Shown here: positions 1 through 64,000 of the stretch, one piece after another
How positions within the stretch are numbered: the stretch's first letter is position 1
Layout of the letters: the number at the start of each line of letters is the position of its first letter
Source of the DNA: Gemmatimonadaceae bacterium
GTDB taxonomy: Bacteria; Gemmatimonadota; Gemmatimonadetes; Gemmatimonadales; Gemmatimonadaceae
Assembly (NCBI GenBank): GCA_045803545.1
Contig: JBJMOW010000004.1
Coordinates: 992,001 to 1,056,000, forward strand
DNA: 64,000 nt
Direction of reading: 5' to 3'
Notes under the pieces: model-generated
Told to the model about the DNA's origin: nothing
The model's database searches: none
Seen by the model: the letters and a program-made list of their open reading frames with translations, nothing else
Position numbers and translations under genes: made by a program

Positions 1-422
1 AGCCACGAGCTGATCACTCTCACGATCAGCGCAGTCTTGAGAATGGTGAACGTCCAACTCACCAGCAGCTGGAAGATGCCCGCGGAACCTGCCTCTGCGG
101 CGTAAACCGACTTGACTACCTGGAGTCGAATAATGTCGACGACAGTCAGCAGCAAAATTCCACCGATCACGACAGCCGCCAATGCCCATAACGGTGCAGA
201 TGCAGGGGCACCCCCCGCCCGCACTACTCGGCGCTCGATCGGCGCGATGAATGGATCGACAGTCGAGCGACAAAAGCGCGCGACTGAGTTGAACGGACTG
301 ATTTTTCTGGTGCGCACTGCCCAGTCCAGCAGGCAGATGGCGCCGAATACGGCCGCGAGGGACAACAGCACGGTACGCAGTATTTGAAGCACTGCATCCG
401 CGCCGTTCAGGAATGTCTCCAT
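1..422 (-). CDS. YggT family membrane protein, 3'-truncated by the window edge
   Basis: Manual translation from ATG at 422: METFLNGADAVLQILRTVLL...DWAVRTRKISPFNSVARFCRSTVDPFIAPIERRVV...ALIVRVISSW. It carries YggT-type 'P...F....DP..API.R' and 'IVRVISSW' motifs. Absent from the ORF track because it runs off the edge. Confidence 0.8.
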   Translation of the reverse strand, partial: METFLNGADAVLQILRTVLLSLAAVFGAICLLDWAVRTRKISPFNSVARFCRSTVDPFIAPIERRVVRAGGAPASAPLWALAAVVIGGILLLTVVDIIRLQVVKSVYAAEAGSAGIFQLLVSWTFTILKTALIVRVISSW

Positions 423-439
423 CTAGTGGAGAAGCTCCA

Positions 440-2737
440 TTACTGGAGAGTTGGCTTCATGTGCAGCTCTTTCACCAGGAATGCAAATCTATCAGCCGCT
501 TCGTCGATCAGCTTGGTCGTCGGCCGTCCTGCGCCGTGGCCTGACTTGGACTCGATGCGCACCAGAATCGGGTTGTTGCAGCTCTGCGCCGCCTGCAACG
601 TCGCGACGTACTTGAAGGTGTGACCCGGTACCACGCGATCGTCGTGATCGGCGGTGAACGCCAACGTCGGCGGATAGCAGGTGCCGGGCTTGATGTTGTG
701 CAACGGCGAATAGGCGCGAAGATAGTTAAACGCGGTCGAATCGTCCGACGAACCGTAGTCAGATGTCCACGCCCAGCCGATTGTGAACTTCTGGAATCGC
801 AGCATGTCCATCACGCCGACCTCGGGGAATGCCGCACCGAACAGGTCGGGCCGCTGATTCAGCACCGCGCCAATCAGCAAGCCCCCGTTAGACCCGCCGC
901 GAATCGCCAGCTTGGGCGTGGAAGTGTACTTCTGGCTGATCAGATACACTGCGGCGCCGATGAAATCGTCGAACACGTTCTGCTTCTTCGCCAGCATTCC
1001 GCCCTCGTGCCACTCTTTGCCGTACTCGCCTCCGCCACGGAGGTTCGGCACCGCATAGATGCCTCCCATCTCCAGCCATTCGACGTTCGCCGGTGAGAAC
1101 GCGGGAGTGATCGAGATGTTGAACCCGCCGTAGGCATAGAGCAGCGTGGGATTGCTGCCATCGAGCGCGAGACCTTTCCTGGCTGTGATGAACATCGGCA
1201 CCCGTGTGCCGTCCTTGCTGTTATAGAAGACCTGCCGCGTCTCGTACGCGCTCGGATCAAAATCGACTTTGGGCGCGCGGAAGACCTGGTTTTGACGAGA
1301 CTTCAGATCGAAGCGATAGATCGTCGTTGGATAGAGGAACGACGTGAAGCTGTAGAACATCTCGTCGTCGCCCTGGCGGCCCTGAATCACATCAACGCTT
1401 CCGATGTCGGGGAGCTGTAGCTCGCCGCGCAAAGCAAATCCACCAATTGCCTGCGGACGCTCGCGCGTCACAATCGGCGCAGTGCTCGTGTCGTCGTAGA
1501 CACTGCCTGGATTACGTGGCCGCTGATCCTGCGGGTTGCGGGGGCGCTCGTCCCGCCTGGTGTCGCGGCCACCGCTGTAAAAGCGTACCGTCGAGTGCGC
1601 GTCCTGCAAATACTTCGCAGCGATGTCGTCGCCGACCGTCGTCGCGCTAACCAGCGCGTCCTTGCTCTCGGGAATGAGCGTCGTCCACCGCTCCTCCCGC
1701 GGATTCTCAATGCTGATCCCAATCACGCGACCCTTCGGCGCATTCTTGTCAGTGCGTACGTAGAAGATGGTGCCCCTGTTTCCAACGAAATCGTATTCGG
1801 CGTCCAGCTTGTCGATCAACCGCACGACCGGGTTGTCGATTTTCGGCTTGCCCGGGTTGTCGAGATCGATGAAGTAGAGGCGCGTTCTGACGTCCGTGCC
1901 CTGCGAAACGTTGATGATCAGGAACTGGCCGTCGTCGGAAACGGTGCCGTTGAACAGCCAATCCGGCTGGTCGGGACGATCGTACACGAGCTCGTCGCGC
2001 GACTGAGGCTGACCAACGCGATGGTAGTAGAGCTTATGGTCCTTGTTGGCGTTGGTCATCTTGTTGCCCGACGTCGGCTCGTCGTATCGCGAATAGAAAA
2101 AGCCGCGATTGTCGTGGGTCCAGGCGATGTTGGAGAATTTCACCCACTTCACAGTGTCGGACAGATCGCGACCGGTGGTAACGTCGCGCACGTGAATCTC
2201 CTGCCAGTCTGACCCACTGGTTGACAAGGCGTATGCGAGATAGTGCGCATCATCCGAAGCCGCCGTCCCGCCGAGCGCGACCGTACCGTCCGGGGAGAGC
2301 ACGTTCGGATCGAGCAGAACTCTCGGCCTCGCATCGCGGCCGTCCTGCACGAACAGCACGCTCTGATTCTGCAAGCCGGTGTTCTGGAAGTAGAAGTAGT
2401 GATCGCTTTCCTTGAACGGCGTCGAGTAACGCTCGTAATTCCACAGCTTCGTCAGTCGATTTTTGATCGCTGTCCGCTCTGGAATCGATGCCAGGAAGGA
2501 GTCGGTCAGCCGGTTTTCCGCCGCCACCCACGCCGCAGTCGCCGGTGCGTCTACATCTTCCAGTGATCGATACGGATCGGCGATACTGACACCGTGATAA
2601 ACATCGACTTGGGCACCCTTCGGCGCGGCTGGATAAGCGAGCGCCGGATTGGGAGCCGTTTGCGCTGTCGCGCCGGCAGCGATAACAAATAAAGAAACGA
2701 CGGGTGCAAGGCGCGCCCGGAAGCGGTGGCGATCCAT
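440..2737 (-). CDS. Prolyl oligopeptidase (S9A), secreted
   Basis: GGSNGG nucleophile motif, DHDDRV and GHGAG triad motifs, beta-propeller region, N-terminal signal peptide. Start set at MDRHRF (2737) rather than 2797. Confidence 0.93.
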   Translation of the reverse strand: MDRHRFRARLAPVVSLFVIAAGATAQTAPNPALAYPAAPKGAQVDVYHGVSIADPYRSLEDVDAPATAAWVAAENRLTDSFLASIPERTAIKNRLTKLWNYERYSTPFKESDHYFYFQNTGLQNQSVLFVQDGRDARPRVLLDPNVLSPDGTVALGGTAASDDAHYLAYALSTSGSDWQEIHVRDVTTGRDLSDTVKWVKFSNIAWTHDNRGFFYSRYDEPTSGNKMTNANKDHKLYYHRVGQPQSRDELVYDRPDQPDWLFNGTVSDDGQFLIINVSQGTDVRTRLYFIDLDNPGKPKIDNPVVRLIDKLDAEYDFVGNRGTIFYVRTDKNAPKGRVIGISIENPREERWTTLIPESKDALVSATTVGDDIAAKYLQDAHSTVRFYSGGRDTRRDERPRNPQDQRPRNPGSVYDDTSTAPIVTRERPQAIGGFALRGELQLPDIGSVDVIQGRQGDDEMFYSFTSFLYPTTIYRFDLKSRQNQVFRAPKVDFDPSAYETRQVFYNSKDGTRVPMFITARKGLALDGSNPTLLYAYGGFNISITPAFSPANVEWLEMGGIYAVPNLRGGGEYGKEWHEGGMLAKKQNVFDDFIGAAVYLISQKYTSTPKLAIRGGSNGGLLIGAVLNQRPDLFGAAFPEVGVMDMLRFQKFTIGWAWTSDYGSSDDSTAFNYLRAYSPLHNIKPGTCYPPTLAFTADHDDRVVPGHTFKYVATLQAAQSCNNPILVRIESKSGHGAGRPTTKLIDEAADRFAFLVKELHMKPTLQ

Positions 2738-2838
2738 AGATGCTAACCTGCTGGAGTTGGTGGTTATGATGTATCTCAATCTACGGTCTATCGACACTTA
2801 GGTTCCACTGTCGCCTACCAATGGAGGTGTTGCACTGA

Positions 2839-3345
2839 ATGGCAAAGGTTACTCAAGGCGCCCACAAAGACCGGCAATACTGGCTCCTCAAATCCGACGC
2901 GGACGCGTTTTCATGGGACGACTTCTGGAACGCGCCCAATCGAACCACGCACTGGGATGGCGTGCGGAATTTCCAGGCGCGGAACTACATGCGCGACGAG
3001 ATGAAGAAGGGCGATCTCGCTTTCTTCTATCACTCCGGTGGTGACAGTCCCGGCATCATCGGCATCGCCGAGATCGTGCGCGAGGGCTACCCGGACAGCA
3101 CCGCCATAGACCCCAAGGATCCCCATTACGACCCCAGGAGCAAAAGCGGGGAATCGCAGTGGTCGATGGTAGACATCCGGGCGGTCGAGAAGCTGCAGCG
3201 TGCCGTCACCCTGGCTGAGATGCGGATGCGTCCAGAGCTCCAGCACATGCCGCTGCTCCAGAAGGGCAATCGGCTGTCCGTCCAGAAGGTTGGCCCGGCC
3301 GAGTGGAACGCCGTCATTGCCTTGGCGAAGGAGACACCGGGTTAG
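2839..3345 (+). CDS. EVE domain protein
   Basis: YWLLKS...WDGVRNFQARNYMR...GDLAFFYHS...RLSVQ signature; GGAGG upstream. Confidence 0.92.
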   Translation: MAKVTQGAHKDRQYWLLKSDADAFSWDDFWNAPNRTTHWDGVRNFQARNYMRDEMKKGDLAFFYHSGGDSPGIIGIAEIVREGYPDSTAIDPKDPHYDPRSKSGESQWSMVDIRAVEKLQRAVTLAEMRMRPELQHMPLLQKGNRLSVQKVGPAEWNAVIALAKETPG

Positions 3346-3493
3346 CCAGGGCCGATGGTTCGATACGGTACGCAGCCGCGACCGCTCGCTGGCGGCTGCT
3401 ACTATAGTGTTGTTACCTGCGGGGGTTTTTGTTCTTCCCTCTGCTATGACCCTCTCAGCATCGCAGCTCCTGCCCCCCTTCGTCGGCTAACCC

Positions 3494-5572
3494 ATGGCCG
3501 GACCCGTCAAAGTCCTGGTGGCGGGATTGCCCGCGGAAATGGTTCGCGAGATCGGGCTAAGGCTCCGGGACATCACGATCAGCGAGTTCGACAACGCTCA
3601 GCAGATGGGGCGCGCCGCCGCGCACGGTGAAGCGCGGCTGGTAATTCTCAGCGACGCTCTTCCCACCGAAGACGCGATCTACGTCGCTCGCCGAGCCGAT
3701 GATGCGAGCGATGACATGCGCGTCGCTTTTCTCGTCGCCATGCAGCAGGCAGAAAACGCTCTTAGTGCGCTCAAGGACGCGCCCATCGATCGGTTCTTCC
3801 TCGTGCCTGTCGATACCGAGGAAATGCTCCGTGAGCTGGCGAAGATGGCGGGGGTCGAGGTGCTTCCGGCGGAGGCGTCGCACGCTGAGCACATCGCATC
3901 GGCGGTGTTCGCCGCCTGGGATCGCGTTAAGCCCGCGACCTTCCAGAAAATCGACAAACTCGACGACGCTGCGATTGCGCTGCTCGACAACAAGCTCGCT
4001 GATGAAGAAAAGTCATCAGCGACCCAGGAAGCGCTGGCCGTCGCCGAGGTCGCGACCCGATTTGGCTTCCCGAAAGCCGTCGGCGTCGCTCGCGAGCTGT
4101 CTGAGCGTTTTAGCAGTGGCTCGCTGTCGGCCGTCGATGGACTAGCAGTATCAGAGCAGCTGCTCGCGCTCCGTCAGCATCTCGCCGGTCAACCCACTCC
4201 GCCCGCGCCGAGTTCTGGCGATGGTGCTCGACTGACTCCGCCGCACATCGCCGCCGCCCTCGAAGAAGCGCAGCTGGAGGGCAAACGCATTCTCGTCGTC
4301 GACGACGAGCAGCTCGTCACTCGTGGACTTTCCTCTTTGCTCAGCCGACGCGGGCTCGTCGTGACTGCGCTCAACGACCCGCTGAAGTTCTGGACGGTAA
4401 TCGAGGAAGCGAAACCAAATCTGGTGCTGCTCGATCTCGAGATGCCGAAGATGAGCGGTGTCGAGCTCTGTCGTGTGATTCGGAACGATCGACGTTGGAG
4501 CGAGCTGCCGGTGATCTTCCTCAGCGGTCATACCGACCAGGTGAGTGTGCACCGGGTGTTCAGCGCCGGTGCCGACGATTACGTCGGCAAGCCGTTCGTG
4601 CCCGCCGAGCTGATGATGCGCATCGAGAGTCGGCTCACCGGGGTCAAAGCTCGCAAGGCTCCCGTGGAGACTGACCCGCTAACCGGACTCGCCGTGTCGA
4701 ACAAAGCGACCGAGCTGATGGATCGCTTCCTTCGGCTGGCGCGCCGCAAGTCGGATCCGTATTCGATCGCGGTGCTACAGATCGATGCGTTCGCCAACCT
4801 GTCGCAGAATTTTGGTCGCGCACTGACCGACAGCGTCCTGCGCGGAATCGGCGGATTGCTGCCGAAGACTTTCCGCGCTGAAGACGTGCCCGGTTGGTGG
4901 GGCGGTCCCGACTTCGTGGTCGGCATGTACGGGAGCCCCAAAGACGCCGCTGCAGTCAAGCTCACCCAAGTCTGCGCCAAGGTCGCCGAGCTGAATTTTC
5001 TTACTGAAGATGGGCGACGCGTCCACGTCTCGTGCAGCGGCGGCGTCGCGCAGTACCAGGTGGACGGCGACAATGTCACGGACCTGCGCGGCGAAGCGAT
5101 CAAGGCAATGGAGATGGCGAGAGAAATCGGCGGCACGCCGGTCGGCATTTCCGGCGTCCAGCAAATGGGCCCGATGACACGTCGCGTCGATGTCGCAATC
5201 ATCGACGACGATCCGGTGCTCGTCGCATTGCTTCAGCACGCGATGGAGAGTCGGAGCATGCGAGTGGCTGCCTATGGCGACGGTGAGACTGCGGTGGCTG
5301 CGCTTTCGGGCAAGTCTCCGGAGGTGCAGGCATCGATGATTCTGCTCGACGTCGATCTACCCGCACTCAACGGGATAGAAGTACTGCGACGCCTCAAGGC
5401 CGGCCCAATCAGCAAGCTGAGCAACGTCATCATGCTCACCGCTCGCACCGGTGAGCGCGATGTCTTGACCGCTCTCGAGATGGGAGCGACCGATCACATC
5501 ACGAAGCCGTTCAGCGTTCCGGTGCTGATGCACAAGCTTCGCGCGGCTCTAAAGCAGACTCAGACATGGTAA
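3494..5572 (+). CDS. Multi-domain response regulator: atypical REC, Hpt-like, REC, degenerate GGDEF, REC
   Basis: RILVVDDE...LLDLEMP...KPF and IIDDD...LLDVDLP...KPF receiver domains; DPLTGL...RAED...GGPDF GGDEF-like domain. Confidence 0.85.
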   Translation: MAGPVKVLVAGLPAEMVREIGLRLRDITISEFDNAQQMGRAAAHGEARLVILSDALPTEDAIYVARRADDASDDMRVAFLVAMQQAENALSALKDAPIDRFFLVPVDTEEMLRELAKMAGVEVLPAEASHAEHIASAVFAAWDRVKPATFQKIDKLDDAAIALLDNKLADEEKSSATQEALAVAEVATRFGFPKAVGVARELSERFSSGSLSAVDGLAVSEQLLALRQHLAGQPTPPAPSSGDGARLTPPHIAAALEEAQLEGKRILVVDDEQLVTRGLSSLLSRRGLVVTALNDPLKFWTVIEEAKPNLVLLDLEMPKMSGVELCRVIRNDRRWSELPVIFLSGHTDQVSVHRVFSAGADDYVGKPFVPAELMMRIESRLTGVKARKAPVETDPLTGLAVSNKATELMDRFLRLARRKSDPYSIAVLQIDAFANLSQNFGRALTDSVLRGIGGLLPKTFRAEDVPGWWGGPDFVVGMYGSPKDAAAVKLTQVCAKVAELNFLTEDGRRVHVSCSGGVAQYQVDGDNVTDLRGEAIKAMEMAREIGGTPVGISGVQQMGPMTRRVDVAIIDDDPVLVALLQHAMESRSMRVAAYGDGETAVAALSGKSPEVQASMILLDVDLPALNGIEVLRRLKAGPISKLSNVIMLTARTGERDVLTALEMGATDHITKPFSVPVLMHKLRAALKQTQTW

Positions 5573-6609
5573 ACGAGCATCTGCTCAACGTGATCATGCT
5601 GATCGAAGTCGGCCTGCTTGCGCTGGCCGTCGGTCTTTTCTTTTTGCACGGACTTTGGCTGCATTTCACCGCGCGCCGCGTAAAGCGGCTCTCCAAGGCG
5701 GGTCATGAGGCGCTCGCTCGACTGGTGAACCGCGGCCACGTCAGCCTGGAAGACGTGGAAGTGCTGAAGGCGATGCCTCCCGATGTTCAGACGATCACTT
5801 TCCTCGAGATCTCGCGCAGCGTCAGCGGAACTGGAAAGGAGCGTCTGAGCTTCGTTGCGCAGCAGGTCGGCGTCGTCGATCGGGCGCGCCTGCTTTGCCA
5901 TCACCGTTGGTGGACTCGACGGCTACGCGGCGCGCGTATCCTCTCGCGTCTGGGCGTGCCAGATCCACTGGTGCAGACACTGCTTGCCGATCCGCATCCC
6001 GCGGTCCGCGCGCAAGCGGCGGAGTGGGCAGCCACTCAGCCGTCGGTCGAAACGATTTCGTCGATGCTCGAGCTGCTCGCCGATCCCGCAACGCAGGCGA
6101 GATTTGCCGTGCAGAACGCATTGCTCCGCATGGGCAACGTCATTGCCGAACCCTTGGCGGCTTTTCTCGAGACCCACTCGGGTCGCTCTGCCGAGGCCGG
6201 ACTTCGTGTGGCTGAATCCGTCGCGGTGCCCGCCTTTCTTGGTGCCGCACTGCGACATTCGCGCGCTCAAGAACCGGGCGTGCGGGAAGCGGCGGCAAAA
6301 CTGCTCGGCGGCATCGCGGGTGCCGAAGCTGGGGCTCGTCTGATGGAGATGCTTGGCGACGGCGAATCGAATGTCAGAGCTGCAGCCGCGAGCGGGCTGG
6401 GAAGAATGCGTTACTGGCAGGCGGGGACGCTTCTCGCCGAAGGGCTGCGAGATCAGCGCTGGCGCGTGAGGCGTGAAGCAGGACTTGCCCTGCGTGGACT
6501 CGGCGCTGCCGGCACGCTGTTCCTGCGCCGCGCGCTGAAAGGCGACGATCGCTTCGCCGCAGATATGGCGGAGCAGGTGCTGGAGTTACCGGAGGCAGCC
6601 GCGGGATGA
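5566..6609 (+). CDS. Membrane-anchored HEAT repeat protein
   Basis: N-terminal TM helix; repeated 'L.D....VR..AA..L' motifs; overlaps both neighbours. Confidence 0.85.
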   Translation: MVNEHLLNVIMLIEVGLLALAVGLFFLHGLWLHFTARRVKRLSKAGHEALARLVNRGHVSLEDVEVLKAMPPDVQTITFLEISRSVSGTGKERLSFVAQQVGVVDRARLLCHHRWWTRRLRGARILSRLGVPDPLVQTLLADPHPAVRAQAAEWAATQPSVETISSMLELLADPATQARFAVQNALLRMGNVIAEPLAAFLETHSGRSAEAGLRVAESVAVPAFLGAALRHSRAQEPGVREAAAKLLGGIAGAEAGARLMEMLGDGESNVRAAAASGLGRMRYWQAGTLLAEGLRDQRWRVRREAGLALRGLGAAGTLFLRRALKGDDRFAADMAEQVLELPEAAAG

Positions 6610-8060
6610 GCCAGCACATCGCGTCATTCGTAAATGTCTTCCTTCTCAAAGGCCAATTCGGCGTTTTACTGTATTTCCTCGGCGTCAATGGCTGGTACCT
6701 GATTCTGCTGGTAAGCTCGCTGCTGGAGCTTCGTCGTCACATGCTGCTGATCGCAGACGAGAGCCGGCATTTGCTACTCAGCTCGACACTTTCGCCGACG
6801 ATCTCGATTCTGGCGCCCGCTTACAACGAAGAAGCGACGATCGAGATAAGCCTGCGTGCGCTGTTAGCACTGCACTATCCGAGTCTGGAGGTCATCGTCA
6901 TCAGCGACGGGTCGAAAGACAAAACCGTGCAAGTGCTGATCGAGAAATTCGATCTGGTGCCGGTAAAGACGATTTACGAGCGGAAGATCGAGACGAAGCC
7001 CGTCCGCACACTTTACAGATCTTCGACTTATCCGGGTCTGGTGGTGGTCGACAAGGAGAATGGCGGCAAGGCCGACGCGCTCAACGTCGGCCTCAGCTTC
7101 GCGCGTGGCGAGCTGGTGTGCGCGATGGATGCTGACACGTTGATCGAGCAGGACGGTTTGCAGCGAATGGTACGTCCATTCCTGTACGCGACTGATGTTG
7201 TTGCGACGGGTGGAACGATCCGCGTCGTCAACGGCTCCCAGGTGAAACACGGTCGCGTCGAGAAAACGGCGGTGCCGACCAACCTTCTTGCCGGCGTTCA
7301 AGTGGTGGAATATCTGCGCGCATTTCTGTTCGGCCGACTCGGCTGGAACAGGTTGGGCGGCAACATCATCATCTCGGGCGCGTTTGGTTTGTTTCAGCGC
7401 GAGGCAGTTCTCAACGCCGGCGGCTATCTGCATGACACGGTCGGTGAGGACATGGAGCTCGTCGTTCGACTGAAGCGCCTGTCATATGAGAATGGTGGTC
7501 CCGGAAAAATCGCGTTCGTTCCTGATCCGGTGGCGTGGACCGAAGTGCCAGAGACTGCAAAGGTCCTGGGTCGTCAGCGCGATCGCTGGCACCGCGGATT
7601 GGCGGACGTGTTGTGGCGGCATCGCCGGATGCTTCTTAATCCGCGCTATGGTGTCACGGGGTTGGTTGTCTATCCGTACTACGCCTTCGTTGAGCTGCTG
7701 GCACCCGTGATTGAAGCGATCGGGCTTCTGGGATTAGCACTCGGTCTGATTTTTGGCGTAGTCGACTGGACCTTCGCCGGTCTGTTCTATCTCACTGCGT
7801 ACGGACTGGGAACCGCGCTGACCGCATTCACTCTGATTCTCGAGGACCTGAGCTTCCATCGCTACAACTCATTCCGCGACCGCGCATTGTTGTTCTGGTG
7901 GGCTTTGCTCGAGAACATGGGCTATCGCCAGCTCACGGTATGGTGGCGACTGCGCGGACTTTGGAAGTTCGTTCTCGGCAGAAAGGACTGGGGTGCAATG
8001 GAGCGCAAAGGATTTCAGACAGCACCCGCAGCGGTGAAGTCACCGGGCGCAGCCGCTTGA
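6606..8060 (+). CDS. Processive family-2 glycosyltransferase (PgaC/IcaA-like)
   Basis: PAYNEE, DGSKD, GGKADALN, DADT, GEDMEL and QRDRW motifs; N- and C-terminal TM helices. Confidence 0.9.
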   Translation: MSQHIASFVNVFLLKGQFGVLLYFLGVNGWYLILLVSSLLELRRHMLLIADESRHLLLSSTLSPTISILAPAYNEEATIEISLRALLALHYPSLEVIVISDGSKDKTVQVLIEKFDLVPVKTIYERKIETKPVRTLYRSSTYPGLVVVDKENGGKADALNVGLSFARGELVCAMDADTLIEQDGLQRMVRPFLYATDVVATGGTIRVVNGSQVKHGRVEKTAVPTNLLAGVQVVEYLRAFLFGRLGWNRLGGNIIISGAFGLFQREAVLNAGGYLHDTVGEDMELVVRLKRLSYENGGPGKIAFVPDPVAWTEVPETAKVLGRQRDRWHRGLADVLWRHRRMLLNPRYGVTGLVVYPYYAFVELLAPVIEAIGLLGLALGLIFGVVDWTFAGLFYLTAYGLGTALTAFTLILEDLSFHRYNSFRDRALLFWWALLENMGYRQLTVWWRLRGLWKFVLGRKDWGAMERKGFQTAPAAVKSPGAAA

Positions 8061-8112
8061 AACAGACCTGAAATGCTGCCATCTCTGGTCGGGGCTTACG
8101 ACCGGAGCGACA

Positions 8113-8622
8113 ATGAACCGCGCGATTGTGTTAACGCTGGCACTGGTAGCGACGACATCGGCTGCATGCGCCCGCAACACGCCGGGAATCGAGCTCAGAT
8201 CGAGTGATTTCGATTTAGACCCGCTCGTCGGTCAGTGGCGCGGCGACTTCATCAGCACTCAGCCGGGTCGCACGGGCACCATCGCGTTCACTTTGCGCGC
8301 GGGTGAATCGGCCGCATCCGGCAATGTCGTGCTGATTCAAAAACCGGATTCTCTGCTCACGCCGGAAGAGCGGGAGATGATGGCGAATGTTCCGGATCGC
8401 AGCGTACTCAAGATCCATTTCCTGCGCAAAGAAGGCGGCAGCGTGAACGGCGCCCTCGACCCGTATCACGAGGCCGAGTGCGACTGCACCGTTACGACGA
8501 CGTTTCAGGGCACCTTCACCGATCCGACGACGATCGCAGGCGACTACACCACCGTCCGTGCAAAGCCGGGCACCGACATCATTCGCGGCAGGTGGAAGGT
8601 CACGCGGGTCAAGAAGCTCTAG
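8113..8622 (+). CDS. Hypothetical lipoprotein
   Basis: Signal peptide with lipobox-like SAAC; GGAG RBS; beta-rich body with CDC. Confidence 0.7.
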   Translation: MNRAIVLTLALVATTSAACARNTPGIELRSSDFDLDPLVGQWRGDFISTQPGRTGTIAFTLRAGESAASGNVVLIQKPDSLLTPEEREMMANVPDRSVLKIHFLRKEGGSVNGALDPYHEAECDCTVTTTFQGTFTDPTTIAGDYTTVRAKPGTDIIRGRWKVTRVKKL

Positions 8623-8635
8623 CTGCGTCCCGCGG

Positions 8636-9052
8636 TCATTCGCTGTCGTGTGAGGCGAGCTCGAGGTGGAAGCGATGGAGGAAACGGTGGAGCACGGGGG
8701 CGAATAGCACACCGACCATCGTTATGAAAGTGACGCCGCTAAACAGCGCGTAAACGCCGGCGAACAGGTGCAAGCGACCGATCTGCGCAGCGTTCAAACC
8801 GGTAGGATCGGCCGGCGGTCCTTCCCCCGCCAGTATCATCGACGCGTAATAGAAGGATTCGCTCCAATTCACGCGGCCGAAGTTGTGATAGCCAACCATT
8901 CCCAGGAGCAGTCCGCCGCCAATAACGGAGGCCGCGATGCCGAAGCTGCGCGCGAGCTTGCGGTAAAGGACCCCGCGGCCTGGCATCGGCGCCATCGCCA
9001 GCAGAGCGTCGGCATCCGAGACCAGCGGCTGATGTCTTCGTGTTGAACCCAT
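8636..9052 (-). CDS. Small two-TM membrane protein, K+-channel pore-like layout
   Basis: TM1 (..GMVGYH), WSESFYYASMILAGEGP, TM2 (FAGVYALFSG..APVLHRFLHRFHLE). Start uncertain (9052 or 8995). Confidence 0.65.
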   Translation of the reverse strand: MGSTRRHQPLVSDADALLAMAPMPGRGVLYRKLARSFGIAASVIGGGLLLGMVGYHNFGRVNWSESFYYASMILAGEGPPADPTGLNAAQIGRLHLFAGVYALFSGVTFITMVGVLFAPVLHRFLHRFHLELASHDSE

Positions 9053-9188
9053 CACGCTCCTGGTGTGGTTGCTTCGTATTTGTTGCTCTACGGGCAGCAG
9101 CGCAAGTGATGCAAGCCAGGCGAGCATGCCGCTCGGTCACAAAAACGGCCGCATTTCGCTAAATTGAGTAATCACTGGAGAACAGGAA

Positions 9189-10610
9189 ATGCCGAAGACC
9201 GGTACGACCGCAGCACCCCCCACCAAGAAGAAGGGTTCCAGCGACGGTAATGAAGCCGCAGCAGCCAAAGGCTCAGCAAAAAAGGCTGGCGCGCCATCGT
9301 CGAACGGGGCCACAATCGACATAAAAGACAACCGTAACAACAAGAGCTACTCCGTTCCAATTGTCGAGTGCGCAATTCGCGCCACCGAGCTCAAGAAGAT
9401 CAAGACTGACGACCCGAATGACTCGGGTCTCATGAGCTACGATCCTGCCTTTCTGAACACGGCTTCGTGCCGCAGCGCCATTACCTACATCGACGGCGAC
9501 AAAGGCATTCTGCGTTACCGCGGCTATCCGATCGAGCAGCTAGCCGAAAAGGCAAGTTTCCTCGAAGTAGCGTGGCTGCTGAGGAAGGGTGAACTCCCGA
9601 CACAGCAGGACTACGATCGGTTCGTACACGACGTGACGTGGCACACCTATGTCCACGAGAACTTCCGCAAGTTCCTCGAGGGCTTTCGCTACGACGCGCA
9701 TCCGATGGCAATCCTCAACAGCGGCATCGCGGCGCTGGCATCCTTCTATCCGACATCCCGGAATATCTTCGACGAGAGAGAGCGCGACATCTCCATGGTC
9801 CGCCTCCTCGCCAAGACGCCGACGATCGCCGCCTTCTCATATCGGCACGTTAAGGGAATGCCGTTCGTCTATCCTGACAATCGGCTTTCGTACGTCGAGA
9901 ACTTCCTCTCGATGATCAACCGGATGAGCGAGTCGAAGTACGAGGCTAATCCGGTTTTCGTGCGCGCACTGGAGATTCTGTTCATCCTCCACGCCGACCA
10001 CGAGCAAAACTGCTCCACCAGCGCTGTGCGTGCTGTGGGATCGTCACACGTCGATCCATTCTCGGCGATGTCGTCTGGGGTGGCGGCGTTGTTCGGGCCG
10101 CTCCACGGCGGCGCCAACGAGCAGGTCCTCCGCATGATCACCGAGATCGGCAACGTGAAGAACGTGCCGAAGTTCATCGAGGGCGTGAAGAGTGGGGAGG
10201 GCGGCCGCCTGATGGGATTTGGCCACCGTGTTTACAAGAGTTACGACCCGCGCGCCAAAATCGTGAAGAGACTTGCCGATGATGTGTTCAAGATCGTTGG
10301 CGTCGACAAGGATCTCGAGATTGCCCTCGAGCTGGAGCGTATTGCGCTCTCCGACGAATACTTCGTTTCGCGCAAGCTGTATCCTAACGTCGATTTCTAT
10401 ACCGGATTGATCTACCGGTCGATGGGATTTCCGACGGATTTCTTCACGGTGCTGTTCGCGATTGCACGAATGTCGGGGTGGCTTGCTCAGTGGGAGGAGA
10501 TGCTGCTCGATAAAGAGCAGAAGATTGCGCGGCCGCGGCAGATCTACATTGGCCCGTCCGAGCGACCCTACGCCAGCAAGCTCAGTAGAAAGTCCGGCAG
10601 CGCGAGCTGA
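9189..10610 (+). CDS. gltA: Citrate synthase
   Basis: HADHEQNCST, GPLHGGAN, GFGHRVYK and YPNVDFY motifs. Confidence 0.97.
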   Translation: MPKTGTTAAPPTKKKGSSDGNEAAAAKGSAKKAGAPSSNGATIDIKDNRNNKSYSVPIVECAIRATELKKIKTDDPNDSGLMSYDPAFLNTASCRSAITYIDGDKGILRYRGYPIEQLAEKASFLEVAWLLRKGELPTQQDYDRFVHDVTWHTYVHENFRKFLEGFRYDAHPMAILNSGIAALASFYPTSRNIFDERERDISMVRLLAKTPTIAAFSYRHVKGMPFVYPDNRLSYVENFLSMINRMSESKYEANPVFVRALEILFILHADHEQNCSTSAVRAVGSSHVDPFSAMSSGVAALFGPLHGGANEQVLRMITEIGNVKNVPKFIEGVKSGEGGRLMGFGHRVYKSYDPRAKIVKRLADDVFKIVGVDKDLEIALELERIALSDEYFVSRKLYPNVDFYTGLIYRSMGFPTDFFTVLFAIARMSGWLAQWEEMLLDKEQKIARPRQIYIGPSERPYASKLSRKSGSAS

Positions 10611-10627
10611 TCGAAGAATACAAAGAC

Positions 10628-10659
10628 AGAAGCCCGGGACTTTCCGGGCTTTTCTTTTT
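10628..10659 (+). terminator. Intrinsic terminator after gltA
   Basis: AAGCCCGG/CCGGGCTT stem followed by a T-tract. Confidence 0.8.
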
Positions 10660-10692
10660 ATGAGTCAGCGATCTTCCCGCACCCGATGCGCA

Positions 10693-11625
10693 TCACTCAA
10701 GCACCGCTCCATCGACCATTTTATCAGTGACGATTACCTCAGCGGCGTGCCCGAGTGACTGCCAGGCGGACTGCATCGCGACGCCGACTTTCGTCGCCGT
10801 TGCTCGTGGCGCTACTGCGACGATTGTCGATCCGGAACCGCTCAGAGTCGCCCCGAACGCGCCAATTTTCACCGCAGCGTCGACGATTGAGTCGTAGCCA
10901 GGCATCAGTTGCCGGCGAAATGGGACGTGGAGCAGGTCATCGAGCGCAAAGCTCAGTAGAGTTTTGTCTCCGCTGCTCATTCCCTCAATGAGTGCTGCGG
11001 ATTTGGCAGCAGCTGTCACTGCGATGGCGTGCGAAACCGTCTTCGGGAGTACAGCTCGAGCCTCCGACGTGAGTAGCTCGAGATCAGGTACAGCAAACAC
11101 CAGGGCAAGTCCGGCATGAATGCGCAGCCGAGCAAAGGCGTACTTCCCCCTGTTATCCACGGGGATGCCGAGCATTGCGCCACCGAACACCGATGGCGCG
11201 GCATTGTCGGGATGACCCTCGTAACGTGCGCACAGCGTCGCGATCGCTTCGGGGTCGAGATCGAGATCGAGCGAGCCCTTCGCCAGAAAGGCGCCCGCGA
11301 CGAGAGCTGCCGCCGAAGCGCCAAGTCCGCGCGCGACGGGGATCGTCGATGTAACGTCGTATGCGACGCCACGAGGCACAGGCCTGTCGCAGGCATCGCA
11401 CGCCAGTCGAAATCCGACGTGCACGAGATCTCCCTCGGCGTCATGCGACAACCTGGCAATTGCTCCACCACGCGTCATTGTCACCGATGACGATTTGTCG
11501 CTCACTTCGACAGACGCGCTGAGCCATCGGTCGACTGCTACGCCGACACAATCGAATCCGGCGCCAAGATTGGATGTGCTTGCCGGAGCTCTAACGCGCG
11601 CCGTCGTCAGCGGCTTCGATTTCAT
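10693..11625 (-). CDS. thrB: Homoserine kinase
   Basis: PASTSNLGAGFD, IPVARGLGASAA (GHMP), EGHPDN, LSGSGST. Confidence 0.95.
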   Translation of the reverse strand: MKSKPLTTARVRAPASTSNLGAGFDCVGVAVDRWLSASVEVSDKSSSVTMTRGGAIARLSHDAEGDLVHVGFRLACDACDRPVPRGVAYDVTSTIPVARGLGASAAALVAGAFLAKGSLDLDLDPEAIATLCARYEGHPDNAAPSVFGGAMLGIPVDNRGKYAFARLRIHAGLALVFAVPDLELLTSEARAVLPKTVSHAIAVTAAAKSAALIEGMSSGDKTLLSFALDDLLHVPFRRQLMPGYDSIVDAAVKIGAFGATLSGSGSTIVAVAPRATATKVGVAMQSAWQSLGHAAEVIVTDKMVDGAVLE

Positions 11626-12923
11626 CGGCGCTGCCCGGTGCCAGACTCCAGGACTTGCTCGACTGCTTCGATCGAGGCGTCGATCTCAATTGGTGGATTC
11701 GCCAGCGCCTGCTTCCCATCCTTGTGGTAGTCGATCAGGATGCCAGGATCCTTGAGGATGTGCCCCGTGAGAACCGCGACGACCCGCTCTCCTTTGCGAA
11801 TGGTTCCGTCCCGAACGAGTCGGCGCACACCCGCCACGCTCGCCGCACTCGCCGGCTCACATCCGACCCCGTTGGCGTCGATGACGGCTTTCGCCTCAAG
11901 GATCTCCGCGTCCGGTACGTCCAGTACCACGCCGTCGTTCTCGCGAATTGCGCGCACGCCGCGTTCGTACGACGCCGGATCGCCAATCTTGATCGCTGTC
12001 GCAACGGTCTCAGCGTGAACAGCTTCGCGCTTGGCGAAGCCTGACCTGAAACTGCGCGCGAACGGCGCTGCTCCTTCTGCCTGCACCGCAGCGAGCCTGG
12101 GCGAAGAGTCAATCAATCCGTTCTCGCGAGCCTGGCGCAGCGCCGCCCCGAATGCCGCGGTATTCCCGAGGTTACCGGCCGGGACAACAATCCAGTCCGG
12201 TGCGCGCCAGTCGAGCTGTTGCAGCAGATCGAACACGATTGTCGTTTGCCCGGCGATCCGAAACGGATTTATGGAGTTCACCAAATAGACTCCCAGCTTC
12301 TCCGACGCCTCCCGAGCCAGGCGCAGACACGCGTCGAAATCGCCGCGCACCATCAAGGTTCGGGCGCCGTATGCCAGTGTCTGCGCCAGCTTGCCGAGTG
12401 CGATTTGACCGGATGGCACCAGCACAATCGCCGGAATCCCGGCGAGAGTTGCGTACGCTGCCAACGACGCTGAGGTGTTGCCCGTCGACGCACATGATAC
12501 GGCGCGCGCACCGATACGCTTCGCGTTGCTCACCGCGACCGTCATTCCGCGATCCTTGAAGGACCCGGTTGGATTGTGCCCCTCGTGTTTGAGCCAGAGC
12601 TCCGCTGAACCGGCCCATCGTGCGACCGTGTCGCGTTGGAGTAGTGGAGTGTTGCCCTCCCATTGAGTGACGATGTCTACATCGGCGATTGTCGGCAGTA
12701 CAAGCTCACGAAATCGCCAGACGCCGGATCTTCCCACGTCACTCCCGCCTCGAGCAGCAGACGGCGCCAAACGGCGATCGAACATCTCTCGCAGCACGAG
12801 ACCCCGCTCGTCCGGCGCGTCAGATTCCAGTGAAAGCAATCCGCCACATTTCCCACAGGCGGTCCTCGAGTCGAGCTCGCTCCACTCAGTCGCGCACGAC
12901 TCGCAACGCAAGCGTGTCGGCAC
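11622..12923 (-). CDS. thrC: Threonine synthase
   Basis: NPTGSFKDRGM PLP lysine motif, CASTGNTSAS, PAGNLGN, N-terminal Zn-ribbon cysteines. Confidence 0.95.
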   Translation of the reverse strand: MPTRLRCESCATEWSELDSRTACGKCGGLLSLESDAPDERGLVLREMFDRRLAPSAARGGSDVGRSGVWRFRELVLPTIADVDIVTQWEGNTPLLQRDTVARWAGSAELWLKHEGHNPTGSFKDRGMTVAVSNAKRIGARAVSCASTGNTSASLAAYATLAGIPAIVLVPSGQIALGKLAQTLAYGARTLMVRGDFDACLRLAREASEKLGVYLVNSINPFRIAGQTTIVFDLLQQLDWRAPDWIVVPAGNLGNTAAFGAALRQARENGLIDSSPRLAAVQAEGAAPFARSFRSGFAKREAVHAETVATAIKIGDPASYERGVRAIRENDGVVLDVPDAEILEAKAVIDANGVGCEPASAASVAGVRRLVRDGTIRKGERVVAVLTGHILKDPGILIDYHKDGKQALANPPIEIDASIEAVEQVLESGTGQRR

Positions 12924-15440
12924 TCAGCGCGATCCTGCGAGCTTCAACACATCGTTGAGCACGCCTGCTGCGGTCACTGCCGCTCCAGCACCTGGCCCGG
13001 TAATGACTAACGGGTTCGCCCGATAGCGACGCGTGGTGAACGAAAAGTGGTTGTCAGTTCCCGCCAGCGACGCCAGCGAGCTCTTCGCGTCGACCGCCAC
13101 GATTCCGACCCGCGCCTCTCGCTTCGTTACGGTCGCGCGATAGCGAAGCACAGTACCGGCCTCGCGTGCGTCGCGGATGCGTGCCACCCAATCTGCGTCC
13201 GCTTCGCTCAGTCTTTTTAGGAAAACGTCGAGTGGAGCCTCGCGCATCGGTTCGGGCACCAGTGACTCGACTTCAACATCCGAAATCTCTCCGGAGAATC
13301 CGATGAGTCGGCCAAGAATCAGCGCTTTGCGCGCGACGTCCATGCCGGACAAATCGTCGCGCGGATCGGGTTCAGTGTAGCCGAGCTGCATTGCCGTTTT
13401 CAGCGCAACAGAAAAGGCAGTTCCTCGTCCCATCTCGCTCAACAAGTACCCAAGCGTCCCCGATGGAGAGCCCTCGACTCGCAGAATCTGATCGCCAGAC
13501 TCGGCCAGTTTCTGAATAGTGTCAATGATTGGCAGGCCGGCGCCCACAGTCGCTTCATGAAGTAGTCGTCGATCATGGGTCGCTGTTGCCACAGCCAACA
13601 TCTGCGCGTCAGTGTTGCTGCCTGCGAGTGGCCGCTTGTTGGCAAGGACGACGTCCATACCCCGCTCGATCGCATGTATGAGAACCGGCACAGTGTCGCC
13701 GGCTGTGACATCGACCAGTATGGGTCTGGACAGCGCGTGTCCCGTGATTGCGGCAATCGCCTCGTGTGCTGTCGCCCGCACACCTCGTCTCACGCCGGAG
13801 AGGGGCGTTCGCGCCGCCTTGGCGTCTGCTAACGCCTCCAGTCGCTTCGCCGAAAATCCGCGCGCATCGAAGACGTATCCGCTGCGATCCACGACTCCCA
13901 CGATGCGCGCCTGGCCGTCTGCTGCGTGCGCTGAGCGATTTGCCATCTGCATCGCCAGCTCGCGGCCAATCTGCCCAAAGCCGAGGATGACCACGTCCGC
14001 GTGTTCTGGATGGACGGCTGTCCCACCACCGATTTTGCCGAGGCGGAACGCGTGATGAATTGCGCGTTGGGCCTTCGCGGCGTCGTTGCCTTCGATGACC
14101 ACCGAGATGTTGAGCTCGCTCGCACCCTGCGCAATCGCCACGACGTTGACCTCTTCGTCGGCCAGCGCACCGAACAGCCGCGCCGCGACCCCGGGCGTGC
14201 CCGCCATGCCGAGGCCAACTACTGCGATTGTCGCCAGATCGGGACGCACTTCTATCGCGTCGATCTCGTGCCGCGCCAGCTCGGCGGCGAAGGCTTCGCG
14301 CAAAGCAGCCGCTGCAACATCGGCTGCCGTGCTCGGGATGCCCATGCAGATCGAATGTTCCGACGAAGCCTGCGAGATCAGCGACACCGAGACACCCGCG
14401 CGCTCGAGTGCGCCGAATGCGCGAGCGGCTACGCCGGGAACGCCAACCATGCCATTCCCCGCAATCGTTACCAGCGTTTGTCCCGAGATCGCGGTTAATG
14501 CTTTGACCGGACGTCGAGTACGGCGAGCACCCTCCCGTCGCTCTCTCTCTACGACAATCTCTGTTCCGGGTGCGGATGGATCTGCGTAAGGGCGAATGAC
14601 GAGACGCGTTCCCGGCTGCATTGCGATCAGCGATCGGGGATGCAACACCTTCGCCCCGTAATACGCGAGCTCCGATGCCTCGCGGATGTGCAGAGTCGGA
14701 ATCAGTCTGGCATCGGGTACGACACGCGGATCAGCGGTCAGCAGACCAGGCACATCCTTCCAGAGCACTACCTCCCGCGCGCCGAGCACTCTGCCGAGCA
14801 CGGTTGCAGTGAGATCCGACCCGCCGCGCCCCAGCGTGACTACCTCTCCATCCCGCGAGCGTCCAACGAACCCGGGCACCACTGGGACGACGCCTCGATC
14901 GAGGAGAGGGCGCAGTAGTTCGTTCGCCACTGCCATCGTTCGCTCGATATCGGGTGCAGCGTTGCCGTGCGGCCCGTCCGCGCGAATGATGTCGACGGCG
15001 TCGACGAACTGCGCTTGCGTGCCTGTAATGTTCAGCGCGGCTGCGAGCAAACGTGCAGAGAGGCGGTCACCGTAGGAAAGGAGTTCGTCGCTCAACGCTG
15101 AGGGAAACTCACGATGTGCTGCAAGGCGCGAGATGGCCTCTTTCAAAACATCGAAGACCTTGGCGAGCTCGGTCTTTAGTTCCTCGTCTATACCGAGTGC
15201 GCGACCAACGGCAATGTGTCTCTCTCGGAGCACGTCAATGGCGCTTGTTGAAGATTTGCGATCGGCTGCCGTATGCGCCATTACGACCAACTCGTCAGTG
15301 ACTCCGAGCATCGCCGATGCCACGATGAGTTTCTGCGATTTGTCGCGCGCGATAATAGCGATGACAGCGCGGATTGCGCCGGCGTCAGCGAGTGCGGCGC
15401 CGCCGAATTTGTGGATGTCGATGGTAGGCAGTGATCTCAT
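12924..15440 (-). CDS. thrA: Bifunctional aspartokinase/homoserine dehydrogenase
   Basis: HKFGG, TLGRGGSD, two ACT domains, GFGQIG Rossmann motif, EATVGAGLP, EPDPRDDLSGMDVARK. Confidence 0.95.
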   Translation of the reverse strand: MRSLPTIDIHKFGGAALADAGAIRAVIAIIARDKSQKLIVASAMLGVTDELVVMAHTAADRKSSTSAIDVLRERHIAVGRALGIDEELKTELAKVFDVLKEAISRLAAHREFPSALSDELLSYGDRLSARLLAAALNITGTQAQFVDAVDIIRADGPHGNAAPDIERTMAVANELLRPLLDRGVVPVVPGFVGRSRDGEVVTLGRGGSDLTATVLGRVLGAREVVLWKDVPGLLTADPRVVPDARLIPTLHIREASELAYYGAKVLHPRSLIAMQPGTRLVIRPYADPSAPGTEIVVERERREGARRTRRPVKALTAISGQTLVTIAGNGMVGVPGVAARAFGALERAGVSVSLISQASSEHSICMGIPSTAADVAAAALREAFAAELARHEIDAIEVRPDLATIAVVGLGMAGTPGVAARLFGALADEEVNVVAIAQGASELNISVVIEGNDAAKAQRAIHHAFRLGKIGGGTAVHPEHADVVILGFGQIGRELAMQMANRSAHAADGQARIVGVVDRSGYVFDARGFSAKRLEALADAKAARTPLSGVRRGVRATAHEAIAAITGHALSRPILVDVTAGDTVPVLIHAIERGMDVVLANKRPLAGSNTDAQMLAVATATHDRRLLHEATVGAGLPIIDTIQKLAESGDQILRVEGSPSGTLGYLLSEMGRGTAFSVALKTAMQLGYTEPDPRDDLSGMDVARKALILGRLIGFSGEISDVEVESLVPEPMREAPLDVFLKRLSEADADWVARIRDAREAGTVLRYRATVTKREARVGIVAVDAKSSLASLAGTDNHFSFTTRRYRANPLVITGPGAGAAVTAAGVLNDVLKLAGSR

Positions 15441-15504
15441 CAGCCGATCAGACAGAACCTATGCGTGGTCGGCGCTTCGGCCAGACTGAACTCTGCGGAT
15501 TACC

Positions 15505-17154
15505 CTACCGGCGGTAACCCGGACCCCTCAGTGCCCGGCCCGGTAGCGCATTGGTCGGTTTACCACCGTCGAGGACCGCCACGCCATTCACGAAGACGTA
15601 GTTGATGCCACTCGCGATCTGCGACGGATTCTCAAAGGTGGCGTTGTCGATAACGGTGCTTGGATCGAACACCGTGATGTCGGCAAACATGCCCGGCTTC
15701 AATAATCCCCGATCTTCGATGCCCACACGCTGCGCCGCGAGCGAGGTCATTTTGCGGATCGCGAATTCCAGCGTAATCACCGAATCCTGTCGCACGTAGC
15801 GTCCAAGAATGCGCGGAAAGGTTCCGAAGCCGCGGGGATGGCCGCGATCCCGAAACTTGCCGGTCGAATCAGGACTCACCGCGCCGGCGTCCTGGCCGAC
15901 GGAAACCCACGGTTGGCGCATCGCATAACGGAGAGCGTCTTCGTTGAACGAGAAATAGATCGCGCTGGTCCGCGCGCTGTCAGCGATCAGAATGTCGAAT
16001 GCCGCGTCGTAAGCATCCTGCCCGCGCATCTTGCCGATATCAGTAAGAAACTTGCCCTGATAGATCTTCAGCGAATCGGCGCCGACCTCGTTGACCATCG
16101 TGCGTGCTGCCGTGCGAATGCCCTGCGCGCTGTCCGCACCAAGCTCCTCTTTCAGCCGCGCGCGGACCGCTGGTAACCTTAGTCGGGCGATGAGCGAATC
16201 GTCGCCGCCCTCCTGCACCCAGGTATTCAGCATTGCCTGCAGGCTGGTTCCGCTGGCGATGTAGGGGTATTGGTCAGCCGTGATGTCGATACCCGCGCGT
16301 CGAGCTGAATCGATCAATGCGACCGCCTGTTGCATCTGCTCCAGCGATCGAGACTTGATGTGTCGAATCTCGGCCCATGTATTCGCCCCGGCCGCGATGC
16401 GAATCGTCTCCCTGATTGCATCGAGAAGCCCGGCGCCTTCGCTCCTGATGTGCGCCGCATAACCGCCCTTGTACGGCGTCGCGTACTTCGTCAGCGCGAT
16501 CAGCTCGTCGGTCGAGAAGAAAGTGCTGGGCAGATAAATCAGTCCTGTGCCGACCCCAAACGCCCCGTCGCGCATCGCCGAGTCGATGAGAGCGCCCATC
16601 TGCCGCATCTCGGCGTCGGTCGGATGTCTCGTCGCATCTCCCATCACCGCTTCGCGCACCGAGCTCGTACCGACGTAGGTGCCCAGATTTATGGCGGTGC
16701 CGCTTTTCTCGAGAAACGCGAAGTACTCGCTGAGCGAGCGCCACGGATAACGCGGATTTGGCTGTCTCCCGAGCGCGACGTTGGGCCACGCCGACGACAC
16801 CTCGCCGGTTATCTCACTCGTGATCCCCTGAGTGGTTTTCGATACCGCGTGCGGGCCGCGCAGAATCACGAACTCGCTGTGGCCGAGCATGTCGATGAAC
16901 CCTGGCGCAACTACCTGTTCGTGCGCGTCGATCACCCGCGCTGCGGTCATTCCATTGAGCGCCGCGCCCACATAAGCAATGCGATCGCCGCGCGTCGCAA
17001 CCGCTCCCCGGTACCACGGATTCCCGGTACCGTCGACGATTCGGGCGTTGGTGATCAGAACGTCATATGACGCTGATCCAGGGGCGCGCGGCACCGATGC
17101 ACAGGCAACGACGAGTCCGATCGCGAGAGTTGGGAAGACTCCGGTGATTCGCAT
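15505..17154 (-). CDS. N-acyl-D-amino-acid deacylase (D-aminoacylase) family amidohydrolase, probably exported
   Basis: APGFIDMLGHSE, GLIYLP, HIRSE, ADQYPY, HPRGFGTFPR; signal or lipoprotein-like N-terminus. Confidence 0.88.
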   Translation of the reverse strand: MRITGVFPTLAIGLVVACASVPRAPGSASYDVLITNARIVDGTGNPWYRGAVATRGDRIAYVGAALNGMTAARVIDAHEQVVAPGFIDMLGHSEFVILRGPHAVSKTTQGITSEITGEVSSAWPNVALGRQPNPRYPWRSLSEYFAFLEKSGTAINLGTYVGTSSVREAVMGDATRHPTDAEMRQMGALIDSAMRDGAFGVGTGLIYLPSTFFSTDELIALTKYATPYKGGYAAHIRSEGAGLLDAIRETIRIAAGANTWAEIRHIKSRSLEQMQQAVALIDSARRAGIDITADQYPYIASGTSLQAMLNTWVQEGGDDSLIARLRLPAVRARLKEELGADSAQGIRTAARTMVNEVGADSLKIYQGKFLTDIGKMRGQDAYDAAFDILIADSARTSAIYFSFNEDALRYAMRQPWVSVGQDAGAVSPDSTGKFRDRGHPRGFGTFPRILGRYVRQDSVITLEFAIRKMTSLAAQRVGIEDRGLLKPGMFADITVFDPSTVIDNATFENPSQIASGINYVFVNGVAVLDGGKPTNALPGRALRGPGYRR

Positions 17155-17171
17155 GCGCTCAATTTGTGGAG

Positions 17172-18452
17172 TTACGAGATCTTCTGCGTCTTCTTCCGCA
17201 AGAAGTCCATCAGAATGAACTGCCCCAACGTCATCGTGTTGGTGAAATACGCTTTGCCGCGACTAATCTCAGACACGCGCTTTACGAATTCAACGAGCGC
17301 ACGGTCCCGCGCCAGCATGAAGGTGTTGATCAGAATGCCGGCCCGTCGACAATTCGCTACTTCTCGCAGCGTCGTCGCGATGACTGTACTGTCGAGTCCC
17401 ATCGAGTTCTTGTAGATCTGGCCGTTGGGCATCGTCATCGCGCTCGGCTTGCCGTCGGTGATCATCACGATCTGCCGCATGTCTTTCTTCTGCGCCATCA
17501 GAAGGCGGCGCGCGAGCTTCAGCCCTTCCGCGGTGTTGGTGTGATACGGACCGACCTGCGCTTGCGGCAACGTCGAGAGCGGAATCTCTTCAGCGGAGTC
17601 GTGGAACAGCACCACCTGCAGCGTATCGCCGGGAAACTGGGTGCGAATGAGATGCGTCAGCGCGAGCGCGACTTTCTTCGCCGGGGTGAATCGATCTTCA
17701 CCGTAGAGAATCATCGAGTGCGATGTGTCGAGCATGAGCACCGTTGCGCACGACGAGCGATACTCTGCCTGACGCACCATCAGATCCTCGTAGTCGATAT
17801 CCATCGGCACTTCGAGTGATCCGGTACGCAGGAGCGAGTTCTTGAGAGTCTCGTTGACATCCATGTTGAGAACGTCGCCGAACTCGTACGACTTGCTGTA
17901 GCCGTCGGCCTCGATTCCCGTCGCCAAATGAGGCGTGTCGTGCGATCCGAAGCTCGACTTGCCGAGCGAGCTGAGGATGTGGCGCAGGCTCTTGTAGCCG
18001 AGGAAGTCGATGCCTTTATCGGTGAGATTGAACTGCACGCTCTTCGACGCCGCTTGCGCCAGGCTTCCTTTGCCGGTGACTGGCTGATGACCGGCCGGCA
18101 TCTGCGGCGGGGCTTGAAGGTTCAGATAACCTTCCTGCGCCAGTCGCTGGATCAGCTGATCGAGGAGCTCACCGAGTTTCTGCTGTGATTCCTTGTTGCC
18201 GTCGCCCCGGAGCGCTTCCAGCAGATCGGGGGTGAACTGGCCGCTCTCGATAAGGGCGTCGAGTATCGCCTGCCGCAATGCTTCGACCGAGTGATCGGGC
18301 TCCGAATCGAAATCGTCAAAGTACGGATTGAAGCTCTGTCCGCCGGCGAAACCTGATTGCAGCAGAAAATCGGCGAGCTTATCCAGCAGCGCCTGCAGAT
18401 CGACGGCATCAGCAGCTTCCGGACTGAACTTCGAATAGGTGTGGAAGCGCAT
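17172..18452 (-). CDS. VWA domain protein (partner type of MoxR/chelatase-like ATPases)
   Basis: MIDAS motif DTSHS...T...ITDG. Start set at MRFHTYSKF (18452). Confidence 0.85.
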
Positions 18453-18485
18453 AACCCAAACATACAGCCGGGGACGCAGAGCGTG

Positions 18486-18491
18486 TATAAT
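18486..18491 (+). promoter_or_regulatory. Putative -10 box (TATAAT) of the MFS gene
   Basis: Perfect TATAAT 10 nt before ATG 18502 in a short divergent intergenic region. Confidence 0.45.
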
Positions 18492-18501
18492 CCTCTGCGG
18501 C

Positions 18502-19794
18502 ATGGCTAACCCGATTGGAGGCCCCGCGACCACACCGACCGCTCCCCGAAAATCGGTGCCGACGCCGCCCCGTGCCCGCCCGCGCTCGATCAACCCATTC
18601 AGAGCGCTTCAGGTCCACCGGAATTTCCGACTCTTCTGGATCGGTCAGACTGTCTCGCTGATCGGAACGTGGATGCAAACGGTTGGGCAGGGCTGGCTTG
18701 CACTCGAGCTCACCAACAGCGCTTTCCTGGTCGGCGTCGTCAGTGCAGCGGGCAGTTTTCCGGTGCTCCTCCTTTCGCTTTACGGTGGAGTCGTTGCCGA
18801 TCGCTACAACAAACTGCGTATCGTGATCGTGTGCCAGGCCCTGCTGCTCGCAGAGGCGGGAGCGCTGTGGTGGTTTACGTGGTCCGGCCGAATCGATTTC
18901 GTCTCGCTACTGGTTCTCACGACACTCAATGGCGTCATCTCGGCGTTCGAGATTCCCGCGCGCCAGGCGATGATCGTCGAGCTTGTAACGCGCGAAGATC
19001 TGGTCGATGCGATCGCGCTCAACTCCGGCGGATTCAATCTCGCTCGTATCATCGGGCCGTCCATTGCCGCGATCGTGCTCGCCAAGTGGGGAGTCGCTGC
19101 CTGCTTTGCCATCAACGCGGTCAGCTATTTCGCAGTGCTTGGGAGTCTGTTTCAGGTGCGGCTGCCGCGATGGGTCCCGCGAGAATACCTCGTCTCTCCC
19201 ATCGAGCAGTTGAAGCAGGGCTTCCACTACATCCGCTCCAACCGCGCAGTAACGGGCTTGATGGCAGTCGTCGCCGTGTATTCGATCTTCGGCTTTCAGT
19301 ATTTGTCGATGATGCCGGTGATCGCGCGCGATGTGTTGCACACGGGCGCCGGCGGCTACGGTTTGCTTCTTACGTTCGTGGGAATCGGTGCGCTGACGGG
19401 CGCACTCTCCCTCGCCGGACTCGGCGTGCGCATCAAGCGTGGCCGGCTCTACAACATCACCGCCTACGTTTACGCAGGCCTGATCATGCTGTTCGCCCTG
19501 ACACGCTCGGTCCATCTCGCAGCCGCAGCACTGCTGTTCCTTGGTCTGGCGATGTTGATCAATGGCGCGCTGTCCAACGGAATCATCCAGTCCGTCGTGC
19601 CCGACGAGCTGCGCGGCCGCGTCGTCGCCACCTACATCTTCGTATACGTCGGCTTTCCACCAATCGGCTCTTTCCTCGCCGGCCTGCTGGCCGACTACAT
19701 CGGAGTCGAGTGGGCGATATTCGGCGGGGGACTTGTGATGTTGATCTTTGGGATCTGGGCGTTCTCGAAGTATCCGGAGATAAGGTCTGTTTGA
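18502..19794 (+). CDS. MFS transporter (MFS_3/DUF894-like)
   Basis: About 12 TM helices; RNFRLFWIGQ, GGVVADRY, PARQA, VPDELRGRV motifs. Confidence 0.9.
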   Translation: MANPIGGPATTPTAPRKSVPTPPRARPRSINPFRALQVHRNFRLFWIGQTVSLIGTWMQTVGQGWLALELTNSAFLVGVVSAAGSFPVLLLSLYGGVVADRYNKLRIVIVCQALLLAEAGALWWFTWSGRIDFVSLLVLTTLNGVISAFEIPARQAMIVELVTREDLVDAIALNSGGFNLARIIGPSIAAIVLAKWGVAACFAINAVSYFAVLGSLFQVRLPRWVPREYLVSPIEQLKQGFHYIRSNRAVTGLMAVVAVYSIFGFQYLSMMPVIARDVLHTGAGGYGLLLTFVGIGALTGALSLAGLGVRIKRGRLYNITAYVYAGLIMLFALTRSVHLAAAALLFLGLAMLINGALSNGIIQSVVPDELRGRVVATYIFVYVGFPPIGSFLAGLLADYIGVEWAIFGGGLVMLIFGIWAFSKYPEIRSV

Positions 19795-19893
19795 CATCTC
19801 GAAGCGCTTGGAGCTGGGCTCGTCGCTAAACAGCTCCCTAAACTGGTAGCTCCCGGCTTTAGTTCTTTGATTGCCGGCTACGTATCGCGATCT

Positions 19894-20244
19894 CTACGCC
19901 GAGATGTGCCCGCGAAACATGAAGAACACCGCCCCAACTATGCACAACGCCGCCCACAGAAAGTCCAGCCGGGGCGGCTGTCGCATGTAGAAAACGGCGA
20001 ACGGCACGAATACCGTCAGCGTAATCGCCTCCTGCAGAATCTTTAGCTGCGGGAGCGACAGCTCGGTCGCTCCGATTCGATTCGCCGGGATCATGAACAT
20101 GTACTCGAACAACGCGATTCCCCAGCTCAGGATGACAGCGATGTACCACGGCCGGTTGCTGAGATTACGAAGGTGAGCGTACCAGGCGAACGTCATGAAG
20201 ATGTTCGAGATGATCAGCAGGCTCGCCGTTCTGAGAAGTAACAT
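19894..20244 (-). CDS. DMT family small membrane protein (DUF486-type)
   Basis: SNIFMTFAWYAHL...SWGIALFEY...PANRIG...QLKILQE signature. Confidence 0.88.
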   Translation of the reverse strand: MLLLRTASLLIISNIFMTFAWYAHLRNLSNRPWYIAVILSWGIALFEYMFMIPANRIGATELSLPQLKILQEAITLTVFVPFAVFYMRQPPRLDFLWAALCIVGAVFFMFRGHISA

Positions 20245-20277
20245 TTTGTTGTCGAGTGAAGTTAGGGCGGCAGCGAT

Positions 20278-20628
20278 CTAGGCTTTTATCCAGACGCGAA
20301 TCGCAATCAAAACCAGAAAAATCGCGAAGCCCCTCTGGAGCTGGGTGCCGGAGATCATTTGGGCCAGACGCGCGCCGAACCACGCGCCGATGAACAATCC
20401 GAGCGCGATCCACAGCGATGCTGCGATGTTGAGGTGTCCGCGGCGCCAGTACTCCCACGCGCCCAACGCGCCGACCGGGAGCAGTAAAGCACCCAGTGAG
20501 GTCCCTGTCGCGGTCTGCGGCTGAAACTTGGCCAGCAGAATCAGCGCCGGCCCGATGACAATCCCGCCGCCAATGCCAAAAATCCCTGCTATGACTCCGG
20601 CAAAGAGGCCGATCGCTATGAATAGCAT
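20278..20628 (-). CDS. Half-size sulfite exporter TauE/SafE family protein
   Basis: GIFGIGGG and A.GTSL motifs; hydrophobic, 116 aa. Confidence 0.85.
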   Translation of the reverse strand: MLFIAIGLFAGVIAGIFGIGGGIVIGPALILLAKFQPQTATGTSLGALLLPVGALGAWEYWRRGHLNIAASLWIALGLFIGAWFGARLAQMISGTQLQRGFAIFLVLIAIRVWIKA

Positions 20629-20660
20629 ACGGTTTTAACTCGCGTTGATTGTGAGCCGCA

Positions 20661-21959
20661 TCAGGATGGAATTCCTTTCTTCGCCGCTTCCAGCACTTTG
20701 TCCGCGAACAGATCGATCTCATCGAGCGTCGTGTAGACGTTGGGGGTAATCCGAATTCCCTTGAACTCCGCGTGTACGATCGGTGTGTTGACGATGCGAT
20801 GCTGATTGAACAGCCACTGCCCGAGCTTGATGTTGTCGATGCCGTCGACCTGGAAGAGCGCGATAGCGCCTGACTGCCGGTTGTCGAGCGGTGTCAGCAC
20901 AGTTATCCGCGGGCTCTCGGCGACGAGCCGCTTCGCCCAGCGATCACGCAGGTAGCGGAGCCGGGCAACCTTGCGCTCGATCCCGATGCCGCGGTGGAAT
21001 GCGAGTGCAGCTGAGATCGCGTTGTGATTGGCAGCTGGATGAGTTCCGATTTCTTCGTACTTCCTGATGTCGTTGTCCTGTTTCACGTCGGCGGCCATCA
21101 GCGGCCAGAGATTCTTCTGCTTGTTCTTCCGCACATAGAGGAAGCCCGTGCCAACTGGCGCGAGCAGCCACTTGTGGAGGCTCGTTCCGTAATAGTCGCA
21201 GTTGAGATCGTCGCGCTTGAACGGGAAATGGGCAAACGCATGCGCGCCATCGACGAACACTTCGATACCGCGTGGCCGCGCGAAGTCTACTAGCTGCCGA
21301 ACGGGCATTATCTGCCCAGTAAGGTTGGTGATGTGGGTGACTTCGATCACCCTGGTCTTCGGTGTCACTGCCGCCTTGAACTGATCGACCAGGTATTCGT
21401 CCGACGGCGGCGGCACCTTGAAAGAGACCTGCCTGACTACGATTCCTTCGCGCCGAGCTCGCTGGTCCCACGCCGTCAGCATGCGCGGGTAGTTCTGGTT
21501 GGTAACGACTACTTCATCGCCGCGCTTGAGATCGAGACCCATGATCATGATCTCGTTTGCCTCCGACGCGTTGCGCGTGATTGCCATCTCCTCCGGATCG
21601 CACCCGAACTCGCTTGCCAGATCGCGGCGAACACTCTCGACGCGCGGCTCGAGCACGCGCCACATGTGCTCGACGGGCAGCTCGTTCGAGAATCTCAGAT
21701 CGCGGATCATCGCCTCGAGCACGTGACTGGGTGTCGGGCTGCAGCCGCCGTTGTTGAGATTGATCATTGTACGATCGGCGTCGAACGCCCGCTGGATCTC
21801 CGACCAGTACGATTCATCGTCGGCGACTGCGTTCGGCGACCGTCCTGCGCCGATAGCACCCGCGCGTATGAGGGACTTGATCGCGCCCTCGCGGAAAATC
21901 GGCTGCGCCGTCAGACTGGCGGCAGCCATCCCCGCCAGAAACTCCCGTCGTGTCGTCAT
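20661..21959 (-). CDS. Class V PLP-dependent enzyme (isopenicillin N epimerase/cysteine lyase-like) with Tat signal
   Basis: TRREFL twin-arginine motif; VDGAHAF, SLHKWL and EEIGT motifs. Confidence 0.85.
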   Translation of the reverse strand: MTTRREFLAGMAAASLTAQPIFREGAIKSLIRAGAIGAGRSPNAVADDESYWSEIQRAFDADRTMINLNNGGCSPTPSHVLEAMIRDLRFSNELPVEHMWRVLEPRVESVRRDLASEFGCDPEEMAITRNASEANEIMIMGLDLKRGDEVVVTNQNYPRMLTAWDQRARREGIVVRQVSFKVPPPSDEYLVDQFKAAVTPKTRVIEVTHITNLTGQIMPVRQLVDFARPRGIEVFVDGAHAFAHFPFKRDDLNCDYYGTSLHKWLLAPVGTGFLYVRKNKQKNLWPLMAADVKQDNDIRKYEEIGTHPAANHNAISAALAFHRGIGIERKVARLRYLRDRWAKRLVAESPRITVLTPLDNRQSGAIALFQVDGIDNIKLGQWLFNQHRIVNTPIVHAEFKGIRITPNVYTTLDEIDLFADKVLEAAKKGIPS

Positions 21960-21976
21960 GGGTGAGCCTCACCGCA

Positions 21977-22010
21977 GAAAAAAGACGGTCATCGTGTGAT
22001 GACCGTCTTC
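21977..22010 (-). terminator. Intrinsic terminator after the 22042-23190 gene
   Basis: AAGACGGTCATC/GATGACCGTCTT perfect stem; T-tract on the minus strand. Confidence 0.75.
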
Positions 22011-22041
22011 AATAATACGCCGTGCGGGAAAGCTCGGTGAG

Positions 22042-23190
22042 CTACTGATACTGTATATAGAGAGGCTTCGGGTTCAGCATCAGTACTTCCGCTGGTGTCA
22101 GCAGCGGATCGCCCTTCTTCGTGTCGTTGTGATAAAAGAGCTTGAACCCGGTGTACTCGACGGGCTCGGCTTCGACATACGCGCGATACGAATCGTACTT
22201 GAGCCATGGCTGTCCCCAGCCATCCATGTTGATGATCACCTGCACCCGTGGATCGAGCTTTATCGCCTTCGAGTCACTGAGCATGCGTCGCGTGAATCGA
22301 TGCACTATGAGAATCTTCGGGGGCAGGTTGTACTGCTTGACGAGTCCCGACAGCAGGTTGATCGCGAAGTTGACGTCGCTCGCGGTCATGGTGCCGATCT
22401 TTGTACCGGGCTTACTTCCGTCCTTCATCGAGAACTCGGGATCGATCGCGAGCATCACGTCAGGACGCTGCAGAAATGGAACGAGCCGAGGCAATTCTTC
22501 CTGCACAGTGCTCTGTCCGACTTGTACATCCAGGAACAGGATTGCGTGCTTTTTCTGCGCCCAACCGTAGACCATGTTGATCAGGCTGTCGGTCATGCGC
22601 AGGCGATACTTGCCGTCCCTGCCGGGTGCTCCCTGCGCCACGACGGCGATTAGGTGCAGCGCCGGCTGCACTGGATGCGACGGATCCGCCCTGGTCCACG
22701 CCGCGATTTCCTTGTCGAAGCGCGCCAGCATTTGGTCGGGTGGCAGCTCGCCGAGGATACCCATCTTTTTAGAAAGCGGATTTCCGTAGTAGGCGACGAT
22801 TCTCTTTTGCGGGAGGATCGCGCCAGGTAGCGGTCGCGGCGCGGTCGTCACCGGCCAATCCTTGTTTGCCAATCCGGCTTTGACTGCGGCGACGAGAGCG
22901 AGGCTGTCCTTTTTCGTGCGCCCTTTGATCGTTGGCACGGTGATCGGCGGATCCTTGGCTGCGGAATCTTTGCCGACCCCCTTCACGGTGCTCGATGCAC
23001 TTGGGCTCGTTGTCGCGCTCGCCACAATTGCCGGCGTCGGCTGTGCAGCGAGCGCGGTCGGCGGGCTTTCTGGGGAAATCGTCTGGCCTGTCGGCGACGG
23101 AGTTGCGTCCTTGCTCGCCGCGCAGGCGAACGAGGCGATGACCGCTGCTGGAAGGATCGAGAAATATCTATTGAACAATGTTGAGCTCAT
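22042..23190 (-). CDS. Conserved hypothetical lipoprotein
   Basis: Signal with FAC; Pro/Ser/Thr linker; domain with YYGNPLSKKMG, AIDPEF, HRFT and MDGWG motifs. Confidence 0.75.
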   Translation of the reverse strand: MSSTLFNRYFSILPAAVIASFACAASKDATPSPTGQTISPESPPTALAAQPTPAIVASATTSPSASSTVKGVGKDSAAKDPPITVPTIKGRTKKDSLALVAAVKAGLANKDWPVTTAPRPLPGAILPQKRIVAYYGNPLSKKMGILGELPPDQMLARFDKEIAAWTRADPSHPVQPALHLIAVVAQGAPGRDGKYRLRMTDSLINMVYGWAQKKHAILFLDVQVGQSTVQEELPRLVPFLQRPDVMLAIDPEFSMKDGSKPGTKIGTMTASDVNFAINLLSGLVKQYNLPPKILIVHRFTRRMLSDSKAIKLDPRVQVIINMDGWGQPWLKYDSYRAYVEAEPVEYTGFKLFYHNDTKKGDPLLTPAEVLMLNPKPLYIQYQ

Positions 23191-23255
23191 TAACTGATGA
23201 GATTTTTTGGTGAGGCGATGAATGTTTTACACCAATTCAACAATCACGCCGATGG

Positions 23256-23328
23256 CGGGATGAGGGATGGGGATGAGAGATGGGGTAGGAGCGATCCGTT
23301 TGTCGTGCATCCCCCATCCCGTATCCCG
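23256..23328. repeat. Imperfect inverted repeat built from GGGATG/CATCCC units
   Basis: cgggatgagggatggggatg ... catcccccatcccgtatcccg. Confidence 0.6.
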
Positions 23329-23337
23329 GTCCAGTTA

Positions 23338-23366
23338 TTGCCTTCGGTATATATTCGGTATACTAT
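23338..23366 (+). promoter_or_regulatory. imuA promoter with TTCGG-N6-TTCGG direct-repeat operator
   Basis: TTGCCT (23338-43), 17 bp spacer, TACTAT (23361-66); TTCGG at 23343 and 23354. Confidence 0.75.
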
Positions 23367-23375
23367 AGCAGAGCT

Positions 23376-24065
23376 ATGTCCGATCGCAACGCCGCCCTCC
23401 GCGCACTCATCGAGCATCGATTTCCTGATGCAACACCGGTCACCCACCGGACCGCGGAGCCGGTGGCAACCGGGATCAGCGCGCTCGATGGAATTCTACC
23501 AGGACATGGCTTGCCGCGCGGAAGACTCACGGTCTGGATGCCGCAAGGTGGAGCAACTGCGGTACTGAGAGCGGCGTGTAACACCACCGTCGCACAGGGT
23601 GAGCGCGCAGTCTGGATCGATGGACTCGGCACTGTTGCCGGACCGTTCTGGGAAGAAGGCACGATCCTGGTTCGTCCAAAGACACGCAAACATGGATTGC
23701 GTGGCGCCGAAGAACTTCTGCGCTGTGGTGGATTCGCGCTCGTCGTCATCGCCGGCATCGAGCCGGAAGGAACGGAGACAGTTCGCCTCTCTCGTGCCGC
23801 GCGCGAAGGAGGAGGTGCGCTCGTCACTCTGACATCGCACGCCTCGATGGCCAGTTTGCGCATGACGTCGAAGATCCTACGCGAGACTTATCGCTGGAAA
23901 AAAACTCCATTCGGTGATCCAGCCGAAGCGCAGGAAGTGATGCTGCGCGTCCGCGCCTTCTCCCTCGGCTGGAACAAGAGCGCGGATTTCCCCGTACGGG
24001 TCATACCATATGACGTCCGCGACTCTTTGGAAGCGGGCCTCGTCGATCGACGGGGTGTCCGCTGA
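23376..24065 (+). CDS. imuA: ImuA-like RecA-fold mutasome accessory protein
   Basis: ATGISALDGILPGHGLPRGRL, AVWIDG, AEELLRCGGFALVVI and RLSRAAREGG motifs with a degenerate P-loop; imuB and dnaE2 in the same window. Confidence 0.8.
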   Translation: MSDRNAALRALIEHRFPDATPVTHRTAEPVATGISALDGILPGHGLPRGRLTVWMPQGGATAVLRAACNTTVAQGERAVWIDGLGTVAGPFWEEGTILVRPKTRKHGLRGAEELLRCGGFALVVIAGIEPEGTETVRLSRAAREGGGALVTLTSHASMASLRMTSKILRETYRWKKTPFGDPAEAQEVMLRVRAFSLGWNKSADFPVRVIPYDVRDSLEAGLVDRRGVR

Positions 24066-24069
24066 CTGA

Positions 24070-24194
24070 GGATTGAGGCGTTCGGACCAACAGCCAGTGC
24101 GGAGTCCGGATTAAGTGAGGAATTCGGAAAAGTTCTCTCACCTCAATTATTCCGAAATCCGCCGGTCTGGCAGTTTGTCCGAACGCCTCAATCC
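24070..24194. repeat. 125-bp imperfect inverted repeat
   Basis: Perfect 18-bp outer arms GGATTGAGGCGTTCGGAC (24070-87) / GTCCGAACGCCTCAATCC (24177-94); pairing continues inward with mismatches. Confidence 0.85.
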
Positions 24195-24234
24195 GCACCC
24201 AAGCCCGGAGTCCTCGCCTCCACCGAACGGTTTA

Positions 24235-24810
24235 ATGGATCTCCGTGTCGAAGGTAGTAAGCATGGTCGTGACGATCAGCGAGTGAACGAAGCGGAGCTT
24301 ATCGCCCGAATCATCGACGGAGATAGGCTGGCCGGGCGGGCGCTGTACGACATGCACGCACCCCGGGTGTTCTCGCTCGCTTATCGAATGAGTGGTGACG
24401 CAGAGAAGGCGCGGGAGTTTACGCAGGATGCATTCATCCGAGCGTTCTCGAGGTTGTCGCAGTTTCGCGGCGAAGCCGCTTTCTCAACGTGGCTGCACCG
24501 CATCGTCGTCACGGTCGTGTCGAATGCACGACGCAACGAGGTACGGTTTGGGCGCGAAGTAGCGCTGGACGAGGCTCACTCGATCGAATCCACCGCGGCG
24601 GAAGCCGAGCCCGACTTGAAGGAATCGATAGAGAGGGCGGTGAACAACCTGTCGGAAGCTTATCGCACCACGCTGATACTGCACGACGTTGAGGGATATA
24701 CCCACGCGGAAATAGCCGTCATGCTCGGTGTCCCCGAGGGGACCTGCAAGAGCCGGCTTTCTGTGGCAAGAGCGCAGCTGAGAGAAGCACTGGCTGCATT
24801 CAAGGAGTAG
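24235..24810 (+). CDS. ECF sigma factor
   Basis: Region 2 TQDAFIRAF...FSTWLHRI and region 4 EGYTHAEIAVMLGVPEGTCKSRL. Start 24235 (ATG) or 24283 (GTG). Confidence 0.92.
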   Translation: MDLRVEGSKHGRDDQRVNEAELIARIIDGDRLAGRALYDMHAPRVFSLAYRMSGDAEKAREFTQDAFIRAFSRLSQFRGEAAFSTWLHRIVVTVVSNARRNEVRFGREVALDEAHSIESTAAEAEPDLKESIERAVNNLSEAYRTTLILHDVEGYTHAEIAVMLGVPEGTCKSRLSVARAQLREALAAFKE

Positions 24811-24814
24811 GACG

Positions 24815-25447
24815 ATGGACGAAGATCGTTTCGAAGAGGTGATTCGCGATTTGCCGCGGAGCTTCAACGCTCCGCCGCCGCCTCCACTCGACGAGATGTG
24901 GGGCGTGATCGAGGACGCTCACTTCAATTCGCCACAATCGAAATCGACATCGCGTAGCAGTTTTCTGACGACGCCGTGGCTTGCCGCTGCAACGTTGCTC
25001 GTCGGTATTGGTATTGGTGCGTTATTCCCGCGAGCCAAGCCGCCAGCGACGGTTCAGGCTCCCGTCGCACAGAGCGCCCTTCCGCGAGAGACATCGGCGG
25101 TCGCGGACGTGTATCGCGATCAGACTCAACAGTACCTCGGCCAGGCTGCAGCGCTTCTCATTTCTCTGCCGGCGAGGGACGGAAGCAAGACCGCTGATTC
25201 AGCGTTTGCCAACAAGGCCGCCGATCTTCTCGTCACGACGCGACTGCTGATCGATTCACCCGCGGCATCGCGCGATGTCAAACTGCGTTCGCTGCTCGAC
25301 GATCTGGAGTTGGTGCTGGTTCAGATCGCGCGCCTCCGTAACGAGCGTTCGCGCAGTGATCTCGATCTGATTCATCAGGCAGTCGAGCAGGGAGACGTGC
25401 TGTCACGCCTCAACTCCGCAGTCGCCACAACTCAATCCTCCGAGTGA
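24815..25447 (+). CDS. Putative membrane-anchored anti-sigma factor
   Basis: Directly follows the ECF sigma; short N-terminal domain, single TM (WLAAATLLVGIGIG), helical C-domain. Confidence 0.6.
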   Translation: MDEDRFEEVIRDLPRSFNAPPPPPLDEMWGVIEDAHFNSPQSKSTSRSSFLTTPWLAAATLLVGIGIGALFPRAKPPATVQAPVAQSALPRETSAVADVYRDQTQQYLGQAAALLISLPARDGSKTADSAFANKAADLLVTTRLLIDSPAASRDVKLRSLLDDLELVLVQIARLRNERSRSDLDLIHQAVEQGDVLSRLNSAVATTQSSE

Positions 25448-27222
25448 GAACCAGGATGACCAGAGCCACTCTTATCGCTGCAGCTTTCGTTTGCGCGCTG
25501 CCGCTTGCGGCGCAAAACCCGACTCCCGCGCCGCCGGCACCACCCGCGCCTGCCGCCCCGCCTGCTGATATCGACATCGAGATGCCGGACTTGCCCGACA
25601 TGCCGGACATCCCCGATATGCCGGACATCCCGGATATGCCGGACATCCCGGATATGCCGGACATGCCCCTGCTTGCACCAATGCTCATGGACCTGGATCT
25701 GATCGGACCAGCGTTGGCGCCTCTCGGCGCGCTCTCCGACATCGATTTCGATTTCGAGATGCCGGAAATGCCCGAGATCCCTGACATGCCCGGTGTACCG
25801 TACAGTCCCGACATCCCACCGATGGCGTTGGCTCCGCGCATTGCGATGCCGGCGGTGCCGATGATCGCAATGCGACCAGCTGTGCCAGGTGTAACGCCCC
25901 TCATCGCGATTACTCCCGCGGCAAGCATTGGCTGGCAATCCCGATTCGACCAGGCATTCAGCGGCATCACCTCCAATCCGCCCGAGTCGTGGGCGCAAAC
26001 AGACCCCGCCGATTCGCTTTATAGACTGGCGCGTACTGCGCTGAATCGAGGCGAGTATCGCCGTGCCGCCGATCTCTTCGGCCAGATCAGTCAGAAATTT
26101 CCGAACTCGGTTTATGCTTCCGACGCCCGATACTGGCGTGCCTTCGCGCTCTACCGAATCGGCGGACACGACGATTTGCGCGTCGCACTCGTTTCACTGC
26201 AGGACAGTGGGCGTGGGTTTCGTCAGCAATCGCTCCAGACTGACGCGCCGGTTCTCGCGGCAAGAATTCGTGGGGCACTCGCGCGTGACGGAGACGAAAG
26301 CGCTCGACAGGCGCTCCAGACCGCTGCCACCCAACCTGGCGTGTGCGATCGTGAAGATCTCGCCGTTCGCGTGGAGGCGCTTAACTCGCTCGGTCAGACA
26401 GACCCGGAGTCAACCACTCCGATTCTGCGCCGTGTTCTCGCCCGCCGCGACGACTGCTCGGCGGCTCTTCGTCGCGCCGCGCTGTACCTGCTTGGGCGTC
26501 GCACTGACGACGAAGCGCGCGATCTCATCATCTCCGCCGCGCGCAACGATCCCGACATTCAAGTCCGCGCCGATGCCCTTCGTTTTCTGGCCGCGATGCC
26601 GGGCGATCAGCCGATCGCCACAATTGAAGAGATGGTGCGCACTCCCGGCAATGAGCAGCTCCAACGCGCGGCGATCGCCGCGCTTGGCAGAAGCGATAGC
26701 CCCCGCGCCCGTCAGAGTCTGCACAACGTAATCGAGCGCACCGATCTCTCGGAGAGCCTGCGCGCCACTGCGCTCTTGAGCGTCAGCGCGGATCGCTCGG
26801 GGGACAACGGAGCCTACTTACGATCGATCTACCCGCGGCTCGACACCCCACGGCTGAAAGGAGAGGCGATTCGCGCGATCGCGCGGATCGGCGGCAACGA
26901 CAACGATCAGTTTCTGCTCTCGATAGTTCGCAATCAGAGCGAATCACCTGATGTGAGAGCGACCGCCCTGCGCTCGGTTGGCCGGTCTACTATCTCGATC
27001 GCGGATCTGTCGAAAATGTACGACGCAGCAGATGACCGTCGGCTGCGCGAGCAGCTGATCGGACTGTTCGCTCAGCGAGACGACCCGCAGGCGACGGACA
27101 AACTCCTCGAGATCGCGCGCAACGGAACCGATCCCGATATGCGCCGCTACGCCATTTCCGCTCTGTCGCGCAAGAATGATCCGCGCACCAAGAAGCTCTT
27201 ACTGGAGATCATCGACAAATGA
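25444..27222 (+). CDS. Secreted HEAT repeat protein with Pro/Asp/Met-rich linker and TPR-like segment
   Basis: Signal peptide (LAA-Q); (MPDIPD)n; YRRAADLF...ARYWRAFALY TPR-like region; HEAT repeats. Confidence 0.8.
   Translation: MRTRMTRATLIAAAFVCALPLAAQNPTPAPPAPPAPAAPPADIDIEMPDLPDMPDIPDMPDIPDMPDIPDMPDMPLLAPMLMDLDLIGPALAPLGALSDIDFDFEMPEMPEIPDMPGVPYSPDIPPMALAPRIAMPAVPMIAMRPAVPGVTPLIAITPAASIGWQSRFDQAFSGITSNPPESWAQTDPADSLYRLARTALNRGEYRRAADLFGQISQKFPNSVYASDARYWRAFALYRIGGHDDLRVALVSLQDSGRGFRQQSLQTDAPVLAARIRGALARDGDESARQALQTAATQPGVCDREDLAVRVEALNSLGQTDPESTTPILRRVLARRDDCSAALRRAALYLLGRRTDDEARDLIISAARNDPDIQVRADALRFLAAMPGDQPIATIEEMVRTPGNEQLQRAAIAALGRSDSPRARQSLHNVIERTDLSESLRATALLSVSADRSGDNGAYLRSIYPRLDTPRLKGEAIRAIARIGGNDNDQFLLSIVRNQSESPDVRATALRSVGRSTISIADLSKMYDAADDRRLREQLIGLFAQRDDPQATDKLLEIARNGTDPDMRRYAISALSRKNDPRTKKLLLEIIDK
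25582..25668 (+). repeat. Coding tandem repeat (9/18-bp period) encoding MPD(I/L/M)PD
   Basis: atgccggacatcccggat units. Confidence 0.85.
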
Positions 27223-28487
27223 CTGTCAGCCGTTTCGTAGCGATCGCGGTCGCTGGCGCGATCGTCGGCACCAGCGCGTCAGCGCAATCTCTGGCCAACC
27301 GCGTCGCGTCAGCGTCCGATCGTTCAGTGCAGTTCACCTACAAGGCGCGGCCGGGTGTATGCGGCGACGGTCGCACTTATATCTCCACTGGCCCGGGAAA
27401 CTTCTATGGCTTCAATTCGAGCGACAGGGCTGACCAGTGTCAGGCCGGTCCCGTGCGCGTGGTGGTCGACCTCGCCGACAGAAACGTTGTCGCGCTGCGC
27501 ACGTACGTCGGCATTCCGTCCACCGGCCTCGACGCGAGCGTTTCGAACCTCGGCAACGTAACTCCAACGGATGCCGCTGACTTCCTGCTGGGCGTAGCTG
27601 GGCGGGCCGATGGTCGCATCGGGCGCGACGCGATCTTTGCCGCGCTGCTTGGCGACAGTGTCGACGTCAGCTCGCGATTACTGACGATTGGCCGCGACGG
27701 CAATCGTCCATTGGAGACTCGTCGAGCCGCTCTCGCCGGCCTGGCGCGTACGGATTCGCGCCAGCTCGATGCGATTGGCTCGTCGCTCGTCCAGATCGCT
27801 ACCAACGAGAGCGATGTCCAGGGTGCGCGTGAGGAGGCGCTTCGAGTTCTGTCGAGACTCGATCACGGAGCCGGCATCCAGCCGCTGATTCGTCTTGCCA
27901 ACAGCAACGCGACTTCATGGATTGGTCGGGAGAGCATGCGTGTACTCGCGTCTTCGGGCGATCCGCGTGCCCGGGATTTTCTGCGCGCGACGGTGCAGCG
28001 CACTGACGTCCCCGATGAATTGCTTGCGTCGGCGATTCGTGGTCTCGGCCGCAACTATGTCACCGGACAGGATGCGACTTTGCTGCGCTCGCTTTATCCA
28101 AAGGTCACCGGAGATAAATCACGCGACGCCATCCTGGCGTCGCTAGCGAACCTGGGCGGCGCTGACAACGTGCAATGGCTCACCGATGTCGTCCGGAACG
28201 AGCAGCTTTCGCCTGACGCTCGTCGCCGAGCGCTTGTCTATCTCACCCGCGCCGGCGCGCCGACGCCCACGCTGGTTGCGCTCTACGATCCGCTCACCGA
28301 CTCACAGTTGCGTGGCGAGTTGATCAGCATCTACTCGCGCGCGGGCGACAAGTCAGCGACCGACAAACTCGTCTGGATTGCGCGCAATGAGCAGAACTAT
28401 CAGTTGAAGCGACGCGCGATCGGTGCGCTGTCGCGGAATTCAGATCCCGCGATCAGGCAGGCGCTGCAGGGTATTGTCGAGCGTTAA
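27219..28487 (+). CDS. Secreted HEAT repeat protein
   Basis: Signal peptide ASA-Q; N-terminal domain with two Cys; HEAT repeats; C-terminus resembles that of the upstream protein (ATDKL..IARN). Confidence 0.8.
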   Translation: MTVSRFVAIAVAGAIVGTSASAQSLANRVASASDRSVQFTYKARPGVCGDGRTYISTGPGNFYGFNSSDRADQCQAGPVRVVVDLADRNVVALRTYVGIPSTGLDASVSNLGNVTPTDAADFLLGVAGRADGRIGRDAIFAALLGDSVDVSSRLLTIGRDGNRPLETRRAALAGLARTDSRQLDAIGSSLVQIATNESDVQGAREEALRVLSRLDHGAGIQPLIRLANSNATSWIGRESMRVLASSGDPRARDFLRATVQRTDVPDELLASAIRGLGRNYVTGQDATLLRSLYPKVTGDKSRDAILASLANLGGADNVQWLTDVVRNEQLSPDARRRALVYLTRAGAPTPTLVALYDPLTDSQLRGELISIYSRAGDKSATDKLVWIARNEQNYQLKRRAIGALSRNSDPAIRQALQGIVER

Positions 28488-29080
28488 CCGGCGATCCGCC
28501 GGCGCTTGGCTGTAACTTCGGTATTCTCGACGAGGCGTGGAGCACTCCACGTCTTGTCGAGGACTTTCTGGAAGCAGCGCTTCGGAATGATCTCGACGCC
28601 CGATTTGGCGAGGGTGTCGTAGCGGGCCAGCTTCTCGGGGTAGCGCGAGATCGTGCAAGCCTTGTAGCCAAGCGACAGGAAGAAATTGTCGGTGAGGCTC
28701 AGCGCGAAAACTTCTTCGATGTCGCGCGCGCGAGCGAGCCGCTCGACGCCCAGCACCACCTGAGTGCCCAATCCCTTGCCGTGCTGGGTTGGCGATACGG
28801 CCACTGAGGATACCTCGGCCAGCGAGGGCGAATACTCCTCGAGCGCCGCGCAGGCGAGCACGCGACCGGCAGCGTCCGTTGCAACGACGTAGTTGTCGAT
28901 GCGCGAAGCGATCTGGTCCAGGGTGCGTGGCAGCATCAGCCCCTGAGCCGCGTACGGGGACACGAGCTCGAGGATCTGGGCCGCATCCGCCCGCGCTGCC
29001 CGGCGCACGATCTGCTGGGCCGGCTTGCGGCGATCAGAAAGCCCCCGGAGAGGCTTGGCTGCACTTGGGATTTTATGCAC
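28484..29080 (-). CDS. GNAT acetyltransferase, short ArgA-like
   Basis: GLMLPRT, LAEVSSVAV..HGKGLG, FF.SLGY and PEK motifs. Confidence 0.75.
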   Translation of the reverse strand: MHKIPSAAKPLRGLSDRRKPAQQIVRRAARADAAQILELVSPYAAQGLMLPRTLDQIASRIDNYVVATDAAGRVLACAALEEYSPSLAEVSSVAVSPTQHGKGLGTQVVLGVERLARARDIEEVFALSLTDNFFLSLGYKACTISRYPEKLARYDTLAKSGVEIIPKRCFQKVLDKTWSAPRLVENTEVTAKRRRIAG

Positions 29081-29143
29081 GAAGAATGTATATATACACA
29101 GCCTTCGTGGCGCAAGAGTTTGAGGGAGGACTTGGACTGATAA

Positions 29144-29316
29144 CTACCGCGCTCGTAGCTGATAGCAGCAGGCTGTTAGCTGATGGCTGCCTGCAACCAG
29201 ACAGATCCCATAGAATAAAAGCGAGCAGAACGCTGTGCCTCTACGTTGTCGCGATCTGTCCCGTCGCCTGCAGCGAATAGCTATTAGCTAGCTGCTATCA
29301 GCTACCCGCGAGGTAG
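29144..29316. repeat. About 170-bp inverted-repeat element
   Basis: GTAGCTGATAGCAGC (29155-69) / GCTGCTATCAGCTAC (29291-305) perfect arms; inner GACAGATC/GATCTGTC pair. Confidence 0.8.
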
Positions 29317-29338
29317 TGCGCTTTCAATGTCCGCGGTC

Positions 29339-29803
29339 CTAGTAGCTGGCGAACACCCGGTTCTTCCCATTCCGATCGAATGCGATGACCTGGTAGTGCT
29401 GCTTCATCGCTCCTTCCATCCCCGGTGATCCCATCGGCATTCCGGGAACAGCCAGCCCCTTCACCGCGGGCTTCGCTGCGAGCAATCGGTCGATGTCCGC
29501 TGCCGGCACGTGCCCCTCAATGAGGTAGCCCTCGACAACGGCTGTATGACACGATCTCAGATCGGGCGGTACGCCAAGCGTGGCTTTGATCTGCGCCATG
29601 TCGGGCGTGTCCTTGGCATCCACGCGGTAGCCGTGCTTGATGAGATGCTCGATCCAGTTTTTGCAGCAGCCGCAGCTCGGATCTTTGTAAACCGTGATCG
29701 TGGGTTTTTTCGGAGCAACCACGGTCGGTGCCGCAGCGGTCGTAACGGTCAGGGCAGCGGCGCAAACCGCGACCGCGAATAAGCTGAATGAGCGCTTGGT
29801 CAT
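29339..29803 (-). CDS. DUF411 metal-binding protein, secreted
   Basis: KDPSCGCC, SCHTA, IEGHVPA, LAVPGMPMGSPGM; ATG overlaps the upstream stop (ATGA). Confidence 0.92.
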   Translation of the reverse strand: MTKRSFSLFAVAVCAAALTVTTAAAPTVVAPKKPTITVYKDPSCGCCKNWIEHLIKHGYRVDAKDTPDMAQIKATLGVPPDLRSCHTAVVEGYLIEGHVPAADIDRLLAAKPAVKGLAVPGMPMGSPGMEGAMKQHYQVIAFDRNGKNRVFASY

Positions 29804-30339
29804 TGAGGCAGGGATTTGAGTGTGCGTTCGATTTGTTTGCGGTGTCGCGCTTCGTGGTGGCCGACGAAAATTAGCCACTGATACAGATCGAGCTCGCCAA
29901 GTACGATGTGGGTGTGCTTGATGTCGCCGATCGCCAACCCATCAGCAGAGACGACCGCCGACCGTAAAGCTTCACGCGAGGTCTCCAGTCCGTCGATTGC
30001 TTCATTGATGTCGACGTCGGTTCGTGGCTGAACGAGAGTGGGCGCCTGGAGTAATCCGGATTCCAGCTTGGCTGCGTGAGAGTCGAACGATCGCATTACC
30101 GACGATGTCGATGTTTCGTCCCGAAGGCCTTCTTCGCGCGCCTTCGCCACACGCTTGGTGATAAGGCGCGCGACACCCGACTCCACCATCCGCAGATGTT
30201 CGAGGATCTCCGCGACGGACCAGCCGCTTGGATCCGCTCGTTGGCAAAGTCTTGTGCCGGAGACGCCGGCGAAGCTGTTGAGCAGCTCGCGTCGCTTCTC
30301 CTCCACATAACTCATCGTTTCGGCGAGTCTGGGGTGCAC
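29800..30339 (-). CDS. DinB family protein
   Basis: WSVAEILEHL and HEARH metal-binding histidines. Confidence 0.88.
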   Translation of the reverse strand: MHPRLAETMSYVEEKRRELLNSFAGVSGTRLCQRADPSGWSVAEILEHLRMVESGVARLITKRVAKAREEGLRDETSTSSVMRSFDSHAAKLESGLLQAPTLVQPRTDVDINEAIDGLETSREALRSAVVSADGLAIGDIKHTHIVLGELDLYQWLIFVGHHEARHRKQIERTLKSLPQ

Positions 30340-30361
30340 GTTTCTAATGTAGTCATGGGGC

Positions 30362-30390
30362 TTGGCTTCGGGTTATATTCGGTATATAAT
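30362..30390 (+). promoter_or_regulatory. imuB promoter with TTCGG-N6-TTCGG direct-repeat operator
   Basis: TTGGCT (30362-67), 17 bp spacer, TATAAT (30385-90); TTCGG at 30367 and 30378. Confidence 0.8.
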
Positions 30391-30413
30391 TGATCCCCCC
30401 GCTTCGCTCTGCA

Positions 30414-31784
30414 ATGTTTATCTGCCTCTGGACTCCCGCTGCTTTTCCTGCTCTCCCGCTCTTCGCTGAGGAGGGAGTCGTCCAGGAGAGCGAGCTGCTC
30501 AATGAGCTGGTTCCGGAGCTCCTCAACGTCGCACCGCGCGTCACGATCGGCTCGAGAGGAGTTGTGTGGGCAGATGCCCGCGGACTAGATGCCGAGCTCC
30601 TCGCCAACGATCTTCTCGATGTCTTCCATCGACATGTTCCATCCTGCCTCCCGCCTCCCGCCTCCCGCCTCCCGCTTCCCGCGAGAGCGGCGATCTCGCT
30701 CGTACCAATCACCGCGGAAGTGGCAGCACTGCATGGCAACGGTGGGCTAGTCAGGATCCCGGTCGGCACCGAGCGGGAATTTCTGGCGCCGTTTCCGATC
30801 GGAGTGCTCGAAGCATCGCCGTTTCTGGCGTCGCTGCTCGATGGAATCGGAGTCGAGCGCTGTGCCGATCTGGCGAAGCTCGATCTGGAATCGATCGAGG
30901 TCCGGTTCGGCGCCGAAGGCGCCAATCTCTGGAGATTGGCGAGAGCCGACGACACGCGTCGCATCTTCAAGACGGTGCCGCGTGCGCTGCCGACTGCTTC
31001 GCTCGACTGGCTGGATTACACTCTGCGCGACGCCGAGCGTCTCGTCTTCATCATTAACTCGCTCGTCGGCAACATCACCACCGAGCTCAAGTCGCGCGGG
31101 CAATGTGCGCGTGAGATGACGTTGGTATTCTCGCTGGCAAACCGTGAGACCCTCGAGCAGCTGGTGCGCCCGGCGCGGTCCACGGCGAGCCACAAAGCGT
31201 GGATGAGATTGATGCGCTCGCACCTGGAGCGACTCTCTCTGCCCGACGGTGTCGTCGGCATTACCGTTCGCGTCGAGTCGGTAACCGGTGAGGTCGAGAA
31301 ACAGGGCGACATCTTCGATCGCGGCTTCGGCACCGCGCGCGCGGCCGAGGAGACCATCGCGCAGCTCCTCGATGACCAGGGCGCGGTGGTCGTCACGCCA
31401 CGAAATTCACAGCATCCGTTGATCGACCGCCGCACCGAGTGGGTCACTCAGGAGCCATCCCAGGCATCGGCGCGCATTCAGCTGCGGGAGCGAGTGGTGA
31501 AAGCGACGGCGGCCCCGCGTCTGACGCTGCAATTATTGCCAGAACCCAAGAGAGTGGCGGTAACGACACGCCGTCGTCGCGATCACGACATGCCGATCCA
31601 GTATCGCGACAAAGAGTGGGCAACTCTCGTCTCCGCCGCCGGTCCCGATCGTGTGTCAGGTGGCCAATGGACCGAGCCCTACGCGCGCGAATATTTCCGC
31701 TGCGTCACTGATGACGGAATGATGGTCTGGCTATTCCGCGATGCGCGCGATAGCGAGTGGTATTTGCACGGCTGGTGGGATTAA
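30414..31784 (+). CDS. imuB: ImuB-like inactive Y-family polymerase
   Basis: Y-family thumb-like region (LDGIGVERCADLAKL...RFG); QGDIF clamp-like motif; C-terminal GPDRVSGGQW...REYFRC...WYLHGWWD; no intact catalytic palm motifs. Confidence 0.85.
   Translation: MFICLWTPAAFPALPLFAEEGVVQESELLNELVPELLNVAPRVTIGSRGVVWADARGLDAELLANDLLDVFHRHVPSCLPPPASRLPLPARAAISLVPITAEVAALHGNGGLVRIPVGTEREFLAPFPIGVLEASPFLASLLDGIGVERCADLAKLDLESIEVRFGAEGANLWRLARADDTRRIFKTVPRALPTASLDWLDYTLRDAERLVFIINSLVGNITTELKSRGQCAREMTLVFSLANRETLEQLVRPARSTASHKAWMRLMRSHLERLSLPDGVVGITVRVESVTGEVEKQGDIFDRGFGTARAAEETIAQLLDDQGAVVVTPRNSQHPLIDRRTEWVTQEPSQASARIQLRERVVKATAAPRLTLQLLPEPKRVAVTTRRRRDHDMPIQYRDKEWATLVSAAGPDRVSGGQWTEPYAREYFRCVTDDGMMVWLFRDARDSEWYLHGWWD
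30646..30680 (+). repeat. Heptamer tandem repeat (GCCTCCC)4-GCTTCCC inside imuB
   Basis: Five consecutive 7-bp units read directly from the sequence. Confidence 0.9.
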
Positions 31785-31825
31785 TTACTCAGAACTGCGC
31801 GCTGCTAGCCAACGAATCAGTCCCA

Positions 31826-31930
31826 GCTGCGAGCTAAGACCGAAATTCGAACCTATTGCGAGTTAAGAGCAAACGCTCCATCCAAGCTCGTACCTCGCAC
31901 TGGGCTCGCAAATCGGACTCAGATCGCACC
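31826..31930. repeat. Degenerate inverted-repeat element with TGCGAG/CTCGCA units
   Basis: gctgcgagct...ttgcgagtt ... ctcgca...gggctcgcaa...agatcgcacc. Confidence 0.5.
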
Positions 31931-31950
31931 TCGGATTCACCCGTATTGCA

Positions 31951-33972
31951 ATGAAGCGTCTCCTCCTACTTCTGCTTCTTACAGTTCCCAGCGTCGCGAG
32001 CGTCGCGAGCGCTCGGGTTGTTCGTGTAGAGATTCTTTCTCGCTCCCCAATCTCCGGCGCCTTCGATGGCAGAACGTACGAGCGCATAACAGGCCGCGTG
32101 TACTTCGCCTTCGATCCCAACAATACCGAGAACAAAAAAATCGTCGACCTCGCCCTCGCTCCGCGTAACGCCACGGGCGAAGTCGAAGCCATCAGCGAGT
32201 TCGTCATGCTGAAGCCAATCGGCTCCGCACAGTCGGCGAACGTCGCTGTGATCGACATCGTGAATCGCGGCGGCATCACTCATTTCATCTTCAATCTCGG
32301 CCGCAAACCCCAGGCGGCGCCGGAATCGGGCGAGTTCTACGGCGATGCATTGCTGATGAAACGTGGTGTCACCATCGTCGCACTCGGCTGGCAATGGGAT
32401 GTTCAACCAGGCGGATCGGCGCTTCACTTCCAGGCACCGCCCGTTGGTTCAGCAGCAAATCCGATAACGGGTCTCGTTCGCAGTGACATCACTGTCGATG
32501 CGCCGACGAGCTCGATTCCACTCGGACACAGCCTCGCCACCGGAGCACTCGCGTATCCTGTCGCCGATCCTGACGATCCAGCCAATGCTCTCACGGTTCG
32601 CGACTCGCCCACCGGCACTCGCTCCATTGTGCCACACAGCCGTTGGCGTTTCGGACGCGAAGCGAACGGCCAGGTCATTGATGATCCGCGCTCAGTGTAC
32701 ATGGCGAGCGGCTTCCAGCCGGGAAAGATCTATGAAGTGGTTTATCGCGGCCGCGATCCGGTAGTCGTTGGCGCCGGCCTCGCCGCAGTGCGCGACATGA
32801 TTTCCTATCTCAAGTACGACCCCAGCTCCATCGCGCCGGTCCAATACGGTATCGGCTACGGCGTCTCGCAGACGGGACGATTCATTCGCCACTTCCTCTA
32901 TCAGGGATTCAACGCCGACGAAAACGGGCGAGCGGCGTTCGACGGATTTTTCGTGCACACCGCCGGCGCCGGTCGCGGCAGTTTCAATCATCGTTTCGCG
33001 CAGCCATCCCGTGACGCGCAGCCGTACTCGACGTTTTTCTATCCGACCGACGTTTTCCCTTTCACCACTCTGCCGACCCGCGACCCGGTAACCGGTCAGC
33101 GCGCCGGCCTCCGCGACAACCTTGCCGGGTCGGAGGAGACGAAAGTTTTTTACGTTGATGGCGGACATGAGTACTGGGGACGTGCCGCATCCCTGACGCA
33201 TACGACTCCCGACGGCACACGCGACGTCGGCTTTTTGCCGACGGAGCGGCGTTACGTTATTTCGTCGGCGCAGCACTCCAGCCCAGCCGGGTGGCCATTG
33301 CCTGATTCGGATCGCATCGCCGGCACCATTGCCTACCGAGGCGATCCACTCGATCAGCGTCTGGCGCTGCGCGCGCTGATGTCCGCTCTGATCGACTGGG
33401 TGACCATGGCGAAAGAGCCGCCCGCGTCGCGCTACCCAACGCTCGCCTCACACACCCTGGTCGCCCCACAGGCTCAGACATTTCCTCGCATACCTGATCT
33501 CTCCGTCGCCCGAATTCCTCATCAGGTCTACAGGATGGATTTCGGTCCGCGCTGGAATCAGGGAATAGTCGATCTGGAGCCGCCAAAGCTGGGCGCACAT
33601 TACCCGATTTTGGTGTCGCGTGTCGATTCGATTGGCAACGACGTCGGCGGAATTCGCAGCGTCGAGATCGCAGTACCCCTCGCTACTTACTACCCTTGGC
33701 TGCTGCGCACCGGGATGCCGGCAGGGACCGACCGCCTCGTCAGCTTCCGCGGGACCTTCGTACCACTGCAGAAAACTGAAGCTGTGCGACGGAAAAGCGG
33801 CGACTCTCGCCCAAGCATCGAGACGTTGTACGGTGACAAGACTCGATTCATGGGCAGGGTCAATGCAGCGATCTCTTCGTTGATCGCGCAGCGCTTCATG
33901 CTGCCAGAGGATGCTGTCGTCGCCCGAGCGCGAATGTCCGACGTCTGGGATCGCTTCGGACCCGCGAAGTAG
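31951..33972 (+). CDS. Secreted alpha/beta-hydrolase domain protein (Abhydrolase_10-like)
   Basis: Signal peptide; GVSQTGRF nucleophile elbow; EYWGRAASL; DSIGNDVGGIR. Confidence 0.8.
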   Translation: MKRLLLLLLLTVPSVASVASARVVRVEILSRSPISGAFDGRTYERITGRVYFAFDPNNTENKKIVDLALAPRNATGEVEAISEFVMLKPIGSAQSANVAVIDIVNRGGITHFIFNLGRKPQAAPESGEFYGDALLMKRGVTIVALGWQWDVQPGGSALHFQAPPVGSAANPITGLVRSDITVDAPTSSIPLGHSLATGALAYPVADPDDPANALTVRDSPTGTRSIVPHSRWRFGREANGQVIDDPRSVYMASGFQPGKIYEVVYRGRDPVVVGAGLAAVRDMISYLKYDPSSIAPVQYGIGYGVSQTGRFIRHFLYQGFNADENGRAAFDGFFVHTAGAGRGSFNHRFAQPSRDAQPYSTFFYPTDVFPFTTLPTRDPVTGQRAGLRDNLAGSEETKVFYVDGGHEYWGRAASLTHTTPDGTRDVGFLPTERRYVISSAQHSSPAGWPLPDSDRIAGTIAYRGDPLDQRLALRALMSALIDWVTMAKEPPASRYPTLASHTLVAPQAQTFPRIPDLSVARIPHQVYRMDFGPRWNQGIVDLEPPKLGAHYPILVSRVDSIGNDVGGIRSVEIAVPLATYYPWLLRTGMPAGTDRLVSFRGTFVPLQKTEAVRRKSGDSRPSIETLYGDKTRFMGRVNAAISSLIAQRFMLPEDAVVARARMSDVWDRFGPAK

Positions 33973-36243
33973 CTAGCTGACTCCCGGAAAATCAATGCGG
34001 GCGGCCTTCGCGATTGCGCGCACGCGATTCATGATCTTGTCGGCCATCTTCGTGTCCCCCTGATTGCGTACCGCTTCTGCCAGAATGGCGCCGGTAAACG
34101 CGTACGTATAGGGAATGCCGAATGAGGGGCGGTCGATCCAGTCGCCTTCCTTGATCAAAGCTTCCGGCGCTTTGTACACGGTGTCCCAGAGTTCCTTGGT
34201 GCGCTGCACATCGAGATTGAGCCCCGCCGCCACCAGGGGAACCTGCGGGCTGTTCACGACCGGATGATCGACGAGCTTTTGCACAAACCCCTGGGTGACC
34301 AGGTACGGCTGCAGGAGTGGGCCAAGCGTTGTCCCGCCACCACCTGTCGACACGTAGATCGGCCGCTCGGGGAACGCGTCCTTGATCAAACGCAAAAATA
34401 CCAGCTCATCTCGAACGAGATAGCCCTGCGGGATCTCCAGGCTGAGATTGCCCTGTCGGAAAATCTGCGGCTGGGTGATCTGAATGTACTCGGGAATCGC
34501 GTCCGCTTCGGCGAAAGACATCTTTAGCGGCGGCCCGGACGGCTTCTTCCACTGTTGTCCGCGGAAGATTGCCGGACCCTTGGCCGCATCGTACGTCTCG
34601 ACCGGTCGGCGAATCATCTGTCGCACGAACCAGTCGGTGTCGAGATAAGTCGTGACTGCCACAGTCACATCGCGACGGACTCCTTCAACTTCCTGAGCGT
34701 ACCACAAGGGGAAGGTGTCGTTGTCGCCATTGGTGATGACAATCGCGTATGGCTCGAGTGAGTTGAGATAGTCGGTCGCCCACTCGCGTGTGAACTGGTG
34801 GCCCGAACGCGACGCGTATTTCCAATTGGCGACAAACGGAATCAGCGCGATCAGCAGAATCGGAGCTGCAAGTTTGAACGCGCGCGGCGACGGCCACGCG
34901 AACGAGGCGACCTTGCCCTTACCGGTTTTCTCCTCTACCGCCGCCGGCTCGCGATCGAGAATCTGCGCCAGCTGCTCCCACAGGAAGCCCAATCCGACCG
35001 CCGCCCACACGCCCCACGCCGAGAAGCTCCAGATGTAGAAGTAGTCTCGGTCGCGAACCTCGCGTGCGACGCTATTTCCAAGCTCCGGCGCCTGCGACCA
35101 CCCGTACTTGAAGTTCAGATAGTAAACAAGCGCCAGCGTCATCGTGAACATCAGCGGACCGAAATACCAGAACGTTTTTCGATCTCGTTGCCAATGCACC
35201 CATCCACCGAGCAGTCCGAGCCCGAGGAAGACAAAGGCGAGAATGAACTGCAGACCCTGCATCACCTGGTGTGCGTCGCGCAGCCACTGCCACTTGAAGT
35301 ACAGCCACCACATTCCGACCTGACTGGTGTAGGGCGCACCTCGCTCGACCTTCTCACCGTACTGAACGCGGTTGATGTTGTCCATCAGTCGCTTCTCGGT
35401 GAGTTTGCTGAACGTGCAGCTCGCTGCGATCTTCGTCTCGCACGCCGTGGGCGCGCCTTCATTGATTGCAGGGAAGTACGCGGCGCGAATCGGCTCGAAC
35501 GCAAAAGTCGTCAGCCCGAGTAGAAGGGCACCGACCGAGGCGAGAATCAGTCTCCAGCGCATCAGCGTGCGCCACTTGGTGGCCAGCAACGCCACGCCGG
35601 CAGCCGGCAGCGGGAGGAATCCCGCCGGGTGGTTGGCGTACCCGAGTCCGAGCAGGAAGCAGACGAGAACGATGTAGCGATCGGCTTTGCGCGAGTTGGG
35701 CGCTTCGATCCACTCGATTACCAGCCACGACACAATCGTGAAGAACAGCAGCGAGATGGTGTACACCTTCTCGTTCACCACCGACTGATTCCAGACGGTG
35801 AATGCAGTCGCGCCAATCAACGTCGCCAGACTCGCGATCACCAGGCGCTCCCAGCGCTCGGGAACCCAACGCGCGACGATGCGCTCCGTAATCAGGAACC
35901 AGAGGCCCGCCGAGATTGCGCTCGCCAGCGCAGCCATGATGTTGATCTTCTCGGCGTACGAGACCGGAATCGGCAGCGAAGCAAATGCGTGACCGAGAAT
36001 GACGAAGAACGGATTTCCGGGCGGATGCGGAATGCCGAGGACTTTGACGGCAGCCATGTACTCGCCGGTGTCCCACATCGCCACCGACGGCGCCAACGTG
36101 ATCAGGTAAAGAACGAATACGAGACCTGCGGCGATTGCCGCGGGAACGTAAGACGGCCGATAGCCGCTCTCAGCTAGCAGTGTACGCTTCGGCGCAGGCG
36201 CGTAGGTCGCGTTGACCCGGTTCGATGAGACTTGTGTTGCCAT
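33973..36243 (-). CDS. DUF2723 multi-TM protein (TMEM260-like GT-C glycosyltransferase)
   Basis: WDTGEY, GIPHPPGNP, REVRDRDYFY, GDNDTFPLWYAQEVEG motifs. Confidence 0.85.
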   Translation of the reverse strand: MATQVSSNRVNATYAPAPKRTLLAESGYRPSYVPAAIAAGLVFVLYLITLAPSVAMWDTGEYMAAVKVLGIPHPPGNPFFVILGHAFASLPIPVSYAEKINIMAALASAISAGLWFLITERIVARWVPERWERLVIASLATLIGATAFTVWNQSVVNEKVYTISLLFFTIVSWLVIEWIEAPNSRKADRYIVLVCFLLGLGYANHPAGFLPLPAAGVALLATKWRTLMRWRLILASVGALLLGLTTFAFEPIRAAYFPAINEGAPTACETKIAASCTFSKLTEKRLMDNINRVQYGEKVERGAPYTSQVGMWWLYFKWQWLRDAHQVMQGLQFILAFVFLGLGLLGGWVHWQRDRKTFWYFGPLMFTMTLALVYYLNFKYGWSQAPELGNSVAREVRDRDYFYIWSFSAWGVWAAVGLGFLWEQLAQILDREPAAVEEKTGKGKVASFAWPSPRAFKLAAPILLIALIPFVANWKYASRSGHQFTREWATDYLNSLEPYAIVITNGDNDTFPLWYAQEVEGVRRDVTVAVTTYLDTDWFVRQMIRRPVETYDAAKGPAIFRGQQWKKPSGPPLKMSFAEADAIPEYIQITQPQIFRQGNLSLEIPQGYLVRDELVFLRLIKDAFPERPIYVSTGGGGTTLGPLLQPYLVTQGFVQKLVDHPVVNSPQVPLVAAGLNLDVQRTKELWDTVYKAPEALIKEGDWIDRPSFGIPYTYAFTGAILAEAVRNQGDTKMADKIMNRVRAIAKAARIDFPGVS

Positions 36244-36247
36244 CTAG

Positions 36248-36304
36248 AGTAAGGATTTGCTGTGGAATTCTCGACAGTAAGGATTTGCTGGTGGAATTCT
36301 CGAC
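36248..36304. repeat. Tandem duplication of 28/29 bp
   Basis: agtaaggatttgctgtggaattctcgac + agtaaggatttgctggtggaattctcgac. Confidence 0.9.
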
Positions 36305-36336
36305 TGAATTTTAGTCACTAAACGTCGGGCGTGCGG

Positions 36337-36858
36337 TCATCGGCACGTAAGCTCGCGACGAGAAATGATCACCCGGGTTACCTGGGATGAATTGTGTACG
36401 AAACACGCCCGTCCTTTTCTGAAAGTCAGCCCGCGAGCCGGCGTTCCGACACCAATTCCGTTCGACGTACGAAATGCAGGACTCGAGCTGCCAACGGTCT
36501 CGATCAGACTGTCCTTTCCTGCGACGGTGAAGACGATCAATCCGCCGGTTACTGATACTCCGAATACCGGTCCCTGGATCGCTACCGATCCAGGGACCTT
36601 GATGACTGCCACTCGGCAACGCTGCCGAAGTCGCCTCAGTGGCGTACTCACAGTGACCGGCCCGATGCTGGCCGCAGTGATGAGCACCCCTGTGGGCTCG
36701 AGGCAGGCCTGGTCGCTGATCGCAACCGGATCGCCGTGTGAGAAGACGTCCGGCGAGAGCTTGGCCACGTCGTTTGCCTTCGCCGCCTCCCCGTCCGTAC
36801 AGCCCCCAACCGTCGACAGGCCCATAATTACCGTAAGGACTTTCCTATAGCTCGGCAT
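36337..36858 (-). CDS. Hypothetical lipoprotein
   Basis: Signal with GGC; FRTSNGIGVGT motif; GGGG RBS-like run upstream. Confidence 0.6.
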   Translation of the reverse strand: MPSYRKVLTVIMGLSTVGGCTDGEAAKANDVAKLSPDVFSHGDPVAISDQACLEPTGVLITAASIGPVTVSTPLRRLRQRCRVAVIKVPGSVAIQGPVFGVSVTGGLIVFTVAGKDSLIETVGSSSPAFRTSNGIGVGTPARGLTFRKGRACFVHNSSQVTRVIISRRELTCR

Positions 36859-36952
36859 CGCCCCCCAACTCGCAGACCCCGCGCCGAGAACCGCGCCGCT
36901 GGCCCCGGACCGGCGGGCACTAGTCGCTGCAAGTCGTTTTCAGTTGACGGTT

Positions 36953-36968
36953 TTCGGTATATATTCGG
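36953..36968 (+). promoter_or_regulatory. TTCGG-N6-TTCGG direct-repeat operator upstream of dnaE2
   Basis: TTCGGTATATATTCGG, identical to the imuA site, ending 2 nt before ATG 36971; contains TATATT -10-like hexamer. Confidence 0.8.
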
Positions 36969-36970
36969 GT

Positions 36971-39900
36971 ATGGGATTTGTTGAGCTTCGTGCCCATACC
37001 GCCTTTTCGTTCGGCGACGGCGGCACCTCACCCGAGGCGCTTGCTGCCCGTGCTGCATCACTCGGCTACCGTGCGCTGGGCATAACCGATACGGCCGATC
37101 TGGGCGGCATCGTTCGATTTTGTCTGGAAGCGAGACGAGTCGGGCTGAAAGCGATTGTTGGCGCCGAGCTCAATATCGATGGCTGTCCCGTCGCCTTTCT
37201 GGCGCAGAACAAAACCGGGTTCAACAACATCGCCTCGCTTGTAACGAGGTCGCGAGTTGGCGAGCTATCGACGTGGCAGAAAGGAGACGGCAAGAAAACG
37301 CGGGGTCGGCCGCGACTATCGTGGCAACAGGTAGCTGAGCGGAGCGAAGGAGTGCAGGTGCTGACCGGCCCGCTCACGGGTCCGGTCGCATCTCACCTCC
37401 GCAACGGCGAGTATCGTGAAGCGGAACACACGCTGTGCCGGTGGCGATCCGTTTTTGGTGAGCGACTCGCCGTCGAAGTGCAGCTGCATCACGCCAGCGG
37501 TACCGAAGCCGCGCTCGGTGCTGCCTTGATCGAGCTGGCCGAGCGACACAACGTGCCGTGGGTCATCTGCCACGAGCCGCGCTACATCGACAACGGCACG
37601 CGACTCGTCCACGATGTTCTGACATCGCTGCGCTACGATGCGACCATCGACGACGCTGTCGCGCGCGGACTACTACATCCAAATGGTGAGTGGCGTCTCG
37701 TCTCGGCCGAGGAGATGGGTCAGCGATGGAAAGGTCGCGAGCAAGGACTCGAGGAGAGTGAGCGCATCGCCGACGAGTGCGATTTCAATCTCTCATGGGT
37801 TCGTCCGCCTCTGCCAAAGTTTCCTGTTCCGCCCGGTTACGACGACGACACCTTCCTGCACGAGAAAGCTTTCGAGGGTGCGCGTGAGCGTTGGGGCGAA
37901 CTCGACCAAAAGCAAATCGATCAGCTGAACCACGAGCTGCGGGTGATCGGTAATCTCGGCTTCGCGGGATTTTTCCTCGTGATGTGGGACGCGGTGCATT
38001 TCGCCAAGTCGAAAGGGATTCTCTGCCAGGGTCGCGGCAGCGCCGCCAACTCGGCGGTGGCTTATTGTCTCGCGATCACGGCGGTAGATCCGGTTCGGCA
38101 TGGTCTGCTGTTCGAGCGATTTCTCTCGGAGATCCGCGTCGATGGGCAGACTGAAGCGCCGGACATCGATGTCGACATCGAGCACGATCGCCGAGAGGAA
38201 GTGCTCGACTATGTCTATGGGAAGTACAATCGCGCGCAGGCGGCGATCACCTGCGTCGTGCAGATGTACCGCGGGCCGAATGCAATTCGCGATTCAATGC
38301 GCGCCTTCGGTTATCCGGTGGAGATGGCGAACAACATCTCCAAGCGCATCCATTGGAGCGATCCTGCCGAAGGGGCGAAGTACGTGGAGCAGGAGCTCGC
38401 GCCAAAGCTCGGCATCGATTTCGACAATCCGCGTGGACGTGCGACGCTGGCAGCGATGGCAGCGTTCGAAGGAGTGCCGCGTCTGCGCTCGACGCACGTC
38501 GGTGGCTTCGTACTCTCGTCTGCTCTGCTCGGCGATTACATGCCCGTCGAGCACACGACGATGGGTCGCACAATCATCCAGTTCGACAAAGATGATCTCG
38601 ATGCGGTCGGAGTTCCCAAGTTCGATTTTCTGGGACTCGGTGCGCTGTCGCTGGTGAGACGCGCGTTCGACATGATCGAGGTACGCACGGGAACGCGGCC
38701 GGAGATGTACAGGCTGCCGCCCGACGATGAGAAAACCTACGAGCTGATCGCGAGCGGTGAGACGATTGGCACCTTCCAGATCGAGAGTCGAGCGCAGATC
38801 GCTTCAGTGTTGCACACGAAGCCCGATCGGTTATACGACATCGTCGTGCAGGTGGCGCTGATTCGTCCCGGTCCGATCCAGGCAAACTTCGTCCATCCAT
38901 ATACTGCGCGCCGTCGCGGACTCGAGCCGGTGACGTATCAGCATCCCGATCTGGAGCCGATTCTCAAGAGGACGCAGGGCATTCCGATTTTCCAGGAGCA
39001 GGCGATGGCGATCGCGATGAAGCTCGGTGGTTACTCGGCGGCTCAGGCCGACGAGCTGCGCCGCACCATGGGACACATCAGAAAAGTCGAGAAACTGCAC
39101 CGCGTGCTCGAACAGCTCCGACAGCGCATGGTTGAGCGCGGAGTCACTGAAGATGTCGCGACCAGGATCGCCGAGGATCTAAAGAGCTTCGCGAATTATG
39201 GATTCCCGGAGTCGCACGCCTGGAGCTTCGCACTGATCGCTTACGCGACGGGTTATCTCAAGGCTCACTATACGGCGGAGTTCTACGCCGGATTGCTGAA
39301 TTCTTATCCGATGGGATTCTATCCGCCGTCGACATTGATACATGATGCTCGCCGCCACGGTTTACAAGTCTTGCCGCCTTGCATGCGCGATGGCGACTGG
39401 GAATGCACCACCGAGCCGACTGACAATCCTGACCGCCCCGCGCTCAGAATCGGCTGGCGCCACATCCGCGGACTCGGCGAGAAATCACTCGACGCGCTCA
39501 AGGCAGCGAGAGGGTGGGATCGATTCTCTTCGATCGACGATGTCATCGACAGAGCAAAGCTCCAGCGCACTGATGCACTGCAGCTGGCGCGCGCCGGCGC
39601 TTTCGCGTGCTGGGAGCCTGATCGACGTCGCGCGGCATGGGTGGCAATGCGGGCGGTGGGAGATTGTCTACCGCTGGCGCCGGCGCGTCATGTACCGTAC
39701 GAGCCGCGTCCGCTGACGCGAGACGAGCTGATCTTCCTCGACTATTTCTCGGTCGGCATCAGCGTCAGCGGGCATCCCATGGAGCATCTGCGCGACGAGC
39801 TGCGCGGCAAGGGCGTACTCGATTCCAAACAGCTACTGAAGCTGAAGGGCGGGGAATGGATCAAGACTGCCGGCCTCGTCACCATCCGCCAGCAGCCGCA

Positions 39901-40129
39901 GAGCGCAAAAGGAACTGTATTTCTGCTGATGGAGGATGAGTTCGGCTTCATCAACGTCATCGTCTCGAAGAAGATGGTCGAGGAGTACGCGGAGGTAGTG
40001 AGGTTCTCGACCTTCGTGCTGGTAGAAGGGAAGTTCGAGCGCGACGACGGCGTGCGGAACGTCATCGGCAGGAAATTCAGTGAGCTCGAGGTGAAGGAGC
40101 TGGTTCATGCCTCCAGGGACTTTCATTAG
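36971..40129 (+). CDS. dnaE2: Error-prone DNA polymerase III alpha paralogue (ImuC)
   Basis: PHP domain, GRGSAANS, PDIDVD, FQIESRAQ, YGFPESHA, OB fold and C-terminal SRDFH signature of DnaE2. Confidence 0.96.
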   Translation: MGFVELRAHTAFSFGDGGTSPEALAARAASLGYRALGITDTADLGGIVRFCLEARRVGLKAIVGAELNIDGCPVAFLAQNKTGFNNIASLVTRSRVGELSTWQKGDGKKTRGRPRLSWQQVAERSEGVQVLTGPLTGPVASHLRNGEYREAEHTLCRWRSVFGERLAVEVQLHHASGTEAALGAALIELAERHNVPWVICHEPRYIDNGTRLVHDVLTSLRYDATIDDAVARGLLHPNGEWRLVSAEEMGQRWKGREQGLEESERIADECDFNLSWVRPPLPKFPVPPGYDDDTFLHEKAFEGARERWGELDQKQIDQLNHELRVIGNLGFAGFFLVMWDAVHFAKSKGILCQGRGSAANSAVAYCLAITAVDPVRHGLLFERFLSEIRVDGQTEAPDIDVDIEHDRREEVLDYVYGKYNRAQAAITCVVQMYRGPNAIRDSMRAFGYPVEMANNISKRIHWSDPAEGAKYVEQELAPKLGIDFDNPRGRATLAAMAAFEGVPRLRSTHVGGFVLSSALLGDYMPVEHTTMGRTIIQFDKDDLDAVGVPKFDFLGLGALSLVRRAFDMIEVRTGTRPEMYRLPPDDEKTYELIASGETIGTFQIESRAQIASVLHTKPDRLYDIVVQVALIRPGPIQANFVHPYTARRRGLEPVTYQHPDLEPILKRTQGIPIFQEQAMAIAMKLGGYSAAQADELRRTMGHIRKVEKLHRVLEQLRQRMVERGVTEDVATRIAEDLKSFANYGFPESHAWSFALIAYATGYLKAHYTAEFYAGLLNSYPMGFYPPSTLIHDARRHGLQVLPPCMRDGDWECTTEPTDNPDRPALRIGWRHIRGLGEKSLDALKAARGWDRFSSIDDVIDRAKLQRTDALQLARAGAFACWEPDRRRAAWVAMRAVGDCLPLAPARHVPYEPRPLTRDELIFLDYFSVGISVSGHPMEHLRDELRGKGVLDSKQLLKLKGGEWIKTAGLVTIRQQPQSAKGTVFLLMEDEFGFINVIVSKKMVEEYAEVVRFSTFVLVEGKFERDDGVRNVIGRKFSELEVKELVHASRDFH

Positions 40130-40173
40130 CCCTCCGCCTTCCCGCCTCCCGCGTCCCTCCTTATCCTTGGCTG

Positions 40174-41238
40174 ATGCGGCAAGAGAAACAACCTGGACGC
40201 GCGTTCGCGAGTGACAATTGGGCCGGAGTTCACCCGGAAGTGCTGGCGGCGCTGGCCGCGGCGAACGTCGGCCACGTTCCCTCATACGGCGACGACTCCT
40301 ATACCCACGAAGCCGTAAGCAGAATCCGACGCGAGCTGGGTGAAGACGCTGAGGTCTTTCTCGTCTTCAGCGGCACTGCTGCCAACGTCCTCTGTCTGCA
40401 AAGCATGGTGCAGTCTCACCAGGCGGTGATCTGCGCCGAGACGGCTCACGTGCACGTGCACGAGTGTGGCGCGGCGGAGAAGCACATCGGCTGCAAGCTG
40501 CTGCCGGTGCCGGCGCCCAATGGCAAGATCACCGTCGCCGGCATTCGCGAGCATCTGCACGACATCGGTAATGAGCATCACGTCCAACCGCGTGCGATCA
40601 CCATCACGCAGGCGACTGAGTACGGGACCGTCTACACGCCGCAAGAGATCAGAGCGATCGCGGACTTTGCCCACACCCACTCACTGCTGCTCCACATGGA
40701 CGGCGCGCGGATCTTCAACGCTGCTGTCCATCTCGATGTGCCCCTGAGAGCCATCACCAGCGGAGCCGGGATCGATGCACTCTCCTTTGGCGGTACCAAG
40801 AATGGACTAATGGCGGCGGAAGCCGCTGTGTTCTTCAAGCCCGTCCTGGCCGATGACTTCGAGTTCAAGCGCATGCAGAACATGCAGCTCTCATCGAAGA
40901 TGAGATTCATCGCCGCGCAGTTCAACGCGCTTCTCAGCAACGATCTGTGGAAACGCAGTGCCTCGCACGCCAACCGGATGGCACAGGTTCTTGCACGAGG
41001 TCTGTCCGAGATCGAGGGAATTACTCTGACTCAGGAAGTGCAGGCCAATGAAGTGTTCGCGACTATTCCGGAGAAAGTGATCCCGAAGCTGCAGGAGAGC
41101 TGGCCATTTCATGTCTGGAACGAGAAGACTTTCGAGGCGCGATTGATCACCTCATTCGACACGACCGAGGACGACATCTCCGATTTTCTCGACCTGCTGC
41201 GGGAGAAGGTGGGATCACGGGAGAAGCAATGGACCTGA
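40174..41238 (+). CDS. Low-specificity L-threonine aldolase family
   Basis: FASDN, HMDGAR, SFGGTKNG, SKMRF. Confidence 0.9.
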   Translation: MRQEKQPGRAFASDNWAGVHPEVLAALAAANVGHVPSYGDDSYTHEAVSRIRRELGEDAEVFLVFSGTAANVLCLQSMVQSHQAVICAETAHVHVHECGAAEKHIGCKLLPVPAPNGKITVAGIREHLHDIGNEHHVQPRAITITQATEYGTVYTPQEIRAIADFAHTHSLLLHMDGARIFNAAVHLDVPLRAITSGAGIDALSFGGTKNGLMAAEAAVFFKPVLADDFEFKRMQNMQLSSKMRFIAAQFNALLSNDLWKRSASHANRMAQVLARGLSEIEGITLTQEVQANEVFATIPEKVIPKLQESWPFHVWNEKTFEARLITSFDTTEDDISDFLDLLREKVGSREKQWT

Positions 41239-41933
41239 AGAACGCCGCGGTGCTCGTAACTGGCGCCAGCTGTGGCATCGGCTTCGAGACAGCGCGTCTG
41301 TTGCGTGAGCGCGGGGCGCGGGTTGCCGTGTGCGCGCGTCACAAAAGCGAGCTGGAGGCATCCGCAAGCCAGATCGACGCGCTGCCGATCGTCGCCGATG
41401 TGAGCAAGGAAGATGACGTGCTGCGCATGATCGACGTGGTGGTCAAGGAGTTCGACGACTATAACGTGCTGATCAACAACGCCGGATTCGGCTCGTTTGG
41501 TCCACTGATCGAGCTTACGAGCGATGACTTCTTCAGCGTTTGGCGCACCAATGTGCTGGGCGCGATGATGGTCGCGCGGGAGTCAGCCAGACATTTCGTC
41601 GGCCGCAATTACGGCAACATCGTCAACATATCCTCGACGGCGGGACAGCGCGGATTCGCCAATGGCACCGCCTACTGTGCGAGCAAATTCGCGCTGCACG
41701 GAATGACCGAGTGCTGGAGGGCGGAGTTGCGGCAGCACAACATCCGCGTGATGCAAGTTAACCCGAGCGAAGTGTTGACAGGCTTCGGTGCCGAGTCGCG
41801 TAGTGAGGAGCGACCCGACAATCCCTCGAAGCTCCATGCGCCTGATGTCGCGCAGACAATCGTCAGCATGCTGGAGACCGCGGATCGCGGCTTCATCACC
41901 GAATCCACGCTCTGGGCGACGAATCCGCAGTAA
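41229..41933 (+). CDS. Short-chain dehydrogenase/reductase
   Basis: TGASCGIG, NNAG, YCASK. Confidence 0.92.
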   Translation: MDLKNAAVLVTGASCGIGFETARLLRERGARVAVCARHKSELEASASQIDALPIVADVSKEDDVLRMIDVVVKEFDDYNVLINNAGFGSFGPLIELTSDDFFSVWRTNVLGAMMVARESARHFVGRNYGNIVNISSTAGQRGFANGTAYCASKFALHGMTECWRAELRQHNIRVMQVNPSEVLTGFGAESRSEERPDNPSKLHAPDVAQTIVSMLETADRGFITESTLWATNPQ

Positions 41934-42044
41934 AGGACTTCTACGTCCACGCCGGGCTCATACTACGTAAGACGGCGTAACGCGTAATCGCGGGGTTGCG
42001 GGTAGTGTGGGGCAGCTTGACTGCCAACCCAAACCCGGCCCCCA

Positions 42045-42722
42045 ATGAATGCACAAATAACGGATCCAGCGGTCACCCTCACCGATTACGGGCTCGCAGT
42101 CGAGTGCGCTGTGATCGTCGGGCTATTGCTGCGAACGCAGGTCAGCGACGAGGTACTTCGCATATGGCTCGTCGTTTTCTTTGGCGCCGCGAGTGCTGCT
42201 TCGCTACTCGGCGGAACGGTCCACGGTTTCTTCAAGCCGGCGAATAGTCGTGGCCGCGCGATCCTGTGGCCCGCGACGCTGATCTCGATTCTCGGTAGTG
42301 GATTGGCTGTGTCGTTCATCGCCGCGCACATCGAGCTGAACAACGAGGCGGAGCAGATGGCGCGCGCAGTAGCCCTAGTGCTCATGAGTCTGATGGCGCT
42401 CGCGGTGCTGTTCGCCAGTCACAGCTTCGCGATTGCGATCGCGGGTTATGTACCTCCCAGCCTTTTTTTACTTCACGCGTTTATCTCGGCGTACGAGCGC
42501 AGTGGCGCTCCCGCTCTCAGATGGGGAATTGCCGGCGTTTTACTCTCCATTCTCGGTGCGGCAATGCAGCGCCTGCGCGTCGGCGTGCATGGACGCTATC
42601 TCGATCACAACGCCTTCTATCACGTGATTCAGGGCGTTGCATTCTGGATGATCTACAAAGGAGCGCACTTCGTCTCAACCACACTGCCATCCATCGGGAG
42701 GACTGATGCTATTACGTCGTGA
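42045..42722 (+). CDS. Multi-TM membrane protein (DUF6962-like)
   Basis: P...LTDY, GGTVHGF and DHNAFYHVIQ motifs; about 7 TM. Confidence 0.7.
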   Translation: MNAQITDPAVTLTDYGLAVECAVIVGLLLRTQVSDEVLRIWLVVFFGAASAASLLGGTVHGFFKPANSRGRAILWPATLISILGSGLAVSFIAAHIELNNEAEQMARAVALVLMSLMALAVLFASHSFAIAIAGYVPPSLFLLHAFISAYERSGAPALRWGIAGVLLSILGAAMQRLRVGVHGRYLDHNAFYHVIQGVAFWMIYKGAHFVSTTLPSIGRTDAITS

Positions 42723-44205
42723 CTTCCTGAAGCTCGCTGCCAACGTCGGTGTCGCCAGCGCGGTCTCAGTAAAGGAATCGACCGAAGTTGAGACACCCCA
42801 GGACACCCGCGTGTCGGTCAACGATGTTCACTCGCAGCTGAACCCAACGCGAGTAGGTGAGATCGTGCTACCGGGATCGATCGAAGCAATTCGGTCGACG
42901 ATCAGGACAGCGCATGATCAATCGCGCCCCATCAGCATCGCCGGTGGGCGGCACGCGATGGGCGGCCAGCAGTTCGCGGCCAATGCAACCCTCCTCGACA
43001 TGAACGGCATGACACGCGTGCTCGAGTTCGATCGCGACAAAGGAGAAATCGAAGTCGAAGCGGGAATTCAGTGGCCCCAGCTCTACAAGTATCTCGTCGA
43101 TAGCCAGCGCGGCGAGACGCAATCGTGGACATTCGTTCAAAAGCAAACCGGAGCCGACAATCTCAGTATTGGCGGTGCACTCGCCGCCAATATTCATGGA
43201 CGGGGACTGGCATTGCGTCCCTTTGTCGCTGACGTGATCGCGTTTACGATCGTAGGATCCGACTGCGTGGTTCGGCGCTGCAGCCGCAACCAGAACAGCG
43301 AGCTATTCCGCGCTGCAATTGGCGGCTATGGGCTCTTCGGTCCGTTTGTCACCGCGCGACTGCGTCTGGTGCGGCGCCACAAGGTTCAGCGCGTCGTCGA
43401 AGTAATCGATATCGAACACCTTTCCGAGATGTTCGTGTGTCGGATCGGCGACGGGTTCCAATACGGTGACTTCCAGTTCGCGACCGAGCTAACTCACGAA
43501 AAGCTGTTACGCAAAGGAGTGTTCTCGTGCTATCGGCCGGTTGACGACTCTACGCCGATGCAAACAAGCCGGATTCACCTCGAGTCGGAAAACTGGCGCG
43601 AGCTCATCTACCTGGCGCACGTCGATCGCGCCCGGGCGTTCGACGCTTACTCGAGCTACTATCTGACGACTTCGGGCCAGTACTACTGGTCGGATGAGCA
43701 TCAGATGAGCACTCACGTCCCCGATTACCACGAGGCGCTGGCATCACGCCTCGGACATTTCGCACACGGCAGTGAGATGATCACCGAGATCTATGTCCCG
43801 CGAGAGGCGCTGTCGCGGTTTCTCAGCGATGTTCGCGCCGACTTTATCGCGAATCAGACTGATTTGATCTACGGGACGATCAGATTAATCGAGGCCGATG
43901 GTGAGACGAAGCTGCAATGGGCAAAGCAGTCATGCGCCTGCGTGATCTTCAATCTCCACGTTTCGCCCGATGGTGCAGGGATCGAAAAGGCAAAGCGGGA
44001 ATTTCTTCAGCTGATCGATCGTGGCCTCTCCTACGGCGGGAGTTACTATCTCACCTATCATCGCTGGGCGGAGCCGCGGCAGGTGATCGCCGCCTATCCC
44101 GAATTCCCGGCTTTCCTGAAACTCAAGCGAGAGCACGATCCCACCGAAGTTTTTCAGAGCGATTGGTATCGACATTACCGCCGCATGTTCATGGACGGTG
44201 ACTGA
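42706..44205 (+). CDS. FAD-binding oxidoreductase (VAO/PCMH type) with Tat-like signal
   Basis: RRDFLK; GGRHAMGGQ, SIGG...NIHGRG, GGYGLFG, GGSYYLTYH, DP..VFQSDWY. Confidence 0.85.
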   Translation: MLLRRDFLKLAANVGVASAVSVKESTEVETPQDTRVSVNDVHSQLNPTRVGEIVLPGSIEAIRSTIRTAHDQSRPISIAGGRHAMGGQQFAANATLLDMNGMTRVLEFDRDKGEIEVEAGIQWPQLYKYLVDSQRGETQSWTFVQKQTGADNLSIGGALAANIHGRGLALRPFVADVIAFTIVGSDCVVRRCSRNQNSELFRAAIGGYGLFGPFVTARLRLVRRHKVQRVVEVIDIEHLSEMFVCRIGDGFQYGDFQFATELTHEKLLRKGVFSCYRPVDDSTPMQTSRIHLESENWRELIYLAHVDRARAFDAYSSYYLTTSGQYYWSDEHQMSTHVPDYHEALASRLGHFAHGSEMITEIYVPREALSRFLSDVRADFIANQTDLIYGTIRLIEADGETKLQWAKQSCACVIFNLHVSPDGAGIEKAKREFLQLIDRGLSYGGSYYLTYHRWAEPRQVIAAYPEFPAFLKLKREHDPTEVFQSDWYRHYRRMFMDGD

Positions 44206-44216
44206 GCGACCCGTGA

Positions 44217-44690
44217 CTAGCTGTGGATAGCTGGCTTCTCGGCTTCACGCAGCTGAGATCCATATCGATAGTGATAGTGTCCGTACACGAGGAGCCATGT
44301 CGCAAGCACCAGGTGAAAAACTGTCGGAATGTAAGACGTGAACCAGCGGCTCTCGCGATAAACCGTAAGGCCGAGAAGAAGTCGAGCGAACATCGCCAGA
44401 AAATAGATAGATCCGAACACCAGAAAAAACACGCCGCGGCGGGACCCCGGAGCGATGTCTCCATCGCCAAATCTCGCCGCGGTTCGCGCGAACCAGGCGA
44501 TGATGAAAAGCTGAGCCATAAGTAAAGCCGGATAAGGCAGAACGCCGCTGTGCCACGACTCGAATCGTGGTAACAGCCGGAATTCAACAACCAGTGCCAG
44601 TGGTTGCGCGACTACCCTTAGGACGAAGAGCGCCAGTAAGAGCCAGAGCCAGAGAGCATACGACTTCGAAGGATTCTGATTTAAACCAAT
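44217..44690 (-). CDS. Hypothetical membrane protein; start unresolved
   Basis: The frame of ORF 44217-44519 stays open and hydrophobic upstream ([19 protein letters not shown]...WHSGVLPYP) to a TAG at 44697-99, with no ATG/GTG/TTG. Confidence 0.55.
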
Positions 44691-45208
44691 CGTACGCTAA
44701 GTCCTGAGTTCGGTCTTCCCATTGCAGTCACTCCCGGATCGGAGCTTTGCTCGCCCCGCAGATATTTTAGAACTTCTTCAGCGGGCAGGCGACGACCTTC
44801 GAGCTGCGCGGACTCGGCGCGCGGCTCCATCGACAGTCGAGCGCGATAGACCTCGACGACCTGTCGTCCTTCCTCGAGCGCACGCAACGCAACACCGCGC
44901 ATGTAGTAGCGATTGAAATCGCCTTCCGCCAGCATCCTCGATGCCATGTCCGGCAGCTTCACCGCCGCCTGTCCCCCACCGCGAGTGCGTCGCGGCTCGA
45001 AGTCGACCATCAGATCCGAAGCGTGCTCCTCGAGCCATCGGTCATCGTAGTATCGCAACGCTTCATGTAGATATCGTTGATAGTCGGCGATCGCCGTCGG
45101 TCGAATTCGTTCCGACGTGTGATAGTGGCCACTAGCGATGTCAGCGTCCAGCTCGGCGATGGCAAAACGACGGGTGGTCGGGTCCAGGGATTCGTATTGT
45201 AAAGGCAT
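44681..45208 (-). CDS. Conserved hypothetical protein
   Basis: [13 protein letters not shown]...VYRA...PNSGLSVRL; globular composition. Confidence 0.75.
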
Positions 45209-45298
45209 AACGTCACCAAAATGCGAGAGTCACAAAAACACAATCGCACGACGCAGGCCGTTGCTACAGAAGAGGATACTACCTCAGCAGTAGCGCGA

Positions 45299-45838
45299 CT
45301 ATTGCTGAGTTTTTGCGAGATTAAATAGTCGGCTCGCCAGATAGAGCACCGCGACAAGAGCGACCACGTTGAGCCCAATGACCGTCGCGGGGAATGCGGG
45401 ATCGTGCAGCACGAGAAACGTGCCTTCAAATCCCCATGGCTTCCAGATTCTCGGCCCGCCGAAACGAAGCGTCCACTGCAATCCCGTCACGTATCGCACG
45501 GCGGTGTGGGCGATGATTACCGGCAAAACCTGAAAAAGCTGAAGTCCCAGTGACACCGCGAGTCCGGAGCGCCTGCCACTCCACAGCAGGACGCCGGCGA
45601 CTACAGTGAGAATCATCAGTGGAATGCCGAGCATGATCTCGACTGGGCGGGCATCGCCGCTCAACGCCTCGAGCACCAACGCGACCAGCGTCCCGAGACC
45701 GAAAACAATTTGAATCAGCGCAAGCAGACGATCGAGCAAGCTGTAGATCTGCTTCTCGCGCACCAATCGTTGCTGACTGCTGACGGCCCGCGCAGCTGCG
45801 TGTTCGCCAGTGATTGGTGGAATTGGCGTCGATGTCAT
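45299..45838 (-). CDS. Hypothetical membrane protein
   Basis: Four hydrophobic segments; start set at MTSTP to avoid overlap with the divergent gene. Confidence 0.6.
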   Translation of the reverse strand: MTSTPIPPITGEHAAARAVSSQQRLVREKQIYSLLDRLLALIQIVFGLGTLVALVLEALSGDARPVEIMLGIPLMILTVVAGVLLWSGRRSGLAVSLGLQLFQVLPVIIAHTAVRYVTGLQWTLRFGGPRIWKPWGFEGTFLVLHDPAFPATVIGLNVVALVAVLYLASRLFNLAKTQQ

Positions 45839-45908
45839 CGAACCTCTTACGGTTGCCGCCCGTGAATTGGTTTCAGGGGTAAATTGCATTTGAACAATCG
45901 ACGAAGCC

Positions 45909-47564
45909 ATGGCCGAGTTCATCCAGGATTCTCCGCAGCTGGCTAACCAGTACGACGACGATGCCGTGCTGCGCTCGTATTTGAAATGGCGACTGCCGGC
46001 AACGGTTCTCGCTGACGTTGAGCCCGACTTACGCCGCCTTGGCCAGCGAGCAGTCACCGATATTCTTGCGGTAGGCGAAGAGGCGGAGGCATCGCCACCC
46101 CAACACGTGCCGTTCGATGCGTGGGGAAAGCGCGTCGATCGGATCGAGACCAGTGACGCCTGGCGTCAGCTGGACCACATCTCCGCAGCGGAAGGAATCG
46201 TCGCTTCTGCTTACGAGCGCACCCACGGCATTCATTCGCGCATCCATCAGTTCGCGCGATTGTATCTATTCGCGCCGTCGTCGGCCTTGTACAGTTGTCC
46301 GCTGGCGATGACCGACGGCGCGGCGCGCTTTCTCGAGGTCTATGGCGATGAAGCGACGCGCTCGGTGTTCGCGCACCTGACCTCGCGCGATCCACGGCAA
46401 TTCTGGACGTCGGGGCAGTGGATGACCGAGCGGTCGGGCGGATCCGACGTGGCAAGTACTTCGACGATCGCGAAGTGTGAGTCCGGAAACGATTACCGGT
46501 TGTATGGGCTGAAGTGGTTTACCTCGGCAACGACATCGCAGGTGGCGATGACCCTCGCCCGCATCGAAGGTGCGCCCGCTGGTGGTTCAGGGCTTAGCGT
46601 ATTCCTGGTCACACTGCGCGATCGAGATGGATCGCTGCGCAACATCCGCGTCGAGCGACTGAAGGACAAGCTTGGAACACGCGCGCTGCCGACGGCCGAG
46701 CTCACACTGGAAGGCACGCCCGCGCGTTTGGTCGGTGGGCCAGGCGACGGTATCAGGAAGATCTCGACGCTGTTCAACATCACTCGCGTTTACAACGCGG
46801 TGGCCGCGGTTGCGGGAATGAGACGCGCGATCGCGCTTGCGACCGACTATGCGAGGCGTCGAACGGCGTTTGGAAAGCCGCTGATCGAACACCCGCTGCA
46901 CGTCGAGACATTGGCCGACCTCTCACTCCGGTTTCGCGCCTGCTTTCTGCTCGCTTTTCGCGTCGCCGAGTTCCTCGGCAAGGAAGAGTGCGGCGAGGCG
47001 AGCGAGACCGAATTGCAGCTACTAAGACTTCTTACGCCCGTCGCGAAACTGTACACAGCGAAGCAGGCGGTCGCTGTTGCGAGTGAAGTCCTGGAGGCGT
47101 TCGGCGGTGCCGGCTATGTCGAAGACACTGGCATCCCGCGTTTGCTGCGCGACGCCCAAGTGCTACCGATCTGGGAAGGCACGACCAACGTGCTGAGTCT
47201 GGATACGCTGCGTGCTATTCAAAAAACTGATGCGCTCTCGGCATGGATCGCGGATGGGCGCCAGCGACTCGGTCGAGTACCCAAAAACGAGTTCACTGCG
47301 AAAGTCCAGAATGCGCTGCGATCAATCGATTCATCCCAACGCACCTCGGATCGAGGAGCCGCATTGGAGCAGGTAGCTGCCAGAGGCCTTGCCTATGCGA
47401 TAGCGAGAACGGAAGCAGCCATGCTTCTGATCGAGCATGCCGCGGCAACAAGGAATCCGGCGGCTGAAGTTGCTGCGATGCGGTGGGCGATGCGCGATCT
47501 GGAGAGACTGGTAGAGGCGAACGAAGATCACCTCACCGGATCGCGGCAGCTCGTCGTCGATTAA
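45909..47564 (+). CDS. Acyl-CoA dehydrogenase, AidB/ACAD11-like
   Basis: CPLAMTDG, GQWMTERSGGSDV, KWFTSA, RLKDKLG, IWEGTTNVLSLD. Confidence 0.9.
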   Translation: MAEFIQDSPQLANQYDDDAVLRSYLKWRLPATVLADVEPDLRRLGQRAVTDILAVGEEAEASPPQHVPFDAWGKRVDRIETSDAWRQLDHISAAEGIVASAYERTHGIHSRIHQFARLYLFAPSSALYSCPLAMTDGAARFLEVYGDEATRSVFAHLTSRDPRQFWTSGQWMTERSGGSDVASTSTIAKCESGNDYRLYGLKWFTSATTSQVAMTLARIEGAPAGGSGLSVFLVTLRDRDGSLRNIRVERLKDKLGTRALPTAELTLEGTPARLVGGPGDGIRKISTLFNITRVYNAVAAVAGMRRAIALATDYARRRTAFGKPLIEHPLHVETLADLSLRFRACFLLAFRVAEFLGKEECGEASETELQLLRLLTPVAKLYTAKQAVAVASEVLEAFGGAGYVEDTGIPRLLRDAQVLPIWEGTTNVLSLDTLRAIQKTDALSAWIADGRQRLGRVPKNEFTAKVQNALRSIDSSQRTSDRGAALEQVAARGLAYAIARTEAAMLLIEHAAATRNPAAEVAAMRWAMRDLERLVEANEDHLTGSRQLVVD

Positions 47565-47577
47565 GAGTTTCGTCGAC

Positions 47578-48201
47578 TTACAACCGAAACCTCATTCTCG
47601 CCGCGTCGACGATCAGATCCGCGGCACCCTGAATTCCAAGGCGTTCCGTATTTACGCTAAGATCGAAGTTCTCGTGAGCGCGACGTTCGCGCTCCCAGTG
47701 CAGCCGAACCCACTGATCACGCTGCTTGTTGGTTTCATCAACCAGGCGTGCCGCTTCCTCAGCGCCGACTGCTTCACGCTGCATCGTGCGCGCGATCAAG
47801 CTTTTTCGCGGTGCATAGCAGAACACGTGGAGCGTATCTTCGCGCGCGGCGAGCATCTCCTGGGTGCCGCGACCAACGACAACCAGCGGACCGGCGGCGA
47901 TCGCTTCTTCGACGACGTGCCGCGTCACTTCGATCAGCTGCTCGTCGCTGGGCCGCTTGGCCGCGGCCATCGGCGAGGCCCACTCCTGTGATCCCATCGC
48001 CATAGCCGCGGTGAGTCTCTCTACGAGAGACGGAACCCGTTCTTCGCGCGCCTGAACCTCGGCGGCGCTCAATCCCATGCGCGCGGCAACTGCATCGACT
48101 ACAGCGTTGTCGAGTAACGACCAGCCAAGAGCTTTTGCGACGAGCGCGGCTACCTCAGAGCCTCCCGAACCATAGAGGCGCGAGACAGTGAGAACCGACA
48201 G
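47578..48201 (-). CDS. Cytidylate kinase-like family protein, probable CTG start
   Basis: TVSRLYGSGGSEVA...LGW.LLD P-loop-like N-terminus lies upstream of the ATG at 48078; VVVGRG motif downstream. Confidence 0.82.
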   Translation of the reverse strand: MSVLTVSRLYGSGGSEVAALVAKALGWSLLDNAVVDAVAARMGLSAAEVQAREERVPSLVERLTAAMAMGSQEWASPMAAAKRPSDEQLIEVTRHVVEEAIAAGPLVVVGRGTQEMLAAREDTLHVFCYAPRKSLIARTMQREAVGAEEAARLVDETNKQRDQWVRLHWERERRAHENFDLSVNTERLGIQGAADLIVDAARMRFRL

Positions 48202-48204
48202 GAG

Positions 48205-49653
48205 TCAGTCCTGATAGGGACGGCGACGCTTTTCTTCTACCGCGCGACCATAAGTACCGGCGTCGGAGCGCGTGATCTTCTTGCGCGCGACGAGCGACTC
48301 GAGCACGAGCTCGCATCCAGCCGCGACAACCGGGAGATCATCCATCGGTGCGAGGCCTGCGCCGCTCACAACCTGCATTAGCCCGGGTATACTGCCGAAA
48401 CCCTCGACTACGGTGTCCACCGCGACATCGTCCGTCACCTGCAGAGCACCGCCGACATCGAACCACATGATGATCTCGTCGGTGTTGATTCCACCGGCGC
48501 GGTCCTGGTACGTCGCATCGGCGGCGCGGCGAATCAACTCACGCGCGATGGTGTGACCGCCGACAAGCTCGCCTTCGTATTCGAGCTCGATCTTCCCGGT
48601 GATGGCGGGCAGCGCGGCGTAGATGTCGGCGATGCGGGGCACGATATCGCGCTCGCCGGTCTGGATCGCGCGACGCTCGGCGTTGGAAACGACGTTCTCC
48701 ATTACGCTGATCGGCATGCGCTGGGAGACGCCTGAACGCTTGTCGATCCGCTTGTCATTCCGTGCCTCGAAAGCGACGCGCTCGATCACTTCGGCGATGA
48801 AATCGGGAACGCGCACTTTGCCGGCGCCACGCGCGGTCCACGCTTCCTGATTGGTGATCGTCATGCCAAGTTCGACGCTCTCCGGATAGTGAGTCACGAC
48901 CTCGCTGCCGATGCGATCCTTGAGCGGTGTGATGATCTTGCCGCGCGCCGTATAGTCTTCCGGATTGGCGGTGAAGCACAGCATCACATCGAGCGGGAGG
49001 CGGACAGGGTAACCTTTGATCTGAACGTCGCCTTCCTGCATGATGTTGAACAGGCTCACCTGCACCTTGCCGGCAAGATCGGGCAACTCGTTCAGCGCGA
49101 AGATTCCGCGATTTGCGCGCGGCAACATGCCGTAGTGCATCGTCAGCTCGTCACCGAGTATGTGTCCGCCGCGCGCTGCCTTGATCGGGTCGAGGTCGCC
49201 AATGATGTCGGCGACGGTGACATCAGGTGTAGCAAGTTTTTCGACGAAGCGCTGCTCCGGCTCGAGCCAGGCGATCGGTGTGTCGTCGCCGGCTTCGTTC
49301 ACCATGTTTCGGCCGTACTTCGAGATCGGCGAGAACGGATTGTCGTTGACTTCGCTGCCGGCGATGATCGGCAGCGCCGGATCGAGGAGAGTGATCAATG
49401 CGCGCAGGATCCGCGACTTCGCCTGACCCCGCAGTCCGAGCAGAATGAAATTGTGCTTGCTGAGTAGCGCGTTGACGATCTGCGGCATGACGGTTTCTTC
49501 ATAACCGATCACGCCGTGAAAAATCGGCTTGCGCGTCGCGAGCCGGGTGAGGAGGTTCGCGCGAAGCTCATCCTTGACGGACTGCTCGCGTCTTTCGGGA
49601 GCGCCAAAAGCAGAACGCTTCAGCGCGCCAAATGTTTCTGGAAGGACCGACAA
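48205..49653 (-). CDS. Mg-chelatase/MoxR-like AAA+ ATPase
   Basis: GLRGQAKS Walker A, EKLATPD, NELPDL, TANPEDYTARGKII. Confidence 0.9.
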   Translation of the reverse strand: MSVLPETFGALKRSAFGAPERREQSVKDELRANLLTRLATRKPIFHGVIGYEETVMPQIVNALLSKHNFILLGLRGQAKSRILRALITLLDPALPIIAGSEVNDNPFSPISKYGRNMVNEAGDDTPIAWLEPEQRFVEKLATPDVTVADIIGDLDPIKAARGGHILGDELTMHYGMLPRANRGIFALNELPDLAGKVQVSLFNIMQEGDVQIKGYPVRLPLDVMLCFTANPEDYTARGKIITPLKDRIGSEVVTHYPESVELGMTITNQEAWTARGAGKVRVPDFIAEVIERVAFEARNDKRIDKRSGVSQRMPISVMENVVSNAERRAIQTGERDIVPRIADIYAALPAITGKIELEYEGELVGGHTIARELIRRAADATYQDRAGGINTDEIIMWFDVGGALQVTDDVAVDTVVEGFGSIPGLMQVVSGAGLAPMDDLPVVAAGCELVLESLVARKKITRSDAGTYGRAVEEKRRRPYQD

Positions 49654-49845
49654 CTTGATACTCCGAGGGAAAATACGAGCGTGTTGGTAATCTAGTCCCC
49701 GTGTCTGGACGCTACTAGGCGGAAGCTCTACACCTTGACACTATTTTCTGATGAGATAGATTCTTGCCCGCGCCAAAAACGGGCACTGCGACCGCGTGCA
49801 CGGACCGGCGAATTTTCCACGTTTGCCATCTTAAGGAGATCGTAA

Positions 49846-50055
49846 ATGAAGCGCCTGGCCCTTGTCGCCGCAGTTCTGGTTCTCGCTGCTTGCACGTCAA
49901 AGAAAGACGAAGCTGCAACCGCCGATACTTCCGCTCCAGCAATGGCTCCTGCCCCGGCAGCGATGGATACCGGCATGAAGATGGACACCACCGCAAGCAC
50001 GACCCCGTCGGCTTCGACGACCACCACGACCAAGACCACGACCAAAAAGAAGTAA
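49846..50055 (+). CDS. Small Thr/Ala-rich lipoprotein
   Basis: AAGGAG RBS, LAAC lipobox, low-complexity body, downstream terminator. Confidence 0.82.
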   Translation: MKRLALVAAVLVLAACTSKKDEAATADTSAPAMAPAPAAMDTGMKMDTTASTTPSASTTTTTKTTTKKK

Positions 50056-50075
50056 ATCGTCGCGATCGGTCAAAT

Positions 50076-50108
50076 GAAAAGGCGCCACTAAACAGTGGCG
50101 CTTTTTTC
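50076..50108. terminator. Bidirectional intrinsic terminator
   Basis: AAAA-GGCGCCACT/AGTGGCGCT-TTTTT between convergent genes. Confidence 0.8.
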
Positions 50109-51086
50109 GTTTTGGTCGACCTGAACGCTGCATTCGCCATCCGGCCACTTCGCTTGCAGCGTCGTCCCTCCGGCAATCTCTCTGCGGACCATTCCCAGCG
50201 CGATGCCACCAAATCGGGGTGAGAGAGCAGCGCTCCGGATATCGCCGATAACTTTTCCTGTCTCGTCGAGGAGCTCGGCGCCCTTTGGTGGCGCGGGCCG
50301 GGTGACAAATCTCAGTCTGCGAAGAAAGCGATTCACGTGACCGCGAAAGTGTACGCGCGCCACGGTCTCCTGTCCGATGTAGCAACCCTTGGTGTACGAG
50401 ATTGCGCCGAGGTCGTCGAAGTTTACTTCCTGCGGCAGTGTCGAGTCGTCCATGTCGACGCCCCACTCCGGTCGACCGGCTTCGATCCGAGCGATGTCCC
50501 ACGTTTCTTTGCCGCCCGCGTTCACACCGGCAGAATGGAACCTGGTCTTGAGCGCGCCGGTGGCCTGCGTTGGAATGAAAATATCGAAACCGTCCACATC
50601 CAGATCGGCTGCGCGCGCGACTATCGCCGTGACATCGGCGAACGGCCGGCTCAAGTGACCGTACGGCGGCAGCGCGGCGAGATCCTTGTCGTCGATATCC
50701 ATCACCTTCGAAACGACAGATCGGGCTGACCGGCCAAAGATTCCGAAGTCACTCAGCTCCGCCGTCAGATCGTGGTAGGGCGCCTGGCGCGGATTGATGT
50801 ATTTTCGCACCAGCTCCTTCCAACCCGGCGCTGCGGCAGCGGAAGTGTCGATCAGCAGCGAATCGTCGAGCGCAAAGATGCGGAGATCCGCGACGATCTT
50901 TCCCTTCGCCGTCAATGCCGCCGCGTACTGACCCTCGCCGGGAGAAAGCGCGGATACGTCGTTCGTCACCATTCCGGTGACGAGCTCGGCGGCTTTTGGA
51001 CCCGACACCCGCATGCGGAGTCTGTCGGTGCGATCGAAAAACAGAGCGCCGTTGTGCAGCGCGGAATACTCGTTCAGCTCCGCCAT
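50088..51086 (-). CDS. ygfZ: YgfZ/GcvT-family folate-binding protein
   Basis: KGCYIGQETVAR signature. Confidence 0.88.
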   Translation of the reverse strand: MAELNEYSALHNGALFFDRTDRLRMRVSGPKAAELVTGMVTNDVSALSPGEGQYAAALTAKGKIVADLRIFALDDSLLIDTSAAAAPGWKELVRKYINPRQAPYHDLTAELSDFGIFGRSARSVVSKVMDIDDKDLAALPPYGHLSRPFADVTAIVARAADLDVDGFDIFIPTQATGALKTRFHSAGVNAGGKETWDIARIEAGRPEWGVDMDDSTLPQEVNFDDLGAISYTKGCYIGQETVARVHFRGHVNRFLRRLRFVTRPAPPKGAELLDETGKVIGDIRSAALSPRFGGIALGMVRREIAGGTTLQAKWPDGECSVQVDQNEKSATV

Positions 51087-51119
51087 GTTTTTCAATTAAG
51101 CCGGTGCACACCGGCAGCG

Positions 51120-52436
51120 CTACTGTCCGATTGCCGCGTATGATGCGTCGAGCAAATCGACGGGGTGAATCGAGCGTGCGTTGATTTCCGCGCGTATCAA
51201 ACCGGCGCCGATCTGCATCAAACAACCTGGATTTCCGGTTGCCACCCACGGCGCGCGCGTGGCGCGGATGTTATCCAGCTTGGGCACCAGCACTGCGTCC
51301 GATGTCGCCGGTTCGATCAGATTGTAGATGCCGGCGCTGCCACAGCACTGGTCGGAATCGTGGAGCGGCACCAGCTCGAGACCGGGTATCGAAGCGAGCA
51401 TCGACAAAGGCGCTTGCGTCACCCGCTGGGCGTGCTGGAGGTGACACGGCGCATCGTATGTTACCCGAAGTGGCAGTGGACCGCCCGGACGCGGGCCTGC
51501 GTCGGCAAGCAATTCACTCACATCGCGCACGCGTTCGGCAACCGCAACCGCTCGCTCGTACCACTCAACGTCGTCGTGCAACAGGTGACCGTATTCTTTC
51601 ATGATCGCCCCACATCCGGCTGCATTGGAGACCACGTACTTCGCACCCGACTTTTCGAACGCAGCGATGTTCTTCTTCGCCAGAGCGCGCGCGCCCTCGA
51701 GATCACCAGCGTGAGCGTGCAAGGCGCCGCAGCATTGCTGGCCGCGCGCGGGAACGGACGCGTATCCGTTCACCGTCAGCACTCGCTCGGTCGCACGATT
51801 GGTGGAACTGAATAAACCATCCATCACGCAGCCGCGCAGCAGCGCGACTGTTCCATTCTCACCGCGAGTGACCGGATTGTAGGACGATCGTTCGATGGAC
51901 CGACCGGTCGACGCGAGCATCGCCATCGCAAATCCGAGCCGGCCTTTGATTCCGGACAGCAAAGTCGGAATTGGAGTAGCAGCGAGCAGTCGGGAGAAAA
52001 ACATCGCCGGTCTCAACAGCCATTCTCTGCCAAACACGAACAGAATGAGTCGCGCGATAAACGGCGTAGATTGATACTGGTTCAGTGTGGCGCGCGTTGC
52101 CTCGAGAAGTTGTCCGTAGGGCACGCCGCTCGGACACACCGGCTCGCACGCCCGACAACCAAGGCACTGATCGATATGCAGCTTGACCTCGGCATCAGTC
52201 GGGGCGACGGTGCCCTCCAACATTGAGCGCATCAGAAAAATTCTGCCCCGAGGACTGTCGTTTTCGTCTTCGAGATTCAGATACGTCGGACAAGCCTGCA
52301 GGCAGAAACCGCAATGCACACATGCATTAATGCCCGGCAGCGCCGCGGCGAGCGGAGTTCCGGGTAGCGCACAGCCAGGCATCGTATCGGGCGGCAACGG
52401 ATCGCGAGGTGGAGGAACGACTGGTAGCGCGGTCAA
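51120..52436 (-). CDS. glcF: Glycolate oxidase iron-sulfur subunit
   Basis: CVHCGFCLQACP and CLGCRACEPVCP clusters plus two CCG domains; TTG start overlaps the glcE stop. Confidence 0.88.
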   Translation of the reverse strand: MTALPVVPPPRDPLPPDTMPGCALPGTPLAAALPGINACVHCGFCLQACPTYLNLEDENDSPRGRIFLMRSMLEGTVAPTDAEVKLHIDQCLGCRACEPVCPSGVPYGQLLEATRATLNQYQSTPFIARLILFVFGREWLLRPAMFFSRLLAATPIPTLLSGIKGRLGFAMAMLASTGRSIERSSYNPVTRGENGTVALLRGCVMDGLFSSTNRATERVLTVNGYASVPARGQQCCGALHAHAGDLEGARALAKKNIAAFEKSGAKYVVSNAAGCGAIMKEYGHLLHDDVEWYERAVAVAERVRDVSELLADAGPRPGGPLPLRVTYDAPCHLQHAQRVTQAPLSMLASIPGLELVPLHDSDQCCGSAGIYNLIEPATSDAVLVPKLDNIRATRAPWVATGNPGCLMQIGAGLIRAEINARSIHPVDLLDASYAAIGQ

Positions 52437-53563
52437 TTCAGATCGCCAAGGATGCCAGGATTCAAAATGTTGTGCGGGTCGTACGCCCTTTTGATGCCCT
52501 GCGACAATGGGTCCGCGACGACACTGCGCGACATCGCGGGCCACAGCTCGGCGGGCAGCTTCTCGAACGCGAGCTCGCTCGATTCGGTGCGTTCGATTCC
52601 GCTGGCTATCTCCTGCGACGAATCGCCGCCATCAATTGCACCAGCAACGACGCGAATCACGCCCCGTCTCGGGTCGATCGACGTGTAGACACCGCTGACA
52701 TCATCGCTGAGAATCTGCGCAGCGCTGGCAACGATTCGCTGAGGCAAGCTCGAGATTCGCAGCGATGTGTGCGATCCAGCTTCGAGCCCCCGCAAGGACA
52801 GCCAGTTGCTCGAGTCGATTTCCTGAGTGCTGGCTATCTGCGTCAGTCCAGCGGCCTGTGCTTTCACGGCGGCTGAATTGCCGCCAAAGCGGATCAAGCC
52901 AATCGCATCCTGGCCCAACTCGAGCGCGCGAGCGACCGAAGCGCTGACAAGCAGGAACGCAAAAGGACTCAATGGTGCGGCAACCAGCGCGCGCAGGAAC
53001 GCGGTCGTTTGCTTCTCGGATCCTCCGAGGTGAACGACGAACGTGCGATCCACTTCGGGTAGCGCGTAGAGTCGGAGTGTGACCTCGGTGATGACACCGA
53101 GTGACCCCCAGGATCCGGTCAACAATCTGGAGAGATCGAAACCGGCGACGTTTTTCACAACCTTGCCGCCGGCCCGCACTACTTCTCCGCGACCATTGAC
53201 GAACTCCAGTCCGAGCACGAGATCCCGCGGCAGTCCGAAGTTCGACGACAGGGGACCGGCCGACGCGGTGGCGATGGTCGCGCCAATGGTGCCGTCAGGC
53301 GAGCCGTACGCGTCGAGGGGGAGCCACTGCTTTTTTTCGCGGGTAGTTGCCTCGATGTCCGAAAGACGGGTGCCGGAGCGGACTGTGATGGTAAGATCAG
53401 CGGGCACGTACGCGGTGACACCCGCCTCATCACGAAGCGCCAGGGTATGCTGTGCGCGAACGGGACGTCCGGCGTCGAGCCAGCTGCCACCGCCCGCGAT
53501 TCTCAGCGGGGTCCTGCTGGCAAAACTCTCCCTCACTGAGCCCGCGATCGATTCAGTGCTCAC
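52433..53563 (-). CDS. glcE: Glycolate oxidase FAD-binding subunit
   Basis: GGKVVKNVAGFDL, GSWGSLGVI, YDPHNILNPG; GTG start overlaps the glcD stop. Confidence 0.85.
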   Translation of the reverse strand: MSTESIAGSVRESFASRTPLRIAGGGSWLDAGRPVRAQHTLALRDEAGVTAYVPADLTITVRSGTRLSDIEATTREKKQWLPLDAYGSPDGTIGATIATASAGPLSSNFGLPRDLVLGLEFVNGRGEVVRAGGKVVKNVAGFDLSRLLTGSWGSLGVITEVTLRLYALPEVDRTFVVHLGGSEKQTTAFLRALVAAPLSPFAFLLVSASVARALELGQDAIGLIRFGGNSAAVKAQAAGLTQIASTQEIDSSNWLSLRGLEAGSHTSLRISSLPQRIVASAAQILSDDVSGVYTSIDPRRGVIRVVAGAIDGGDSSQEIASGIERTESSELAFEKLPAELWPAMSRSVVADPLSQGIKRAYDPHNILNPGILGDLN

Positions 53564-55074
53564 GCGACTGGACGCGAGGGCTCGGCCTCGAGTGGTGGTG
53601 ATGGTGTTTCGGCGCGACGCACTGCAGGCAGGCCTTGCCACTCTCGACACGAATGGACAGGTACGACCTTTCCGGGATTCGAACGGCGCTCGGGGTCGAA
53701 TACCGATCGCAACTCGCACATCGCGTTGAGCGATGTCTCGGGAAAGATCGATTCCATGTACCCCAACTTGTCGAGCCCGACGCCGTGTTCACCGGTGATG
53801 CTTCCGCCGGCATCGATGCACGCCTGCATGATCTCGCGCATCGCCTTATGCACTCGCTCGCTCTCAGCGGGATCGTCGGCGCTGTAGGCGATGTTGGGAT
53901 GCAGATTTCCGTCGCCGGCGTGGAAGACATTGCAGACAAGAACGCGATACTTCTCGCTGATGCGGTGAATCGTCTCGAGAATCTCCGGCAGTTTGGTGCG
54001 CGGAATCACGGCATCCTGCACGATGAGATGCGGAGCGAGACGGCCCATCGCGCCGAATGCTTTCTTGCGTCCCTGCCATAGCTTCATGCGCTCGGCGTCA
54101 TCCCGCGCGACGCGTACGTTCCGCGCGCCGCCGCTGGCGCAAATGCGACGAACGGTCTCGAGGTCCGCGATCACCCCGGCTTCGAGCCCATCGAGCTCGA
54201 TCAGGAGAATCGCTTCGGCGTCGCGTGGATAACCGGCGGCGTAGATCGAATCTTCAACGACGCGGATGGTGGGACCATCCATGAACTCGAGTGCGGCGGG
54301 AACGACCCCCGATGCGATCACCGCCGACGTAACCTGGGCCGCCTCGTTGACCGACATGAAATCGGCGAGGATGGTGCGAACGGTCTGCGGCTTGGGCGTG
54401 AGCTTGACGGTCACATCCAGCGCGAGACCGAAGCATCCTTCCGATCCAATGAACGAGCCGCGCAAATCGTAGCCGTCTTTCTCGCCAACCTTGCTGCCCA
54501 GCTCGACGATCTCTCCGCTCGGCAAAACGACCGTCAGCGCGAGGACGTGATTGAGGGTGACGCCGTACTTGAGGCAGTGCGGGCCACCGGCGTTCTCGGC
54601 GACGTTCCCGCCGATCGTGCAAGCTGATTCACTCGACGGGTCGGGTGCGTAGAGCAGTCCCTGCGCTGCGACGTGACGATTGAGCTTGAGGTTGACGACA
54701 CCGGGTTCCACGAGTGCGCGTCGATTCTCGACGTCGACGGAGATGATTTTCTTCAGGCGGTGCAGTCCAACGACGACGATATCGTCTGCCAGTGCACCGC
54801 CGGATAAACCGGTGCCTGCGCCGCGGGGAACGAACGGCACTTTTCCCGCCGCGAGCAAACGCACGACTGCGATCGCTTCGTCGCGTGTGCCAGGAAAAAC
54901 TGCCAGTTTCGGCTGTCGCCGGTAGCCCGGCAATCCATCGGAGTTGTACACGAGCAGCTCGCTCGGCCGACTCAGGACGTGCCGTGATCCAACGATCTCG
55001 GCGAGATCTGCCGCGAGATCGGAAGGCGACAGGGATTCAACAGGTGACTCCGCGCGATTGGCGGGCTGGGTCAT
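53560..55074 (-). CDS. glcD: Glycolate oxidase subunit GlcD
   Basis: PRGAGTGLSGG, PDPSS, NAGGPHCLKYG, HAGDGNLHP, GEHGVG. Confidence 0.9.
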   Translation of the reverse strand: MTQPANRAESPVESLSPSDLAADLAEIVGSRHVLSRPSELLVYNSDGLPGYRRQPKLAVFPGTRDEAIAVVRLLAAGKVPFVPRGAGTGLSGGALADDIVVVGLHRLKKIISVDVENRRALVEPGVVNLKLNRHVAAQGLLYAPDPSSESACTIGGNVAENAGGPHCLKYGVTLNHVLALTVVLPSGEIVELGSKVGEKDGYDLRGSFIGSEGCFGLALDVTVKLTPKPQTVRTILADFMSVNEAAQVTSAVIASGVVPAALEFMDGPTIRVVEDSIYAAGYPRDAEAILLIELDGLEAGVIADLETVRRICASGGARNVRVARDDAERMKLWQGRKKAFGAMGRLAPHLIVQDAVIPRTKLPEILETIHRISEKYRVLVCNVFHAGDGNLHPNIAYSADDPAESERVHKAMREIMQACIDAGGSITGEHGVGLDKLGYMESIFPETSLNAMCELRSVFDPERRSNPGKVVPVHSCREWQGLPAVRRAETPSPPLEAEPSRPVA

Positions 55075-55087
55075 CCGTTGAATTTAG

Positions 55088-56011
55088 CTATTCGTCCTCC
55101 TCCGGCGACGCAACCACCAGCCGCAGCGCGTCTCGATCGATACGGTATTCGAGAGGTGTCTTCATGCGCTTAAGCTCTCCGTCCAGCCCGACCGTCGTTT
55201 GTGGCCGGTTCAAATCGATCTGGCATTTGTCGACCAGAAAATTCTCGAACTCCGGTAGCTTCGCCGCCTCCTTCGTTCCGCGGGCAAGCGCAGCCATTCC
55301 CAGCGTGAACAGCCTGGCCTTCTTGCGGCCGCGAATAATCATCACGTGCAAGCCGCGTCTGCCATTTGCGACTCGATTTCCGAAGGTGGGCATTTTGAGC
55401 TCGCGCTCGCCAACGCCAATGAATACGAGAGATGTGCGAAACGTTCTCGCTTTGCCTTCAACCTCGAATGTGACGCTGAATGTGCGGAGGTCTTTGAGCG
55501 TCATCACACCGGCGAAAACGCTGGCAATCGTATATCCAAACCGCTTCTCGAGCCTTTCTCGATCGCGAACGAACGTCACATAGGCGCCAATGGAGCTGGT
55601 GTTGAGGAAAACACAGTCGTTGACGTAGCCAATGTCGGCTCCGACGACTTCGCCGGCACCGGCGGCGATTGCTGCCTTACCGAGGTCGGTCGGAATGTTG
55701 TGATCCTTGGCGAAGTGATTGAGGGTTCCGCCCGGCAGGATGGCGAGTTGAGTTTCACTCCTGGCGACCAGCGACGCCGCGGTAGCGATGGTTCCGTCAC
55801 CCCCGGCAACCAGGATGCGTTCGATGCCGCCGGCGATCGCTGTCTTGAGCTTTGATTCCATGTCGCCGGGCTCGACGACCTCTAAATCGTAGCCGACTGT
55901 CTCCAGCGCCTCACGCGCCTTATCCGCGTTGCCGCACTTGGCGTTGAGGAAAGCCTTTAGAGCGCGAGGCGGGCGGCGAGAGGCGGGAGGCGGTGTAGTG
56001 GATAGAGACAC
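55088..56011 (-). CDS. Diacylglycerol kinase family (YegS-like) lipid kinase
   Basis: AGGDGT, PGGTLNHFA, DGE motifs. Start set at GTG 56011, downstream of the terminator. Confidence 0.85.
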   Translation of the reverse strand: MSLSTTPPPASRRPPRALKAFLNAKCGNADKAREALETVGYDLEVVEPGDMESKLKTAIAGGIERILVAGGDGTIATAASLVARSETQLAILPGGTLNHFAKDHNIPTDLGKAAIAAGAGEVVGADIGYVNDCVFLNTSSIGAYVTFVRDRERLEKRFGYTIASVFAGVMTLKDLRTFSVTFEVEGKARTFRTSLVFIGVGERELKMPTFGNRVANGRRGLHVMIIRGRKKARLFTLGMAALARGTKEAAKLPEFENFLVDKCQIDLNRPQTTVGLDGELKRMKTPLEYRIDRDALRLVVASPEEDE

Positions 56012-56104
56012 GAGAGATGCTCCATACAAGAAAGACGCCGACCCAATTTGAGTCGGCGTCATCTTACTGCTGTTTCGCTTTGCGCCTCTCGCCTCCCGCC
56101 TCCC
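55964..56104. repeat. Oppositely oriented GGGAGGC/GCCTCCC heptamer arrays flanking a terminator
   Basis: gcgaggc gggcggc gagaggc gggaggc (55964-91) and gcctctc gcctccc gcctccc (56084-104). Confidence 0.7.
56028..56060 (-). terminator. Intrinsic terminator after the sigma-70 gene
   Basis: GACGCCGAC/GTCGGCGTC stem; TTTCTT on the minus strand. Confidence 0.7.
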
Positions 56105-56114
56105 TCCTACCGCT

Positions 56115-57002
56115 CTAACTCCAGAATCCCGCGAGGGCCGAGCCGTCCGGTGATTCGCGCAATTTCTCGAAAGCGCGCTCGCGGATCTGTCTGATTCGCT
56201 CGCGCGTGACCCCCATCAGTGCGCCGATCTTCTCGAGCGTCATGGCGTCTGAGCCCTGTTCCAGGCCGTAGTACAAGTGAAGGATCTTCCTTTCGCGTGG
56301 CGTCAGGTACTTCCTGAAGACGCGGTCGATGAACTCGCGCATCAAGTGGAAGTCGGTGACATCCTCGATCTCGCCACCATCCACACCGGCGAACCGTTCA
56401 CCGAGCGTGCACGCCTCGCGATCCGAGCGATCGATCGGCGCGTCGAGCGAGATCTCGGTCGCCGACATCTGCTTGGCGCTGCGGACAGCGTCCGGAGTCT
56501 CCTCCAGCAGTCGGCCGATTTCGTTGTCAGTTGGATCGCGCTTGAGAACCTGGGAGAGAACTGTCTGGGCGCGGGCGAGTCTGATTAGCTGGGAATTCTG
56601 GTTGAGCGGGATCCTCACGCTCCGGGTCTGCTCTGCCAATGCCTTCAGGACGGCTTGCCGCACCCACCACACTGCGTAACTGATGAATTTGACGCCCTGA
56701 TCCGGATCGAACTTTCTTACCGCTTTGAGCAACCCTTCGTTACCGATCGCTACGAGCTCACCGAGGTCGAGTCCGTGGCCCTGATACTTCTTCACATACG
56801 AGATAACGAATCGAAGGTTGGCGGTGACCAGCCGCTCTGCTGCTTTCTCGTCTCCCGCTTGCGCGCGTCGCGCAAGTCGACGCTCTTCTTCAGCGTCGGT
56901 AATAAGTGGGAGCTTCTGGATGTCCTGGAGGTACTGGTCGAAAGCGGTGGAGGGGGAAGAACGGAAGAAACCTTTGGATCTACTTTCGCCCGTAGTCTGC
57001 AT
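56115..57002 (-). CDS. RpoD/SigA-family sigma-70 factor lacking region 1.1
   Basis: ANLRFVIS, KFISYAVWWVRQ, TLEKIG...TRERIRQI. Confidence 0.92.
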   Translation of the reverse strand: MQTTGESRSKGFFRSSPSTAFDQYLQDIQKLPLITDAEEERRLARRAQAGDEKAAERLVTANLRFVISYVKKYQGHGLDLGELVAIGNEGLLKAVRKFDPDQGVKFISYAVWWVRQAVLKALAEQTRSVRIPLNQNSQLIRLARAQTVLSQVLKRDPTDNEIGRLLEETPDAVRSAKQMSATEISLDAPIDRSDREACTLGERFAGVDGGEIEDVTDFHLMREFIDRVFRKYLTPRERKILHLYYGLEQGSDAMTLEKIGALMGVTRERIRQIRERAFEKLRESPDGSALAGFWS

Positions 57003-57171
57003 AAGCCCCTTGGTAGAGACACTATGGACGGGCGTACCTGGGTGGCGCGCCCGGCTTTCGGTGGACGCGCACATTAACAATCGGAATGCTCAGCAGTCAA
57101 CAGCCATGTTTCATGCCACAAACATGACAGCTATTTTTTGGGGTTTCTTCGGGGGAAACCCTCAAACCACA

Positions 57172-57357
57172 TCAGGCTGGAGGTGCCGGCGGATCCTTGG
57201 TCTTCGTTCTGGTGGTTGCAGTGACGATCGCAATTCCGATCAGGATGATCGCGCCAACGATCACCCAGGTCTGGGAAACGCCGAGCAGAACCGCCGCGAT
57301 CGCCAAGCCGATGATGAGGACGATAAATCCGATCAGATAGGTGCTGAACGAGGACAT
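57172..57357 (-). CDS. Small two-TM membrane protein
   Basis: 61 aa, two hydrophobic helices, basic/Pro tail. Confidence 0.75.
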   Translation of the reverse strand: MSSFSTYLIGFIVLIIGLAIAAVLLGVSQTWVIVGAIILIGIAIVTATTRTKTKDPPAPPA

Positions 57358-57413
57358 GGTTGTCTCGGGTTCGAGTCAGCGGGTGGGGTCGCAATCAGTG
57401 TACCAAGGCTCGA

Positions 57414-57587
57414 CTGCGGGATGCGAGCTAACTGATCGGTCCGAACTGCGAGCTGATTACGAGATGCGAGCTAACTGCGAGATGAGGGCGATGCGAGCTG
57501 ACTGGAGGGCTAGCCCTCAACTCGTAACTAGCTCGCATCTCGCATCTGATCGCAGCCCGCAACAATCAGTTGGCTCGCACCCCGCAG
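57414..57587. repeat. About 175-bp inverted-repeat element of TGCGAG/CTCGCA units
   Basis: ctgcgggatgcgagctaactgat pairs with atcagttggctcgcaccccgcag (21 of 23 Watson-Crick); internal TGCGAG repeats. Confidence 0.85.
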
Positions 57588-57589
57588 CC

Positions 57590-58399
57590 TTACCGCTTGG
57601 CGATGCCGTCCCAGCGAGTCGGAACGAGAGTGTCGTTCGGCACGGTCTCGACTTCACGCGCGACCAGGATCGCGCTCCCCCAATGACGGCCGAAGCGGGC
57701 GGCTTCTCTGCAGTCCGGATTCCAGATGTCGAGCGTAGCGCCGAGCACATTGCCGCCGGTGTCGTCGACCAGGTAACGACCGAGGTACTCGTCGCCGAGG
57801 AAGACTTCGACGTAACGCGCGAGCGGGAAAATGCGCGGGTCGGCGGCGACGATGCCGTGACGGGTCTGCCGTCCGCGGCGAGTTTCACCCTGTACGCAGT
57901 ACTGGGTGAGCGACACGGGAATGGTGATTCCGTCCTGGGCCCGTGCGAATTTCGAAGGAATCAGCGGCAGGATTCCCTTCTTCATCTTGATCGCTTCGTG
58001 CGCGGTGGCCCGCACGACATTGCGCGGAATCGACTCGACGCCTCTCGCGATCGGCTTAGTGACTGCAGCGGTCGCGCGTGCAACTTTCACGGTCGCCGAC
58101 GGGACTGCCTTGGCGAGAGTCGCCACGGCGCGCATCGGGGCGGTGAGCATGCCCGCTTCGCTGTGCACGCCTTCGATGTCCGCCAGGATCTGCGGCTCGA
58201 GAGGCGGCAAGGAGGCCGGAGTAATCTCGCTGGCGGCTTCTACCGGCGAGAGCGACGGCAAGGCGATGGCGCCGGTTGCCACCAGGGCGACCGCGAGGGT
58301 GACTGCCGAGATGGTGCGAGCGATGTCCGCGCGCGACCGCGCCGGGCTACCAGAGGCCGGCACTTCATAGGTACCGCGAGAGACATTGCTGTTTTTCAT
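57590..58399 (-). CDS. 3D domain protein (cell-wall associated)
   Basis: N-terminal TM; TQYC...VAADP...DDTGG...LDIW three-Asp motif. Confidence 0.82.
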   Translation of the reverse strand: MKNSNVSRGTYEVPASGSPARSRADIARTISAVTLAVALVATGAIALPSLSPVEAASEITPASLPPLEPQILADIEGVHSEAGMLTAPMRAVATLAKAVPSATVKVARATAAVTKPIARGVESIPRNVVRATAHEAIKMKKGILPLIPSKFARAQDGITIPVSLTQYCVQGETRRGRQTRHGIVAADPRIFPLARYVEVFLGDEYLGRYLVDDTGGNVLGATLDIWNPDCREAARFGRHWGSAILVAREVETVPNDTLVPTRWDGIAKR

Positions 58400-59514
58400 G
58401 CAAGCACCTCCCGTAGCTGATCGTTACTTACCGAAACCGTCCACCCTGATTCCTCTCCCGCCATGCTGCCGACGCGTCTAGGTAAGGCAAACCTTGTCTT
58501 ACCGCCCCGCGCTTTCTTATCCGACCCCATCGCGGCGATAACCGCATCCGACTCACAGGAGTCGGGCAAAGTCGTCGGGAGGCTGAAGGCCCGGAGCGCG
58601 CCAACAATGGCATCCGCGGTCCCCGGTTCGGCGACTCCCAGCCTTTCGGCGAGTCGCGCCTCCAACGCCATCCCTACCGCGATCGCTTCTCCGTGAAGGA
58701 GAGTGTAGCCACTAACGAGCTCGATCGCGTGGCCGATGGTATGGCCAAAATTCAGAGTTTTTCGAAGGCCTTCCTCCCGTTCATCACGTGAGACAACTGC
58801 GGCCTTGATCTCAATACTATGGACGATGGCGGCGAGCATGCTGTCACTCGTCGGACCGTCCTTCGCCAGCAGCTTTTTGGCGCCGCCGACGACCGTACGA
58901 AGATAAGCCTCGTCGGCGATTACGCCATGCTTGATAACCTCTGCAAATCCCGCACGCATCTCGTTAAGTGGAAGCGTGGCAAGGACTTGCGGGTCCACAA
59001 TTATTGCGGCTGGGTGGTGAAAAACGCCGACCAGGTTCTTGCCAGCGGGGGTGTCGACAGCCGTTTTCCCCCCGATCGCTGAATCCACCATCGCCATCAG
59101 GCTGGTGGGGACCTGAACGATGGGTATACCGCGCATAAAAGTGGCTGCGAGGAACCCAGCGAGGTCGCCCACGACGCCTCCGCCAAGTGCGATGACGGCG
59201 GAATCGCGGCCGAATCCGCGGACCAGCAATTGGTCGGTCAGGCTGCCCCAGGTATCCCGGGTCTTGTTCGACTCGCCGGGGGCGATCGTCAGTACGTCGA
59301 CTTTGTCCCGGTTGAACGCTTTTTTGACCTGGGAGGCGTAGATGGGGCCGACGTTCGCGTCGGTGACGATCGCGTAGCGATGGGCCGGCGCGACCTCCTT
59401 TGCGATTGCCGCAACGTGGGAGATCAAACCGGGCGCGACCCTGATCGACGACGCACCGAGCGCGATCCGCTGATGGGCGGGTAGCGCGGGCGTAGGAGGT
59501 GTTTTGGCTACCAG
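58396..59514 (-). CDS. aroB: 3-dehydroquinate synthase, start possibly CTG 59514 (track start TTG 59427)
   Basis: GGGVVGDLAGF, MRG, PTSL..MVDSAIGGKT, LNFGHTIGHA, HGEA, DKK. Confidence 0.93.
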   Translation of the reverse strand: MVAKTPPTPALPAHQRIALGASSIRVAPGLISHVAAIAKEVAPAHRYAIVTDANVGPIYASQVKKAFNRDKVDVLTIAPGESNKTRDTWGSLTDQLLVRGFGRDSAVIALGGGVVGDLAGFLAATFMRGIPIVQVPTSLMAMVDSAIGGKTAVDTPAGKNLVGVFHHPAAIIVDPQVLATLPLNEMRAGFAEVIKHGVIADEAYLRTVVGGAKKLLAKDGPTSDSMLAAIVHSIEIKAAVVSRDEREEGLRKTLNFGHTIGHAIELVSGYTLLHGEAIAVGMALEARLAERLGVAEPGTADAIVGALRAFSLPTTLPDSCESDAVIAAMGSDKKARGGKTRFALPRRVGSMAGEESGWTVSVSNDQLREVLA

Positions 59515-60053
59515 GTTACTTCACCCGCGCCGCTGAGTACGTTGGCGAGCCGCGCCAGAGTGAAGAGCAGATCGGATAGCCGATTCAGATAGACGACGAC
59601 GATTTGTGGTATCTCCACCTCGCGCTGCAGCCCGACCACCTTGCGCTCGGCGCGGCGGCAAACCGTTCGCGCGACGTGAAGCATCGCGCCCTTCTTGCTG
59701 CCGCCGGGAATGATGAAAGCCTTGAGCGGCTCGAGGTCGCGGTCCGAGTCGTCTATCGCCTGTTCCAGCTCCCCGATGCGGCGGTCATCGATGTTTGCCT
59801 TGGCGAGGTGCTTGTGCATTTTGTCGAGATCCGGCGTCGCCAGCAGCGCTCCGATGCTGAAGAGATCGCGCTGCATAGGAACAAGGATCTCATCGATGCG
59901 GGGCAGCGATTCGATGGCGCGGGCCATTCCGATTACGGCGTTGAGCTCGTCTACATCTCCATACGCTTCGACCCGGGGATCATCCTTCGGAACTCGGCCG
60001 CCGCCGAAGAGGCCGGTATCGCCGGCATCGCCCGTTTTTGTGTAGATCTTCAT
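59508..60053 (-). CDS. Cob(I)alamin adenosyltransferase, PduO type
   Basis: KIYTKTGD.G.T, YGDVDELN, RTVCRRAER, YLNRLSD. Confidence 0.93.
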   Translation of the reverse strand: MKIYTKTGDAGDTGLFGGGRVPKDDPRVEAYGDVDELNAVIGMARAIESLPRIDEILVPMQRDLFSIGALLATPDLDKMHKHLAKANIDDRRIGELEQAIDDSDRDLEPLKAFIIPGGSKKGAMLHVARTVCRRAERKVVGLQREVEIPQIVVVYLNRLSDLLFTLARLANVLSGAGEVTW

Positions 60054-60104
60054 CGCGACCAAATCTATGCTGTTCGGTGCGCTCGCATTGACGCACTATT
60101 CGGC

Positions 60105-60365
60105 ATGTCGCGTACAGATAATGGCGCCCCGGACGACGAGGACCTGGATACTGAATTTCCGCTCGGTGACGGCACGGCTGAGACAACGGCCAGCGTCCAC
60201 TGTCCCTATTGCAACGAGGTCGTGGAGATCGCGATCGATCCCGGCGGCGGGCCATCGCAACAGTACGTTGAGGACTGCGAGGTATGTTGCCAACCGTGGA
60301 CGGTCAACCTCCACTACAGCGGAGATGGATCGGCGCAGGTGAGTTTGACCCCACTCGATCAATAG
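60105..60365 (+). CDS. CPXCG-motif cysteine-rich protein
   Basis: CPYCNE...YVEDCEVCCQPW. Confidence 0.85.
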   Translation: MSRTDNGAPDDEDLDTEFPLGDGTAETTASVHCPYCNEVVEIAIDPGGGPSQQYVEDCEVCCQPWTVNLHYSGDGSAQVSLTPLDQ

Positions 60366-60452
60366 CTTCACCGCTCGTTCTGAATGCGGAGAAACGAAAG
60401 GTTTCACCGCCAGGTTCGCGCATCTGCCTACTATATATTTCGGGTCAGAGAG

Positions 60453-61469
60453 ATGAGCCACGAAATCGTCGATATCACCATCATCGGCGGCGGTCCAACC
60501 GGGCTGTTCGCCGCTTTTTATGCCGGGATGCGGGGAGCGACGTCGCAAATCGTCGACGCGCTCCCACAGCTCGGCGGACAGCTGGCCGCGCTGTACCCGG
60601 AGAAGTACATCTTCGACGTCGGCGGATTCTCCAAGATTCTCGCCAAGGATCTGGTCAACACGCTGGTCGAGCAGGCGGCGCAATTCCGGTTCAAGTCGCA
60701 CCTCAACCAGAACGTCGTGGCGCTCGAGCAGAATGGGGATCACTTCTTCCTTGTTACTGAGACGGACCGTTTTCCGACCCGCGCCATTGTCATAGCGGCG
60801 GGAATCGGCGCGTTTTCTCCACGCCGGCTTCCGCAGCAGTGCGCGGAGCCCTGGTACGGTCGCGGGATTTTCGATCGCGTGGCCAATCCGGAGGAATTCC
60901 GCGGCCAGCGCATCGTCATCATCGGCGGCGGTGACTCAGCCTTCGATTGGGCGCAGCAGCTGCGAGATCGCGCGCGGGCGGTGACGCTCGTCCACCGGAG
61001 TGACAAGTATCGCGCGCACGGCGCGACAATCGCCGATGTGGTGGCCGCGGCCGGTGAAGGCCGTACGACCTTGCTGCCATTTCACGAGCTGCACGATGTA
61101 CTGTCGGAGGATGACCGACTTACCGGGGTGACACTGCGCGATGTGAAAGCGAAGACGACCCGCGATATCGAGGCGGACGCCATTCTGCCGATGCTGGGAT
61201 TTCACAGCGACATCGGTGCGCTCGGAGAGTGGGGACTGAACTGCGAGAACGACGAGATCATCGTCAACAGCATGATGGAGACAGGGCGGGCAGGTATTTA
61301 CGCCGCTGGAGACATCACCACCTATCCGGGCAAGCTAAAGCTGATCGCAACCGGATTCGGGGAAGCGGCGACGGCGGTCAATCAGGCCGTGCACTGGATC
61401 TACCCGGACAAGAAAGTGAATCCCGGGCACAGCTCCAACATGGCGATTTTCGGCCAGAAGGACGATTAG
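60453..61469 (+). CDS. Ferredoxin-NADP+ reductase, TrxR-like (YumC type)
   Basis: GGGPTG, YPEKYIFDVGGF, GGGDSAFDW, KLKLIATGFGE, PGHSS; no CxxC. Confidence 0.9.
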   Translation: MSHEIVDITIIGGGPTGLFAAFYAGMRGATSQIVDALPQLGGQLAALYPEKYIFDVGGFSKILAKDLVNTLVEQAAQFRFKSHLNQNVVALEQNGDHFFLVTETDRFPTRAIVIAAGIGAFSPRRLPQQCAEPWYGRGIFDRVANPEEFRGQRIVIIGGGDSAFDWAQQLRDRARAVTLVHRSDKYRAHGATIADVVAAAGEGRTTLLPFHELHDVLSEDDRLTGVTLRDVKAKTTRDIEADAILPMLGFHSDIGALGEWGLNCENDEIIVNSMMETGRAGIYAAGDITTYPGKLKLIATGFGEAATAVNQAVHWIYPDKKVNPGHSSNMAIFGQKDD

Positions 61470-62023
61470 TTCGGCTCGTCGAGTCGGGTGCGGCTCAGGG
61501 CTGGTGCCGGAGTGGGCGAACCCGGAATAGCTGTGAGGGCATGTTCGTCGCGACCGGCGCGAATGCAAAGGATCCAGGTCAACATCGCAGTGCCTAAAGT
61601 GACGGCGAGGTCCGCGAGGTTGAACGTCCAGAAGCGGTGCGATTGGATGCCGATATCGATGAAGTCCACGACACCGCGCGGGGACTTGATGCGGTCGAGC
61701 AGATTCCCGACCGCGCCGCCGCAGATGAGCGCAATCGAGGCGATCTGCAGCCGATCATCCCGCGGAGTTTGCCGGTACATATAAAGAAGCACGAGCAGCG
61801 TTCCGATGGAGAGCAGCACGAACCACCAGCGGGACGATGGTCCGAGCGAGAAGCTCATCGCGCCCTCGGGGTTATAAGCGAGGGTGAAACGGAGGATATC
61901 GTCAACGATGTTGTGCGGTACGTACGCGGGCGACAGCCGGTTCACCGCGAGCTTTTTGCTGACGAGGTCGACCAGAACCGTCATCAGAAAAATCGTCCAG
62001 AATTTATTGGCTCTTTGCGGCAT
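61466..62023 (-). CDS. lspA: Lipoprotein signal peptidase II
   Basis: N.EGAMS, GAVGNLLDR, VVDFI, FNLAD. Confidence 0.93.
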   Translation of the reverse strand: MPQRANKFWTIFLMTVLVDLVSKKLAVNRLSPAYVPHNIVDDILRFTLAYNPEGAMSFSLGPSSRWWFVLLSIGTLLVLLYMYRQTPRDDRLQIASIALICGGAVGNLLDRIKSPRGVVDFIDIGIQSHRFWTFNLADLAVTLGTAMLTWILCIRAGRDEHALTAIPGSPTPAPALSRTRLDEPN

Positions 62024-62131
62024 GAATCTCGTTAGGGTGTTCTGGCCTTACGGTTTTGAGCTTAATCGCGTTTCGCTGGAACAGGGACGACCAGCTGAAT
62101 CCGAAGTATTAGACAGCGCATTATAGATTCT

Positions 62132-62190
62132 AGCGGGAAGCGGGAAGCGGGAAGCGGGATGGAGATTGAGGATTAGAGGATTGGGGATGA
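62132..62190. repeat. Heptamer tandem repeats (AGCGGGA)4 followed by degenerate GAGGATT units
   Basis: Read directly; AGCGGGA repeats are the reverse complement of GCTTCCC repeats. Confidence 0.85.
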
Positions 62191-62208
62191 CGCGAGAGGA
62201 CTGGCGAT

Positions 62209-63642
62209 CTGACTAAGAAACCAACGCATTACCACCTGATCGGGATCGCTGGTACGGCGATGGCGTCGCTGGCGGGGCTGCTGAAAGCCGCCGGACATAA
62301 AGTCACCGGGTCCGACGAGAACGTTTACCCGCCCATGTCAACCAACCTGGAGCGCATGGGGATCACCTACGCTCAGGGTTACAAGCCGGAGAACCTTTCA
62401 CCGGCGCCTGACATCGTCGTGGTCGGCAATGTCATCTCGCGCGGGAATCCGGAGCTGGAAGAGGTGCTGATCCGGAAGCTGCGTTACACGTCAGCGGCTG
62501 CCACGATCAAAGAAGAATTCATATGGGGTCATCACTGCCTGGCGGTGGCGGGGACGCATGGCAAAACGACCACGACTTCGTTGCTGGCGTGGCTGCTGGA
62601 GTCGGCCGGACTCAACCCGAGCTTTCTGATTGGCGGTGTAGCTGAGAACTTCGGCACATCCTATCGACTCACGGGCTCGCGTTACTTCGTTATTGAAGCC
62701 GACGAGTACGACACGGCGTACTTCGACAAGGGTCCGAAGATGTGGCACTACCTGCCGGACACCGCGATCGTCAACAACATCGAATACGATCACGCCGACA
62801 TCTATCGCGACGAGGAGGCGTACAAGTTCGCCTTCGCGCGCTTCATCAATCTCGTTCCGAAGAACGGCGTGGTGATCGCTGGCTGGGACTCGCCAATCGT
62901 GCGAGAGCTTGCTCCCAAATCGCCGGCGCCTGTGCAGTCTTTTGCGTATGGGGATGACACAGTGACGTCGCAGGATGCGCAAGCACATTGGCACGCGCGC
63001 GATGTCGAGTTCGACGAGAGCGGCACCCGGTTCCGCGCTTTCAAGTCGACGGAAGAGTGGGGAAGAGTCGAGACACCTCTCGCGGGCGCGTTCAACGTGC
63101 GCAACGCGCTGGCAGTCATAGCGGCCGCGGAATCAGTGAAAGCCGATCGCGATGGTGTGCGTCAGGGATTCAAGACCTTCGCGAGTGTGAAGCGACGGAT
63201 GGAAGTCCGTGGTGAAGTTCGCGGCGTGACAGTGATCGACGATTTCGCGCATCATCCGACAGCGATCCGGGAGACGATCGACGCGGTGCGACAGAAGTAC
63301 AAAGGGCGGCGAATCGTTGCCATCTACGAGCCGAGGAGCTACACCGCGCAGCGGCGGGAATTTCAGGACGACTATGCGCGCGCCTTCGCTGGTGCGGAGG
63401 AGATTATTTTCGCGTCGTTGTATCGGCCGGATCGGTACACGAAAGAGACTGCGCTGGATCTCGGAAAGCTCGTTCGGGATCTGAGCACTAACGGCAAAAC
63501 CGCAAAAGAGCTCAAGGATGCTGACACGATCGTGCGTGATCTTGCTCCGCGCGCACGTGAGCGTGATGTGGTGTTGATCATGTCGAATGGCGGATTTGGC
63601 GGGATCCACCAGAAACTTCTCGACGCGCTCGGAGCTCGCTGA
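62209..63642 (+). CDS. mpl: Murein peptide ligase (UDP-MurNAc:tripeptide ligase), probable CTG start
   Basis: HYHLIGIAGTAMASLA, GSDENVYPPMST, GTHGKTTT, EADEYDTAYFDK, DDFAHHPTAI, MSNGGFGGIH. Confidence 0.9.
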   Translation: MTKKPTHYHLIGIAGTAMASLAGLLKAAGHKVTGSDENVYPPMSTNLERMGITYAQGYKPENLSPAPDIVVVGNVISRGNPELEEVLIRKLRYTSAAATIKEEFIWGHHCLAVAGTHGKTTTTSLLAWLLESAGLNPSFLIGGVAENFGTSYRLTGSRYFVIEADEYDTAYFDKGPKMWHYLPDTAIVNNIEYDHADIYRDEEAYKFAFARFINLVPKNGVVIAGWDSPIVRELAPKSPAPVQSFAYGDDTVTSQDAQAHWHARDVEFDESGTRFRAFKSTEEWGRVETPLAGAFNVRNALAVIAAAESVKADRDGVRQGFKTFASVKRRMEVRGEVRGVTVIDDFAHHPTAIRETIDAVRQKYKGRRIVAIYEPRSYTAQRREFQDDYARAFAGAEEIIFASLYRPDRYTKETALDLGKLVRDLSTNGKTAKELKDADTIVRDLAPRARERDVVLIMSNGGFGGIHQKLLDALGAR

Positions 63643-63645
63643 CGG

Positions 63646-64000
63646 CTACTCTGGGCTGATCTTTCGGCGCGGCACAATCGGGGTAAGGCGGGCTGATCCC
63701 GTTTTTGCGACGATTCCGAGTTTAAGAATGGTGTTCCAGTTCCGGCCGGTTCCCCGTCCCAGTCTCTTCTCGAGAACCGAGTGGGTGAGCTTCGATCGGC
63801 CCTGGCCGTCCGGGAAATAAATGTAGGCGTGCTTGCCCTTGGCGCGTACGACTTCGCGGCCGCGGATGTCGCCTTGCAGCGCGACGATGTCGGCCACGTC
63901 CGGCTCGCTCTTCAGGAACATCACTACGAGATGCCCCGAATCCTTCTCGGCTTCTTTGCGGAAAGGATTCTGGCGGATGATGGCCTTCCACTCATCCGGC
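63646..64000 (-). CDS. DUF1697 family protein, 5'-truncated by the window edge
   Basis: ..NPF...H..MFL...YIYFPDGQGRSKL...T.RNWNTILKL C-terminal signature. Confidence 0.8.
   Translation of the reverse strand, partial: PDEWKAIIRQNPFRKEAEKDSGHLVVMFLKSEPDVADIVALQGDIRGREVVRAKGKHAYIYFPDGQGRSKLTHSVLEKRLGRGTGRNWNTILKLGIVAKTGSARLTPIVPRRKISPE

Follow-up and report, generated by a model that had tools for sequence, protein, structure and literature searches.

The locus analysed here raises the question of what the direct repeat TTCGG-N6-TTCGG does in front of three mutasome genes that lie apart from one another in a 64,000-nt stretch of DNA (the window) from a Gemmatimonadaceae bacterium. The repeat had been proposed to be the DNA-damage operator of this lineage. 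An exact-pattern search of the window returned exactly three matches, all on the plus strand; all three sites originally reported, at imuA, imuB and dnaE2, were thereby recovered, and the statement that the window contains no further full copy proved correct. The copies are as follows.

23343..23358, plus strand: operator copy 1, exact match (TTCGGTATATATTCGG), between the -35 and -10 of the imuA-like promoter; second-highest PWM score genome-wide
30367..30382, plus strand: operator copy 2, exact match (TTCGGGTTATATTCGG), between the -35 and -10 of the imuB-like promoter; third-highest PWM score genome-wide
36953..36968, plus strand: operator copy 3, exact match (TTCGGTATATATTCGG), over the dnaE2 promoter, with its 3' end 2 nt short of the ATG; top PWM score genome-wide

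The bases preceding the first half-sites are C, C and T, respectively; the second half-sites are preceded by A. In dinucleotide shuffles of the window, 0.24 copies were expected (standard deviation 0.53) and three copies were reached in 1 of 100 shuffles. Relaxing the pattern by one mismatch yielded 10 sites against 7.7 expected, which is no enrichment; loose matches thus carry no weight.

The genes served by these sites were identified with varying degrees of clarity.

23376..24065, plus strand: imuA-like gene, 229 aa; NCBIfam NF033429 (ImuA), E 3.2e-9, 37 bits against a cut-off of 150
30414..31784, plus strand: imuB-like gene, 456 aa when counted from the ATG at 30414, in an ORF that begins with a TTG at 30390
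36971..40129, plus strand: dnaE2, error-prone DNA polymerase, 1052 aa; NCBIfam NF004225, 1041 bits against a cut-off of 939

The dnaE2 product carries the Pfam domains DNA_pol3_alpha, finger, PHP and HHH_6. A Pfam search gave no match for the imuA-like and imuB-like products; the only similarity of the latter was a weak one to DNA polymerase IV (NCBIfam E about 1e-9 to 3e-9, far under the cut-offs; PDB Pol IV E 7e-4). In relatives, the homologue of the imuA-like gene is found directly 5' of imuB and dnaE2, and that of the imuB-like gene between imuA and dnaE2. Such adjacency, with imuB ending 3 to 79 nt before dnaE2 in 10 loci, supports orthology. In the window the three genes, whose starts are at 23376, 30414 and 36971, are not adjacent but separated by 7 and then 3 unrelated ORFs. 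The typical imuA-imuB-dnaE2 operon has come apart in this genus into three units about 7 kb from one another, each with its own operator. A gene for an ECF sigma factor was also noted downstream of the imuA-like gene.

All three copies of the repeat overlap predicted core promoters.

23338..23366, plus strand: putative sigma-70-like promoter of the imuA-like gene, TTGCCT (23338-23343), 17 nt, TACTAT (23361-23366)
30362..30390, plus strand: sigma-70-like promoter of imuB, TTGGCT (30362-30367), 17 nt, TATAAT (30385-30390); 10/12 in the promoter scan
36937..36965, plus strand: sigma-70-like promoter of dnaE2, TTTTCA, 17 nt, TATATT, the -10 lying within the operator; 9/12 in the promoter scan

The imuA-like promoter matches the consensus at 8 of 12 positions (counted by hand from the sequence) and is missing from the list of scanned promoters because the threshold was set at 9/12; relatives show the same CTTGnn-TTCGG...TTCGG-TAnnnT layout. 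In both the imuA-like and the imuB promoter, the last base of the -35 hexamer is the first base of the repeat, and these coordinates confirm the earlier claim that the repeat sits in the same register within two promoters of 17-bp spacing. The dnaE2 ATG at 36971 is 6 nt downstream of the -10, which suggests that the dnaE2 mRNA is leaderless. Adding the two sites found in front of lexA (see below), the predicted core promoters are overlapped in two ways: the imuA and imuB copies and lexA site 1 fall in the -35/-10 spacer, while the dnaE2 copy and lexA site 2 cover the -10/start region.

The 3.7-Mb host genome contains 25 exact copies of TTCGG-N6-TTCGG against 15.3 expected (standard deviation 3.9; 12 third-order Markov simulations). 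Genome-wide over-representation of the bare pattern is thus only mild, about 15 of the 25 copies being expected by chance, and for this reason our argument rests on position and conservation rather than on number. Nine of the 25 are on the same strand as, and no more than about 110 nt upstream of, an SOS-type gene. They include the copies preceding the imuA-like gene, the imuB-like gene and dnaE2, two copies in front of lexA (C4:165365 and C4:165393), and those in front of uvrA (C4:693356), ruvB (C2:1099399) and a Rv2578c-type radical SAM gene (C2:99332). The recA gene is preceded by a one-mismatch copy, TTCGTATTTTGTTCGG. The original prediction had staked itself on the occurrence of the motif at lexA, recA and other repair genes; it is present in exact form at lexA, uvrA and ruvB and with one mismatch at recA. 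A PWM trained on 133 sites, taken from relatives only, ranked dnaE2, imuA, imuB, the radical SAM gene, lexA site 1, ruvB and lexA site 2 first to seventh in the genome, in that order, with uvrA 15th and recA 17th. Some other sites with high scores are located in front of genes not known to take part in the SOS response, such as an F0F1-ATPase gene-1-like gene and genes for 306-aa and 174-aa proteins. Nine of the 25 exact copies lie inside ORFs, according to a crude gene call (ORF plus GC3 filter, about 85% of the genome) that missed or mis-started several genes, so that intergenic fractions are rough.

Conservation was assessed in named Gemmatimonadaceae and Gemmatimonadales records. In each of the 80 loci, the lexA promoter carries two or more exact copies; since related genomes are not independent, this and the other counts across relatives overstate the statistical weight. 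Site 1 lies between a -35 TTGC(G/A)C and a -10 TAnnnT, and site 2 begins about 21 to 33 nt after the start of site 1, downstream of the -10. The half-sites do not vary; the spacer does so freely, except for a near-invariant T at position 9. The tally of lexA sites was pre-selected for exact TTCGG-N6-TTCGG, so that the GG following TTC is fixed by selection in it; that this GG is conserved follows from the presence of at least two exact copies in all 80 loci. A copy with no more than one mismatch, mostly TTCGTAnTTTnTTCGG, precedes recA in 30/30 loci at about 90 to 100 nt from the start (range -53 to -122). For imuA, an exact copy was found within 220 nt upstream in 25 of 30 loci and none in the other 5.

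These positions bear on the idea that the repeat belongs to the promoter itself, as an element read, for instance, by the ECF sigma factor whose gene follows imuA, or that it is just AT-rich promoter sequence resembling the motif by chance. We regard this idea as extremely improbable even though copies overlap -35/-10 spacers, the dnaE2 -10 TATATT falls inside the repeat and the sigma factor gene is located 3' of imuA. It is disfavoured because the two lexA copies occupy different places on one and the same promoter, one in the spacer and the other downstream of the -10. Moreover, an 11-nt period does not match a -35/-10 spacing of 16 to 18 nt, the half-sites are invariant where the spacer varies, and chance would supply only the 0.24 or so copies per 64-kb window already mentioned.

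TTCGG-N6-TTCGG is very likely an SOS operator in this genome, with canonical LexA as its predicted ligand. Comparative genomics thus supports the original prediction of a lineage-specific DNA-damage operator: the repeat has a regulon of its own, and the sites at lexA, recA and imuA are conserved. We infer that LexA is the binder, that its binding represses and that damage induces. In the scheme that we envisage, canonical LexA would bind the repeat head-to-tail, and the bound protein would block RNA polymerase at the imuA-like, imuB-like and dnaE2 promoters; upon DNA damage, RecA-stimulated self-cleavage of LexA would then release the three promoters.

The candidate repressor is encoded immediately downstream of the paired lexA sites.

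C4:165461-166069: canonical LexA, 202 aa; TIGR00498, 206 bits against a cut-off of 111

This protein can be aligned end to end with LexA proteins of solved structure, and the HTH, the Ala-Gly cleavage site and the Ser and Lys residues are present (VAAG, GNSM and VKK in register). Its recognition helix was compared with the half-sites across the phylum. In other families of the same class, TTCGG occurs twice at lexA in 6/6 loci and LexA residue 44 is E (recognition helix SLATVHEHL). In other classes, the lexA promoter carries TTCGC-N6-TTCG(C/T) in 11 of 14 loci (one of them, L266, with TTCGT as first half-site), the remaining three having no copy within the DNA fetched; at the residue matching E44, LexA has K in 14/14 (ATVHKHL). 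As the two clades are separated by a single split, this covariation counts as one evolutionary event. The correspondence of E/K with G/C constitutes a candidate one-residue specificity swap.

DdrO of Deinococcus is an example of a regulator of repair genes that is not LexA. One could envisage an analogous case here, in which an unrelated transcription factor that co-regulates repair genes uses the repeat as its operator and LexA binds elsewhere. Such a reading draws on the presence of an exact copy in front of an XRE-type HTH gene (C4:574586). It appears very unlikely given that a conserved pair of copies on the lexA promoter is the textbook mark of LexA autoregulation, that no other conserved element was apparent by eye in the 80 lexA promoters and that the half-site covaries with the LexA recognition helix.

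The genome also encodes a second LexA paralogue, which passes the LexA model and could itself be the protein binding this damage-response operator in place of canonical LexA.

C6:218735-219421: second LexA paralogue, 229 aa; TIGR00498, 166 bits against a cut-off of 111

The paralogue is common in the family, with a match at E no greater than 1.5e-34 in 51 of 61 genomes; however, several observations make its involvement highly improbable. A copy with no more than one mismatch within 250 nt upstream was found at 0/30 paralogue loci, as opposed to the two copies at canonical lexA in 80/80, so that the paralogue would not be autoregulated via the repeat. In 9 of the 61 genomes the best match only reaches the level of canonical LexA (E 1e-23 to 1e-31), yet 5 of these 9 (G006, G014, G030, G055 and G056) keep an exact copy upstream of imuA. 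Furthermore, the change from TTCGG to TTCGC tracks the recognition-helix residue of canonical LexA. The 30 paralogue promoters share a GTTGACC box resembling a -35, with no clear repeat. A GTAC-N6-GTAC palindrome, considered as an operator for the paralogue, was seen in the host genome and in G011 and was discarded, not being conserved beyond the genus.

Taking canonical LexA as the likely binder, the repeat can be set beside known LexA boxes. PMC8565304 and PMC9578287 describe the alphaproteobacterial box (Caulobacter, Rhodobacter) as a direct repeat, GTTC-N7-GTTC, and a box of this type has been reported for Acidobacterium capsulatum according to a reference in PMC7739468. The likeness to GTTC-N7-GTTC initially pointed out holds for period and architecture (PMC8565304, PMC9578287): both elements are direct repeats rather than palindromes, with an 11-nt period and a TTC-N8-TTC core, and the alphaproteobacterial box likewise governs lexA, recA and imuA-imuB-dnaE2. 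The likeness does not extend to the half-site. Gemmatimonadaceae sites generally lack the G before TTC (among sites pre-selected as exact, a G stands ahead of the first half-site in 0 of the 51 different sequences of lexA site 1 and in 9 of the 68 of site 2), and the GG after TTC is absent from the alphaproteobacterial consensus. Recognition of direct repeats by LexA is said to have evolved more than once, a point for which PMC7739468 cites, among others, work on the LexA motif of Patescibacteria (Sanchez-Osuna, Barbe, Erill 2017, Environ Microbiol 19:3465, PMID 28618189). Patescibacteria are a different phylum from Gemmatimonadota; were their motif identical, the Gemmatimonadota box would be a taxonomic extension of it. 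PMC7739468 also presents an EMSA-validated direct-repeat motif, TTACACATATTTTWTACATA, for LexA of Balneolaeota, with a regulon comprising lexA, recA, translesion polymerases and a radical SAM protein. This motif resembles ours in being a direct-repeat LexA motif of an FCB-group relative with a radical SAM member, and differs in having a TACA-type half-site instead of TTCGG and a greater length.

A search of the literature on LexA in Gemmatimonadetes, Gemmatimonas and Gemmatimonadota found no binding motif for the phylum, consistent with the initial remark that the repeat was not recognised as a characterised motif of this group. With direct-repeat LexA boxes already known in several lineages, the predicted box represents a solid but modest extension of a known type of switch to a little-studied phylum. 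For Gemmatimonadota, which are widespread in soil and of which few have been cultured, this yields a predicted SOS box and a predicted core regulon composed of lexA, recA, uvrA, ruvB, the mutasome genes and the radical SAM repair gene; with these, the damage and mutagenesis response of the phylum becomes annotatable from sequence alone.

Finally, the occurrence of the operator was related to the arrangement of the mutasome genes. In the family, dnaE2 genes whose locus contains no imuB upstream all carry an exact copy of their own (7/7, at -18 to -75); where imuB ends 3 to 79 nt before dnaE2, an own copy is found in 0/10, and with a gap of 258 to 665 nt in 1/4, this tally leaving out 9 loci (L183-L191) in which the gene start falls outside the locus. 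For imuB, an own copy within 100 nt exists in only 3 of 30 loci: imuB is apart from imuA in G000 and G055, and G011 has imuA and imuB on separate contigs. The sole copy at 21 further imuB loci is 228 to 1401 nt upstream, a distance that in most cases fits a site preceding imuA. Altogether, an operator goes with every mutasome gene that heads a separate transcription unit. Error-prone synthesis would in this way have been kept under the predicted damage control despite the break-up of the operon. A bolder joint proposal, which we advance tentatively and hold to be slightly more probably wrong than right, is that E44 or K44 sets the fifth half-site base (TTCGG or TTCGC) throughout the phylum and that operon fission leads almost deterministically to the gain of a promoter-embedded operator by each orphaned gene. 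If true, it would provide both a readable rule for LexA recognition and a natural experiment in regulon evolution. The SLATVHEHL recognition helix itself presumably resembles the Gram-positive and Thermotoga type more than the alphaproteobacterial type.

The original prediction had placed a candidate LexA (SOS) box in front of each mutasome gene, and a pattern scan of the window bore this out: TTCGG-N6-TTCGG occurs exactly three times, always on the plus strand and always on the promoter of one of these genes. The chance expectation is 0.24 copies, and three or more were obtained in 1 of 100 shuffles. One-mismatch copies show no enrichment in the window (10 observed vs 7.7 expected).

Exact TTCGG-N6-TTCGG matches in the window and the sigma-70-like promoters that carry them.
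23343, plus strand: imuA-like promoter, TTGCCT, 17 nt, TACTAT (read from the sequence)
30367, plus strand: imuB-like promoter, TTGGCT, 17 nt, TATAAT (10/12 matches)
36953, plus strand: dnaE2 promoter, TTTTCA, 17 nt, TATATT (9/12 matches)

At dnaE2 the repeat contains the -10 element, and 6 nt separate this element from the ATG (36971). The same sequence, TATATTCGGGTATG, is found at window positions 36953-36973 (dnaE2) and at C2:99332-99352 on the same contig (an Rv2578c-type radical SAM gene); at both places a -10-like TATATT within the operator is followed 6 nt further on by ATG. As read from the sequence, this arrangement suggests that both genes have leaderless mRNAs.

Across the whole genome (3.7 Mb, 60% G+C, 6 contigs), in which the window occupies C2:992001-1056000, there are 25 exact copies, compared with 15.3 (sd 3.9) in 12 third-order Markov simulations; the excess is thus about ten copies and the others are probably due to chance. 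A crude gene call places 16 of the 25 exact copies in intergenic DNA or at the 5' end of an ORF; for one-mismatch copies the figure is 90 of 293. Nine exact copies share the orientation of an SOS-type gene and lie no more than about 110 nt in front of it: lexA (two), the imuA-like and imuB-like genes, dnaE2, uvrA, ruvB and the radical SAM gene, whose class (COG1533, splB) is described as SOS-regulated in several species (PMC8565304). The coding strand carries TTCGG in all nine, a bias probably arising from overlap with the -10 element after the second half-site. The recA upstream sequence reads TTCGTATTTTGTTCGG, with the operator at C4:356482. A position weight matrix built from 133 distinct sites, all from relatives, gave its seven highest scores in the genome to dnaE2, imuA, imuB, the radical SAM gene, lexA site 1, ruvB and lexA site 2, with uvrA 15th and recA 17th; its core positions are circular, the training sites having been picked by exact pattern, and only flanks and spacer are informative.

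Conservation was assessed at three genes. At lexA, at least two exact copies lie upstream in 80 of 80 loci of relatives (LexA 77-98% identical). The first copy occupies the spacer between TTGC(G/A)C and TAnnnT, and the second starts about 21-33 nt past the first. Half-sites are constant; the spacer is variable apart from position 9, which is almost always T. At recA, every one of the 30 loci (L225-L254) carries the repeat, exactly in 2 and with a single mismatch in 28 (28/28 loci without unpublished genomes G007 and G034, loci L240 and L237). The commonest variant, TTCGTAnTTTnTTCGG, is located some 90-100 nt before the start, and positions range from -53 to -122. In 28 of 30 relatives T is the last base of the first half-site, a conserved weaker variant which may give recA a different repression strength. 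At imuA, an exact copy lies within 220 nt upstream in 25 of 30 loci (23/28 with relatives only and without G007, locus L118).

The genome encodes two LexA proteins. Full-length alignment of the canonical one (202 aa; TIGR00498, 206 bits) to solved LexA structures puts the cleavage site and the catalytic Ser and Lys at matching positions. The second is a paralogue of 229 aa:

C6:218735-219421 (L002:1051-1740), minus strand: LexA paralogue (TIGR00498, 166 bits)

Of 61 family genomes, 51 give a match to it at E of 1.5e-34 or better. None of 30 paralogue loci (including L196 from G007 and L211 from G034, both unpublished) has the repeat, even with one mismatch allowed, within 250 nt upstream; these promoters share a GTTGACC box, and no clear operator was found in them. 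Five genomes in which the query gave no paralogue match (G006, G014, G030, G055 and G056) keep the imuA operator.

Canonical LexA has an orthologue at E of 1e-40 or better in 66 of 71 sampled genomes of the phylum. In other families of the same class, TTCGG-N6-TTCGG occurs twice in 6 of 6 lexA loci. In other classes, 11 of 14 lexA loci carry TTCGC-N6-TTCG(C/T) instead (TTCGT as first half-site in L266), 8 of them in two copies, and nothing was found in the 182-250 nt fetched from the remaining three. Upstream of lexA in other-class loci L260-L272, the TTCGC half-site sits inside a TTGAC...TATAAT frame, and LexA there begins with MYLT and has K at residue 44. Four alignment columns separate 12 LexA sequences of the TTCGG group from 8 of the TTCGC group. 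One of these differences falls in the recognition helix: every TTCGG genome has E at residue 44, and the 14 other-class genomes all have K. This residue aligns (structure-sequence alignment) to E45 of E. coli LexA, which we take to contact DNA. This covariation, a single split between clades, fits a role of LexA as reader of the half-site.

Direct-repeat LexA boxes are described as established in Alphaproteobacteria (GTTC-N7-GTTC; PMC8565304, PMC9578287) and in Balneolaeota (PMC7739468); the latter source cites work on Patescibacteria, Acidobacterium and Verrucomicrobia, according to which direct-repeat recognition by LexA evolved more than once. The Gemmatimonadota repeat would be a further case of this kind; its half-site is not GTTC, so it is not the alphaproteobacterial motif in the strict sense. 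A literature search of limited reach turned up no description of a LexA box for Gemmatimonadota.

Altogether, promoter-embedded sites, a regulon content typical of SOS, conservation (lexA, recA, imuA) and an intact self-cleaving LexA support the predicted function of TTCGG-N6-TTCGG as a LexA operator, with copies also at uvrA, ruvB and, with one mismatch, recA. In this model, LexA dimers would sit head-to-tail on the two half-sites, which are one helical turn apart, and keep RNA polymerase off the promoter until RecA-stimulated cleavage of LexA relieves repression.

The identity of dnaE2 is secure (NF004225, 1041 bits vs a cut-off of 939). The 229-aa ORF at 23376 matches the ImuA model weakly (37 bits vs 150), and for the 456-aa ORF at 30414 the sole matches are to Pol IV models (~1e-9; PDB 7e-4); both are named from synteny, their homologues in relatives being ordered imuA, imuB, dnaE2. 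In the window the three are split apart by unrelated genes: an ECF sigma gene, a 210-aa unknown ORF, two HEAT-repeat genes, GNAT, DUF411 and DinB_2 between the first two, and a hydrolase, a TMEM260-like gene and an unknown ORF before dnaE2. Operator placement was scored in the 21 of 30 dnaE2 loci that contain the gene start.

Exact copies before dnaE2 by position of imuB.
imuB ends 3-79 nt before dnaE2: 10 loci, 0 with a copy
imuB ends 258-665 nt before dnaE2: 4 loci, 1 with a copy
imuB not found upstream in the locus: 7 loci (including our genome and congener G011), 7 with a copy, at -18 to -75

Likewise, only 3 of 30 imuB loci show a separate copy within 100 nt: in G000 and G055, where it lies apart from imuA, and in G011, where the two are on separate contigs. 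In 21 others the sole copy is 228-1401 nt upstream, in most cases about where a site in front of imuA would fall, and six have none. Operators follow transcription units, in counts that come from related genomes and are not independent events. What the window adds is an operon that has broken up, each fragment having an operator of its own.

The ECF sigma gene (24115-25447 region) starts 50 nt past the imuA-like gene, and a scan between them found no terminator-like site; it might therefore be co-transcribed with imuA under the operator. The 210-aa ORF, without family match, comes after it in the same region, and in G011 a long ORF likewise lies downstream of imuA. The DinB_2-superfamily gene (29800-30339, minus strand) diverges from imuB, and its likely ATG (30315) is only ~50 nt from the imuB operator, which might thus act on it too; inspection by eye revealed no convincing minus-strand promoter for this gene. 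In many family genomes (e.g. L183-L191) the dnaE2 match shows a break near model position 465 and its two parts share a single long open frame, which suggests an insertion, possibly an intein; dnaE2 of our genome is without it. Finally, an exact repeat at C2:684303 (L100, L223), set in a promoter-like frame, CTTGT...CATAGG, precedes three ORFs. They encode a 212-aa unknown, a 239-aa protein weakly matching sigma-70 region 4 and HTH, and a 230-aa Peptidase_S24 protein that would be the genome's third of the S24 type; the locus may be a further damage-inducible module.
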